From assembly GCF_964188315.1 (NCBI RefSeq), contig NC_135666.1:59954001-60018000 (forward strand): 64,000 bases of DNA, written 5' to 3'. Position 1 is the stretch's first letter. Each line of letters opens with the position of its first letter. The notes below the pieces were generated by a model. That model searched no databases. It had not been told where the DNA came from and saw only the letters and a program-made list of their open reading frames with translations. This document shows positions 1-64,000 of the stretch, in pieces. The DNA comes from Podarcis muralis. Lineage: Eukaryota. The translations under genes and the position numbers were made by a program.

Positions 1-5
1 TAACA

Positions 6-9
<4 letters not shown>

Positions 10-39
<30 letters not shown>

Positions 40-1363
40 AATAATGTTTATTAATTTTCAATTAAAAACATCCCAATTAATGATAAATTCAATCAAATCA
101 AATCGCAATACAAATATATAAAGCCAAATTACATTCCAAATTAAAATTTCAGGGAAGGACTTCCCATGTTCTGGATGTCCAGAGCAATTATCTCACACAT
201 TTTTTTTCCTGCTTTCTTCTCTATTGTTACGCCAGTTTCCAAATTCTGATGTTAACTTCTCAAAATCTCTTCAGTTGCTGGTACAAAACTTTTATCGTTT
301 TAAATAAGTCCGTATGTCCATTCGCCTGCCGGAACACAGTTTAATTCACGATATTGTCCATCAGAAAGAATTCTCCATGCTGTCTCCCCGCAACTCTGGG
401 CTGTTGTCCAAATCTACTTCATTTGAAGATTAATGACGCCGTAGGCTCTCAAGTTCTTATTCCAAAGCACTTCGTAGAAAATCAAAAGGATAAGATAGAA
501 TGCGATATATTTCACTTATGCTTTCAGAAATCATTTGGTGATTTATCAGCTTTTCCTGGTATTGGCACCTGCCCCCTCCCTGGGCCCGGGGCAGGGGGCC
601 TGCTAAACACCAGCTTTGCCTTCATTTTCACCTTTTATAACAATATTCTGTGGAATCGAATGCACTATTTTTTGTGAAATATTTTCCCATATTGTAGTCT
701 ATATTATAGTCCAAAAAAAGATGTTTCCCACTCCTCCAGAAGGAGGAGATTTTTCTTCTACGCCACAGCTAATGAGCGCCATTTTATGAGCTCTTTTGTC
801 TTTTGCCAAGTCCAATTACCAAGTCCAATTACAACTTCAAACAAGGGTTGCATGGCCAAATAACAAATTACAATTGAGACTTCACGTGTATTCCATTTAA
901 TGTTAATGTAGATGTATATGTCTACAGATGTAGATGTATAGAAGAAAAGAAATAGCCGCTCACCTCACATTAATGAAAACACGATAGGAGTCATTTTCAA
1001 AATCTTAGCATCCAGCGACTGTTTCATTTAGCTGATCTTTTTTGTCTCCTTCTTTCCAGAACACACCTGTTTGTTGTCCAGATCTTTTTATTTTAGCAAA
1101 CAGGTATCCCCTGCACGAAGGAACAGCTTTCAGAGAGTTCCCAGTTGGCTCCGTGCCAGGCTTGGCACCCAGCGTCCTCTGTCCTCGCATCTTGCTGCGA
1201 GCGATGGATAACGGAGGATCTGCTGGTGAGGCAGCCCCCCCCCCCGGGGGGGGGGGGTTGGCAGAGCTAATTACCCTCATATTAGCTCTGAATTTCTGGC
1301 ACGGCTGGGGGTCCGATCGCATGGGAGGCAGCCATTTCCCTCAGCAGGAAACAGGAAGTCCCC
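10..1363 (-). mobile_element. Putative non-autonomous L1-related retroelement (~1.35 kb, no long ORF)
   Basis: Minus-strand 5' end GGGGACTTCCTGTTTCC..GGAAATGGCTG (L1-like start with YY1-type ATGGC motif). 3' end has AATAAA then a (GA)n tail (10-36). Shares GGAAGTCC and AAATTAATAAA 3' motifs with the full L1 (10094-10101, 10166-10176). TAACAAATT at 1-9 and 1368-1376 fits a TSD clipped by the window start. Confidence 0.6.
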
Positions 1364-1998
1364 ATTGTAACAAATTATCTTAACCATCTAAATGTGTTTC
1401 TAGTGCAAATATTAATTTCCTGTTTGTTACTGATGAATATTGGCTGTCAGTGCTGGCTTTGCCTCAACCTCGGATGCTGTAACTTCCATTTCCTACACTG
1501 CCCAGAATGGGATCGTGCTTGCTGGCCTCATCCAGATCTCAGTGCATTCAATGAATGGTAGAAAGGGTACCTCTATACACAGACCACAGCATACATGTAG
1601 AGGCTCTTTCCACTCAACCCACAAAGGTTGGGGGCAGCACCAGTGGGTGCAGTCATGCTCCTCTTCTCCATGTTCAGTATATCTGCAGAGGGAAACTTAA
1701 ACGGGTCCCCACCTCTCTTGTTAGCAGTTAATTTCACATAATAATTGGGAGGAGGGATTAATGGCTTTGGAAGGGGAACCATAAACAAAGGCAGCTTCTC
1801 TTCTCCATAACTGTGAGTGTGATCTCTAAGGCAGAATCTACACACATATAAAAACCGTTCTGAAAATGCTTTTTTTAAAAGCGTTTTTAAAAATACATTG
1901 AATTTTCTATAAGGCTCACTAATGCCATCTAGTGTCACATTGTATATTGCACTTAAAGCATACTTAAAACGTTTTATTTGCAGCTGTATAGCTAAGTA

Positions 1999-2240
1999 CA
2001 GTGGTACCTCCGGTTACGAACTTAATTCGTTCTGGAGGTCCGTTCTTAAGTTGAAACCGTTCTTAACATGAGGCGCGCTTTCGCTAATGGCGCCTCCTGC
2101 CACTGCCGCATCACTGGCGCGTGACTTCCGCTTGCATCCCAGGGCAAACTTCACAACTAGGGGCATCTACTTCTGGGTTAGCGGAGCTCGTTACCCAAAG
2201 CATTTGTAAGGAGGACGGTATGTAACCCGAGGTTCCACTG
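1999..2240. mobile_element. Tc1/mariner (Tigger/pogo-type) MITE
   Basis: TA|CAGTGGTACCTC ... GAGGTTCCACTG|TA; inverted copy of the family at 33056 and 48132. Confidence 0.85.
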
Positions 2241-3688
2241 TACTAAGTGTTGTTTGCCTTTGGGTGAGGAAGTCTTCAGAATTACAACAGAATGCTCACC
2301 TATGCTATCTTTTTATCATGTGACGCCATATGATCAGATTGAAGTTTTCCTTGGCCTGTCTCTAGGGTTCCAGGGGAAGTAAAGTATAAACTTGTTTCTG
2401 CTTCATGCATCTCTGTGAATATATTCAGCCAAGAAGCCAGGAAGCTTCATAGTAGCTAAGGATGTGAATTTGCCTCTCTTGGGTCAAGGCAAATAATGGG
2501 TCACATGTAAAGGCTGAAGCAGCCTTTGGTAAAGTCAGTATGAGTACAGACCATTTGCAGAATCACAGTTAATGAATCACAGTTTAATACAAGTATCTAA
2601 TCTGACATTAATTAAAAGAATTGGCTTTAAATGACATGAGAAAAATACAGTTGATTATCAAATGAACTTATCTTGATTTATATTGCAAAGACTGCTAGAA
2701 GAATTAATGAGAATGCTATTATCTCAAAGGATTATAGAACAGTGAATGTACCCTTAACATGTGCAAATTCCATAGGCTTGTTACTCTACAGAATCCCAAG
2801 ATACATTGTTGTATTTATTAGGATTTCTGCTATTTGAGCAATTCCTGGTTACATTTTCTATAGCATTCAAATGTGGAAGAATCAAAAGTGAGATGGCAGG
2901 TGTGTCTGCGATCCGACTTTAAAATGAACAAATACTTTGCTTGGTAGCTTGAGTTTGAGTTTTGGAGTTTGGTCAGAATAACCTGCCTCTGCATAGGGAA
3001 TGTTTTGTGACCAGAGAGGCAGAGATTTTTTAAAAGATAGAACAGGTAGCTTCTTCTGGAATGCATAATTCTGTATCATTAAAAGTGACTGTATCATTTA
3101 CTCACACCCAGTGCAAGAACACAGTAGAGTTACCTACTCCCAAGTAAAGGCTAAATAGAGGGAAGCAAGATTGGAACACAGAAAGAGACATACTGAGCAA
3201 CGGCCATGATGGATGGAGGGCTGGGGTCTCAGAGGCCTAACTATTAAAATATATCTATCTGTTTCTCAGAGTATCAAACTAGTTCACTTGCAGCAGACTA
3301 GTGTGGCCTCCTACACAGTTTGGAAAATAATAGGCTAAAAGGTACTGCATTTTAATAGACATTATTATGAATTAATATTATTTATGATTAAAAAAACAAC
3401 GAATGAAATATAAACATGTGACACTCAAGGTTTTGCCCACCAACAGTGGCTGGAGATGGTGTCATAACATGTTTTGGTTACAGTATATATGAGACTGCTA
3501 TGAAGATGAGAATATTAAATGATATCCTCTCCCTCTGCCTAATCTCTGTTGAAAAGTTACAAGGCTCTGACAGCTGCAAAATTTATTTTATGAGGGAGAA
3601 TTGGTTCAAATTTGAGTTTAACATCCATTCTGAGGAGAATATCTATAGCTAGAGGAAGGAGGCTTGTAGCTTAGATAGTAAGACAGTG

Positions 3689-4400
3689 GGAGACTTCCGG
3701 CGGCGCGCGTCTCCGGTACGGGAAGGGATTCGGCCAGGAGCGCGAACCCAGTCCGATAAACAGGGGGAAAAGGGGGTGCTAGAGGGCGAGAGCACCCCAG
3801 AAACATATCCGGAGGGTGTCCGGAGTTACAGGGAGCCAGCAGAGACCAAACGCGGCTCACCCCGCTGTCAGGTAACCTTTGTAAGGCGAAGAGAACAGCG
3901 AGGAGAGCAGCAGGTCCTGGGCAGCCATTTCCTCCCCCCGAGCAACGGACAGCCCAGACCCCGCTGGTGATTAGCGCACCGTTTCAGTGAGTAAGAAATC
4001 CGGGGGTGGCTAAAACGCGAAGGTTAAACTATTTTGGAAAAAAAAAAACCCGGAGTGAGAAAGAAGGGAATTTTAGAGGTTCTGCCGTTACCAGGGATCG
4101 GCGGCTACGCAGAGAGAAACTGCAGAGCAAGGCAAGTGCATTGAGCTACCACTGGTGATTACTTCGTTTCCCTGAAAGACTTTACGCTAAATATTATTCG
4201 ACCCCCTTCAGAAAAAGGGGTGTTTCAACAGGGAACAGAGGACGAAGTTACTAAATTAGAACCATCTGTTAAAACGAAAGGGCGCCGGAAAACGCCATCC
4301 TCACTGCTTGCGGAAAGCGGAAGAGAAGCGCCGGCGGCGCCATTAATGAGAACAAAACGTATCAGGGATTAATCTACAACTCCATAACACGGACTAACCT
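3689..4400 (+). promoter_or_regulatory. L1 internal promoter region (CpG-rich 5'UTR)
   Basis: Starts GGAGACTTCCGG (ETS-type ACTTCCGG); many undecayed CpGs; YY1-like GCCATT motifs. Promoter function is inferred from known L1 biology. Confidence 0.65.
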
Positions 4401-4862
4401 GATCTAAAAACTTTGTGGCTGTGCTCTTGTCTATCTCTTGGCACTATAGTGAAGAGCTGGGTACTTCTCCGTTCTTAACTTTTTGCTGCCTGCTCAGCAT
4501 TTGGGAAATAACTATTACCGGGCGTTGACGGACTCTTTGGTTAATTTACACCGAAAGCCTGACTTCAGTGACAGAGAGCGCCATCTAACGGACAAAGTGT
4601 TTATAGCGCTTGGGAATTTCTATTCCTATCCTGACCTTACTTTTCACTTTTTGGTTACCTCTTTCCCAGCATTTCTGTACTCCCCCTTCCTCCCCTCCCC
4701 CTTCCCTCCCTTTCTTTTCTCTCCTTTCTTTCCTTTTTCCCAACTCCAAGAAAAAAGGAGTGGAGACTCTGAGTGAACCTTTTGGGAGACTCTAATGGTG
4801 TGGACTTTCCATCTACTATTTGGAAAACAAACTCTCCCAATATAACCTTTACAAGACTATAC

Positions 4863-4984
4863 GGTGCTGTTTGAAAGCACACATTACTCTGCGGACATAA
4901 GAGCTTTCAAACCCCTGAACTTTGGTGCTGTTTGAAAGCACACATCATTTTGTGGACATAAGAACTTTCAAACTGCTGAACTTT
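4863..4984 (+). repeat. Two 61-bp tandem units in the L1 5'UTR, each with a TTTGAAAG..CTTTCAAA inverted repeat
   Basis: GGTGCTGTTTGAAAGCACACAT..GGACATAAGA.CTTTCAAAC..CTGAACTTT at 4863-4923 and 4924-4984. Confidence 0.9.
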
Positions 4985-5177
4985 AAGACTACAGGACCTT
5001 CCCTGATACCCCAAAGTTACAATACGGTAAAAAAGGAATTAATAGACTACTGTGCAATTGAAAGACTGTTAGGAAAGACTGTCAAAACAGGGGATCAGGT
5101 CAAATAGGAAATTGAAATCTGGTCAGAAGTGTTATAATTATACTGTTGGGTGTATTTTACATCTGTTAAGACAAAGA

Positions 5178-6149
5178 ATGTCAAACACAGGGAAAAGACC
5201 AGAAGGGGGAACACCAGTGGACAGAAAGGGATCAAAGCAGGAAGGGGAGTTCAGAGCAGAGATATTAAGAATGTTTGCGGAGATAAGGGAGAGTGAGAAA
5301 AATGTAGAATGTAAGTTAGAACAAGTAGAGCACAGAATTGGGGATGTAGACAAGAAGCTAGACGAAACGGTTAATGAATTGAAGAGTCAACTCAAAGAGG
5401 TATTCAGGAGGACACAGACAGTGGAGGAAGGTATGAAAAAGACAAGAGCAGAACTAAAGGAAGTAAGACGTGAGGAGGAAAAAATTAAAGCGGAGATACT
5501 GGATTTGAACAAGAGCCAGGAGGATACGAAAGATTGGATTGCTCTGAACGAACTTAGACAGAGGGAGGCTAATCTTAGGATGAGAGGTATACCTGAAGTC
5601 CAGGGAGAAAATATAAAAGAGAAATTAACAACAGAATTAGCCCTTTGGTTGGAAATCTCACCAGAAGAGGTAGAAAGGGCAGTGCAATCGGCCTTCAGAC
5701 TAAAAACTAAGCCTCCAGGGAACAAAAAATTTGTAGGAGATTGCCTGATAATATTCAAAGACAGGGAAATAAGAAACAGAATTCTCTCTAAAAACAGAGA
5801 GAAGAGGTTAAACATTGAAGGAAATAACATAATAATTTTTAAGGACATTCCTGTCAGGCTCTTAAAACGTAGAGATTCCTACAAAGAATTGGTACAGATA
5901 CTCAAAAGAAACAACATTGAGTTCAAATGGGAGTTCCCTGAAGGCATTTCCTTTACATATAGGAGCAAGAGACAAAAATTGACAAATCCAGGAGAAACAG
6001 ATAAATTCTTAAGGAAATATAAAGAATTAAAACCGCAAAAGGAAAAGGGTAAAGACGGGGGAATAAGATCGGAAGGAGTTCTGGAGGGGGAGACGGGAAG
6101 TTCGGGAGGGGAGGAGGGGGAGGGAGAGGGGACAGGGGAGGAAGCGTGA
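5178..6149 (+). CDS. L1 ORF1p (coiled coil + RRM + CTD; Transposase_22-type), 323 aa from first ATG
   Basis: Heptad-rich N-terminal half; NLRMRGIPE RRM motif; IFKDIP..KRR CTD motif; acidic G/E tail. The track's start at 5112 is TTG; first ATG is 5178. Confidence 0.93.
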   Translation: MSNTGKRPEGGTPVDRKGSKQEGEFRAEILRMFAEIRESEKNVECKLEQVEHRIGDVDKKLDETVNELKSQLKEVFRRTQTVEEGMKKTRAELKEVRREEEKIKAEILDLNKSQEDTKDWIALNELRQREANLRMRGIPEVQGENIKEKLTTELALWLEISPEEVERAVQSAFRLKTKPPGNKKFVGDCLIIFKDREIRNRILSKNREKRLNIEGNNIIIFKDIPVRLLKRRDSYKELVQILKRNNIEFKWEFPEGISFTYRSKRQKLTNPGETDKFLRKYKELKPQKEKGKDGGIRSEGVLEGETGSSGGEEGEGEGTGEEA

Positions 6150-6215
6150 GAGGAAGGTTAAAAGGAAATTACAGCCGTTCTTTTTTCTTTTTTTTCCCCT
6201 ACAAATTAAATCACA

Positions 6216-9200
6216 ATGGTGTTAAAGGTATATAGTTGGAATGTTAATGGGATGAATGATAAGGGAAAGAGGAACCGAATTGAACATATTTTGAAGAAGG
6301 AAAGTCTGGACGTTATCTGTCTCCAAGAGACACATATTGCGAGAAAGCATAAAAGGATTCTGATTAATCAAAGATTGGGGAATGAGTTTGTATCCTTAGA
6401 CAAGAAGAAAAAAAGGGGGGTGGTGATTTATATAAAAAAACAAATTGAAGCGAAACAGTTATTTAAAGACGAGGAAGGAAGGATAATAGCAGTAAAAATA
6501 AATTGGCAGGGAGAAAAGATAATAATAGTGGGAATATATGCGCCTAACGATAATAAATCAGAGTTCTATGGGAGATTGGAAGAAAAGCTGTATGACTATG
6601 CGGATGAGAAAATTATATTATTGGGAGATATGAATGGAGTGACGTCGTTAGAAATGGATAGATTGAGGGATACAAAGGGTAGAGAAGGGAAGCTACCCAG
6701 AACGTTTTTCTCCCTTATTCAAAATTGCAATTTGGTAGACATTTGGAGATTCAATCATCCCATGGAAAAGCAATATACCTTCCACTCGGAACCCAATGAC
6801 TCATCATCAAGATTGGATCAGATGTGGATTTCGAAAGAGATAACTACTAGAACGGTACGGGTGGAGATTCAGGTCAGAACAATTTCAGACCACAACCCTT
6901 TAATTATGGAACTAAGAGGGCAGGAAAGCAGATCAAATAGATGGAAACTTAAAGATTACTTATTGGACGACCAAGAGGTAGTAGAAAAAGCCCAAACCAG
7001 ATTAAAAGAATATTTTGAGGATAACTTAGGTAACAACACAAAATTGAAGGTGGTGTGGGACGCAGGTAAGGCGGTGATGCGGGGTTTTTTCATCCAGCAG
7101 AGTGCAATTAAGAACAAAAAGAGAGAAAAAGGGAAAAAAGAAATTATACAACAACTAGCTGAGAATGAGCAGAAATTAACTCAAAACCCAAAAAATAAGA
7201 AAATAAAAGAGAACATAAAAATTTTACAATCACAATACACAATGCTGGTAAATAGAGAGATAGAATGGAAAATCAAAAGACTGAGACAGAGGAACTTCGA
7301 ACATGCCAACAAAACGGGAAAGCTACTATCCTGGCAACTGAAAAAAAGGAAGGAACAGAATACGATAAACAAGATAGTGGTGGAAGGAGAAGAGATAAAT
7401 AAACCTAAGGAAATAAGGAGAGCCTTTTTGGATTTCTATGGAGAGCTCTTCAGAAATACCGGAAAGAATAAGACCAGAAAAATAGAGAGATATTTAATGT
7501 CTAAGAACATCAATAAGATCCCCCCAGCAGATAAAGAGAAATTAAATGCCCTAATCGAGATAGAGGAAATCAAAGCAATAATAACAGATTTAAAAAATGG
7601 GAAAGCCCCAGGCCCAGATGGGTTTAGTAGTAGATACTATAAAGAAATGGCACCGGTTCTACTGACTCCACTACAAGAAGTAATGAATAACATTCTTAAG
7701 GAAAGAGAAATACCGGAGACGTGGAAGGAGGCGCTGATTACATTAATCCCAAAACAAGATTCAGACTTAGAACAAATTAAAAATTACAGACCTATTTCCC
7801 TACTAAATATAGATTACAAAATCTTTGCGGGAGTCCTTGCAAGAAGATATAAGAACATCTTAGTAAAAAATATCCACAGAGACCAAGCCGGCTTTCTGCC
7901 GGGTAGGCAAATGAAAGACAATATAAGAAATATTATCAATATAATAGAATATTTAACAGAAAGATGTGACAAACAAGGTATATTGCTATTTGTGGACGCT
8001 GAGAAGGCGTTCGACAACGTAAACTGGGAATTTTTGCTGAGACAACTGGAACACATGGAAGTAGGTACTGAATTTTATAACGGGATAAAAGCAATCTACA
8101 CGGAACAAAGGGCAAAACTGTTGATAAATAATGTGGAGACGGAAGAAATAACAGTAACTAAAGGAACAAGACAGGGATGCCCACTGTCCCCACTGTTATT
8201 TATAACGATATTAGAAGTACTACTAAACTCCATCAGAGATAATAAAGGAATAAAAGGAATCAGGGTCGGCCATCATGAACACAAAACTAAAGCCTTCGCA
8301 GATGATCTGGTTGTAACAATGGAAGACCCATTAGATTCAATAAAAGAGGTTCTTAGAGAATTTGACCAATTTGGGGAAGTAGCGGGTTTCAAATTAAACA
8401 AAAGGAAAACAAAAATAATAGCTAAGAATATGCAATCAGATAAACTGGAGGAATTACAAAGAGAAGCAGAAATAGAAGTGACAAAAAAACTGAAATATTT
8501 AGGGGTATGGATAACACCAAAAAATATAGACTTATTCAAAAACAACTATGAAACTGTATGGAAAGGGGTCAAGAAGGACATAGAAACGTGGGGGCGGCTC
8601 AAATTGTTATTCTGGGGAAGAATAGCTACAATTAAAATGTCGGTACTGCCAAGAATCCTATTTCTTTTTCAAAATATCCCGATCATCAAAGGTATAAAGA
8701 TATTTAAAACCTGGCACAAAGAAATTTCTAGATACATCTGGCAGGGGAGGAAGCCGAGAGTAAAATTCAAATTATTAACGGACATAAAAGAGAGGGGAGG
8801 CTTCGCTCTCCCAGACCTAAAATTATATTACGAGGCATCCTGCCTATGCTGGGTCAAAACATGGATAAAACTGGAAGATACGGAAGTGTTAGACCTAGAG
8901 GGCCACGATAATCGATCAGGGTGGCATGCCTATTTGTGGCATGGGTGGAAGAAAAGACATAAGGGATTCGGGAATCATATATTTAGAGGTCCCCTGATGG
9001 AGGTTTGGGAAAGATATAAGGATGTGTTAGAACCCAAAACACCCCAATGGCTGTCTCCACTAGAGGTTATGTCGGTAAAAAAGACCAATATGAGAGCCAA
9101 CTGGGCAACTTACGAACAACTCCTAATGAAGGCGGAAGGAAAGTGGAAAATGAGGCCGTTTGAGCAGGTTAAATCCCAAGTATATGACTGGCTACATTAT

Positions 9201-9977
9201 CATCAGATAAACGATATGTTTAAGAAAGACGTTAGAGACAAAGGATATGCTGACAAAAAGTCTAGATTCCAATCTGAGATTTTGGAGAATAACACAAAAA
9301 CTCTATCCAAAATGTATAAACAACTATTAGATTGGAATTTAGGCGACGAGGAGGTTAAGGCGGTAATGACACACTGGGCTAAAGATTTTGGTCGTAATAT
9401 TTATTTCGAAGAGTGGGAAAAACTTTGGAAACATCACCTTAATTTTACGGCCTGTGTGTCACTAAAAGAGAACCTAATGAAAATGTTCTACCGCTGGTAT
9501 TTGACCCCGGTAAAACTAGCCAGAATGTACGGATCCTGCAACAAATGTTGGAAGTGCAAAGAAAGGGAAGGGACTTTCTACCACATGTGGTGGGAATGCC
9601 AAAAGGTCAAAGAGTTCTGGGAAAGCATATATAATGAAATAAAGAAAATGTTAAGATACACCTTTACCAAAAGACCAGAGGCGTTCTTACTAGGTTTGGT
9701 AGGAAAGGAGATAAAAAAGAAGGACTACAAACTGTTCCAATACGCTATAACGGCAGCAAGGGTGTTGATAGCTAAAAACTGGAAACAAGAGAGTTTGCCG
9801 ACTATAGAGGAATGGAGAGCCAAACTACTAGACTATGTGGAGATGGACAGGATGTCAGGAAAAGTTAGATACAAAAAAGATCAGAGGTTTGTCAAAGATT
9901 GGGAAAGTTTTACGGAATATCTGGAAAGCTTAACTGATGAACAGATAACACTAGTGGGTTTCAAAGGTGTTCTGTAA
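6216..9977 (+). CDS. L1 ORF2p: APE endonuclease + reverse transcriptase + C-terminal CCHC, 1253 aa
   Basis: EN motifs SWNVNG, LQETH, IYAPN, GDMN, SDHNP; RT motifs KAPGPDGF, YRPISLLN, DAEKAFD, GTRQGCPLSPLLF, FADD, KYLGV; CWKC..FYHMWWEC; no stops or frameshifts. Confidence 0.98.
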   Translation: MVLKVYSWNVNGMNDKGKRNRIEHILKKESLDVICLQETHIARKHKRILINQRLGNEFVSLDKKKKRGVVIYIKKQIEAKQLFKDEEGRIIAVKINWQGEKIIIVGIYAPNDNKSEFYGRLEEKLYDYADEKIILLGDMNGVTSLEMDRLRDTKGREGKLPRTFFSLIQNCNLVDIWRFNHPMEKQYTFHSEPNDSSSRLDQMWISKEITTRTVRVEIQVRTISDHNPLIMELRGQESRSNRWKLKDYLLDDQEVVEKAQTRLKEYFEDNLGNNTKLKVVWDAGKAVMRGFFIQQSAIKNKKREKGKKEIIQQLAENEQKLTQNPKNKKIKENIKILQSQYTMLVNREIEWKIKRLRQRNFEHANKTGKLLSWQLKKRKEQNTINKIVVEGEEINKPKEIRRAFLDFYGELFRNTGKNKTRKIERYLMSKNINKIPPADKEKLNALIEIEEIKAIITDLKNGKAPGPDGFSSRYYKEMAPVLLTPLQEVMNNILKEREIPETWKEALITLIPKQDSDLEQIKNYRPISLLNIDYKIFAGVLARRYKNILVKNIHRDQAGFLPGRQMKDNIRNIINIIEYLTERCDKQGILLFVDAEKAFDNVNWEFLLRQLEHMEVGTEFYNGIKAIYTEQRAKLLINNVETEEITVTKGTRQGCPLSPLLFITILEVLLNSIRDNKGIKGIRVGHHEHKTKAFADDLVVTMEDPLDSIKEVLREFDQFGEVAGFKLNKRKTKIIAKNMQSDKLEELQREAEIEVTKKLKYLGVWITPKNIDLFKNNYETVWKGVKKDIETWGRLKLLFWGRIATIKMSVLPRILFLFQNIPIIKGIKIFKTWHKEISRYIWQGRKPRVKFKLLTDIKERGGFALPDLKLYYEASCLCWVKTWIKLEDTEVLDLEGHDNRSGWHAYLWHGWKKRHKGFGNHIFRGPLMEVWERYKDVLEPKTPQWLSPLEVMSVKKTNMRANWATYEQLLMKAEGKWKMRPFEQVKSQVYDWLHYHQINDMFKKDVRDKGYADKKSRFQSEILENNTKTLSKMYKQLLDWNLGDEEVKAVMTHWAKDFGRNIYFEEWEKLWKHHLNFTACVSLKENLMKMFYRWYLTPVKLARMYGSCNKCWKCKEREGTFYHMWWECQKVKEFWESIYNEIKKMLRYTFTKRPEAFLLGLVGKEIKKKDYKLFQYAITAARVLIAKNWKQESLPTIEEWRAKLLDYVEMDRMSGKVRYKKDQRFVKDWESFTEYLESLTDEQITLVGFKGVL

Positions 9978-10170
9978 GAAGCTAAGGGTAATGCCTATGG
10001 AAAATGGAAGAATGAGAACGACTTATGGCATTACACACAAAAGAATGCGGATTTATTTTTTTGTTATTATGGACGATTCGTGGAATGGCAGAAGGAAGTC
10101 CTTTTTATTTTCTCTGTAAAGCAATAAGAGTATTGATATAGTTTGATTTGTATTTTGATTTTTACAAATT

Positions 10171-10176
10171 AATAAA
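10171..10176 (+). terminator. L1 polyadenylation signal
   Basis: AATAAA 11 nt upstream of the A-tail. Confidence 0.75.
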
Positions 10177-12048
10177 AATTATGCATGAAAAAAAAAAATA
10201 GATAGTAAGACAGTGTTGAGTGGAAGCAGGCCTACGAATGCCAGGTATTTTTGATCACCTGAATGGAAGAAGGATACATTTTATAGACTGATCTCTGCCC
10301 TCCCCCCATTACACTTGATGTATTTGTAGGAATGAAAGAAGGGCAATAGTGGGTAGAAGCAATACTACACAGATGATGATGAGCCAAATAGGTCAGTTTC
10401 TGCTCTCATGTACACCCACGCAATTCTTCAGCTTCCAGGGATACGCTCTTCGTCTGTAGGGTTTTGATTAAAATTATTAATGTAGCTTTTGATATCTGTG
10501 CCGACTTTTTCCCTTCAGATTTAGAGCATTATAAATAATAAACGATGCCTGTGTATATCTTGCATGCTTATAACATCTCTATTCACACTGCAGGGCTTGC
10601 AGATTTGGAATGTGCAACACCCATCACTTGTGCTTTGTTCTTGATCAAGGAGGTTGTCGGGAAGAGAATTTAGAGTTTCAGAATCAACTTTGAAGTGTCA
10701 GAGGAATTACAATTAAGATTCTGCTACACTGACACCACCCATAATAAGCTTGTTTTCCCAGTTTATGAAAACGGAGAAGCTTGTCACTTTGGGCTAATTA
10801 AAAGCTACGGACTGGTGGAATTTGCTTCATCCTATATATTTTCTATTTTGCTTATTTTCAAACTTTATGCCTTCAGGGAACCCTTTCTGCATTTACTCAA
10901 CTTCCAGGAACCTCTGCATGCCTGCCACAGAATCCCAGCACCTTCTTATTTTATGTACGGGGTCTGTTGTACGGGTTCACAGTTGCAGAGTGAGGCCAAG
11001 AACACATCCAACTTGCAGGTGTGCATTGAAGGAGAAGATGAGTGGCAGTGAGAAGCATGTCCTCTATTACCGATTTTCTCATTGAGCAAACCCTGATAAG
11101 CAGCCAAGGAATCCACAAGATTCCCTGGCGCATAGTTTGAAGACCAATTCTTTATAGTTCAGGTGGCCAGTCCATGACACAGACACCAAGCATTTGACAT
11201 CTTTGGGCAGAAGTACACCTACTCAGTCGTATCCTAGATTTTGCAGACTAAACAACTTGTGACCCACCAAACCAAAAGCCCACAAGAGCTTTAATATTTC
11301 TTTTGCTTGCCAGAAATTGCAAAAATTATTTTACAGGGGAGACTGTCAAGTACCTGGCAGCCCTCAGTATACAGCTGTTGAGCTGCATTTGATGCAGTGA
11401 AACGCAAGCTGTGCCATCCTTATCCTTGGTTAAATAAAGAAGACCCCTTAACAATGTAGAATGGAAATATACAAGCAGGAGAGCTGGAAGGCTTGCCTAG
11501 GACATAGAGTCAAAGACACTCTTTCCTGCATCTGCAATGATGCCGCACTCCTTGGTAAACCACTTCAAGGTACCTGGAAGATGCACATGTAGAGCAATGA
11601 GCCTCACAATGGAGCTCTCATACTTTGGAATGAAATTTGTTGCATGCTTGTGAAAAAAGTTTTGCTTACCTTACTACTCTGTTTATTTTGAATGGGTACT
11701 TTTTCAAGGCTTTCTACAAATTTATCCTGTAGCTAGATTAAGTTCTGGAATTAAGTTCTGGAATATTTACCTGAGAGTAAGTCTTACTGAAGTCACATTA
11801 GTGTTTGTGTGTAGGATTGTACTATAAGAGTATTTTAATACTTCTGCTGCTATGCAGAGAGGTATTACTCTCTCAATTTTGTCTCAGCCTGGAATTTCCA
11901 CTTCAACTGCAAAAAAATTAATCCTGTAGTTTATTGTAATGCTTTGAAGCTCAGGTGAGAATTAAAAGCATCTACCACAATAATTCTACTGTGCGTATTC
12001 TCCAAGTGGATGTGGGTGGGGCTACTGAATGTTAACTTATAAGAAAAA

Positions 12049-12240
12049 ACAAAAAAAATTCCTTGCAGTAGCACCTTAAAGACCAACTAAGTTAGTTCTT
12101 GGTATGAGCTTTCGTGTGCATGCACACTTCTTCAGATACACAAAGCTCATACCAAGAACTAACTTAGTTGGTCTTTAAGGTGCTACTGCAAGGAATTTTT
12201 TTTGTTTTGACTATGGCAGACCAACACGGCTACCCATCTG
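12049..12240. mobile_element. Penelope-like element (PLE) terminal fragment with inverted pLTR arms
   Basis: 12-bp TSD TTATAAGAAAAA (12037-12048, 12241-12252); perfect 67-bp inverted arms 12046-12112 / 12142-12208; TTGGTCTTTAAGGTGCTACT and GCAGACCAACACGGCTAC motifs typical of reptile PLE termini. Confidence 0.85.
12102..12139 (-). ncRNA. Minimal type I hammerhead ribozyme (PLE-type)
   Basis: Minus strand GUAU-CUGAAGA-A-GUGUGC-AU-GCACAC-GAA-AGCU-C-AUAC: conserved core, 6-bp stem II, palindromic AGCU stem III, UC cleavage site, stem I GUAU/AUAC. Confidence 0.8.
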
Positions 12241-13999
12241 TTATAAGAAAAAGTTGCTCATTCTATAGAATGCACTCCCTTTTTCATTCTGAAATATTGC
12301 CAAAATCAATATACAATTTTAAAATCCAAATATATTGCTTGTTTGAAGATTGGGAAAGTTGCCGCTAAGGGTTGGTTCCTGTTACAAGGTAGGCAATGGC
12401 GTCCAGCGCCGCTGCTCAGCCTCCGATAACAAACAGTCCCCCAAGGAACTGTTAGAGGTCAGGGGAGCAGGCAACCCACGCTGCAGGCCCCCAAGGCCTC
12501 TCAATGGAAGGCAATGCCTGGATTCTTTCCCCTTTCCGCTTGCAACAGCTGGATTGCTCAGAGCGAGTGATTCCAGCTCCCCGATCTCACTTGTGACAAC
12601 CTGGAAGTCTCGAACATTTGATTTTTTCAACAGGTTTTACTATTCCAGATCTAATAAGTTGCTCAGTGTAAAGAACATAGTGAAACAGTATTGTCCTGGA
12701 CCTATGTTTAAAAGCAACTGGCATTTTCTGTCTCAGAAAAAGCACGTACCTCATAAGATGTTAATGAGCTCAGAAATGTTGAGTTTATATATGCATTCTC
12801 TCAGCACTTCTTGATTGATGTACCTGACGGAACAACTAGGGGACACTTATGCAGCTCTTCTTACATAGACTGGGACAGGTGTGCCAATTTCCTCCCACTC
12901 CCCAGGACATGAACATATACAGTAGGCCTGAAACTTAGGTGAGGGTTATATTCCGCGGATTGCGCCTAAAGCCAAAATCGCATATAGTTAAAGCACATTG
13001 GGTTCAGTCTTTCTGAGAAATACTGAGAAATACTTTTTCTTCTTGTCTCTTGTGCTATGCTGTACTCTAATTGAAAAATATGTGCAAAGTTTCATTATGG
13101 GCATCATCACTTGACTGCCACAAATAGATTGGATATTGGCTGGGTTTGATAGTTGGGTTACAATTTACTTTAAAGTGGGACACACTGGGTTGAACTCATT
13201 TTAAGAAAGATCTACAAATACGTATTGAGGCATTACTATGTTCTCTGTGTGTCAAAGCATAATAATATTTAAATATTTATTTTCCTGACAAACAATAAGA
13301 TTTAGTATTTTATACCACATTTACAAGTGTAGTCCAAGCCCAGCGTTCTAATTATGTGTAACAATTTCTGCAGCATTGGGCAGGGTGATCCTGTGCACCA
13401 ATTACACAGTGGGGTTATGGGAGAGATATGCTATCACTATGCTAGCAGAACAGTGCATGCTATCCTATGCTTTGCCTTGTGGGAGGGGAAATATACGGTT
13501 CAGGAAGTCCCAAAATGGCAGTAAAATGGCAGACACCCCACATATCCATAGAAACATTCAAAGCCCACCAGTGAAAGACTGTGCCAGTGATACTGCCCAC
13601 AGTGAGAGGGAACCACGGAACTCACAGCAGTGGGAACACACATGCAGCACATCTCCTTATGTTACAACACACAACGTGCAAAATGACACTATAGCTCCCC
13701 CATTCTACGAGCCTGTCCCCTTATGCTGCTCGCATGCAACATGCAAAGAGAAGGAGAGACCATGCAACATAATGGCCCAGTAGCTACCTGGGCATGAGAC
13801 CTACAAAGAGGACGCACACAGGGACCTTGGGACAAGGGTTTAAGACCCAAACAGGGAAGAAGAGTGTGTTAATAAGCACTGAGAACTATGGGACAGCCAC
13901 AGATGTGTGGCCTAAACTTAAATTGGCATCTGCCCAGCGCAGTAGTGGCCAGTATGGTGTGCAATAGCAATGGAGCTACCCTCCAAACATTGGTGCTGC

Positions 14000-14137
14000 T
14001 ACAGCTTACCTGGGCAGTACTGGGTGGGATGGCTCAGAGCAGTAGTGAGCTGTGTGGTGTACCAGCGGGTAGCTCTGCCAGTGTGTCCATGCAGCTCTGA
14101 CCATGTCCCTGCCCCAGCACTGCCCAGGTAAGCTGTA
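14000..14137. repeat. Fold-back inverted repeat (old MITE-like)
   Basis: TACAGCTTACCTGGGCAGTACTGGG (14000-14024) pairs with CCCAGCACTGCCCAGGTAAGCTGTA (14113-14137), 1 mismatch; inner ATGGCTCAGAGC/GCTCTGACCAT pairing. Confidence 0.6.
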
Positions 14138-15296
14138 ATGATGGTGGCATTGGGAGGGCAGATCTGATGCACTGTCCCATCACGTTGGTCACTACTGAGC
14201 CAACAACAATCATGAAATGAGAGGAACCATGGAAAGGGAGGGATGGAGTGAATCTGTTTGTTCTGAGTTTCATTGACTTGTTGGCAAAATGTGGAGGCCA
14301 CATGAAACTGCATTCTCCTGGAGACTACAGAGCAGTTTGTTTGTGTGCAGTGTTTGTCCCCAAGTGCTACTATGCAGTCGCTCTGCCATCATTTAGTTTC
14401 CTTCACATTACTGCTCTGCCACTAACTGGAATCTTTTGCTGTGGTGTGAAAACAAGCCACATGGCCGAAATATGGGGTGCCTGCTGCACATAAGCAGCTT
14501 GCTGTGGAGAGCAGCTGCAATACAAAGTAATTCCAGCCAACCTCTTTGCAAAGGAGTCTTCATGCCTTGTTGCCCTGGCACCCATTCTGTTTCCCTCCCT
14601 CCCTCCCATCTGTGATGGTGCTTCGTGGCTGCTACACAGGAGCAGATGGTGTAGAGCCAACTGTGGCAAGGTACTGTAGCTCAGCATTTGAGCACAATAA
14701 GGATTCAGCTGATACGCTTACCTCTGGCACAGTATTAATATGGAGCACAATTTTTTTTACCATCAATATAACTGCAGCCTAGGAATACCAAGCGCAGGAA
14801 AAGAGCTCAGCTGGCAAACACCAGTAATTTATATGAAGGTGACTCTGCATCACTTTGCAGGAACAGATGGTGCAGTTGGGCCAGGCAATAAAAGGAAAGA
14901 TGACTGCAAAAGGAGACAGACTAAGACACTAGTTTAGCTGCCAAAGGCTGGTTATGGGCCAAATAAAAGAATTAAATGGAATGTTATTTTGCTGATGAAA
15001 ATCCTGTGTTTCATTAATTCAGATTCAAAAGAGATGGACAATGTAAGTAACAGTCTTAAATATAACCAGCTAACGACAAATGGTTACCAATTATGTAATG
15101 TAGCTATCTGCAGTGTGCATTAAGGATGTAAGCAAAATTAAGGATGTAAACTGCATTTTGTGAGGTGGTTTCTGCTATGTTGCAGTCATGCATGGAGGTT
15201 TGGTCACTTCATTTTTATTTTCTAAAATGTTGATATATTGGATTCAACAAAAAATGGATTGTGCTTGTCAGTGACTCCCCTCTTTCCTTTTGACAG

Positions 15297-15621
15297 AATC
15301 TGTATCAGAACAGGTTCCTGGGCCTGGCTGCCATGGCATCGCCATCTAGGAACGCACAGAATCGGCGCCGGTGCAAAGAACCTCTGAGGTACAGCTACAA
15401 CCCAGACCAGTTCCACAACATGGACATTGGGAATGGTCCCCATGAGGCAGTCACTATTCCACGCTCTACCAGTGACACAGACTTGGTCACCTCAGATAGC
15501 CGGTCTACACTCATGGTCAGCAGCTCCTATTATTCCATAGGACATTCACAGGACCTCGTGATTTACTGGGATATAAAGGAAGAAGTGGATGCTGGGGATT
15601 GGATCGGCATGTATCTCATTG
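15297..15621 (+). CDS. HECW1: HECW1 coding exon (325 bp): NLYQNRFLGLAAMASPSRN...WDIKEEVDAGDWIGMYLI
   Basis: Translation matches the HECW1/NEDL1 N-terminus; tttgacag| acceptor and G|gtaagt donor. Confidence 0.97.
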
Positions 15622-17698
15622 GTAAGTCAGTCCCACCCTTAGGATTTAAAAAAATATATTTGCAAATATGAAGTGTATCTAAAGTGGGCCAGCACCAAGC
15701 TAAACCTAACTCACACCCCCGTGTGTTTTGAAGTACTCCACCCCCACACCGACCCAAACCTGCAAAACAAAGTTGGCCACAACAGGAGGTCTATTGAACT
15801 CCTGTAGGGCTCCCTTCAAACTGATGAGTGAATGACTCGCTCTAATTACCAAATAAGCATGTGTATTTGAATCCCATGGAATTCAATGAGACTTACTTAA
15901 ATATGCTGTCCTTCATGCCATATTAATAGTGATTTTCTTCGAAGAGCCAACATAGCTCAGTGACTAAGGCGGGCTTGATAAGATGGGTTCACATGTGAAG
16001 CCAAATACATACATTATGGAAGTTCCCCTCCCCCCCAAAAAATGTTAGGGGTACTCTCATTTTCCTACTCATACTGAAATACTGCCCCTCAATGAGGCCA
16101 AACTTAGATTCACAAAATGTTTAGGGGTATGCGTACCTCTGCGTCCCCCCACAAAAAAAGCACTGCATTATGGTCTTTCAAGATCTGCTTCCCCACCTGT
16201 AAAATGGAAGTAAGTGTGTCCTTATAAGAATGAATTGTAAGACAAGCACACTGTGTTTTAAGGACAAATGCTATAAAAAGAGTTCGCAATAAAAGGCTGC
16301 AAATGCTTGCTAGGCTCCCCTGTGCCACTGCCCTTTTCTTCTTTTGCACAAACAGCCATGTGCACTGCAATGTTCAATTCACAGTTGCTTATTTGTGACA
16401 GGGTGTTGTATCACACTCTAATGTCTACACTGAACACATCCTGGCAGTTCCTTGGGGAGGCACCAGGGAGGTGTTACCTGAGGCCTTGCCCTGTGACATC
16501 CAGCTTCTTTCCATCACCACCTCCTTCCTGGCTTTGACTTTCCTGGATCCCCTGTCCAGCCCTCCCTTCCTCCACAATTATAAGGTACCCTGAAGCCTCA
16601 CTGTCTACAGCTGTGTCTTGTCAGGCCCCACTGCAGGGAAGAGCAGTAGTATGTCTTGTCTGGCTACAGGCTTGTCTCACAGCCGTTCTCTACCAGCAAG
16701 GCCTGTTGACCAGGGTCCTGATCCTGCATCCATACAGGAGGGAAGCACAGGGGACAGTGGTGGGTGGTACTCCCCGGAAGTCCTTCACAAAGTTAAAGTC
16801 AAATACTACAGTGTTTGGGATTAATCTACCTCCTTCCTGTTTTCCAAACCAGAAGTGGGGAACAGGTTCTGTTCTTCTGGAGGTCAGTGAGGTCTAGAGA
16901 TCCTTCTTAGCACTTAGGCATGTAAGGAGAAAATATCTGTGGCTCCTTGTCCTAATTGGGCTAAATCATAGTAAATAGAAAGAATGAGAATAAATCCGGT
17001 GGTGTGGTAAAATGGTGGAGTTTGTTTCCTTCCTGCTAGTGCAGAGGGTTGGGTGAGGAGTTAACTCTGCAGCCGTTTTGAGAAATCTCCAGACTGCTGC
17101 TATTCCTAGGTCACTTGCTTGCTTATATAGAGATTTAGCAGGCACCTTCAGTGCCAACTTTTAAATGCCTGCTGAAAACTTTCTATTCTGCTAGGCTGGT
17201 GCAGGCATCCTTAAGAAGGCATCCTTCCACAATGGTTGACTTCTCTTTTTAACTTTTGTTAATGTTTTGTATTTTATGATTTTATTGCTGTAAACAGATT
17301 TGATATCTCTTTATGACATAGTGGTATACAAATATTTTTATAAATATTATAAATATCCCACATTTCCATTCACTCTTCAGTCCTCAAGGTGGCTTAATAA
17401 TGCAAAAATTCAATACCTCTTTTACATATAGTAAGGAAAACTCTTTAAAACCAATTCCAAACAATACCTAACCAAACAAGGGCTATCAGAGACCTAGCAA
17501 TGCTACAAGAATGGGGTGCCAGCACTGAAAACCTCATCCTGCTTATGGATGCTAATCTTTCTTCAACTAAGGAAGGTGCAAGACCCTGTCAGATTATTTA
17601 AGAGCCTGAGGAAGTTCACATTGGAATAACTATTATTTATTCATTATTTTGATAGAGAATTTCCAAGTCACCACGCAAGACAACCTGTAGGTGATTTA

Positions 17699-18080
17699 CC
17701 ATACTTTTCGGTGTATAAGACAAACTTTTTTTAACTCTAAAATAATGTTAAAAAACGGGGGTCATCTTATACATGGATAGTGCACAGGGGGGACGGGTGA
17801 TTGGTGACTGCATCAAGGGCTGCTTTGGATTGGCTGCTTCTGTGATAATTTGGTGTGTGAATGGTTGCTGTGGCAAGGGCTGCTGTGGGTTGGCTGCTGC
17901 TGTGGCAATTAGTCATGCGATTGCCGGCTGCTGTTGGCGAGTGGGCAGGCGCTTGTTGGCTTATCTGACACGAGCGATTGTCAGTGTTTGTTCGCTGGGT
18001 TTGTGATTTTCTACAATTCCCCCCAAAAGCTCTGGGCATTCCTCCCCCAAATAGTGTATAAAAATACAAAAGAGAAAAAG
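17699..18080. mobile_element. Degraded Tc2/pogo-type non-autonomous DNA element
   Basis: TA|CCATACTTTTCGGTGTATAAGAC left end resembles CCGTATTTTTCG termini; internal GGCTGCTGTGG/GATTGG repeats; right end poorly defined. Confidence 0.45.
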
Positions 18081-18547
18081 AAAGAGAAAGAAAGAAAGAC
18101 TCTATAATACTTGTCCCATACAAAACTATAAAAGTGAAATTATTATTCTACTACATTTACATTTATTTCTATATTGATATATTGTACTATATTCTTTATA
18201 AATGCATTCCAAATGTCATTATATTTGGTATACACCATCTGTGTCTATAAGCTGTCTGTATTTTGCAAGAGTTGTCATATCTTCTATCCATTGATTAAAG
18301 GGCACCACAAATTTATCTTTCCAGTGGATCAATATCAATATTTTAGTCACAGTGAGGGTGTGAATAAAGGTGTTTTCTTGGTGCTGAAAATATTGTAAAG
18401 TGGTTGCCAGATGGAAGGAAGAGTACTAGAAGCAATTCTGGTCCCAAACTGTGTGTGTAGGGATTTAAAGATCAAAATCAGCACATTTAAATTCAGCTCA
18501 AAAACCAATCAGCAGTCGGTTTAACTCTCTAAGCACTAAGCACTGGA

Positions 18548-18683
18548 CAGGGGTAGCCGAAGTGGTGCCCTCCATATGTTGTCGGACTGCAACTCCCATC
18601 AGCTCTAGCCAGCATAGCTGATGACCAGGGATTGAGAGTTATAGCCCAGCAATACCCAGAGGTGACTGCACTGACTACCTCTG
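18548..18683. mobile_element. Old hAT-type MITE
   Basis: CAGGGGTAGCC ... GACTACCTCTG imperfect TIRs; internal ACTGCAACTCCCATCA motif like the 24772 MITE. Confidence 0.5.
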
Positions 18684-19438
18684 GCTTAGGCAAGTAACTC
18701 AGCTGCAATTTGGACCAACTGAAGTTTTCAAACTGCTTTCAAGGCAGCCAGTGCAGCGCATTTTAGTAGCTGAAAGCTTGCTGTCACATATTCTGTTGTT
18801 AGGAAGGATATTGTGCAAGTTGGCCCTGAGTTTATTGCAGGATAAGACACAGTATGTAAGATAAAGCGTATAAAAACCAGTACCCATTGCTGTATGTGGG
18901 ATGGTTGTCTCATAGAGTGCTTCCTTGCCTTGTCTTTTGTTACATGGCACCACAACCTTCTTCAAAACAGGGGGAAATGTTTGAAGTGTAGATTGCCATT
19001 GTGATTTGTCTTTTTGTGCCTTTAACTCTGGGTCTCTGATATCAGTGTGACGCTGTCAGCATTCCTTTATGCATCCCTAGAAGAGTTAGTGAGTCAGCCT
19101 GCAGCACATTTTCTTACTGTTAGCTGCTGCATCTACACAAGTTTGCTCAAGAGTGAGTGTGGACTCTGGATTGACGTGTGTTAGGCTCTAAAGTCTCTTC
19201 TTACTTTAAAGAACTGAGGGATAATCAATGGTATGATATTTGGAAATTGCAAACAATAGTGAAACTTGCCAGTTTATCTGATCCAGAGAACAAATGGAGA
19301 GTGTTTCTCATTAACGTATTGAAATCCTTCTAACAATATTGCAATATATCCTTCCCACTCCTGGTGAAATATGAGGCCTGTCTTTTTTCAATATGGGCAG
19401 GGTATAAATAAAGTAATATTTAATATTTCTTACTATTA

Positions 19439-19440
<2 letters not shown>

Positions 19441-19491
<51 letters not shown>

Positions 19492-21570
19492 TTATACCCT
19501 CCCTTTTCCCTGACAGGCTGCTTAAATCTAAAAACAAGCACTGCAAAGAATATAGAAAAATCAATCATTAAAGTTAAACACTGAGAGAGAACAATAAACA
19601 TATATGAATTTTTTTAAAAAAACATACCAATAATTACAATAAAACAGCATGGCACCAACCCTTTCATTAAAAGCAGTCAATTCCCAATAGCTTGTTGGAA
19701 CAAGGTCTTCACTGCCAGCAGAAGGACAGCAGGGAGCAAGCCAGTCTGGCTTCTCCAGGGCAGTATGGGAGCAGCTCCCGAGAAGACCCTCTCCTGCAAC
19801 AGCACCAAATGGGCCTAGGAGGTGGTAATAATAATAATAATAATAAATTTTATTTATATCCCGCCCTCCCCAGCTGAAGCCGGGCTCAGGGCGGCTAACA
19901 ACAATAAAACAGTACAAAAGTACAGCATAAACAACATTCTAAAATCATTCATTATAAAATTAATTAAATCAAGCCACTGGCAGCCATTGGGCCAGAGCTC
20001 CACGAAGATTGCCGAAGGAGGGAGTCAGGCTGTGCCCTTGCCAAAGGCCTGGTGGAACAGCTCTGTCTTGCAGGCCCTGCAGAAAGATTTCAAGTCCCGC
20101 AGGGCCCTGGTCTCTTGTGACAGAGTGTTCCACCAAATCGGAGCCACAGCCGAAAAAGCCCTGGCTCTAGTTGAGGCCAGCCTAACTTCTCTGTGGCCTG
20201 GGACCTTCAAGATGTTTTTATTTGAAGACCGTAGGTTTCTCTGTGGGGCATACCAGGAGAGGCGGTCCCGTAGGTATGAGGGTCCTGGCCGTATAGGGTT
20301 TTAAAGGTTAAAACCAGCACCTTAAACCTGATCCTGTACTCCACCGGGAGCCAGTGCAGCTGGTATAGCACCGGGTGAATGTGATCTCGCAGCGAAGACC
20401 CCGTAAGGAGTCTCGCTGCAGCATTCTGCACCCGCTGGAGTTTCTGGGTCAGTCTCAAGGGCAGCCCCACGTAGAGCGAGTTACAATAATCCAGTCTGGA
20501 GGTGACCGTCACGTGGATCACAGTGGCTAGGTCAGGGCGAGAGAGGTAAGGAGCCAACTGCTTAGCTTGGCGGAGATGGAAAAATGCCGCCTTTGTTATA
20601 GCTGCAATCTGCGCCTCCATGGAAAGGGAGGTGTCGAAGATTACACCCAAACTCTTAACGGACGGTGCTGGCACTAATTGCGCCCCCGCAAGAGATGGGA
20701 GTTGCCCCCCCCCCCAATCCCATATCGCCCCGTCCCAGCCACAGGACCTCTGTCTTCGAAGGATTTAGCTTCAACCGGCTCCCACGTAACCATCCAGCCA
20801 CAGCTTCCAAACATCTGGTCAGTGTGTCTGGGGCCGAGTCAGGATGGCCATCCATCAACAGATAGAGTTGGGTGTCATCGGCATACTGATGGCAACCCAG
20901 CCCAAAACTCCGAACAAGCTGGGCGAGGGGGCGCATAAAGATGTTGAAAAGCATCGGGGAGAGTATCGCACCCTGCGGCACTCCACACACCAAGGAGTGG
21001 CGCGATGACAATTCCCCCCCAAGCGCCACCCTCTGTCCCAAATCTCAAAACCTGGGCAGGTTCCTATGAGGGAATATGGTCTTTCAGATAGCTTGGACCT
21101 AGGCCATGTTGGCCTTTATAGGTCATAACCAGCACTTTGAATTGTGCATGGAAACAGACCAATAGCCAGTGAAGCTGTTGTAGCAGCTGCAACCAATGAC
21201 CAGCCCCAATAATTGTAGGCCAGTAACCAGCCCCAATCAACAGTTTAGCCCGTTGATGTTTCTGAGCACTTTTCAAAGGCAGCCCCATGTAGAGTGAATT
21301 ACATTAAGCAGGGTGTAACTAAGGTGTGTGTCTCTGTGGCCAAATCAGGCATCTCAAGGAACAGGTGCAGCTGGTGAACTAGCTTTAACTCCTGGCCACC
21401 ACAGAGACCTGGACATCCAAACTCAGGACTGAATTCACAAGTACACCTAAACTGCGTATTTGAGGGAGTGCTACACCATCCAGCACAAACGGAATCCCCA
21501 GTCCCTGTTCTGCCTTTGTTTTATTCAAATGAGAAGATTTTGAATCAAAAGGGAAAGGGCTAAGCAATCA
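19441..21570 (-). mobile_element. Older L2 fragment split by a younger L2 (pieces ~19441-19826 and ~21042-21570)
   Basis: (TTA)n tail and L2-like 3' end at 19441-19530; decayed RT C-terminus (LDGVALPQIRSLGVLV) near 21400-21500. Confidence 0.65.
19827..21041 (-). mobile_element. 5'-truncated L2 LINE (RT C-terminal half), frameshifted
   Basis: GVPQGAILSPMLFNIFM, YADDTQLY, VKSLGVIFD, SRLDYCNSL, LQRVQNAAARLL; (TAT)n tail; frameshift near the poly-C at 20704-20715. Confidence 0.93.
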
Positions 21571-23263
21571 TTCTGCTTTGCCAGAATGCTCAAAATAGTA
21601 GCTAGTTCTGTTGGGCAGAACAAAAAAAAATGCCCAAATTCCAGCTGTTGTTTTAAGTTCCACTCTCCCTAAATGTACTCAGATAATTTAACTTGGGTCA
21701 CAAAGGCCTTTACATGAAGTCCAGAACATAGGCTAGACTTTCATTGCCTGAGTCCTTGATTTCATGTGAGGGTAATATTGCACAGTGCTTATTGATATAC
21801 ATTAGGCTTTCTTCTTCACTATCCTTCTGGGAAAACCAAAACATTTTAAAAAGTTGTCTGATAAAAGTTCATTATGCACAAAACCTCTAGGGTCCAATTT
21901 CTAGGCTGTATTTGTTCTTCTTCTTTATTATTCAACCATTTCTTTTAAGTTTATATCAAAAATATTTTTGACCTAATTAGCTGAAACTCTGCTTTAAAAG
22001 CCACATGCTTCTTTCTTTTCTCTTTTGCCTTTAATTTTATTTCCCCTCCTAAAAGGCAAAAATCTCTAATGCTATATGTAATTCCGGCAAGATTCTAATT
22101 AGTGAAGTTTCTCTCAATATACTTCTGAGTTTATCCTGACTTTCTGACTGCTTTAGTTTATTCCTTGCATGAGGATTTTATTCCAAGTCCATTGATTCAC
22201 AATCAAAGCACATGAAAAAAAGAATAGCTTTGGACCAAGCTGCATTTGTTGTGTGTAGGGGCACAGCATATACTATCTTATAGCTCTGGTATATAACTGC
22301 GATTTTTGACTAGCCTTCCCACATGAACATGCCTGCCATGGAACAACTGTGTATTTCAGAGGATCTCGGAAGTATGCTCGGAAGTGCATCTTTGGCTCAC
22401 ATGTAGGATAGCCAGACCTCTTGGGCTTGCCATTCTTCCACTTGAACTGAGAGTGGGCACTGGAATGTATCCAGCGTTCTCAGTATGGCTGCCCATTGTA
22501 AGAGAAGGTTGGTTGTGATTAGGGGAGGCCCATCCCATTTCTCTGCCTGAGGCAAAACGGGAAAGCCTTACTCACTGGGGTTGCATAGCTGCAGCTTTTG
22601 GGTTCCAGCAAGATCTCACAGGAAGCTGGAAGCCACTTCTCCAGCGTTGGGATGGGGTGGGTAGCACCCACAGCAACTCCAGAGAAGTTAGAAGAAGCAG
22701 TGATGATGGCAAGATCTCACAAGAGCTCACTGGAAGCTGCTGCCACCGCTTCTCCTTGTTTGTCCAGTGGTAGGGGTGGGCTGCCCCTTGGGATTTCGCC
22801 TCTGTCCGCTTCGTGGTGGGCCAGCCTTTGTTCTGGTACTCAGCCTAGCCCCATTCATGTCAAGGGACATAACGTGATTTCTGGGAAGTTGGGCTGCACT
22901 CTTGGCCACAGCCCTGGGCATCAGGCATGCTTTGGCCTCCACCCTCAGACAACCAGAGGTTGTCATGGTCTGTCTGCAGTGAAGAAGTCTGGAAGCAGCT
23001 AGTTGTGCACAGGCGTCTATGCAATTGGTACTCTTGTGCCTTGCTCCTTTCTAAATGTATAACGCTGCCTTCATGCATGCAGGGGGTTACTGACTTTTAT
23101 AGAAGCTTGTCTGCTATTAGTAATTTTCTCACTGATTTACTCCTGAGAAATTTCCAAGGAAGTTTCCAGAGTTTCTCTGAAACACAGTTTGAAAACTACT
23201 GATGTGTAGCATTACCTTCATTCCTTATGCCTGTGTTCAGCCTCCATATAGATAAAGCATAAG

Positions 23264-23608
23264 GTAAAGGTAAAGGGACCCCTGACCATTAGGTCCAGTT
23301 GTGGCCGACTCTGGGGTTGTGGCGCTCATCTCGCTTTACTGGCTGAGGGAGCCGGCGTACAGCTTCCAGGTCATGTGGCCAGCATGACTAAGCCGCTTCT
23401 GGCGAACCAGAGCAGCGCACAGAAACGCCGTTTACCTTCCCGCTGGAAGGTTATCTACTTGCACTTTGACATGCTTTCGAACTGCTAGGTTGGCAGGAGC
23501 AGGGACCAAGCAACGGGAGCTCACCCCTTCGTGGGGATTCGAACCGCCGACCTTCTGATCGGCAGGTCCCAGGCTCTGTGGTTTAACCCACAGCGCCACC
23601 TGCGTCCC
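23264..23608 (-). mobile_element. Sauria SINE
   Basis: tRNA-like head GGGACGCAGGTGGCGCTGTGGG on minus strand, (ACCTTT)n tail, TSD TATAGATAAAGCATAAG at 23247-23263 and 23609-23625. Confidence 0.93.
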
Positions 23609-23625
23609 TATAGATAAAGCATAAG

Positions 23626-23984
23626 TAAAAGGTAAAGGTACCCCTGCCCATACGGGCCAGTTTTGCCAGACTCTAGGGTTGTGCGCCCATCTCACTCTAG
23701 AGGCCGGGGGCCAGCGCTGTCCGGAGACACTTCTGGGTCACGTGGCCAGCGTGACAAGCTGCATCTGGCGAGCCAGTGCAGCACACGGAACGCCGTTTAC
23801 CTTCCCGCTAGTAAGCGGTCCCTATTTATCTACTTGCACCCGGGGGTGCTTTCGAACTGCTAGGTTGGCAGGCACTGGGACCGAGCAACGGGAGCGCACC
23901 CCACCGCGGGGATTCAAACCGCCGACCTTTCGATCGGCAAGTCCTAGGCGCTGAGGCTTTAACCCACAGCGCCACCCGCGTCCC
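23626..23984 (-). mobile_element. Sauria SINE, second subfamily, abutting the first
   Basis: Same architecture with diagnostic CCCATACGGGCCAG/GTCCGGAGACAC; third TSD copy TAGATAAAGCATA at 23985-23997. Confidence 0.93.
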
Positions 23985-24236
23985 TAGATAAAGCATACAT
24001 ATAGATAAAGATTTGTGGGATGTTTTTGGCTTATTGGCTTATGATTGGGAGTAGAAAAATTAATGTACCTCAGCCCAGAAAATAGTGGGAATAGCACATG
24101 GCTGGACACACAATCTTGGAGGGTTGAGTGTGGAGTAGCATATGAAGTGTTACTAGAAGCTGGGTCTGATCCTTTCCATCACCATATAACAGATAAGTGA
24201 AGGCTTTGCATGTTATTGTTATTTGCATAGCAGTGG

Positions 24237-24237
<1 letters not shown>

Positions 24238-24279
<42 letters not shown>
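24238..24279 (+). repeat. (GAT)14 microsatellite
   Basis: Perfect trinucleotide run. Confidence 0.95.
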
Positions 24280-24404
24280 ATACCACTTAATTGGCAAAGT
24301 GACTTTTAAGTGATTTATGAATTTAAACACACATAATTAAAATATGCCGTAAAACAATTCAGTAAAAAGGTTGAAACAAACACCCACAGTGTTTAAATAA
24401 ACGT

Positions 24405-24934
24405 AAAAAAAGGTTAAGGACAAGGACGTTTGGATGGTTAAGTCCAGTCAAACTTGACTATGGGGTGCGGCGCTCATCTTGCTTCAGGCTGAGGGAGCCG
24501 GAGTTTCTTCACAGGCAGCTTTCTGGGTCATGTGGCCAGCATGACTAAACTGCTTCTGGCACAATGGAACACCATGACAAGTGCCAGAGCACACAGAAAC
24601 TCCATTTACATTCCTGCCACAGTGGTACCTATTTATCTACTTGCATTGGTATGCTTTCAAACTGCTAGGTTGGCAGGAGCTGGGACAGAGCAATGGGAGC
24701 TAACCCCTTCATGTGGATTCAAACCACAAACCTTCCGATCAGTAAGCCCTCAGAGGCTCAGTGGTTTAGACCAGTGTTTCCCAACCTTGGGCCTCCAGCT
24801 GTTTTTGGACTACAACTCCCATCATCCCTAGCTAGCAAGACCAGTGGTCAGGGATGATGGGAATTGTAGTTCAAAAACAGCTGGAGGCCCAAGGTTGGGA
24901 AACACTGGTTTAGACCACAGCGCCACCTGCTCCC
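24405..24934 (-). mobile_element. Older Sauria SINE interrupted by a hAT MITE
   Basis: Sauria body motifs (GGTCATGTGGCCAGCATGAC, AACTGCTAGGTTGGCAGGAGC); TSD AGTGTTTAA(A/G)TAAAC near 24388 and 24938. Confidence 0.85.
24772..24907. mobile_element. hAT (Charlie-type) MITE, 136 bp
   Basis: TIR CAGTGTTTCCCAACC, near-perfect palindrome, exact 8-bp TSD GTTTAGAC (24764-24771, 24908-24915). Confidence 0.95.
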
Positions 24935-27311
24935 ACAAGTGTTTAAGTAAACACATGTGCAATAAAGCATACCCAGAAGATCCAAATGTGGAAACCGTTT
25001 TTCTGCATATAATTCTGCTCTGGACTGGAGCATTAGGGCATCTATTTCCAAAGACAGTGCGCATAATCATTGAAGGCCTCCAGCTGCTTCATTTAATCAA
25101 AAAGAACTCAAGGTCAGAACCAGGGGACAACTTTTTGCTTCCTGTGCAAAACAAGTCAGAAGCTGGCACGACACATGTCAGTTCATCTTAACTTGTCAAG
25201 CTGGCAACACTGATCTGTGTAGCCAGGATTGCTTAATTCATGTGTACACTTTCAACACTGGTGCCCATTCAACAGTTTGTGTGTGAGGGATTGTGGCTGA
25301 TATGAGTGAAATGATATGATATGATATGATTTTCACATGCATCAAAGCTGTGAAATTTGCTACAAATGCACTTGTTTGTTTGTTTGTTTGCTTGCTTATT
25401 TTAAAATAGGTTTTCAAACGCTGAACAAATGGAGGGGTGTACCAAAGATGCTCCTCACTGGGGATCAGTTTGGTCTGGGGCTACATTTTCTGGCTACGTT
25501 CTCATTTAAAAATAAAGAGAAAGAGCAGACTGAATTATGAGTCATCATTGGTGGTGGGATAAAGTCACTCTCTTAAGTTATTGTTGATAGGAAAGATAAC
25601 AGCATGAACTCTTCTTGGACAAACTGAATTTTGCACCCTTCATCCTTTACTTTTGGGTTGCAATTATTCAAAAAGACAATCCTTAGTAAGGGAAAGCAAT
25701 TGGCAAGCAAAGTGAAGCTTAACTCCCAGTCTTAGGGACTCACATGCCCTTCTTTAGTAAATCATGAGTCAGTGAGTAGCTGAAGTGCATGATAGGCAAA
25801 AGGGTCTTCCAAAGTCTCTGTCAGTGTTTATACTGGAGAAAAGCAGGTTGTAAAAAGCTCTTGGTGCTTTTGGCTCAGTTAGATCTAATGCCATTGACTA
25901 TTTTGCCTTCCTCATCATCCTCAGCGCCATATTTTAGTTGCTAGACTAGAAGCAGCTATGGTGCACCATATGTGACCTTGTGCCGGCCATCCTCTCTCTG
26001 CCTAATCAATCTCAATTAAAATGTCCTAAGGTCCATGGAGGAAGAGTGGAATAGAAACATTAATTAATGATCTATGATCACCACCACCCTCAGAAGTTCA
26101 TGCTTCACATTCCCCCAAACCAGTTGTTTTCTTGCCAGAGGTAGGATAAAAGTGTGGTGTTGTATGTTCATTACTACATCTTTGTAGAGGTTAGCATTTA
26201 CTAAAAGATTAGAAAACCATAATGAATCATTTTCCTCCTGATTTTAAATGTATCTATAACCACAGTGGTATCCTCAAGCTGTGCGCCCATGCATTTTTCA
26301 CGACACCAGTAGCTATTATTTTTCCCTACCAGAAGGTATCTTGTTTCTCTCAGAGATAGAAATTTTCTCTTCAAAAATTATTTTGTATGGGCAAGATTCA
26401 ATACCTGTCTTGCTAACACTAGTTCTGGAAATATGGCAGGTTTAAAGTTCACTGGAGCATATGTCTGCTATATAGCAAAATGATAGTTGCTGATTGTTCT
26501 GAGGGAACTCCCAACTTCTCTTGGGGGCAGAACCTTGTTCATCATGTAGCTTTCCTGAAATCAATGGAACAATCTGTGGAGAAAATATTACTTGAAGAGG
26601 GTGTTAAAGCTTTAGATAATTGACTGGAATGTAATGGGGACCACAAAGTTCTTTTTCTTCTTTTTCTTCTTCTACTTCTTCTTTTTCTAGTATACCACCC
26701 TTCAACCAAATATCTCAGGGTGGTTCACAGCATAAAAATACAAGATAAAAACACAAAATCCATAATAAAAACAACAACAACAAAACTACACAATCTCCCA
26801 CAATGGAGAAAGGGAACCTGTGCTTCTACAGAGGGATGCTGTGGACCCAAACAAGTTTAAAGATCCTGAGATCTTTTTACATTGTTACAAACAGAAGATA
26901 AGGAAGTAAATCTGTTTTTTTCTTGATTGCACAGCTTCATACCATAGCTGGTTCATCCAACCCGATAAACCAAACTACACAAATGTGCAGATACCTGGAG
27001 AGGAGCTTGCCATCACTTTACTTTTCCCAGGTATATTTTGGTTTACCATGTTATGCAAACCAGGCCATGGAAAACTATTGCACCGGGGTTAGGAAAAAGC
27101 TAGGGTAGACCCCTTTACTCTGATGTCTACATTTATATGTGTAAGGTTTGGGGCTTTTTTAAAAAAATGGAGGAGTATCATGGAGGGTTTGCTGGTGAGA
27201 GATAGGACACTTTCCTGCCTTTCAGTGATAAATTATTTTTAAAAAAGAAGCTGTGTTTTCAGCCCTTTCCTTTGCTCTGATTTCACTGGCTCTCTTTTGT
27301 TAATTTTGCAG

Positions 27312-27419
27312 ATGAGGTTTTGTCTGAAAATTTCCTAGACTACAAAAATCGTGGGGTGAATGGCTCTCACCGAGGTCAGATTATCTGGAAGATTGATGCC
27401 AGCTCTTACTTCGTAGAAC
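27312..27419 (+). CDS. HECW1: HECW1 coding exon (108 bp): DEVLSENFLDYKNRGVNGSHRGQIIWKIDASSYFVE
   Basis: Matches HECW1; ttttgcag| acceptor and C|gtaagt donor; phase continuous with the previous exon. Confidence 0.97.
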
Positions 27420-29704
27420 GTAAGTATATCATAGTGCTATTACATCATACTTCAGTGAAAACAGGAAGAGCTGAGCTCCCACACTACATGGGTGTTTTGG
27501 GGAAAATTTAATGCGTGTGGCAAAGAAAAATGATCAATTGCTTGTCCAGAAACTATGCTTCATGAATAACAGAAGTTACTACTGAAAGGATGCAGTGGGT
27601 GAAATTGCATCTATAACTCTGTATATGTTGGTGTTATTAAGCACGAACATCTCATAACATGAGAGGGTTTCAGAACAGGTGCTAAATACTTCTGTGTTTG
27701 GAGAAAAACTATTTTCAAGTTCATTTATATTTATTTAACATCAAAATTATTGAATCTGCTGGAGCTTTTATCCTTGTTTTAGTCTTCTGTAGTTTGGATC
27801 AGTTTCTGGCAGAGCAAATCTTCAATCCCTTTCTTGGAGTGTGTGTTATTCTGAATAACCATTTCCGAGGCAATCTCACAGAAGTATTTTTTTAAAGGGA
27901 ATTAATTCCATATTGCATTTGCTGAGCTCACTGCATAACATACCGTTGATGCGCAATAAACTATGTGCTTGGGTTGTGAAAAATTATGTGCTCATGCATA
28001 GTAAAGGTGAATCTTTCATTGTTGCGTCCGTGCCTGAGGGCATCATACTTAACATGTGTTGCATGTGCTGCTGTAAGGAGTTCAAAATGTAGATTAATAA
28101 AGGCGCTCCAAACAGGTTGTGTTGTGTGACAACTGGCTGCAAAGGAAAATGAAACATTGTTAAAACAAAGCACTGCTTGATAGGAAGTTAACTGGGATAA
28201 CTGGAACAATTTTCTGGCAGACTTAAGGAAGGTTACTTTAAACCATTTGTGAACAACCTGTGACAGAGGTTTTGAATATTTAAAACTGTGGTTTCAAAAT
28301 GGATTACAGAGCATACTGCGGGGTCCTTGGAAACTTATTGGGGGTTCCTCAATGAGGAAGTCTGCTGTGAAGGACAAGTTTCTTAGAAAGATTGATTTGC
28401 CTCTACTACTAGTCTTCCTCTGCAAGGGTCAGGACCAACAACCTCTATGTACAGAGTGTGCTATTCCTCAGAATTATTGGCAGCGTGCAGGATTTTGATG
28501 GCTGACATGCAAAGCTTCCTTGGTATACAATGGAAAATAGATTCCGTTCACTGGCCTAAGCTAAATAGTTTCACAGATTATGGACTATAAGAACCAAGTT
28601 GCAATGTGCCAGAAACGCCAGTGAGATTTCTGTACCAGTTCTGTCTGCTTCTAACACAGCTGTATTCTCGTTGTGCCATCAGGGTGGGGCAGCTACACAG
28701 CAGGAGGTATCTGACTAGGTGTGTCTGATTAGGGTGTGTCATTTTAGGGTACAAAACGTAATTTTTGCACAGTTCTTTAGTGAGGGGTCTTAAAAATGTG
28801 TTTTTGGGTGTCAGGAATTCAAATCTGCTTTTATTTTTGTAATTGGACAAAAATTTAGCTTGGAAGCCTACACTTGACAAAGAAGCACATAAACTGTGTT
28901 TAAAAACCAAAGAATTTTAACTTTGCCTTCTGAAAATGTCAGGTAATAATAAAACAAAAGGCCTGTATTTAAAAACTGTGGGAATGTTCAGGATAGTAGG
29001 AGAGGATATATTGATTTGTAAGATTTGTACAAATTACACACACAAAATTGCACAAACAAATGTGTGCATTGGGATAAAATCACACTACAATGTTAATAAA
29101 GGACTTGGGGGGAATTGCGAGCTGATGTGGAAATCTGGAGAACTGAAGATTGGAAAAATGAGAAACTGAAATTGACAGATGCACCCATCCCTAACTGGCA
29201 TGGTAGAAGAGGCATTATCAAGCTGCAAAGTGATACAGATATGAAAGCTCTGGATTTTGGATGAGCTAGGTTTTCTTTTTTGTTTACTCAGATATTGTCT
29301 TCTGTAATTGATTGTTAATTCAGTTAACTCTAAGGGGAGTTCTGCCATATGCTTTTCTTTCATCATATTACCAGTATGATTTCATTATCTACGTACTTTC
29401 TTAAATGAACCCCTCCTCTTTTTTTGTATGGAGCATGCTCTTCTGGCTGCAGAATCTGCTTCCAAGCAGCCTCTAATTCTTACTCAGGACAGCAAGTCCT
29501 TCCATATTAATTGTCAGTTGGGGAGTGGTACACTGGTATGGTACAGGTGGGGCTCTTTGGTCTGTGCTTATTATGCCCCCCCCCAATTCATGGGGATAAA
29601 ATCCGTTCTATAGCCATTTGAGATTTTGCACCATCTTTGCCTTTCTAACAGATACTCTGCCTCCAAGCAGCTCCACAAAAGGCAGAAACTCCAAAGCATA
29701 GCTT

Positions 29705-29847
29705 TCATAGAATGTACACTTGGAAGGGACCACAAGGGTCTTCTAGTCCAACCTTCTACGATGCAGGAATCTTTTGCCCAACGTGGGGCTCACACCCACG
29801 ACCCTGAGATGAAGAGTATCATGCTCTACTGACTGAGTTATTCCAGG
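29705..29847 (-). mobile_element. tRNA-Lys-derived SINE with CR1-type 3' tail
   Basis: Minus strand TAACTCAGTCAGTAGAGCATGATACTCTTCATCTCAGGGTCGTGGG..AGCCCCACGTTGGGC closely resembles tRNA-Lys(CTT); followed by TTGGACTAGAAGACC..CCCTTCC..ATTCTATG CR1 tail. Confidence 0.85.
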
Positions 29848-29945
29848 TCATCAATAGTTCCATTTCCCTGCTAGGAGAAGCGACACCTGTTGAGCATGTG
29901 CTATCAAGAAACGGAAGGTGGTAGGCCTCTTTGTTTTCTCTAACC

Positions 29946-30550
29946 AGTGTGGTGTAGTGGTTAAGAGCAGTGGACTCATAATCTGGTGAACCAGGTTCGA
30001 TTCCCTGCTCCCCCACATGCAGCTGCTGGGTGACCTTGGGCCAGTCACACTTCTCTGAAGTCCCTCAGCCTCACTCACCTCACAGAGTGTTTGTTGTGGG
30101 GGAGGAAGGGAAAGGAGATTGTTAGCTGCTTTGAGACTCCTTAAAGGTAAAGGTAAAGGTACCCCTGACCATTAGGTCTAGTCACGGATGACTCTGGGGT
30201 TGTGCGCTCATCTCACTCTATAGGCCGAGGGAGCCGCCGTTTGTCTGCAGACAGCTTCCGGGTCATGTGGCCAGCATGACTAAACTGCTTGGTGAACCAG
30301 CACACGGAAATGCTGTTTACCTTCCTGCCAGAGTGGTACCTATTCATCTACTTGCACTTTGACATGCTTTCAAACTGCTAGGTGGGCAGGAGCTGGGACC
30401 AAGCAACAGGAGCTCACCCTGCCGCGGGGATTCGAACTGCCGACCATCCATCAGCAAGCCCTAGGCTCTGTGGTTTAACCCACAGTGCCACCCGTGTCCC
30501 TTGAGACTCCTTAGGATAGTGATAAAGCGGGATATCAAATCCAAACTCCT
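29946..30550 (+). mobile_element. tRNA-headed CORE/MIR-like SINE (Squam3-like), interrupted by a Sauria SINE
   Basis: A box GTGTAGTGGTTAAGAG, B box GGTTCGATTCC, CORE-like GGGTGACCTTGGGCCAGTCAC, L2-like tail AAAGCGGGATATCAAAT. Confidence 0.75.
30144..30500 (-). mobile_element. Sauria SINE nested in the preceding SINE
   Basis: Full Sauria body; 13-bp TSD TTGAGACTCCTTA at 30131-30143 and 30501-30513. Confidence 0.92.
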
Positions 30551-30664
30551 ACTCATCTAACTGTGTTCTTGGTTCCTCTTTCCCCAACTCCCAGTGTGGA
30601 TTCCAGTGTAGATGTGGCTATCTTGGATTCCACTAGGACTGTCAAATACAGAATTCCCAACATA

Positions 30665-31269
30665 CAGTGGTACCTCGCAAGACAAATGCCTCGCAAGACG
30701 GAAAACTCGCAAGACGAAAGGGTTTTCCGTTTTTCGAGGTGCTTCACCAGACGAATTTCCCTATGGGCTTGCTTCACAAGAAGAAAGCCCATAGGGAAAT
30801 CTCCGGGGACCTCTTTTAAAATGCTGGCGGTCGGGAGCAAAGACTTTCGCCCACCGCCGGCCTTCAAAAGAGGTCCTGGAGGCCTTCGCTGCCGCCCGCC
30901 AGCATTTTAAAATCGCCCCGGGACAGCGGAGGCTTCGCTGCCGCCCGCCAGCATTTTAAAATCGCCCCGGGACAGCGGAGAAGTCTCCGCTGTCCCGGGG
31001 GCTTTTAAAATGCTGGCGGTCGGCAGCAAAGCCCTCCTGTCCCCGGAGCTTGCGGGGCGGGAGGTGGGGAGAAGGGCTTTTCTTCCCACCGCCAGCCTTC
31101 AGAACAGCTGTCCCCAGGACTGTCCCCGGACCTGGTCTGAAGGCGGTTTCCATAGGAGCGCATTGATTGATTTTCAATGCATTCCTATGGGAAACCGTGC
31201 TTCGCAAGACAAAAAACTCGCAGAAAAAGCTTGCGGAACGAATTAATTTCGTCTTGCGAGGCACCACTG
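30665..31269. mobile_element. Tigger/pogo-type MITE, 605 bp, GC-rich repetitive core
   Basis: TA|CAGTGGTACCTCGCAAGAC ... GTCTTGCGAGGCACCACTG|TA; internal ~50-bp tandem unit and long hairpin (30878-31020). Confidence 0.9.
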
Positions 31270-33055
31270 TAAAGGAAGCCTGCAATATTTGCATATCTTG
31301 CAGTCATAGGCTTGATTATCCATGTGGCAGCGTGGGCTTGTAAGTAGGGATGCTTGAGGATTTCAGGCTTTGTGAATAAAATGATCCATTCTTCTCAAAT
31401 TAATGCATAGTTAGGAAATCCACTGGATTTTGCACTGATTTGAATGGTGCAAGGCAATTTTTGGCTATTGTAACATCTCAGAATACTACATTGGAATTGA
31501 AGAAAGTGTACATCTTTGAATGTGCCTTGTAAATATGTATTTTGAAAGGATTAATGTCAATTTGCAAGATTAATGTTAATACAAGAATGGAGTGGAATGG
31601 AATTATGGGTAAAAACATGCAAATGTTATATGAATCAGAAACAGAGTTGCCCATCCCTTGTACACTGTGGGGAGATTTATTAATCAGATACTTAGTGAAC
31701 AGTGATACTCTGCCTGATCTATTCAGATCATAATGAAAATTCCACCAGCTTTTACATATGAGACTTGAAAATAATTATTTTATACAAATTATACTATTTT
31801 CCATTCTGGATTTACTGATAATTTACAGCAATGCAAATAAGTAGGATAACTGAGCCCACTGTCTTCCAAAGAACAAAAGACGCGAGAATAAGAAAGTTTG
31901 TGCTGGGTTTCAGTTGAGCTTTTAATAATCCATGAGTCGCATTTCCCTAGGTGTCAGGAAACAGGCAGCTGAAGGGCCAGGGCAGGGCATGCTGGGAATT
32001 TTAAACTGCATATTTCTTTTAAGGTAATTCAACTTATTCCACTCATGGGAAAGTATAAGAATTTGGAATTATCCCTTCTCTCTTTTGTACAACCATGACT
32101 TAGGCAGAGTGGGATAAAGATTCACAACATCTAAGAATAGGGGAAATATATGCTTTCAAAGCATTTTCTTAAAAAATGCTGGCTTGAAAGTTTGAACATG
32201 CATACTTTGTGACTGAGTTAGAAGACCATGAAAACTGGGTTAATAAAGGGAACCTTGACAGTTGCAAACTCTTCCCCAATTACTTACTTACTCTGGATGC
32301 TGTATGATGTTCAGTTGAATTCAAACTTCTGTGGTAGCCGAGAAATTTCATAAAGCACTTTTGAAAAATAGACATTGAAAATCCCACTTTAAACTATGCA
32401 ATGGCTTCAGATGGACTTGGAATTAACCTTATTTGCTATGAAACTATAGTTTCATTTGCTATGAAACTATATGAAGCTAACTTCTTCAGGCCTGGGGCCA
32501 TATTCCCCCATGAGCTATTGGTGGGCAGGGGCAGAGGTGAAAGTGGATAAAGCGACAGGCATTGACTCCTACCTGTGTACAGTAGGCTGCATCCTAGCCA
32601 CACAAAGGTTAGAGGTTACCACAGATACACACACCTCTCTCCATCTTCCATCCAGGCAAACAAGAGATATTATCCCATTTCAGCGACACATTCCAATGGA
32701 GAGTCAGACTTACGATGGAAGGTGCTAGTCAACAATCTCCAGATCAGAGATTGCTACTTGGTTGATGAATGAATAGATGCCGCTTCCATGGTTACGGTGA
32801 GCTTTCATCTGCTTATACCAGGACATTAATTTGATTCATTCAGTTTCTCATGGAGCTTTCCACCAGCTGGTAATTTCTATGTGGGAGGAAAAAATATGCT
32901 GTAGACGAGTTCTATTTTCTGCTGTCTAATTAGTGCTAATAGGAGTTACACCAGTACAACGTCACCACACTATTCTCACACTCTTCAAATGCAATGTTCT
33001 GGGAACAAACGAAACACAACATTTCATGGAAACCAATAGTGTGATAATTACAGTA

Positions 33056-33297
33056 CAGTGGTACTTTGGGTTACATACGCTTCAGGTTACATACGCTTCA
33101 GGTTACAGACTCCACTAACCCAGAAATAGTACCTCAGGTTAAGAACTTTGCTTCAGGATGAGAACAGAAATTGGGGAGTGGCGGCGCAGCAGCAGCGAGA
33201 GGCTCCATTAACTAAAGTTGTGCTTCAGGTTAAGAACAGTTTCAGGTTAAGTACGGACCTCTGGAACGAATTAAGTACTTAACCCAAGGTACCACTG
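33056..33297. mobile_element. Tigger/pogo-type MITE
   Basis: TA|CAGTGGTACTTTGGGTTAC ... AACCCAAGGTACCACTG|TA; same family as 48132 and 1999. Confidence 0.9.
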
Positions 33298-33342
33298 TAG
33301 AGGCTTGTATGTATTTGGGTCAATTGGTTCCTGTCTTGAATA

Positions 33343-33657
33343 CAGTGGTGCCTCGCAAGACGAAATTAATCCGTTCTGTGAGTCTCTTCGTCTTGCGGTT
33401 TTTTCGTCTTGCGAAGCACGGCTATTAGCGGCTTAGCGGCTCCTAACGGCTTAGCGGCTATTAACGGCTTAGCGGCTATTAGCGGCTTAGCGGCTTTAAG
33501 AAAAAGGAAACAAACTCACAAGAACTCGCAAGACATTTCGTCTTGCGAAGCAAGCCCATAGGGAAATTCGTCTTGCGGAACGACTCAAAAAACGGAAAAC
33601 CCTTTCATCTAGCGAGTTTTTCGTCTTGCAAGGCATTCGTCTTGCGGGGCACCACTG
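33343..33657. mobile_element. Tigger/pogo-type MITE, same termini family as 30665 in opposite orientation
   Basis: TA|CAGTGGTGCCTCGCAAGACG ... CGTCTTGCGGGGCACCACTG|TA; core of GGCTATTAGCGGCTTAGC repeats (33421-33495). Confidence 0.9.
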
Positions 33658-34109
33658 TAATGTGGTTTCTCTTTAACCTATGGTGGAGGTGTACAGAGGA
33701 CTTCCAATCTATCCAGAAGTCAGTAATAGAATTCTTTTTAAAAAGTCTGACAGAACAGTCAGAAACACCAGAGGGAAGTGAAGGGAGGCTCAAATGCAAA
33801 ATGTACCTGGCATGTCCTAAATAAATGAGCACTTGTAGAAATAGTTGAACAATGTGAATAAGCTGTGGGAAGTTCTGTCTTTAGAGCTGCTATGGTTAAC
33901 CAGCCTAATTTCAAAGAACACAAAGGCCAGTTCACATAGGGCAAACCAATGCAGATGAGCTCCAGTACCAAGTGTTGGTTTGTGTTAATGGATCATCACT
34001 GCACTAAGGTTACATACCAAATTTTCACTGTGCATAACTTACATAAAAAATGTAAGTCTACCTCTCCTTTTCAAATGCTAGCCACCAAATGTTGAGTAAG
34101 CAAGTGATA

Positions 34110-34835
34110 ATAGGACACTGTCTTATACCAAGTCAGACCATTGGTCCATCTTGTCATTGGCATCCATCTGTCTCACAATGGACAGCACCTCCAGGGGTGA
34201 AGTCAAATTGCTTCATTAGCAGCGCTAAAATGATCTCCCCGGAGCACAAGCCTGGTCAGTGCGTATGGAGGTCCTGAGCTGCCCAGACAACAAGACCCCA
34301 CTCTTGGCCTTGCTAATGCAGCCCAAAGGAAAGCAGAGCAAAACGTTTGGCATCAGCTTCATTGCAGGAGTTGCCAGAAGGAGGTGCACCAGGCGCCATC
34401 TAACCATCTTAGGATTTGTGTAGGGTTTACTCCTTAGTCTTTTCTTATCCCAAAGATATCCCGCAAGGCAGCAGAGGTTTAAGATCAGAGTTTTCCTTCT
34501 CCTAGGTGGGCTACCTTTCCAGGTTGATGAGCCCCATCTGCCCCTCACTTCCGTCTACAGCACATGCTGAAACCACCTTCTTGATGTTGGACCCACTATT
34601 GGTCCCATCCGTTCAATCCACTTGAGCCTGTCTTCGCATGCAGGGGAAGTCCCTAAGTCACTGAGGGCTTGAGACCCATCATCTACCATCACTTGGTCCA
34701 TCTAGCTAAGTAATTATCTTCATGGACTGGTAGCAGCTCTCCAGAGTTTGTGGCAGGGGTACTTCCCAGTCCTACCTCAAGAGGTCAGGGAATGAACCTC
34801 AGCATGCAAAATGTTAGCTCTACCACCGAGCTCCA
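34110..34835 (-). mobile_element. Old tRNA-derived SINE split by an RTE-derived insertion
   Basis: Minus-strand head AGCTCGGTGGTAGAGC ..GGTTCATTCCC near 34780-34835; tail CTGACTTGGTATAAGACAG near 34115-34140. Confidence 0.6.
34152..34692 (-). mobile_element. Non-autonomous RTE-derived element (RTE 5'UTR-like body + RTE 3' end)
   Basis: TSD TTGGTCCATCT (34141-34151, 34693-34703); 3' end CCATTG-TGAGACAGATGGATGCCAA matches the RTE 3' end at 48714-48750; TTTTCCTTCTCCTAG..GGTTGATGAGCCCC motif typical of RTE 5'UTRs; no RT. Confidence 0.7.
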
Positions 34836-36004
34836 CCGCTCAGTGCAGTGCGAGGTTGCCTAACTCAAATTGTTGGGTTGTTTTTTTTAACATTTGCTTT
34901 CCTCCTTGCCCCTGCAGTATGAGGCATTTCTGCTTTCTTAAGCCACTGTTTATTTCATATTATGCTGAAAATGCATGATAATTAAACAGTTTGATTGCTC
35001 CTTTAAAAAACAAACAAACCCAAGAACATGACACCATAAATAAACATTTACACAGAGACCATTTTATCACCAGACACTTATAACTTGAATGAAGAACAGG
35101 GTACATATTTTTTGCAGAAAGAAAGGAGCAGCCCATGCATTGCATATTATTTATTAATATAAATATAGTTCTTTTCAGAGCTAACAACTAAGGGCTCTTG
35201 ATTCTCTTCTCTATTTTGCATCTAAAATGAAAAAAAACTAAGGTGTGATTTAGCCATTTGACTACCAAACTCTAGGATCTGTCCTATGTGTTTTCTCTTC
35301 CCTTGAGTGCTTGAGAAATCTGAAGTAAGATGACTTGAGACAAGTCTGATTTTGCATCCTGGTAGAGATTGTCCAAAACAAGTGAATTGTTCGCAAAACT
35401 AACATGAGGTGTTTTGTACTACTGATGCTCAATAGGGAAGTCAGAGCATTTATGTTCTCACAAGTTAGATTCAGATAATTCTAAGAATTCATTGTTGTTA
35501 TTGCCACAAGAGTATTTATCTGAACAAAAAATAATAATATTGGTGGCTTTTTTCCCACTCCAATGCAATCAGATTTAATCAGAAGCTATAAGAATCAACA
35601 AATGACTCTATGATAAAAGACTGGAAGATGCAGTAAGTTCTGAAAAACTGCTTAGACCTCTCATTTGAATTCCCCAGCTACACAGCTCTGAAACATCTGT
35701 CTTCTCAAATGGAGCATTCCCTGTTGCCATGGAAATATTAGTCTAAAAATACCATAAGATGTGTAGTTGACATAAAAGAAATGCATGCATATTGATTCTG
35801 AATGTGGGATAAATATTCAGTGATTAACAGAGCTGGCCTCATTTTTGTGTATGTGTTTAAATTTTATTATCTGACATTGCATACTGTTGAATTTAGTGAG
35901 TGTGGCTTTTGATATGATTCATCCAGTCCAAAGCTACTCACCTATCCTGAGAAATCTATCCAATATGATAATCAATAAAATACATCATTCTTCTAGTATC
36001 AATA

Positions 36005-36303
36005 AAGGTAAAGGTACCCCTGCCCATACGGGCCAGTCTTGACAGACTCTAGGGTTGTGCGCCCATCTCACTCAAGAGGCTGGGGGCCAGCGCTGTCCGG
36101 AGACACTTCCAGGTCACGTGGCCAGCGTGACATCGCTGCTCTGGTGAGCCAGAGCCGCACACGGAAACGCCGTTTACCTTACCGCTAGTAAGCGGTCCCT
36201 ATTTATCTACTTGCACCCGGGGGTGCTTTCAAACTGCTAGGTTGGCAGGCGCTGGGACCGAGCAACGGGAGCGCACCCCGCCGCGGGGATTCGAACCGCC
36301 GAA
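36005..36303 (-). mobile_element. Sauria SINE, 5'-truncated
   Basis: Same subfamily as 23626; TSD TCTAGTATCAATA at 35992-36004 and 36304-36316. Confidence 0.92.
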
Positions 36304-37219
36304 TCTAGTATCAATACACAGGAGTAAAAGATTATGCCTGGAGCCAAATTAAGACTGTCTGCCTGCACTTTAAATAGACCTCTGTTATTATACTGCATGT
36401 GCCACCAGTGTGCTGCCTGCAGGTATATATATGCTCATAGAGGCTTTCCTTCCTTGGTGCCCACAGAATCCCTTTCCCAGCACTGAAATTAGTGTTGAGA
36501 GAAGCATGCTATTGTAGCCAGAATATTGTTGCCATGTGTGTTTGGTTGCTTGGTATGTGTGGTGTCCATGGCAGTTTTTTCAGTTTGCAAATGTGCCCAA
36601 AGGCCCCAAAACTCAGAGCCCCTGTAATACTTACCATTGTGGGGTAGGGGTGAGGATTAATCAGTGTTTTAGCACATAAACTCTGTTTGAACCAGGGCAG
36701 AGTTGAAACTATTCCCAGTTTTTCACACAGTATTTGAAAGGACCAAAAACTCATTCCCTTTTGGTCTTTCTTGCAAAAATGTTCATTTATCTGTTTCGGT
36801 TGCTCTGTGCTCATTTGCCCTCAGATGTCCTTTATGTAGCCCAAGCCAACCGATTGCGTTGATCAACATGATTTCGTTGCCAATGTCTGGTGGCATCATC
36901 ATGTCAGATATAGAGTTGTGGGATATCATTCAATTTATTTTGCAGTTCCTATTAAGATGTTATAGCCAGTGTGATGTTTTCAGAAATGGTGCCAAAGAAA
37001 CAGCAAGCAAACAAAACAGTGAAGCTAAACCGCATTGAAATATTCACACACAACCTGTTTTTTATTAAAATGAGAAAAAAGTTAATCTGCTGAAATGCAC
37101 TGTTTATTTCAACCTTTAAAATCAAAACTGGTGAAAACTCTGTACTTCCTTGGTTTCCACCTATCTGGTGCTAATGATTTGAAGCACCTTTATAAAGGTG
37201 CTTCTTTTAAAGACATCTG

Positions 37220-37355
37220 AAGGCAGCCCTGTTTAGGGAAGTTTTTAATGTGTGACATTTTAATGTATTTTTAATCTTTGTTGGAAGCCGCCCAGAGTGG
37301 CTGGGGAGACCCAGCCAGATGGGCGGGGTACAAATAATAAATTATTATTATATTA
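37220..37355 (+). mobile_element. L2 3'-end fragment
   Basis: GGAAGCCGCCCAGAGTGGCTGGGGAGACCCAGCCAGATGGGCGGGGTACAAATAATAAA + (TTA)n. Confidence 0.7.
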
Positions 37356-38465
37356 TGATCATTACCCTAGGGGTCTATTTTTCTTCCAATTACAATATAC
37401 ATGATGAAAAACCAAATGCATCAGAATTTATATGCTTAGAATGTGGGTTTCCAAGCTACATTATTAATGCAATACATAATATAGGTGAATGAGTGAATGT
37501 TTATTATTATGGCAAACTGTCAGCATACTTAATATAATTGTGTTTTTAAGTATTGGTGAGACAGGTACTGGCCTCTGAAGTGAACTCCAGGTGGAGTTCC
37601 ACACATGGTCCTTTAGATCTGAATACATCTTAGCTCTGAAATATCCTAAGAAAATGATGAGCAGTCAGATAAGGGCTAAATGGAAAGAAAGAAGTAATTT
37701 AATCACACAGTAGTGATCAGTGTCAGTGTCCACTGTAATTAAGGAATGTGAAACAGTAATCTGATCATACTGTATTATCACAAGGTTGAGTACAGTGCTG
37801 ATTTAATTTATGGGGCCTCTATACTGAGCAGTAATCAAGCCAAAATGCAGCGATTTTTCTTTTCAATTTAATTCCCTGTTTGCACAGAAACACAAATTAC
37901 TTCCCAATGGTTTTCCTGTCTTCAGTTTTTTAAAACCATTTGACCAATCAGTGTTTGCTAATAAATGCAAATGTAGCTTAATTTCCTTGTTTGACAAAAT
38001 TGGTTATAAAACAACCTTTTGTGGTTATATCTCATCTTTACATTATTTGCAAGGAAATGCTTAGCTAAGGATGAATCAACTTGTTTCGTAATTAAGCAGA
38101 CAATGCCATAAAATAAATTTTAACCTTATTTTGATACTCTCCACTGTTCATCAAACCTTCCTTAACAGATTTGTAGGGAAACACTCAACAGTAAATATGT
38201 GGGGTATGTTTTCAGATAAAATCAGTTTTAGCTGTTCCATGAATAGAAGTTTGAGAGGATTTGATAATCCAGGATGGGAAACTGGCTTAATCTTGGCATT
38301 GCTGCTTTTTATATTGAAGATAATAAATCCACCCCTTCTAGGGAAAGTTAAGCTTCTAAAGCCAAGCTAACCTTGAAGAGCAGAAAGGATTATAAAGAGC
38401 AAGTGAAATTCTGAGTGAAAGGATATTTATCCTGAAGAAGAGAGCTAAAAGAAAATGGGATAGTA

Positions 38466-39125
38466 CAGTGGTACCTTGGTTCCCAAACGCTGAAAACCCA
38501 GAAGTAAGTTTTCCGGTTTTCAAACATTTTTTGAAGCCAAACATCCAATGTGGCTGTCAGCTGTTGTTTCCTGGACCTGCACCAATCAGAAGCTGTGCCT
38601 TGGTTTTCAAACATTTCGGAAGTCAAATGGACTTCCGGAACGGATTAAGTTTGAGAACCAAGGTACCACTGTATTTGGTGCTTTTGGTTTTGCTATTTTG
38701 TGTTTTTGTTTTTGAGGCTTTTTCGGTTAATTTGTGTTTGTGACTGTGTGGAACCCAGTTCAGATGATTGATTGATTGATTGATTGGGTGACTGCAGAAA
38801 TGGATAAAAGTCCTCCCTCCAAACAATGGCTATCATCAGAGCAAGTAAGAAAAAAATAATAATTTTAATTTTCATCATCTGCAATACTGTCTTATTTATT
38901 TTATAGTACAGTACATTGATTATTGCTTTCATTTTATAGAGCAATGGTCTCGTTAGAGAGTAAAATTCATGTTAAATTGCTGTTTTAGGGGTTGTTTTTA
39001 AAGTCTGGAATGAATTAATCCATTTGGCATTACTTTCTATGGGAAAGCACGCCTTGGTTTTGAAACACTTTGGTTTTGGAATGGACTTCCGGAACAGATT
39101 AAGTTTGAGAACCAAGGTAGTACTG
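38466..39125. mobile_element. Composite Tigger-type MITE with an internal second right TIR (first end at 38671)
   Basis: TA|CAGTGGTACCTTGGTT left end; GGACTTCCGGAAC(G/A)GATTAAGTTTGAGAACCAAGGTA..ACTG|TA occurs twice (ends 38671 and 39125). Confidence 0.8.
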
Positions 39126-41309
39126 TATATGAATAGTTCTAGGAACTGATTTTACCTGAATGTGGGAATTTTTTACCTAGTGCCATGGAAGAAGATCCCC
39201 AGTGAATCATTTTGCATATTGTAGTTAGAGATGAGCCATTGTGTCCACATATGGACTTCCTGTTTTGCTTATATCTAGCAAAGAACAGCACTGGCAAAAA
39301 GGAAGGTATTCAGATTTGCACAGGAATGGGTCGTCATTGTGCCACCATCCATGTACGATACAGTTTCAGTAGTAAAAGAAGAAGAAGAAGCCAGATTTGC
39401 AGTGAGCCTGAAATATGAAGCTGAAACATCCCAGGGAAAGCAGTATTAAAGTGCCAACAAAACTTCTTTCACACACAGATTCCCTTCTTTTTTCCTTATT
39501 CTTTTTGCAATACTAAATGCATTGCAGGTTGTAAAATGACCTGATATCCTCTTGATATTTTAGAAATTGTTGGGTTGGCATGATAACTGATATACACACA
39601 AGTGCTTTGACATTACATCATCTCTAGGGAGCTGGATGGATTTGCTAACACAACTTTTGTCAGCACTAATGGAAAAGAGAAAATGACCTTGGTTACCTGA
39701 TCTAGTGAACTCTTACTGCCAAGAGAAAAATGGCAGCCATAAATTTTCCACAAGGAATTAAGCTACTCTGGGGTTTGAACCAAGGACTTCAGGAATGGAG
39801 GCTGGGATCAAGTTTGGTGAGCCACAATATTGTGGCGCACAAAGGAGAACTGACAACTGTGAGTGTTTGACAGTTTGAAGTCACGTGATTGGCCAAGCCT
39901 GATATGAAATACTAGGACCCTCGTCCTGAGTTTTGCTTGGCTAGCAGAGCAGTAATTTCTGCTTCCTCTTCTTCAGGTTCCTGCTCAGGCTTAGGGAACC
40001 TGAGCCAGAGAACATACTTGCTGTGTCTAGATTCAGGTTTGGATTCCTTTGTCCAAACCCTTATAGTAGCCAACATTTATTTGGGACCTATAAATAGGGC
40101 ACTCAGAATGAACAAAAACATACATTAGTCCTTACTTGCATTCCAGAAGTTTCTAACCAACAATGTTTTTAACTGCATATAGTTCCCTTGATTAATTTAG
40201 TGCACCCATTATCACAGGATAACTTAGCGGATTCTCTCGTTCCAGCCTTAAATCAAACCCCTGCTGTTTTATAAGAGTAGAATTATAGAACTGCAGGGTC
40301 ATCTAGTTCAATCCCCAGTAAAGCAGGAATATGGCCATCTTCTGTGAAATTTGATGTAGGCTTCGGTTTTGTTTATTTTCCCTATCTGAAGCCTCTCTTT
40401 TGAGTTTTGTCTGGATTTTCTGGCTGCTTGTTTGAGCAGAAGATGTTTCCACACTTTCTTTATAAGTCTTATCTTTTTTATCAGTATTCAAATGTCTCTT
40501 CAAATGTGTACACTTTATTTGTTATTTCTGTAGCACCTCATTAGCACTTTACAGTATTATGCCAGGATCAAAAAATTATGCCACTCGTTATTGATGTCTG
40601 ATGGGAGCTGGATTTCTATTTCTGAAGTCTAGTGCAAGAGCCTATACTCCAAAGTATGTGGCACCCGCAAGCTCTTGGGCTTGCCTAAGGTGGCTCTTTG
40701 GATCTAGGCCCTTAAGTTATTCATTCTCACAGTAGAAGGGCAAGAGGGAGGATTAGCAAAATCCTCCCTCACAGTGGCCAGAATCCAAAGGGCTTCCTGA
40801 GGTTTGCTCAAGGGCTTATGTGTGCCTGCAGGACTTTTTACTTTAGTTATTTGATTTTACAGCAGAGTCATCTGCTAGATCTCAAAATGCTTTTTGAAGG
40901 TCCCTTTGGTTTCAAAAGAAATTTGTCACAGTGGAAAGAGAGCTGCTGTTTTAGCTATACACATCTTTGAACTTGAAATCACTTATTTGAAGAGAGGTCT
41001 TCCATGTTTACCATGAACGCTTTGATATGTTGGATTAACCTGACTCTCCTGACAAAATCTAGAAAAGCAGCGTCATGCAGGAACCTTTAGAATAAGGCTG
41101 AAATCCTAAGTGCACTTGCTTCCTAGTAAATGTGCATAGGGTCATGCTATAAAGTTTATATTTAGGCAACATTTACTTTTTAAGTCAGAGAAGACTGTGC
41201 ACAAAAAATGAATCCACAGGGCTAAATTAATATTAGCTTTGTTAGGAGATATATTCTTAGGGCACAGAGAGAACTTCAGCAGGTCTATGTGTACTCATGT
41301 TTCCCTCCC

Positions 41310-41960
41310 CTTTTCTAAACGAAAAACCGTTCCTCATTGATGAGCTGCCCAGCCCCATGAACATTTTTGTTGTCCTTTTCTGAACCTTTTCCAGCTCTAC
41401 AATACAGTGGTACCTCCGGTTGCGAATGGGATCCGTTCCGGAGGTCCGGCCGCATCCCAAGGAATTCGCAACCGGAGGACCGCTTCTGCGTATGCGCGAC
41501 ATGATTGAGCGTTTCTGAAATTTATGTATCCAGAGGGTACGACTGTATCCTTTTTGTGACATGGCAACTTGAACTGTACAAAAGTATTCCAAGTGTGATC
41601 TCACCATAGATTTGTATAACAACAACACTGTGATGCGGGCAGGGTTCAAACCTTTTACTGATGATCTGTAGCATGGGATTTCTGTCATGCACTGGGTCAA
41701 CGTTTTCATCAGCATGACCCCATGATCCCAGTTCACCAGTTCAGACTCCATAAGCATTTATGTGAAGGCAGGCTTACCTGCTCCAATGTGCATCACTTTT
41801 TACAAATTTATGTTGGAGCCCATTAACCACATCAGGCCGATTAACAAAGGTTGCAGAGATCTTTGTTTACTCTTACCACTTTTGTCATCCATAAACCTGG
41901 GCACCTCACTACTCTGCCCTAACTGCAAGTCAATTATGAACAAGTTAAAAAGCACAGGAC
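41310..41960 (-). mobile_element. Decayed CR1 fragment (RT C-terminus)
   Basis: VLFNLFIIDL..PRFMDD, LYKSMVRSHLEY, LEKVQKRTTKM. Confidence 0.8.
41405..41545. mobile_element. Short Tigger-type MITE nested in CR1
   Basis: TA|CAGTGGTACCTC ... GAGGGTACGACTG|TA. Confidence 0.8.
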
Positions 41961-44149
41961 AGTTTAAAAGGTCAGGAGAAACAATTGGAAGTTTACCAAT
42001 TCTTATTTCTTTATATACTCTGTATTCTTGAAAATAAATATGTTTATTAAAAATAAATGACTCCCAATAGTGATTCATTTGTTATATCCTTCCATTGTCA
42101 AAACCATATATTTATTCTTCCTGTTCTTTAAATGATTACTAATCTATAATGGGACATTTTCTCTTATCCCACAAGTGCTAAACTTACTCAGGAGCTGTTG
42201 GTGAGGAGATATGCGCACCCAAACCTGGTGATAACAGAATAAATGATGTTCCAGGTCATTTTGTGCATAAGCCTGCCCCACCCCATTCCACCCCCTTCCA
42301 CAATTGAAAATGGCGCCAGTGTTGGCAGCCATGCACTTATCAAATGCACATGAAATGGTCACTGCCTGTACATCATGAAGGAACACTAAATAGCAGTGAA
42401 GTCTTCTGGTGCCGATTTGCCACTGGTGACTTTGAGTTTGTTAGCCAGTTTTTTCAAATGAAGTGCAAAGCTTTCATAAACCAAAGCATCCTTCCAACTC
42501 TGTCTGATTGTTAGCCAGGTCACAATCAATAAAATTTTAATCATGGGTTTAAACAGAAGGTCAGAGTTCTCACCCAAAAAGATAGAAACCAGACATAATT
42601 TGGGGTGGTGTAGCAATCTCCTGCCTTGCAGATAGCTTTTTAAAAGTCCAAACTCAAAGTGAAAACTAAAACCAGTATCAAAATGGTAAAAAGAAAAGGC
42701 TAACTAAGCATGCCTTAACACAGCATGTTTCAAATTCTCTGTGTTCAGATTCATAGGAATGTGATTGCTTAGGCACCCCTGAGAATCTATAGTGGAACCC
42801 TTCATGCTGCAGAAAATTGTGCAGCATGTTTAGGACAGACACTCTTCATTTGGGACCTCCCAGTTACCCTAAATCAGCTAAGGATGCATCCTGGAACCTG
42901 GCATGGAAAAGCTCCATTGCAGCAGTGGATTGCAAGGGGAAGATCAGTAGTGGAGAACAGGTGGACTTTCAGGGAAGCTTGCCCACTATTCCTAATCTTT
43001 GCATTGAGGAGCTCCCTGATCAGCTTCCAATAAATTCCTTGGAATACAACTTGAAAATCACAACGTCTGCTGTTACTAGCAGATTACATTGTACGCCTTA
43101 CTGATATACAGCAGCATAAAGGCAGCACCAGGAAATTGAGAAGTTTAGATTATTTGTCTTCAAGGCATCTGGTGGTTATGCAAGCAATTAACAATGCAAT
43201 CCTATCCATGTCTACTCAGAAGTAAGCCCCACTGAGTTCATTGGGACTGAGATAAGTGTGTATGATTACATCCTAAAGGGATTTATTTGAGCCTGTAGAG
43301 AGGGGTATTTTCAAACTTTATTCCATTCCTGGTGTTCCGTATTACTGCTCAGGTAGAAAGAGTGCAAGTAAAAACTCAGTAATTTAGAGAGATCAGTCTC
43401 ATCCCTTTATTGTTTGTGATGCAGTTATTTTGACTTTTATGATACATGGCAAATGAGTAAAAGGTTTTGCTGCTGAGCTGTTAAAATTCCTGCAGAGAAA
43501 ATTGCTGAATAAAAATTCAATCTGAGCTTGCAGTTCAGCTGCTGTGATCACCCAACTTGATTGCATTCCAGAATAGACATGTACAAGTCCTGCACACAGT
43601 AGGATTGAGAGTTCTGTACCTCAACAGCCACTATTTGACTCCTGTTTCAATAGGGCTGAGCCTAAACTTCCTACTTCACCCTTGTGTTCTTTCTCAACTG
43701 CATTGAAAAGTGCCTCTCAATTTGAACTAATTTTCACCACTAAGTTACAACCATTTAAGCCTATTGGCTGTGATGGCATACATTATTTTGTCCATGATGT
43801 TATGTCCTCAACACCTGAACGTGCAATGTCAAATTTGTGGGCAAATTAGGGTAATAAATATATGAACAAAAAAGGAAGGAAAATGATTATGAGAAGCAAT
43901 AGCTCATGGAATAAAGGGATGCTGACAATAATGTGAATGTTTGGTGGGGTGGGCATTTTTTGGCAGTCTGTGTCACATGCTCTAGTTTCTAAGCAAAAAT
44001 TACACAAGCTTCAGAAGAGCTCTCTCATTTTATGGCAAGGAGAAGCACTGCAATCTCAGAATGAAATTTTCTGCCCAATGATTGACTATACCTAATAGAT
44101 GAAGACCAATAGCTACTTGTTGTTAATCCAAGATGACCTTTTCTTTTAG

Positions 44150-44244
44150 CTGAAACAAAGATCTGCTTCAAATACTACCATGGAGTGAGTGGGGCACTGC
44201 GTGCAACAACCCCCAGTGTGACAGTCAAGAATAATGCAGCTCCT
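44150..44244 (+). CDS. HECW1: HECW1 coding exon (95 bp): (P)[31 protein letters not shown]
   Basis: Matches HECW1; ttcttttag| acceptor and CCT|gtaagt donor. Confidence 0.97.
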
Positions 44245-44802
44245 GTAAGTTATGCTTGCTTCTTTACAGTGCTCATCAAGTAACTTTGTGTTGCCTTTTG
44301 ACTGTCTTAAGACCCCCTACTTTGTTTTCAGTTCTAGCTGTGAGGTTGCAACACCTTTCAAAGAGGAACAAAGTGTTTGCTTTTAAGAGCGAAGAATCAC
44401 ATGGATTAGGACTCTGTATGATCAGGTCTCATGCAGTGGATTCTGTTCACACTGGGAGCTCCTCCACCACATTATTTTAGTGCCACTCACAGCTGAATGA
44501 ACCTGGGGCACGGAAATCACATTGCAGGAAGGCAATGGGTGGTGCGGAAGAGACGCCCTACCCCCTCTGAAATAAGTTTTCAAATATGTTACATCTAAAC
44601 ATTCTGGTTAAATCAGGATCATTGGCTTTTTAAAATCATAAGCAGTTTTTAATGATGAATGCAGATTTTGCTAGGTTCAACCAAGGTCCTACACTGGTTT
44701 ATGCCAGCTCAGAGAGTTGGTTTTTATTTCAATATGACATCTCAACTGCATATATAAGTGCTCTCAAAAACTGTGGCACTTGGAATGGAATATACAAAGC
44801 AG

Positions 44803-44965
44803 NNNNNNNNNNNNNNNNNNNNNNNNNNNNNNNNNNNNNNNNNNNNNNNNNNNNNNNNNNNNNNNNNNNNNNNNNNNNNNNNNNNNNNNNNNNNNNNNNN
44901 NNNNNNNNNNNNNNNNNNNNNNNNNNNNNNNNNNNNNNNNNNNNNNNNNNNNNNNNNNNNNNNNN
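44803..44965. other. Assembly gap (163 N)
   Basis: Run of N. Confidence 1.
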
Positions 44966-46123
44966 GAATATCATTATAAAGGCCATTTGTTTGTTAATGG
45001 CTTTGATGCACACATGATATCTCTTAGCCGTTGTACTGCCCACATCATGTCTCCTGTTATGACCATATAATAGAAGCACTAATAGCTTGTACATAATAAC
45101 ACTGTAATCTAACAAATTATATAGAGATATGTGATTGCAAAGTACATCCATAAACTTCCATGCTTCAGTGGCTCTTCTGAGCTCATTACACACATCAGGT
45201 AACAAATTCCCTTGTTCAGACGGCACTGGTCAGTTGCAAAAGCACCACAAATCTTAATATGGTTCTATTTTAATGGCTGGGGAGAAAATCAAGGCAAGAT
45301 GAATGACTTACTAAATGATAAGGGTACGGGATTGATTGTCACAAGGCTTTGAAAGGGCTGAGAAACAGGTGAGCTCACTTCTTGGGCTAAAATGAGGAAG
45401 GAAGAGAAGGCCTGTCCACCCTCCCCAATGTACATTTCCTGCAGCCTTAGAAGGCCCATTATCTGAACAGGATTTCATTTTCTAGGTTACTGCGCAATGA
45501 CCTCATCACTCAACAGCCATTTTACAAGTTCAAATGTCTAGCAACAATCTGGGTTTTTCCTCCCTGGGGTATTTCCTCCCTCCAGCTATTTACCTGCACG
45601 CATCTGCATGATCTGTTCTTCATGGACTTGGATCTTCCATTGAGGCACAGATTTTTTTAAAGGGGTGTTGTATAAAAGCTACATACCCTTTAGGGGGAAA
45701 TGCCAAATCTATTCCCCTGCCCTACAGGAGCATGCGACTGTTTTAGTCTTGGTTTCAAATGTATGGTGGCATTGGATCAAACTAGATGCAGCACGGCTTC
45801 CTCATGTTTGGGGATCTCAGCACATTTCTCTTTCTAAGAATGAGTCATGGGGAGGGTGGCAATTTGGGTTAAAAGTGTTTCTCCGTCTAGTGAAGTGAAT
45901 GGAAATTGCACCAGGGAAAGCTTACTGGAAAGGAAACATTTTTTTATTATCTTTAATATCAGGTCTGTTAGGTAAGGTTTTGATTTTTTCATACAGGGAA
46001 GTTGCGTTATCTGAGCTTTAATTATTCATTGCTCTAGGCTGGACAGATGAGCAGTGCAAACCTATGCACACACTCTCGGATGTAAACCCCGTTGCATTTG
46101 GTGGAGCATACTTCCGGGGGGGG

Positions 46124-46504
46124 GGGATGGAGGAGAAGTTTGATTCAGTACTGATTTAAAGCTGAATCCATCCAATTCCCACTTTCCAAAACGATGTGCA
46201 AACTGAAACACAGTTAGCCTTCAAAATTCACATTTTTTTTTCTGAATTTTGCAATGCAGATCTCCAAACAAACAGTTCCAACAGAAATGCATATATTTGG
46301 GGAAAGTGAACAGAATATATAAAACCGCATTGTTCAAAACAGTACATAAAAAAATGTGTTTGTTGGGAGAAATTCATACCAAATGCTGGTGAATTTTCAT
46401 GATTTTTAAAAATTGTGTATTACTACAAAATGTTGAGAACTGAATTTAAAATTGGAATAATGAGAAACTTAGAGAACTGAAACTGACAGCTGCCTCCATC
46501 CCTA
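46124..46504. mobile_element. Non-autonomous DNA element with GGGATGGAGG..CCTCCATCCC ends
   Basis: Short TIR; the right-end motif GAACTGAA..TTGGAA.AATGAGAAACT..TGACAG..CCATCCCTA is also at ~29140-29195. Confidence 0.6.
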
Positions 46505-47574
46505 CTTCTAGATAAGTATACATATGATTGCACCCTAAGGGCTGGATTCAACTAAACAGTTGCACTAGCAGGAGCTAGGGCAACAAGTACTGCTTGTGCA
46601 ACAGGGCTTTCCTCCCTCTCCTCCCCCTGCATACTCCTTGAGTCCCCCAAATTGGCTCGGGGGGGGGGAGCAGTTTGGAGAATGCCCAGAACAGGATTCA
46701 GGGGGGAGTAGAGGAGACACTGTTTCATTTGGCAAACAGAAATGCTTGACCTGGCAGAACGATTGCCTTAGCGCAAGGTTGAATCTCACCCAAGATGTGT
46801 AGCCTCTCATCTAAGCCCTGATTAAATGGTGAATAACCCTGAAAATAATTTGGGTAAACAAAGTTGTGTTGCGGTGTAGCAGACCACAACTGGGTATTAA
46901 TTTAAAATGTAAATAACGAAAAAGGCTGTACTTGAAGAGCAAAATTCAGCAAAACCAACTAACCAGGTTTTGCAAGTTGTTCACTACCTAGAAACTCTTT
47001 CAGAGGAACATCTGGTCAATTTTTTAAAATGCTGATTTTTCTGGCCTTGATTGTGCTTTGCTGGATATTTTAGGGAAGGAACTTGCTCATACAAGCAGCT
47101 CTACTAAAAGAGCAGCAAAAGGTCTAACTTAATGTGAATGAAGCAAAGCAGCTATGATTAGTCAGCAGTTTGCTATGCTAATCTCACTCTGCTGTACCTA
47201 GCCAGGATTGCTAGAATGGCAACTTGGAGACTGTTGAAGTCGTGTTGGGCTTGAGATTGTGCTTTGCTGCCATGATTTGAGTGGTGAATGAAAAGGTCCC
47301 TGCATCATTACTGGTGGGCACAGAGAGGTACCACTGGTAACAGAGGGTAAATATTTCTGAATGGCTAGTGGCACTCTGCAGGCACCTTCCCCTTGCTGAT
47401 CAAACAGCTAAGTCTATATGCGTGTGCCCCCCTTTTCAAAGAGCTAAAATGCCACTACTGCTCAGGAGCAGAGGGGATTGGATTCCATATTTTCCCGGCC
47501 AAACTTGCTGGTTTCATCTTTTTCCAAAAACAGCTCTGAAAGTGCAGCTCTGTGATGTTCTACATGCAAAGGTA

Positions 47575-48752
47575 TTTCATGTTTCCAGGATGCCACATAT
47601 CAGCAATGGTGACCAAACACTTGAGGTGGTAGATGATTTTGTCTACCTGGGTTCCACCATAACCAGCAACCTCTCCATCAACACTGAGCTGGACAGGCAT
47701 ATTGGCAAGGCAGCTATGCCAATGGCTCATCTCTCCAAAAGAATATGAGAGAATGTGATCCTAACATCCAGTACCAATATGAAGGTCTACCAGGCTTGCA
47801 TGTTGAACACACTGCATTATGGATGTGAGTCATGGGCAACTTACAGCTGCCAGGAGTGACATCTCAACGCCTTGCACATGCACTGCATCATGAAGTTTTG
47901 GGCATCACATGGCAGGACAGAGTCTCAAACAAAAATGTGCTCTCCCAAGCTCATATTCCCAGCATGTTTACACTGGGAATAGTCATGTCCGTATAATGGA
48001 AGATGGCAGGATTCCTAAGGACATGCTGTGCAGTGAGCTGATTTCAGGCACCTGACCAGTTCTGTGCTACAGAGATGTCTGCAAATGTGACATCATCATC
48101 ATCATCACCATCACCATCATAAATTTATATACAGTGGTACCTCGGGTTACATATGCTTCAGGTTACAGACTCCGCTAACCCAGAAATAGTACCTTGGGTT
48201 AAGAACTTTGCTTCAGGATGAGAACAGAAATTGTGCTCCGGCAGCGCGGCAGCAGCGGGAGGCCCCATTAGCTAAAGTGGTGCTTCAGGTTAAGAACAGT
48301 TTCAGGTTAAGAACAGACCTCTGGAACAAATTAAGTACTTAACCTGAGGTACCACTGTACTGCCCTTCACTCGAAGATCTTGGGGGCAGTTCACAAGATA
48401 AAAATATAGGATAAAGGCACAAAATAGTTGAAAAGAAAAGAAAAACTCTTGGCAGCATCAAAACCAACCCTGCCATGCGGGAATCCCTTGCAGATGACCA
48501 TAGAGCATGGAGACAGACAGTCAGGTTTTGCATCCATAGCAGTGACCAGAGAAGGAATGGCTGCTGGGAGGAGGACAGAGAGAAGAAATGCCATGGGGCT
48601 TCTGCAGCAGCAGCACCAGCCATCTTCCTCTGTCCAAGATGCAACAAAGCATGTCTCTCCCTTGTCGGTCTCTACAGCTACAAGCAGATGCTGTGTGACA
48701 ATGGCACACTCCTCCATTGCCTCCTGAGACAGACAGATGCAAACCAACAACA
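47575..48752 (+). mobile_element. 5'-truncated RTE-clade LINE (RTE-1/Expander-like), interrupted
   Basis: LEVVDDFVYLGSTI, IGKAA, KVYQAC..LHYGCESW; C-terminal CPRCNKAC..GLYSY; (CAA)n tail; insertion at ~48089-48465. Confidence 0.85.
48132..48357. mobile_element. Tigger-type MITE nested in an L2-like tail nested in the RTE
   Basis: TA|CAGTGGTACCTCGGGTTAC ... AACCTGAGGTACCACTG|TA; flanks rejoin to AAATTTATA(TA)CTGCCCTTCA, an L2/SINE-type 3' end. Confidence 0.9.
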
Positions 48753-49157
48753 GGAACCCATATTTCCATTTGTTAGCACAAACAGTTACTTCCAAAACGA
48801 ACAATGAGCGACCGTATTCTGGCAAATGCCTTATCCCACTCCCACCCCCCTGTAATAAGTGTTGTTTACAAACAGTAGGATAAGAGAATGCTCTTTTTAT
48901 GGGCATTTAAAAGATTACGGTAATCCGTTGCTTCATCTTCCCCTTCTCTGAGATGATGTTCTCCAGTAGCCTCTATTTCCCCTTTACTGGTATAGCATTA
49001 ACTTCTCAAAAGAAGTGTTTTGATCAATAGATGCTTGTCATTGATTTGTTCTTGATTGCAACCATAGGAATAATAGTTATTAGGTAGCATTGTTGTTTTA
49101 GAAAGAAAAGCAAAAATACTAATGCCAGCTCTCTTGCTATTTTTCTCCTTCCAGCAG

Positions 49158-49233
49158 ATTTTTAAAAGCATCACGAATGAAGATTCAGTCCAGGGCCAGG
49201 GAAGCAGAAGACTGATCAGTTTTTCATTGTCAG
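49158..49233 (+). CDS. HECW1: HECW1 coding exon (76 bp): IFKSITNEDSVQGQGSRRLISFSLS
   Basis: Matches HECW1; ccagcag| acceptor (NAGNAG) and G|gtatg donor. Confidence 0.96.
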
Positions 49234-52200
49234 GTATGCCTTGCTCTGATACACTTTTGTACAGAATGTTTCAGCGACCCCAAATCATTTGACCTGAATG
49301 CGTTTATCATGTTACTACGCTGCCCTTGCTTCGATGAGATTAGGCCAGGCCACACAGAGAGACTTGCCCCATGTTATCATTGCAACATCACTCTGAGGTA
49401 GTTTAGAGTGAGAAATGGCAACTTGCCTCAGGCCTTCCAGGGAGCTTCATGGCTGAGGGGATATTTGAAGCCAATCCCCCATTTCCCAAGTCTCCATGTT
49501 GATCAAATTTCAAAATTCATTGATTAAATCAAAGTCATGAACATTTCAACAATATTTTGGAATTCTAAAGAAATCACAATTACTGCAAAACTTTCAAACC
49601 TCAAAATTTCACAGCTTTATGTCTTTTATTCAAGATCAGAATAGCTGTCCATTACTGAGGTCTGGAAAGGTGAATGCTGTTGGGTTCTCCATGACACCTG
49701 TTCAGCTATGGGTCAGCCTCTTCCTGTTAACTAGTACATCATGCTACTTGAAGGAGCTAGGAAGAGGCACAAATAGCACATACATACTATCAAACCTGGG
49801 ACTCTCAGGTACCTTGTGCAATTGATCTGCAACTGACTTTTCATCATTAGTAGATTTCATTACCAATTGCTAGCTCCTGTCGGTTCTTGATCTTGACAGT
49901 CATTTTATTGGCTCTCCTCAGTCTAATCTAAACTAGATCCCTTTTTCCAGTCTTCTATGCCTAGAATGTTATAAGAACAAATCATAAAGGAATTTGCTTA
50001 TGAGAATCCAACAGGCCACATGATCTGTAGCTAGCATCTATGATAAACTAACTGCATACATTCCTTTCTCTGGCTAATAGGTTAGGTCTTTAACACAGAG
50101 TTTAAAGGTGGCTTCAGGTTATTGGTAGCTATGTGGCAGCTGCTTAAATGATTTTGTAATAGCACAGAGGAATTATTAGAGCAGTTAACTAAGCCTGAAA
50201 AGTCATCGTATCCAGTGATCAGTTTACGGAGCTCAGAGAAGTCATGTTGTATAACATCCATCGCCTTGACTTTTCCAACAACTCTAAGTCTGATTTATCT
50301 GTTTGTTTGTTTATTACATGTGCATCCTACCCTCCCACCAAGAAGTTCAGGTCAATGTATATGGATCTGCTCCTTTTTCGCCACAGTAAATCTTTTGGGT
50401 AAGCTAGGCTAAAACAGTGGTATTTTTGAACTTCTGTGCCATCAACTTGCCTTCCAAGAAACATGGAGCATATTCTGTATAGTAACACTGTAATCTTGTA
50501 TGAATTGAATATGCACCCCAGCATATAAACAGCACTCCTATATAGCTGAACTGAGGTGAGGGATAAGCGATCTTTCAAGGAAGCTTACCTGCCATTCCTG
50601 ACTGTCTTATTAAGGAACTCCAGTGTTCCTGGAAGACAGGTTGATAACTACTGGGCTGAAAGAGTGAAGATCAACCAGTGAGCTTTGTACCTGAGAGGGT
50701 TCTTCAGCCTGAGTCTCCCTGCTCTAAGCCTAGCATTCTTTCCACTGTGCTGCACTGGCTGTCACTGGTTTATGCATACAAAGCCCACCAGAACATTAAT
50801 TAACTACTCTTCTCTTCTATTGCATTCTCTTTGAAGACAATTAACAATTTATCCCTGCTAGCAATGTGTTAATAATTAATATTTTCTCATCTTTTTCTTG
50901 TGACCTAGGCTTTTTTAAAAAAGCAACCGCCCCCCTAAGTTAATTTCTTGTGCTTTTTCACCCATGGCTTCGAATGTTTTCCCTGTAGACTTCCTCTGGC
51001 TTTCTTGTGAGCCTCTCATTAGCAAAAGTGAAACCATATTACTTTAAAGTCTTCTGTTGCATTTTCTTATCACTTTTCTGGGGGCAGCAGAGATTCCATA
51101 TGGCACATGCTTGATTTGGATAAATACCCCACCATGTTTTGCCACAGTGCCATACTTTCCTGTATCCCATGCCATATTGTACTAAAAACTTTTATCGTAT
51201 TTTACTCCAGTCCCCTCAAACATCTTTCTACACCTCCACTGTACCTTTCTATGTACCCGATGAAAGATATTACTGTATTATCCTACACTCAAAGGCATAT
51301 TTTGCTGAACTGGATAGCCTCAAACTTAAGATTTTGATAAAGGCACAGAACATAAGATATGTTGTCACATGGTGGTATGACTGAATGCCACAGTTACCTG
51401 GTAACACCATGATTGTAACACCATTCACAGCAGGTTCAGAATATGGCAGCCAGACTTTTGATCGTGATTCTTTGATCAGAATCTATCATGCCAGTGTTAA
51501 AGATTTTCCGAAAACTTCTCTTTCCAGATACAATTCAAAGGGCCACTTTTAACCTATAACACTCTTAACAATTGAAGGACTACTCACTCCCATTTGAACC
51601 TATTTATCATTTGAGATCATTTTCAAAGACCCTGCCAACATCCTCCATCCCGTTATTCTTCCACATTCTCTTTCCAGTGTTGTCATCTTCAGATCTTTTT
51701 GCCTCCTAACTTTCATTCTTCTAGCGATAACCAAACTCCCTTGATTCAGAATGGTACCTGATAGGTTCAGGGCACCTTAATATCTATCTTAGCTTATGTT
51801 GTCATCTGGATTGTGCAGAGAAATCATGACTTGCAAAGGATCACCCAGTAAGTGTTATGGCTCCTCCAAAGATCATCTTTGCATCGAAACGTAACCCCAT
51901 TCACTGTAGCATACTGGCTTTCTTCAAATATTGCTTTGCCTCAATTATCCTGTGTCTGCTACTGCCCCAATTCTGTTATGTGCAACTAGTTGTATTATGG
52001 AAGTGTTTTTGTTATCTCCCAGACAAATATAGTTGCTTCCAAGTGATGCCTCCAAACTCCACTGCTGTTAATGGCTTTGCTTCCACAAAATGGTCCACTC
52101 CATCATTTTGTTATGGACTTCATTCTAGTTTTTTGAATGACTGAGAAAATGTACAGAAAAATATGCTTGCTTTGCCTTCTGTTTGTTCCATGCTCCACTA

Positions 52201-53136
52201 ATCTGTTTCTGAGTAATTGCCTGACATTTTCAAACAGATTGATATGTGCCACTTGTTGTGGGGAGGGCAGTGATTTATGAGCAATCAGAAATGATGCATG
52301 GTATATGGTGTATTAATGTCATTCGTCATTAGGTTTGACTTAAAATATATATACAGAGGCTGTTAACTGCTTTCTTGGTTTTCCTTCAATTCATGTGCAC
52401 CCAAGAAATGCCTTGGGAAAACCAGAGTGTGCTGAACTCATTTTTAACAAAAACATTAGGCCTTCTGGAAGTCAGTAGCCTTGGTGAACACATTTTTCAG
52501 AGCCATTATGATGAGATGAAAATATATCCATATTTTCTCGGGAAATTCTGCTAGCAGTGAATTACAAATAGGAGTGGAAAGTGCCTGGCTGGAAACTCCT
52601 TGGTGGTGCCTTGATCTCCTGAACAGATAGCAAACTGACATTTAGGACATTCTGATTGTTCACTGTGTGAGCTGGCAGAGCAAGGAGATTTGCAGAGCCC
52701 AAGGAGCTCTAGAAACACTGTGTCTAAATCTCTTCCATGTTCCTTGCATGATTTTATTCATCCTTATAACTCTCTGACCAGTTTCTGAATGCCTCCTACC
52801 CTCCCCATGTTTCTTGGCCCATAAGAAGGCCTTTGTCCATCACACATGCAGCTACAGGCTTTAGCAACAGTCTTTAAACTATTTTCATGCAGCTAAGGAT
52901 GCATACACACCATGTCTTTGAAGCACATACCCACAAGAATCATGAGAACTGTAGTTTGTTAAGAATGCCGGCCATGGTTGCTCTATGAGGGGCAAACTAC
53001 AGTTCCCAAGATTCTTGGGGATAAAGGAAATGGGCTTTAAATGTATGGTGTGTACATTTCCCATGGCAATCACTGAGAATTGTCTCACTGGAAAGGGGGG
53101 GGAAGCTAAAAATTGTTCATGATCAACTTTCTGCAG

Positions 53137-53306
53137 ATTTTCAAGCTTTTGGCCTGAAGAAAGGCATGTTCTTCAATCCAGACCCTTACCTAAAGATTTC
53201 AATCCAGCCTGGAAAGCACAGCATCTTCCCAGCTCTTCCTCACCATGGACAGGAGAAGAGATCCAAGATCATGTGTAACACGGTCAATCCCATCTGGCAA
53301 GGAGAG
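53137..53306 (+). CDS. HECW1: HECW1 coding exon (170 bp, C2 domain): [57 protein letters not shown]
   Basis: Matches HECW1; ttctgcag| acceptor and GAG|gtgag donor. Confidence 0.97.
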
Positions 53307-53823
53307 GTGAGCCATTAGCTTTTTTGAAAAATAAAATAAAGCTGCTATGCCCTTGGAGCAAATGCACAAATTTAGCCAAGGTGCAGACATTTTATAAAAG
53401 CTTGGAGGAACAGAGAGGATGTCACTGTTTGAAGAGAGCCTTTTCTCACAGGTACAATGTAATCTCCACACACGCCCTGCCACCTCTGTGTCCCCATCGT
53501 CTACAAGGGCCTAAATAAAAAGGTTCAGGGTTTAAGCTTACCTGAAGTCATAGCTTCTGACTTGGGAACCTCCCCTAGGAAGTGGATGCTCCTTGCAATG
53601 ACTTACAGAGGAAGGGGAAAGCACCATGCATGGGCTCTCAGCCACACTGTGCACCTTCTGCCTGAGCTGGGATAGTCAATGAAATTCTGAAGCTGTGACC
53701 TGGGAAGCCTTGGCTCACATTAAGTCCTGCTTCAAGCAAAGTCCGTCAGAAGAAAAGGGTGTATAAAAATAGAAAAGGCGTAAAATATTGAGAGGAAATG
53801 AGAGTGAAAGAGTGTGTGGATCT

Positions 53824-54105
53824 AAGAATCATGGAATCATAAAATCATAAAATTGTAGAGTTGTAGAGTTGGAATGGACCCTGACGGTGATCTAGTCCAT
53901 CCCCCTGCAATGGAGGAATCTCAACAAGATCATACATGACAGATGCCCATCCAGTTTCTGCTTATAAACCTCCAATGAAGGAGAGGCCACCACCTTCTGA
54001 GGGAGTCCCTCCCACTGTCAAATGTCTCTTACTGTCAGAAAGTTCTTGTTTAATCAGAATCTCCTTTCTTGTAACTTCAAGCCATTGGTTTGGGTCCTAC
54101 CATCT
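53824..54105 (-). mobile_element. CR1 3'-end fragment
   Basis: (ATTCTATG)-type tail read as AATCATGGAATCATAAAATCATA, TTGGAATGGACCCTGACGGTGATCTAGTCCA, CAGAAAGTTCTT. Confidence 0.85.
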
Positions 54106-56663
54106 GACGGATGCATACAAGAGAGAACAAAAAAGATACCGAGAATAAAGAATGGGGAGGGGGCTGGGGGGAGGGAGAATGTAAGAAGAGGTGGCTGCAA
54201 TCTTGGGGGAAGCAGAAAACTGAATCCGTCAAGCCAGGGGCTTGCCACCAGGCTTACTCTCTAAGTTGGGCTGCTGGAACTTAGATGAGTAACATGTATG
54301 ATTTGATATATCCTCCTTGTCCAAATCATCATTTAATGGTTTGTGCTTGAAATGCAAATTTCCTGAAATTTCAGCCACAACAGTGTAATTTGCTACTAAG
54401 ACAAATGCTACTTTAGTCCTTTGGTAGACAATGTACTACAAAACTGTTATTTGTAGGGTTGGTAATTATTAGATAAAGGCACAGCTTGGCATTACAAGAA
54501 CGTAATTAGAGGGTGGTTGGATGCCATTGTTAGGTGCCAGAAAGTCTTCGCAATGTTACTGGGAAAGAAGAGAACAAGCAGCAGGAGGGTACAAGAAATT
54601 TAGCAAGGAAATGAAAATGTATTTGTATCACTGAAAACTTTTAAATTAGCAACTGCTATATTTGAATGGCATCAAAATCCAAGCCCAGAGATTCTGCTGA
54701 GGGAGGGTTGCTTTCAAAGTCAATTTGCATAGGAAGGGCCCACCAAAGGTAGAAACTGTGTTAGCTACTGAATGAAATTGTTGCAGTAGGTTGAACACGG
54801 AGAATATTAAGTACCTACTGAAGTTTCACTCCACTTTGTGGTTTGCACTAAACAAGATATAACACTTTTTTTGATACATTTATTGGGTTCGATCCAGACC
54901 TACAGCACAGTCCAAACCTAGCTTCTGCTGGAGTGAGAGAGTTTTGATTTGGCAAAACATGGATTTCCTGGCTGAACTGGGGCTATGCCAGCATAAACCA
55001 CTGACTCCAGCTGAGCTGGAGATACACTGGTGTAAGTCCCTTCACCCTGCCTCAGTTGGTGAAACTTACGCCAGCAGAAGGAAGGGGGGGGGCTCCAGAG
55101 TGTGGCAGGGGCAAGATGGGGCAAGGAGAGACAGCTATTCCAAACCAGCTTGGTCATGTGACCTTGGGTCCAGTCTCCAAAGCTAAGACCCATTCACTTG
55201 CCATCTCAGCTGGCAGTAGCCCTCCCACTTTCTGAACAGAGTTTGGAATAGAGGTAACTTACAGTAATGTACATTGTGCAGGCCTACATTACACTGTCTC
55301 CCTATAGCTAGGTTTGATTGAAATCAATGGGACAAGTCGGCTAAGTCTGGATCCAACCTGTAACATTTATGGGCCAAATGAGACAATTTGTAAAAGGAAA
55401 AGATTTCCAGAAAGTCTCCCTTTTGCTTGCCTTTTTTGTGTGCTGTTTGTAGCTGCTTATATTCTCAATTTGGATCCTCTGGGAGTTGGTTTGTTTGTTT
55501 TTACTACCACTGAGTTTTTATCCTGGTGATCACAGTGGATCAGGGACCACAAAGGCAACAGGATGGTATCATATTAGCACACAGTGAATCCAATTGTGCT
55601 CTGAATGATACTGCAAAGCCAAATCAGAGAGACTTTGTTCCTGAAAACTCCTGGCAGTCTCCACACAGAGAAGCTCTTAAATTGAACAAACTGAGCACTT
55701 TCTATTTTTTCCTCTCTTTTTTGGTTGGGGGAACCTCTCCTTGTTTACTCCCCACGGTGACGCTATGCCTGCTAGTAAACGCCACAGGACCCAGAGGATG
55801 TAGCTCTCTCACTGGTTCCCAAACAATCTAAAATAGAGGACTTTTTTAACAAATCTGCTTTTATAGTTCCAACAAAAAACTGGTTTTCACCTCTTGAAGA
55901 TGATTGTGAGTGTGGGGCGAGTATTCAAGGTGAGAGCGTGGAACTGGATCCAGCAATGGGGCAAGTTGATCCTGTGCCGCTCAGAGAGGAAGGAATGACA
56001 AGTAGGGAGAGCACCCAATTAACTCTAATTGCAAGAATGGTTGAGCATATCTTCCAACAAATTAGAGGTATTGCCTCTCAAATAACCCATTTATCCAAAG
56101 AGGTCCACAGTTTATCAGTTAATAACAAGCAGGCATCAACAGAACACCATAGTACCAAAGGGAATTGGCGACAACAAGAGCAGACCCCTAAGCTCAACAG
56201 AGAACGCGCAGAGGCTCTTAAAACAAACCAGAGAGAGTGCAGTGTCTCTGCCTTCACTTTGAATGAACATTTTCACATCATTTCACAAGATTCACTGAAA
56301 TGAAGGCAGAGGGAATTGCTTTTGGCAGGGCACAAAATACTGTATTTCACTGAATGTGCTCTGGTTTAGGCTCAGTTCTCACTGTATTTAAATGTTCAGT
56401 TTGCTGACGTCTTGTGGCTGAGAAACAATCTGCAAACGCCTGAAGGTTTTTCCATTAGTGAGCAACTTCATTCTGCGTACAATTGAGAATTTTCTCTCAG
56501 AAACACGGCGCTGTGCAACAAGCTGGTTGGCTTTAAACAGTATGGAAACCAGGTCACCATTACGACTGCACAGCCCAATTTCTTTTAAACTGAAAGGCCA
56601 GTTAACTGACAAGCTCTGATTTCCCCAGAACTCGTTGCCTACGCAAGAAGTATTCTATATAAT

Positions 56664-57010
56664 TGTCAGGGAACTGCCATCGGAGGAACCGGTGGTGGAA
56701 GGGCTCACGCAGGCTGGGAGAGACTCAGCAGCTGAAGCAGGAACCAGCAGGGGGAGAGGTGGGTCTCTGGTGGAGGGGCTCACGCAGGCTGGGAGAGACT
56801 CAGCAGCTGAAGCAGGAACCAGCAGGGGGAGAGGTGGATCTCTGAGGGAAAGCGAGCAGGAGGGAGGGCTCAGGGACACATCCAGCGAGAACAGTGGGGA
56901 GGTATCTGAAGCTCCCATAGGGAGACCCACAGCCATAAGTCCTCATCGTTCTTCAGGAAAAGTTCTTTGCTGATACACCCATAAAGAAGTCATGATACTG
57001 TGGTGCCAAA
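56664..57010 (+). mobile_element. LTR-like purine-rich repeat with a 75-bp tandem duplication
   Basis: Starts TGTCAGGGA; units 56694-56768 and 56769-56843 differ at 2 positions; family call tentative. Confidence 0.45.
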
Positions 57011-57933
57011 AAGGGGGGGGGATTTAAGTTTTTTTCAAATATAACAAAAGATCTGTAGAACAGCCTAATAAACAGAACTAGCTAAACCAAGACAGTCCAG
57101 GCAGGGAAGTTCCTTAATGAGGGAGGGATTAGTCTCCCTCCCCACTCCTGGGCACTTTTGCAGGTGCCACCTGTGGCTTGGAAGGAATTCTTATCTTGTC
57201 ATATATTAAATGAGACCTTGCCAAATGGTACAGGAGTAATGCTGAGCAACAAGAAAGGGGATCTGTGTGAAAATGAAGTTATAAGAATGCCAATTGAGGC
57301 AAGGGCTGTTTAAGCAAAAACAGTGACATCAGCTGCAGCCACCCTGCAGTGCAGAAAATCCAAGCCTAATAAGGACTTGGTCCCAGACAACCAGCAGACA
57401 CTGTCTATAGCAAGGTCCTGTACAGCTGAAACCTCCACAGAAACCAGCTTTTGAAATACAGGCCATAGCATGTGCTCAAAGGTTTCTGCCTTGGTCTTTA
57501 AAGAGCAAATGCACATAGTTCTCCCCTCCTTCACCCCCCAAAAAAGCAGAATGAAGAGTTTGGAAAGGAGCCAATTTGTAAAACCTGCCTTCCTCCCTTC
57601 TCCAAATAGCTAATTGGCTACCACCAGCTCCATCCCAGGGTCAAACCAACAAGGGGTTGGCAAATTCACCCTCACGTGTGGGTAGGAGTGGTATTATTAG
57701 AACACTGTTCTTCCCAGGGAACTTGTATGACAGGTGCAATTCTTCAGTCTTCTTGAGAAAGTGGTTTCATTCTGAAAGTAAAAACACACTGCAGTTTGTT
57801 TCTGCATTACCCCACATTATGTCTATTTGAAAATAGATGAAAACAGACATAGATGGTCCTGGCAATGGATGTTGGGAAGGGTATATCCTCACCTGCACAA
57901 TGATGTTGTGAGTGGGTGTATACCAAGATTACA

Positions 57934-58312
57934 GGGATGTGGGTGGCACTGTGGTCTAAAGCACTGAGCCTCTTGAGCTTGCCGATCAGAAGGTCGGTGG
58001 TTCAAATCCCCGCGATGGGGTGAGCTCCCATTGCTTTGTCCCAGCTCCTGCCAACCTAGCAGTTCGAAAGCACGTCAAAGTGCAAGTAGATAAATAGGTA
58101 CCACAGTGGTGGGAAGGTAAACAACTTTTTTGTGTGCTCTGGTTTCCATCACGGTGTTCTGTTACACCAGAAGCGGTTTAGTCATGCTGGCCACATGACC
58201 CAAAAAGCTGTCTGTGGACAAATGCTGGCTCCCTCGGCCTTAAAGTGAGATGAGCGCCGCAACCCCGTAGTCGCCTTTGACTGGACTTAACCATCCAGGG
58301 TCCTTTACCTTT
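57934..58312 (+). mobile_element. Sauria SINE
   Basis: Head GGGATGTGGGTGGCACTGTGG, full body, CCTTTACCTTT tail; TSD TACCAAGAT(T/C)AC at 57921 and 58313. Confidence 0.92.
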
Positions 58313-60269
58313 TACCAAGATCACCATCACCACTTCCTTGTTCACCTGGGTCATGTGCAGGGAGGAAAGGACATGGATAATCTGATCAAGGGAAGGGTTT
58401 TTAACTGCATATCAAATATGCAAAATCAGTTGTGGCCAGCAGAATCAATATTGATCTAGATTGAAAGCAACATATTGAGGATGAGCGTGAATGATTTTGG
58501 ACTGAGAAAAGCTACATTTTTTGTGCTGCAAATGGGCCACAAAATGTGGCCACAAGCCACAAAATTGTTACTGGTGAGCTATAGTAGTAGTTCATAATAG
58601 AGTTTTTGGTGTATTTGAGAAACCTTTGTAAGCACCTGTTGGATTCTGGGTTTTCTATGCCCTCAAAAGGTCTAAAAGCTTGTGTGGTTTGTAAAAAATG
58701 GCAACTAAAGATTATAAGAATGTCAAGCTGAACTGCTAAAATGTTGTTACAGATTACAGAATGACTTCTTCAGATAATGACAGCCATTCTTATTTTCTTT
58801 AGTAACTATATTAGATTCCCTGAGCTGGCTTCTGTTATTCAATTTATTTCCTTCTCATTGAGTTTTATACCTTTGGGGAATGGGCCCACGGGAGCGTCAA
58901 AAATTGGCTGGTGCATCTAGTGTGCTTATGTTTAAGGTCCTATCTATTACATGAGATGCACCGCGAGGGCCTGAAAAATTATTCTTTGTTGAAGGGCAGC
59001 TGAGCATTTTATACTGCCCAGATTTTGATGTCTCTGTGTACCATCGGGTAATCTGTATAGTTGCACTTGACCGCTCTTGATTTCCTTCCTGTCTTGTCAA
59101 CAGCCGTTCCATTATGCTTCTGAGGCAGAAGGGTGTGTGTGTGTGTGTGGTCCTTTGAAGGTTGGATGCAAGTTTAGAATTGAGCATGTGGAAATAAAAT
59201 GTGTGTTCAGTGAAAAGTATAGTAAATTGGTAGTGGGTCCCCTCTTGAGGCATGGGTTTGTGTAGGTGCCTGGTAATCCAGCCTCTGGCACTGACCCATG
59301 GGTCTGGGTCTGAATGGGAAAATGATAAAATAAGCATCAACTTTAAATAAATAATAATAATAACAAATATGTTTGCTGTGAAACTTGCAATCTTCTCTTG
59401 CAGCAGTCAGGGGGAATAAGGCATCCAGAAATCTATATCTAACTTTTCTTACAGGATTTTGTTCATCAGGACCTCATTAAGCAATGTTTGGCTACAAATA
59501 GCGGTATAAAATTTAAAAAGCCACCAGTTTTATAATCAGCTGTACATGAAGAACTATTGTTCGCAAGGCTGAAGCTTCTAAATATTCAATGATATTTAAT
59601 CCTTAGTTTTAGTATCCTCCAATATCTGTTTAAGCCAGAAAATACCCATTTGTTGCAATGCTTTATTTTATATCAGCGCTTACCACAGTGGTGAATGGAT
59701 GTTGCTAGCCTTAAATACCTTTACTGTCAATAGCTTCCAGTGTAGCATTTAATCTGTAAAATAATAACAACTGTAAAGGAGTTGCTTAGAGGAATGGGAG
59801 ACCCTTTGTTTACTGAAGAAGCATTGCCATCACACTGAAAGTGACTATAAATAAAGCAAGGAAATAGCTGCTAGACAAGCTTTTAAAAGGGCAAGATTTT
59901 CAGGAGTCTCTGAACAAGCTGAAACAGATTTCGCAAAAAAAGAAAAATAGGGTCACAATTATGGGAATGATCTGGGATTTTTGGCTTTACTGTGCCCATA
60001 CTGTGCCCATGGAGGGGTTCACCATAGAACCCAGTGGGTTCCTGTCAGTCTTTAAGGCACACAGGCATGGGCAACAGTGAGCAAGGGAAAGTCAATGTAC
60101 ATGTGTCCTGCGAAGATATAACCTCCCCTCTCCTCCCCAGAGCCCTAGTCCTCAAGTTACTGCTGTTCAGGATGGAGTAACTTGCAAACTAGGAAGCATG
60201 ACTATCAAATGCACAGAGGAGGGTGAGGTGCTCTAGTTGGTGGCTTCTGCACCTCCAGCAAACAAGAAC

Positions 60270-61135
60270 CTAATTCCAAATCCAGTGATGCAGAGGAGTG
60301 GTGAGAGGCACCAGCTGGGAAATCCCCAAAGGAACCCCCAAAGGAAGACGGCTCACAGCCAGGGATTGGTGGTGGGATGACAATGAGCGGTCAGAGGGAT
60401 CAATCTGGGAGGAGGTGTGTCAGAAACCGAAGAGGTAACAGAGTTTTGTGAGCAGGAAGAGGCTGGGGCAGAGAGCAGTCCAGGATCAGAGGTGGAAGCA
60501 GAGGTGGGAGAGTGCACTGGCATAACTAGTGGGTGTGGGAGATGCAGACCGCCCAAGGCGGCACGGGGCAGCACAGCGAGAGGGGCGATGAAAGACCCAG
60601 CTATACCACTGAGTGGGCGGGGAAGGGATGGTGCCAGAAAGTGAGTGGGGGCAAAGTTACGGAGAAAAGTGTGTGTGTGAATGTGTAGTCTTATGTGTAG
60701 TCCAGGTATTTGAACACTGGGCCATATTGAAATTTGGGGGTGGGGCAAAATCCCTAGCTGTGCCACTGGGAGAGGGGTCAAGAGACAGCAATGAGTCAGG
60801 CTGTTGAGGAAGCCAGGCTGTCTCCCCCTTCTGCAGCAACCAGCTTCCCTTCCCCCTTGTCCCCCAGAACCCAAATAGGTATGAAGAGGGTGGAGCAGAG
60901 ACAGTGAAGAAAAAATAGCCTCAAATTGCTTGGGAAGGAACCAGGGGCGGGGAGACTTAGAAGCTGTGGGAAGGTGGGGACCTTCAGTCCTTGCAACTGT
61001 CTCAATGGACCAAGATCTACTGGGAAGAGTTGCTGTGCCCACTAGGCCTAAGCTGTTTTGCTTCTTTGGATAAAGAGTTAACTTCACTGACACCTTGTGA
61101 GTTGTTGCTGACCTCTGCCCTGACTCCTGCAGACA
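60270..61135 (+). mobile_element. Solo-LTR-like repeat interrupted by a hAT MITE
   Basis: GCAGAGGAGTGGTGAGAGGCACCAGCTGGG..TCAGAAACCGAAGAGG shared with 62835; degenerate GATAAAGAGTT polyA-like motif; ends ..GACA. Confidence 0.5.
60515..60768. mobile_element. hAT-type MITE
   Basis: TIR CACTGGCATAACTAG / CTAGCTGTGCCACTG; 8-bp TSD GGAGAGTG / GGAGAGGG. Confidence 0.7.
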
Positions 61136-61504
61136 CCAGCCAAGTGCCCACCCAAACCAGGGCCAGGGAGCCAAGCACCTCCCAGTCAACAGGGCCTTCT
61201 CAGTGGTGCATGGAGTGGCCCCTAGGGAGAACCACTTGCCTATAGCTGAGTTGTCCATATAAGGCAGGGTGGAGAAACTCAGGCCTGAGAGCCAGAAGCA
61301 TAGCTGTCAACGTTTCCCTTTTTTAAAGGGAAATTCCCTTATTCTGAATAGGATTCCTCGCAAGAAAAGGGAAAAGTTGACAGCTATAGCCAGAAGCAAC
61401 CCTGCATGCCCTCTAGCTGCCCACCACAGGACTCTTCCTAGGCCATGCTCCCTCCCCAGGCACTGAGCACACCCTCCTTGAGTGTTTTTGCCTTGCTAGT
61501 GACA

Positions 61505-62097
61505 GCCCTTAGGATATTTGAAGATGGCTATCATATCTCCTTTCAGTCTCCCCTTTCCCAGGCTAAACATACCCAGCTCCTTCAACCGTTCATAAGGCTT
61601 GGTTTCCAGACCCTTGATCATCTTTGTTGCCTTCCTCTGCACATGTTCCAGCTTGTCAACATCCTTCTTAAATTGTGTCACCCAGGAGTGGACACAGTAT
61701 TATAGGTAGGGTCTAACCAAGGCAAAATAGAGCAATACTATTACTTCCCATGATTGGGAGACTATACTTCCGTTGATGCAGCCTAGAATTGCATTAGCCT
61801 TTTTTGCTGCTGCATCACACTGTTGACTCATGTTAAGCTTGTGGTCAACTAAGACCTCCAAGATCCTTTTCAGATGTATTGTTAGTAAGCCAGGTGTCCT
61901 CCATCTTATATCTGTGCAGCTGGTTCTTCCTGCCTAAGTGCAGAACCTTACATTTGTCCCTACTGAAATTCATTTTGTTAGCTTGGACCCAGTTTTCAAA
62001 TTGTCCAAGGTCATTTTTAATTCTGATTCTGTCTTCTGCAGCATTAGCTACCCCTCACAATTTGGTGTCATCTGCGAATTTGATGAGCATCCCCTAA
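61505..62097 (-). mobile_element. CR1 fragment (RT C-terminus)
   Basis: KFADDTKL on minus strand (~62060-62085); [24 protein letters not shown]. Confidence 0.9.
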
Positions 62098-62834
62098 ATT
62101 CTGTATTTTCCATGCTGCACTTGCAGGTAAATTTACATCAGTCACAACAATATTGAGCAGGAGATCAAGAGTCAGTTGTTTCTTTTATTAGCAAGTGCTG
62201 TGTCTATAAATAGACCACTCAAGCTAGATTTAGCTCCCAGCACAAGCATCTTGGACAGCAAACCAAGTATCCCCCCCCCCATCTTTTTCTTTCACTCTTA
62301 GCTTTTCTCTCACCGTGAGCACACACCTGCATGCAAAGGCATTTGACATCTCTTCTAAGAAAACTGAAAGTGACATGAGTGTTGTATTGCTGTAGTATTG
62401 AAAGTAGGCCAGGTCAGGTAAGGACAGCAAGCTGAACAGTTACAAGTCCCCCATTTTCCTCTGCTCATCATGTTTCCATTAACTCCCCAGAAATAAGAAC
62501 AGAGTGATTTCTTCATTCCTGAAATCAGCTGGGATAAACAGGGAGCAGAACTCGCGCACTTCGCTTCATCTTGGGCATCTCTTTTACCTCCTCCCCCATC
62601 ATTCAACAAACACTCAGAAACAATGAGTAACTTTCAGAAACACCACTAACATCTCTGAGCTCTGGGAAAAAATTTTTTAAGTGAAATCACAATAAAAAAT
62701 TTGATTTTGTTATTGGATTTCTTAAACTGGGACTGTAGAAAGTGTCTAAAAATGGAAATAGAATGTCCTGAAAGGAATGGGGAACAGATAGTGTTGCTCA
62801 CAATTAAATTTAAAATATTTTTAAAACTCTAGTC

Positions 62835-63040
62835 AGGACTGGCTGGGTGCCGAAGAGGGTGGCAGGCACTAGCTGGGAAACCCCAAGAGAAGGAGGCTCG
62901 GAGCCAGGGGAGGGGGAGGGGGACAACAAAGAGGGTGAAGAGGGAGCACACTTGGTGATGGTGTCAGAAGCTGAAGAGGCAAACAGGGTTTAGGGAGCAG
63001 GAAGAGGCTGTGGGCCGTCTGGAGTCAGAGGCGGGGGGGG
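62835..63040 (+). mobile_element. Fragment of the same LTR-like family as 60270
   Basis: GTCAGGACTGGCTGG..GGCACTAGCTGGGAAACCCCAAG..TCAGAAGCTGAAGAGG..GAGCAGGAAGAGGCTG. Confidence 0.5.
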
Positions 63041-63343
63041 GGCAGGAATTGGGTTGAACAACTATTCTTTGGGATGCAGAGATTACGTGCTTTAAATGTG
63101 TGGTGTGTGCACAGCCTGTTGCTTTAGTCTGAGTCAGCAAGGCTCTTCTTGAATATCCCACACAATTTAATGTTACATCTCTCTTTTAGTTTTGTCTCCA
63201 TTGCCCTGGCTGTACTTGAGTGTATATGCGACATAACTGTGAGGCCTTTAAGGTTATATCTCAACATATTTAGCATAAATCCTGATCATTTGTGAAGTGA
63301 TTTCACCAGTAGTTTTTGAGCTGTATACTTCTGTTCTCTAGAC

Positions 63344-63420
63344 CAGTGTTTCCCAACCACTGTTCCGCGGCACACTAGTGTGCCGCGAGATGTTGCCTGG
63401 TGTGCCGTGGGGAAAATTCG
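63344..63420 (+). mobile_element. Left terminus of a hAT (Charlie/Buster-type) DNA transposon; right end not in window
   Basis: CTCTAGAC target (63336-63343, NTCTAGAN consensus) then TIR CAGTGTTTCCCAACC (identical to the 24772 MITE); subterminal TGTGCCGCG / CGCGGCACA / TGTGCCGTG repeats. Confidence 0.8.
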
Positions 63421-63479
63421 AAAGATTTTTTTTTTTTTGTAAAAGTCAAATTAGGTCCTAATCTATCCCTCGAGCGCCT

Positions 63480-63977
63480 CTTGTCCGTTATTGTGACGCA
63501 TGAAGCGTGTTCCCGCCCACTCCCCGCCCTCCCTTGCTTCTCTCTCTCTCTCTGTGGCGTTCTCCGCCGCTTCCTGCTGGGCATGCGCAGCTCGCCTCGC
63601 ACTTCCATTCCGGCCCCTCCTTCCCCCGACTACCCCGCCGCTCCGTTCCTTTCTCTTTCTCGCGTGTCAGAGAGCGGCGGCGCAAGCGCGGCGGTTCCCT
63701 CAGGGCTGACGGAGGGCTCGAGGAGGAGGAGGCAGGACGTGGAGGCGGAGAAAGCGGCGGCGGCCACCCCCCACCTCCGGCTCGAGGCCCGCGTAGAAAG
63801 CTGAGGTGGAGAGATAGATAGAGGTGGGCGGCGGCGGCGACGACCACGACCAACCGCCACAGTAGTTGTAGCGGTGGCGACGGCGAGCAGGGACTCCCGC
63901 TCTCTCTCCGTCGTGTGTCTCTCTCTCTCTCTCTCCCGGGCCCGTCCGTTGAGTCTCCCGCGCGCCTCGGCTAAAAG
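63480..63977 (+). promoter_or_regulatory. CpG island with TATA-less housekeeping-type promoter and 5'UTR
   Basis: Dense intact CpGs; CRE-like TGACGCA (63494), GC boxes CCCGCCC (63512, 63523), NRF1-like GCATGCGCA (63581), ETS-like CTTCC/TTCCGG; (GCG)n and (CT)n 5'UTR tracts. Confidence 0.75.
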
Positions 63978-64000
63978 ATGAGCATCGAGATCCCGCCGGG
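63978..64000 (+). CDS. Start of a PKA type II regulatory subunit-like CDS (PRKAR2A/PRKAR2B-like; MSIEIPPG...), cut by window end
   Basis: AAGATGAGCATCGAGATCCCGCCGGG; A at -3; peptide matches the RII dimerization/docking-domain start (MSIEIP[P/A]GLTELLQG). Only 7 full codons plus 2 nt are visible. Confidence 0.6.

Follow-up and report, generated by a model that had tools for sequence, protein, structure and literature searches.

A hAT transposon end beside the start of a PRKAR2A-type gene in a HECW1 intron of Podarcis muralis: a probable Pack-hAT that captured a CpG-island promoter region and the first codons of its host gene

Introduction

The window analysed in this study, a stretch of 64,000 nucleotides from the lizard Podarcis muralis (contig NC_135666.1, positions 59,954,001 to 60,018,000), ends with the left end of a hAT transposon, a CpG island and a few codons that resemble the start of a regulatory subunit of protein kinase A (PKA), all inside an intron of another gene, HECW1. 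This raises the question of how the beginning of one gene came to lie within another, and whether the transposon is its vehicle or only its neighbour. In plants there are many well-described cases of cut-and-paste transposons that have captured fragments of genes, whereas in animals such capture has been described as rare and nearly always single-copy. A survey of such elements (Pack-TIRs) in 100 animal genomes identified 370 cases, of which 208 are carried by hAT, the commonest carrier, and four are multicopy, the described example having three copies (Tan et al. 2021, Nat Commun 12:4280; PMC8277862). The survey includes a frog element, hAT-N8_XT, which carries a fragment of the CAPSL 5'UTR and has distinct TSDs; its main text gives no lizard case, and no Pack-MULE was identified in the animal reference genomes scanned (PMC8277862).

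A first-pass annotation of the window had proposed that a DNA transposon captured a host promoter and first exon at this locus, and had added that the cargo might drive a transposase, form a fusion protein with it or act as an internal promoter of HECW1. We analysed the composition and motifs of the locus, searched it against protein collections and compared positions 62501-64000 with public sequencing runs (X1, X2, X15 and X24). We find that a Pack-hAT, i.e., a Pack-TIR of the hAT superfamily that captured a promoter and part of a first coding exon, is the best explanation of the locus, with a probability of about three in four.

Results

The element lies in an intron of HECW1

Part of a HECW gene is encoded on the + strand of the window. 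Its HECW_N domain begins in an exon at approximately 15333-15620, and further HECW_N exons are found near 27311-27420 and 44150-44246 (+ strand). The Pfam HECW_N pieces have E-values of 2.7e-23, 1e-10 and 3.9e-14 and cover positions 1-56, 52-102 and 87-119 of the profile. An exon at approximately 53120-53306 (+ strand) encodes the first half of the C2 domain. It was recognised by its motifs (NTVNPIW and an 11-residue motif) and by a weak match to Pfam C2 (positions 11-52 of 104, E = 0.0028), whose 18.3 bits lie below the 22-bit cut-off; a search of the PDB sequences with this exon gave no match. The remainder of the C2 domain was sought by motif throughout the window and is absent, so HECW1 must continue downstream. 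The motifs match those that we take to be characteristic of HECW1, and it is on this basis that we assign the gene to HECW1 rather than to HECW2. The setting proposed by the first-pass annotation is in agreement with these results, as motifs and Pfam matches place a HECW gene on the + strand of which only half of the C2 domain is reached. The last HECW1 exon lies about 10 kb upstream of the insert, with no gap between them; the single run of N in the window (44803-44965, 163 N) is located some 560 bp past the exon at about 44150-44246. The element is sense-oriented and occupies the intron of HECW1 that interrupts the C2 domain.

The introns of HECW1 contain other repeats. The first large one harbours a full-length L1-like LINE in sense orientation (5112-9977), whose two ORFs, one of 345 aa at 5112-6149 and the other of 1,253 aa at 6216-9977, are both intact. 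ORF pieces resembling the C-terminal part of the reverse transcriptase of CR1/L2-like LINEs are found at 20207-21041 (-), 41257-41757 (-) and 47368-47748 (+). A block at 60200-61300 has a GC content of 0.51-0.59, a strong G skew and a CpG observed/expected ratio (o/e) of just 0.14, and may be an old decayed repeat; it includes a proline-rich ORF of 301 aa on the minus strand (60353-61258).

A hAT left end that shares its TIR with a complete MITE

Direct reading of the sequence supports the left boundary given in the first-pass annotation, position 63336, as well as the target, the TIR and the subterminal repeats that it had described. The 8 bp at 63336-63343, CTCTAGAC, are a target of the hAT type that fits the form nTnTAnAn, and they constitute the left copy of the expected TSD. 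They are followed by the left TIR, CAGTGTTTCCCAACC, at 63344-63358 (+ strand), an exact 15-bp match. The transposon-derived left arm, as delimited by read depth and sequence, extends over 63344-63440 (+ strand) and includes, beyond the TIR, a perfect palindrome of 20 nt, GCGGCACACTAGTGTGCCGC (63367-63386), two copies of GTGTGCCG that begin at 63377 and 63400, and a run of T (63427-63440) after which the DNA becomes GC-rich. The inner limit of the arm is uncertain and lies between 63411 and about 63460.

The exact 15-mer of the TIR occurs three times in the whole window. Allowing up to three mismatches raises the count to 9, where 2.25 would be expected, and in 100 shuffles of the window this number was never reached. 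A complete hAT MITE of 136 bp at 24772-24907 (24764-24915 with its flanks) has perfect 15-bp TIRs, both identical to the one at 63344-63358, and is flanked on both sides by the 8-bp TSD GTTTAGAC. This TSD also fits nTnTAnAn, the form that it shares with CTCTAGAC. Hence, the left TIR of the element is a member of a hAT family whose 8-bp TSDs are proven in the same window. The interior of the MITE contains a long inverted repeat, GGACTACAACTCCCATCATCCC and its complement, and is unrelated to the sequence from 63359 onward. Since the MITE shares the TIR and not the interior, this TIR serves several non-autonomous hAT families. An inverted copy of the TIR was sought in 63359-64000 with up to three mismatches and none was found, in line with the statement of the first-pass annotation that no right TIR precedes the end of the window. 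The window holds no second copy of the interior of the arm, and a full-text literature search for the TIR string returned no paper.

The cargo resembles the start of a PRKAR2A-type gene

The arm is followed by a block resembling a CpG-island promoter and 5'UTR of a PRKAR2A-type gene (63441-63977, + strand), as indicated by its composition, motifs, read depth and RNA. Positions 63460-64000 have a GC content of 0.66 and a CpG o/e of 1.03, whereas the o/e is 0.22 across the 544 bp upstream and the GC content of the surrounding HECW1 intron is about 0.45. The block has the Sp1, NRF1, ETS and CRE-like motifs that the first-pass annotation had listed, although such matches are by themselves no proof of function: CCGCCC at 63513 and 63524, GGGCGG at 63826, GCATGCGCA at 63581 (NRF1-like), CTTCCTG at 63570 (ETS-like) and TGACGCA at 63494 (CRE-like). 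We found no TATA box in it. The cargo may consist entirely of 5'UTR, because RNA covers the whole block from 63451; for the same reason the promoter and 5'UTR shares of the cargo are not separable. As regards the possibility of a retrocopy, the block begins beside a hAT TIR and not at an L1-type target, and no 3' end of it is visible in the window.

From 63978 to the end of the window the sequence reads ATG AGC ATC GAG ATC CCG CCG G, i.e., a start codon and the first 7 2/3 codons of the peptide MSIEIPPG (63978-64000, + strand), where the end of the window cuts the codons. An in-frame TAA immediately precedes the ATG; it is created by the window's own letter at 63974, where the reads differ. 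RII-beta presumably has IPAG at the place where the cargo reads IPPG, which, if so, points to the alpha type. The ATG and the peptide are as the first-pass annotation had described them, and they fit the start of the dimerisation/docking (D/D) domain of human RII-alpha, which is SHIQIPPGLTELLQG (PMC4138556). The peptide thus fits an RII D/D start, with the alpha type favoured, although eight residues cannot settle the type. The cargo shares with PRKAR2A, its presumed parent, the N-terminus MS..I.IPPG behind a TATA-less CpG island; it differs from this gene by a read depth far above single copy and by its location inside HECW1.

The coding part of the cargo within the window amounts to eight codons and is too short for protein tools. 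The three cargo ORFs (+63400-63801, -63491-63853 and +63507-63818) had no match in the protein collections. We looked for a transposase ORF in 63344-64000 and found none, and no splice donor is visible in the part of the element that the window contains. The suggestions that the cargo drives a transposase, or that it contributes to a fusion between the D/D domain and a transposase, find no support in these data. The interior of the element would derive from a host gene and not from a transposase, a match that rests on eight codons.

Read depth suggests a multicopy family

The library type of X2 is a guess ("DNA?"). Its contigs total about 1.4 Gb and its unique flank contigs have depths of 28.4 (62501-62982) and 26 (63089-63343); given this total and the uniform depth of the flanks, X2 looks like whole-genome sequencing. 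In this run the hAT arm reaches a depth of 689,046 (63351-63400), against 26-28 in the unique flanks. The terminal and subterminal sequence of the element is therefore highly repeated in the genome, and this depth means that there are tens of thousands of copies with at least 90% likeness. Many loose ends begin at 63337-63344 and after 63411/63418: most of the other copies of the arm part from the window after 63411, where their loose end reads AGGGAGGCGGG..., and some after 63418.

Two further observations concern the repeats around the element. The commonest continuation after 63411 in the other copies of the arm is GC-rich, AGGGAGGCGGGCGAG..., and abundant in DNA and RNA runs; a larger sister family of Pack-hATs may carry it as cargo. 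The G-rich stretch at 62951-63050, immediately before the element, is a repeat too, with a depth of 11,000-18,000 in X2 against 26-28, whose other copies begin at 62960.

The cargo is much less abundant than the arm, and yet far more abundant than the flanks. In X2, the contig covering 63466-63553 has no difference from the window and a depth of 2,571, and that covering 63687-63839 has one difference and a depth of 3,855. The depth of the cargo per contig is about 95-140 times that of the flank, and bins that sum several variant contigs reach about 12,800, bearing in mind that a summed contig depth is not equal to a copy number. In X1, single positions of the cargo are overlapped by 31-43 distinct contigs. 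We considered simple-repeat words as a source of this depth and rejected them, as the contigs 63466-63553 and 63687-63839 contain no pure simple-repeat 31-mer; artefacts of (CT)n account for the joints and loose ends that occur at 63536-63556 and at 63915-63936. Altogether, the depth suggests that the cargo is present in near-identical copies on the order of 100 or more, which is an order of magnitude and not a count; should X2 be a library made from open chromatin or by ChIP, the source of the excess would instead be promoter activity. Arm and cargo are linked in the RNA contig X15 record 16, which runs unbroken from 63387 to 63935.

A contig that leaves the window at the TIR border

One X2 contig (record 18, 1,262 letters, depth 26) bears on the presence of the insertion. 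Its letters 1008-1262 match 63089-63343 on the minus strand, and the match ends exactly after 63343. The other 1,007 letters extend beyond 63343 and are unlike 63344-64000, as far as their coordinates tell, the letters themselves not being displayed. We checked the minus-strand convention with record 17, which ends 7 letters past 62982 and thereby covers 30 letters of the repeat beginning at 62960, the length expected of contigs built from 31-mers. The convention also fits X15 record 10 when compared with the loose end "before 63338". A contig from a carrier of the insertion would stop about 30 letters inside the repeat, from which we infer that the X2 animal lacks the insertion. Record 18 looks like an empty site, with a break exactly at the border between TSD and TIR.

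We also queried the junction itself with a sequence of 60 nt (63314-63373), all of whose 31-mers cross the junction and of which only two words were sampled. Both words occur in 18 DNA-type runs with two organism labels and from seven studies. The RNA runs contain one of the two, which shows that at least one of the words is not specific to the locus. These data weakly suggest that the insertion is common to many animals and hence, given the apparent empty site, perhaps polymorphic.

Sequence variants and RNA of the cargo

Four runs agree with one another and all differ from the window at six positions (63601, 63684, 63807, 63840, 63917 and 63974, where the window has A, A, T, A, G and A, respectively), and two of the six window-specific letters are CpG>CpA changes. 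The differences fit a single, slightly decayed copy compared with the consensus of its family, although population divergence alone could explain them. We considered and set aside the idea that they indicate another species. The unique flanks also differ, by 1.6-2.3%; because of this divergence of the flanks, the differences alone cannot separate a family consensus from population divergence.

The stranded raw reads of X24 cover 63451-63950. Most of this RNA is from the + strand, at a depth of 6-19, and a fifth to a quarter is from the opposite one; over the flank at 63151-63300, X24 has no RNA. A linked variant with at least five differences per read, which diverges from the consensus by 3-4%, makes up about half of the sense reads (GCGGCG inserted after 63753, 63784C, 63818C, 63854G and 63875C). 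This variant is found on the sense strand only, whereas RNA of the consensus type is found on both strands, and the DNA contigs of X1 and X2 do not have it. Its source may be the 5'UTR of the single-copy parental PRKAR2A, or else a second subfamily; the consensus-type RNA on both strands may come from passenger copies. The letters private to the HECW1 copy were not seen in any of 46 informative RNA observations at 63601, 63684, 63807 and 63974. The proposal that the cargo is an internal promoter for a truncated HECW1 thus finds no RNA read that bears the letters of this copy.

Alternative explanations of the locus

Could the block be a genuine PRKAR2-type gene, native to the HECW1 intron or nested in it, with an unrelated truncated hAT fragment about 100 bp upstream? 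Its CpG island is intact (o/e of 1.03), sense RNA covers 63451-63950, and the ATG stands in a good context and is followed by RII-type codons. The right TIR is absent from 63359-64000, and fragments of hAT are everywhere in the genome. A single-copy gene is nevertheless at odds with a cargo depth in X2 of about 100 times that of the flanks, with a flank contig that departs from the window exactly at the TIR border, and with RNA in which 0 of 46 informative observations show the private letters of the HECW1 copy. We know of no syntenic reason for a PRKAR2 gene start to lie in an intron interrupting the C2 domain of HECW1, and a nested gene is unexpected there. We consider this explanation unlikely, and we give the same small weight to another one, in which the 5' block of PRKAR2A became multicopy by other means (segmental or tandem duplication, or as the cargo of another element) and the hAT end is a coincidental neighbour. 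The depth reveals an excess of cargo and not hAT ends that bound each copy, and the transition from arm to cargo (63411-63465) is poorly delimited; both points speak for a bystander. Yet X15 record 16 joins the arm (63387) and the cargo (63935) in one piece, and the X2 contig breaks at the TIR and not where the cargo begins.

The last explanation to be weighed is an error of assembly, in which a repeat common to both would have led to a false join between the HECW1 intron and the PRKAR2A promoter. We regard it as extremely unlikely. The join does run across a repeat that exists in tens of thousands of copies, and among the pieces listed none bridges 63343/63344 with at least 31 letters on each side. 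Nevertheless, the junction is a textbook hAT target and TIR, both sampled junction words are present in the 18 DNA-type runs of seven studies, and the sole run of N in the window is that at 44803-44965, far from the junction. The Pack-hAT explanation retains the central proposal of the first-pass annotation, the capture of a host promoter and first exon by a hAT element, which is supported by the family of the TIR, the depth of the cargo and the contig that leaves the window at 63343; its ideas on transposase expression are not retained.

Discussion

A possible path to the element and to its insertion

If the locus is a Pack-hAT, positions 63344-64000 would cover about two-thirds of a non-autonomous hAT transposon, counted from its left end. 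The element would have lost its interior and received in its place the 5' end of the host gene for an RII-alpha-type PKA regulatory subunit, i.e., its CpG-island promoter/5'UTR and the first codons of the D/D domain. The capture probably relied on gap repair or on template switching following excision, at the CpG-island 5' end of the gene, a model discussed for Pack-TIRs and Pack-MULEs (PMC8277862). Because its TIR and subterminal repeats were kept, the loaded element would have stayed mobile in trans by means of an autonomous hAT transposase, and would have amplified to roughly 100 or more near-identical copies. One of these would have inserted at CTCTAGAC with sense orientation, within the intron of HECW1 that divides the C2 domain. 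The right TIR and the second TSD of the HECW1 copy, on which its position between two TIRs depends, would lie outside the window: beyond 64000 we would expect a right arm, the right TIR GGTTGGGAAACACTG and a second CTCTAGAC. The insertion probably has no effect on HECW1, and this copy is probably a neutral passenger.

Comparison with known gene-capturing elements

The lizard element resembles the Pack-TIRs of other animals in being a non-autonomous TIR transposon whose interior would be a duplicated fragment of a host gene. It differs from them in two respects: it is present, by depth, in some 100 or more copies, whereas those of the survey are mostly single-copy, and its cargo comprises a whole CpG-island promoter region with a start codon. 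Pack-hATs are already known in animals; a family of this size that carries a whole gene start is unusual.

Another vertebrate element, the Helitron HelibatN3 of vesper bats, carries the promoter of NUBPL, six codons and a splice donor, and new transcripts can originate from its insertions where these lie in introns in sense orientation (PMC4778049; PMC4224331). It has in common with the lizard element a captured promoter together with the opening codons of a host gene, and a high copy number. However, HelibatN3 is a rolling-circle element that captures DNA by read-through of its own 3' end, and its splice donor makes it an exon trap, whereas no donor is visible in the lizard element. In plants, the Pack-MULEs of rice preferentially duplicate GC-rich pieces of genes and raise the local GC content where they land (PMC5861414). 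The likeness lies in the cut-and-paste mechanism and in the GC content, as the lizard block (0.66) stands in an intron of about 0.45; in contrast, Pack-MULEs are plant elements of the Mutator superfamily with TSDs of 8-11 bp.

Implications for HECW1 and for lacertid lizards

A mobile promoter in sense orientation could in principle start truncated transcripts of HECW1. We think it very unlikely that many copies, the one in HECW1 among them, retain an active captured promoter and that the family provides lacertid lizards with a mobile promoter and exon trap. Were it active, the HECW1 transcripts starting there would lack HECW_N and half of the C2 domain, and a short RII D/D peptide could compete for AKAP binding.

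The lizard element would be a second vertebrate case, beside the bat Helitron, of a DNA transposon that scatters promoters. It would offer a natural system in which to study the mechanism of capture and its apparent bias for GC-rich 5' ends, and would allow one to ask whether mobile promoters rewire host genes. The HECW1 copy adds to this a dated and oriented insertion in a large neuronal E3-ligase gene, possibly one with a presence/absence polymorphism.
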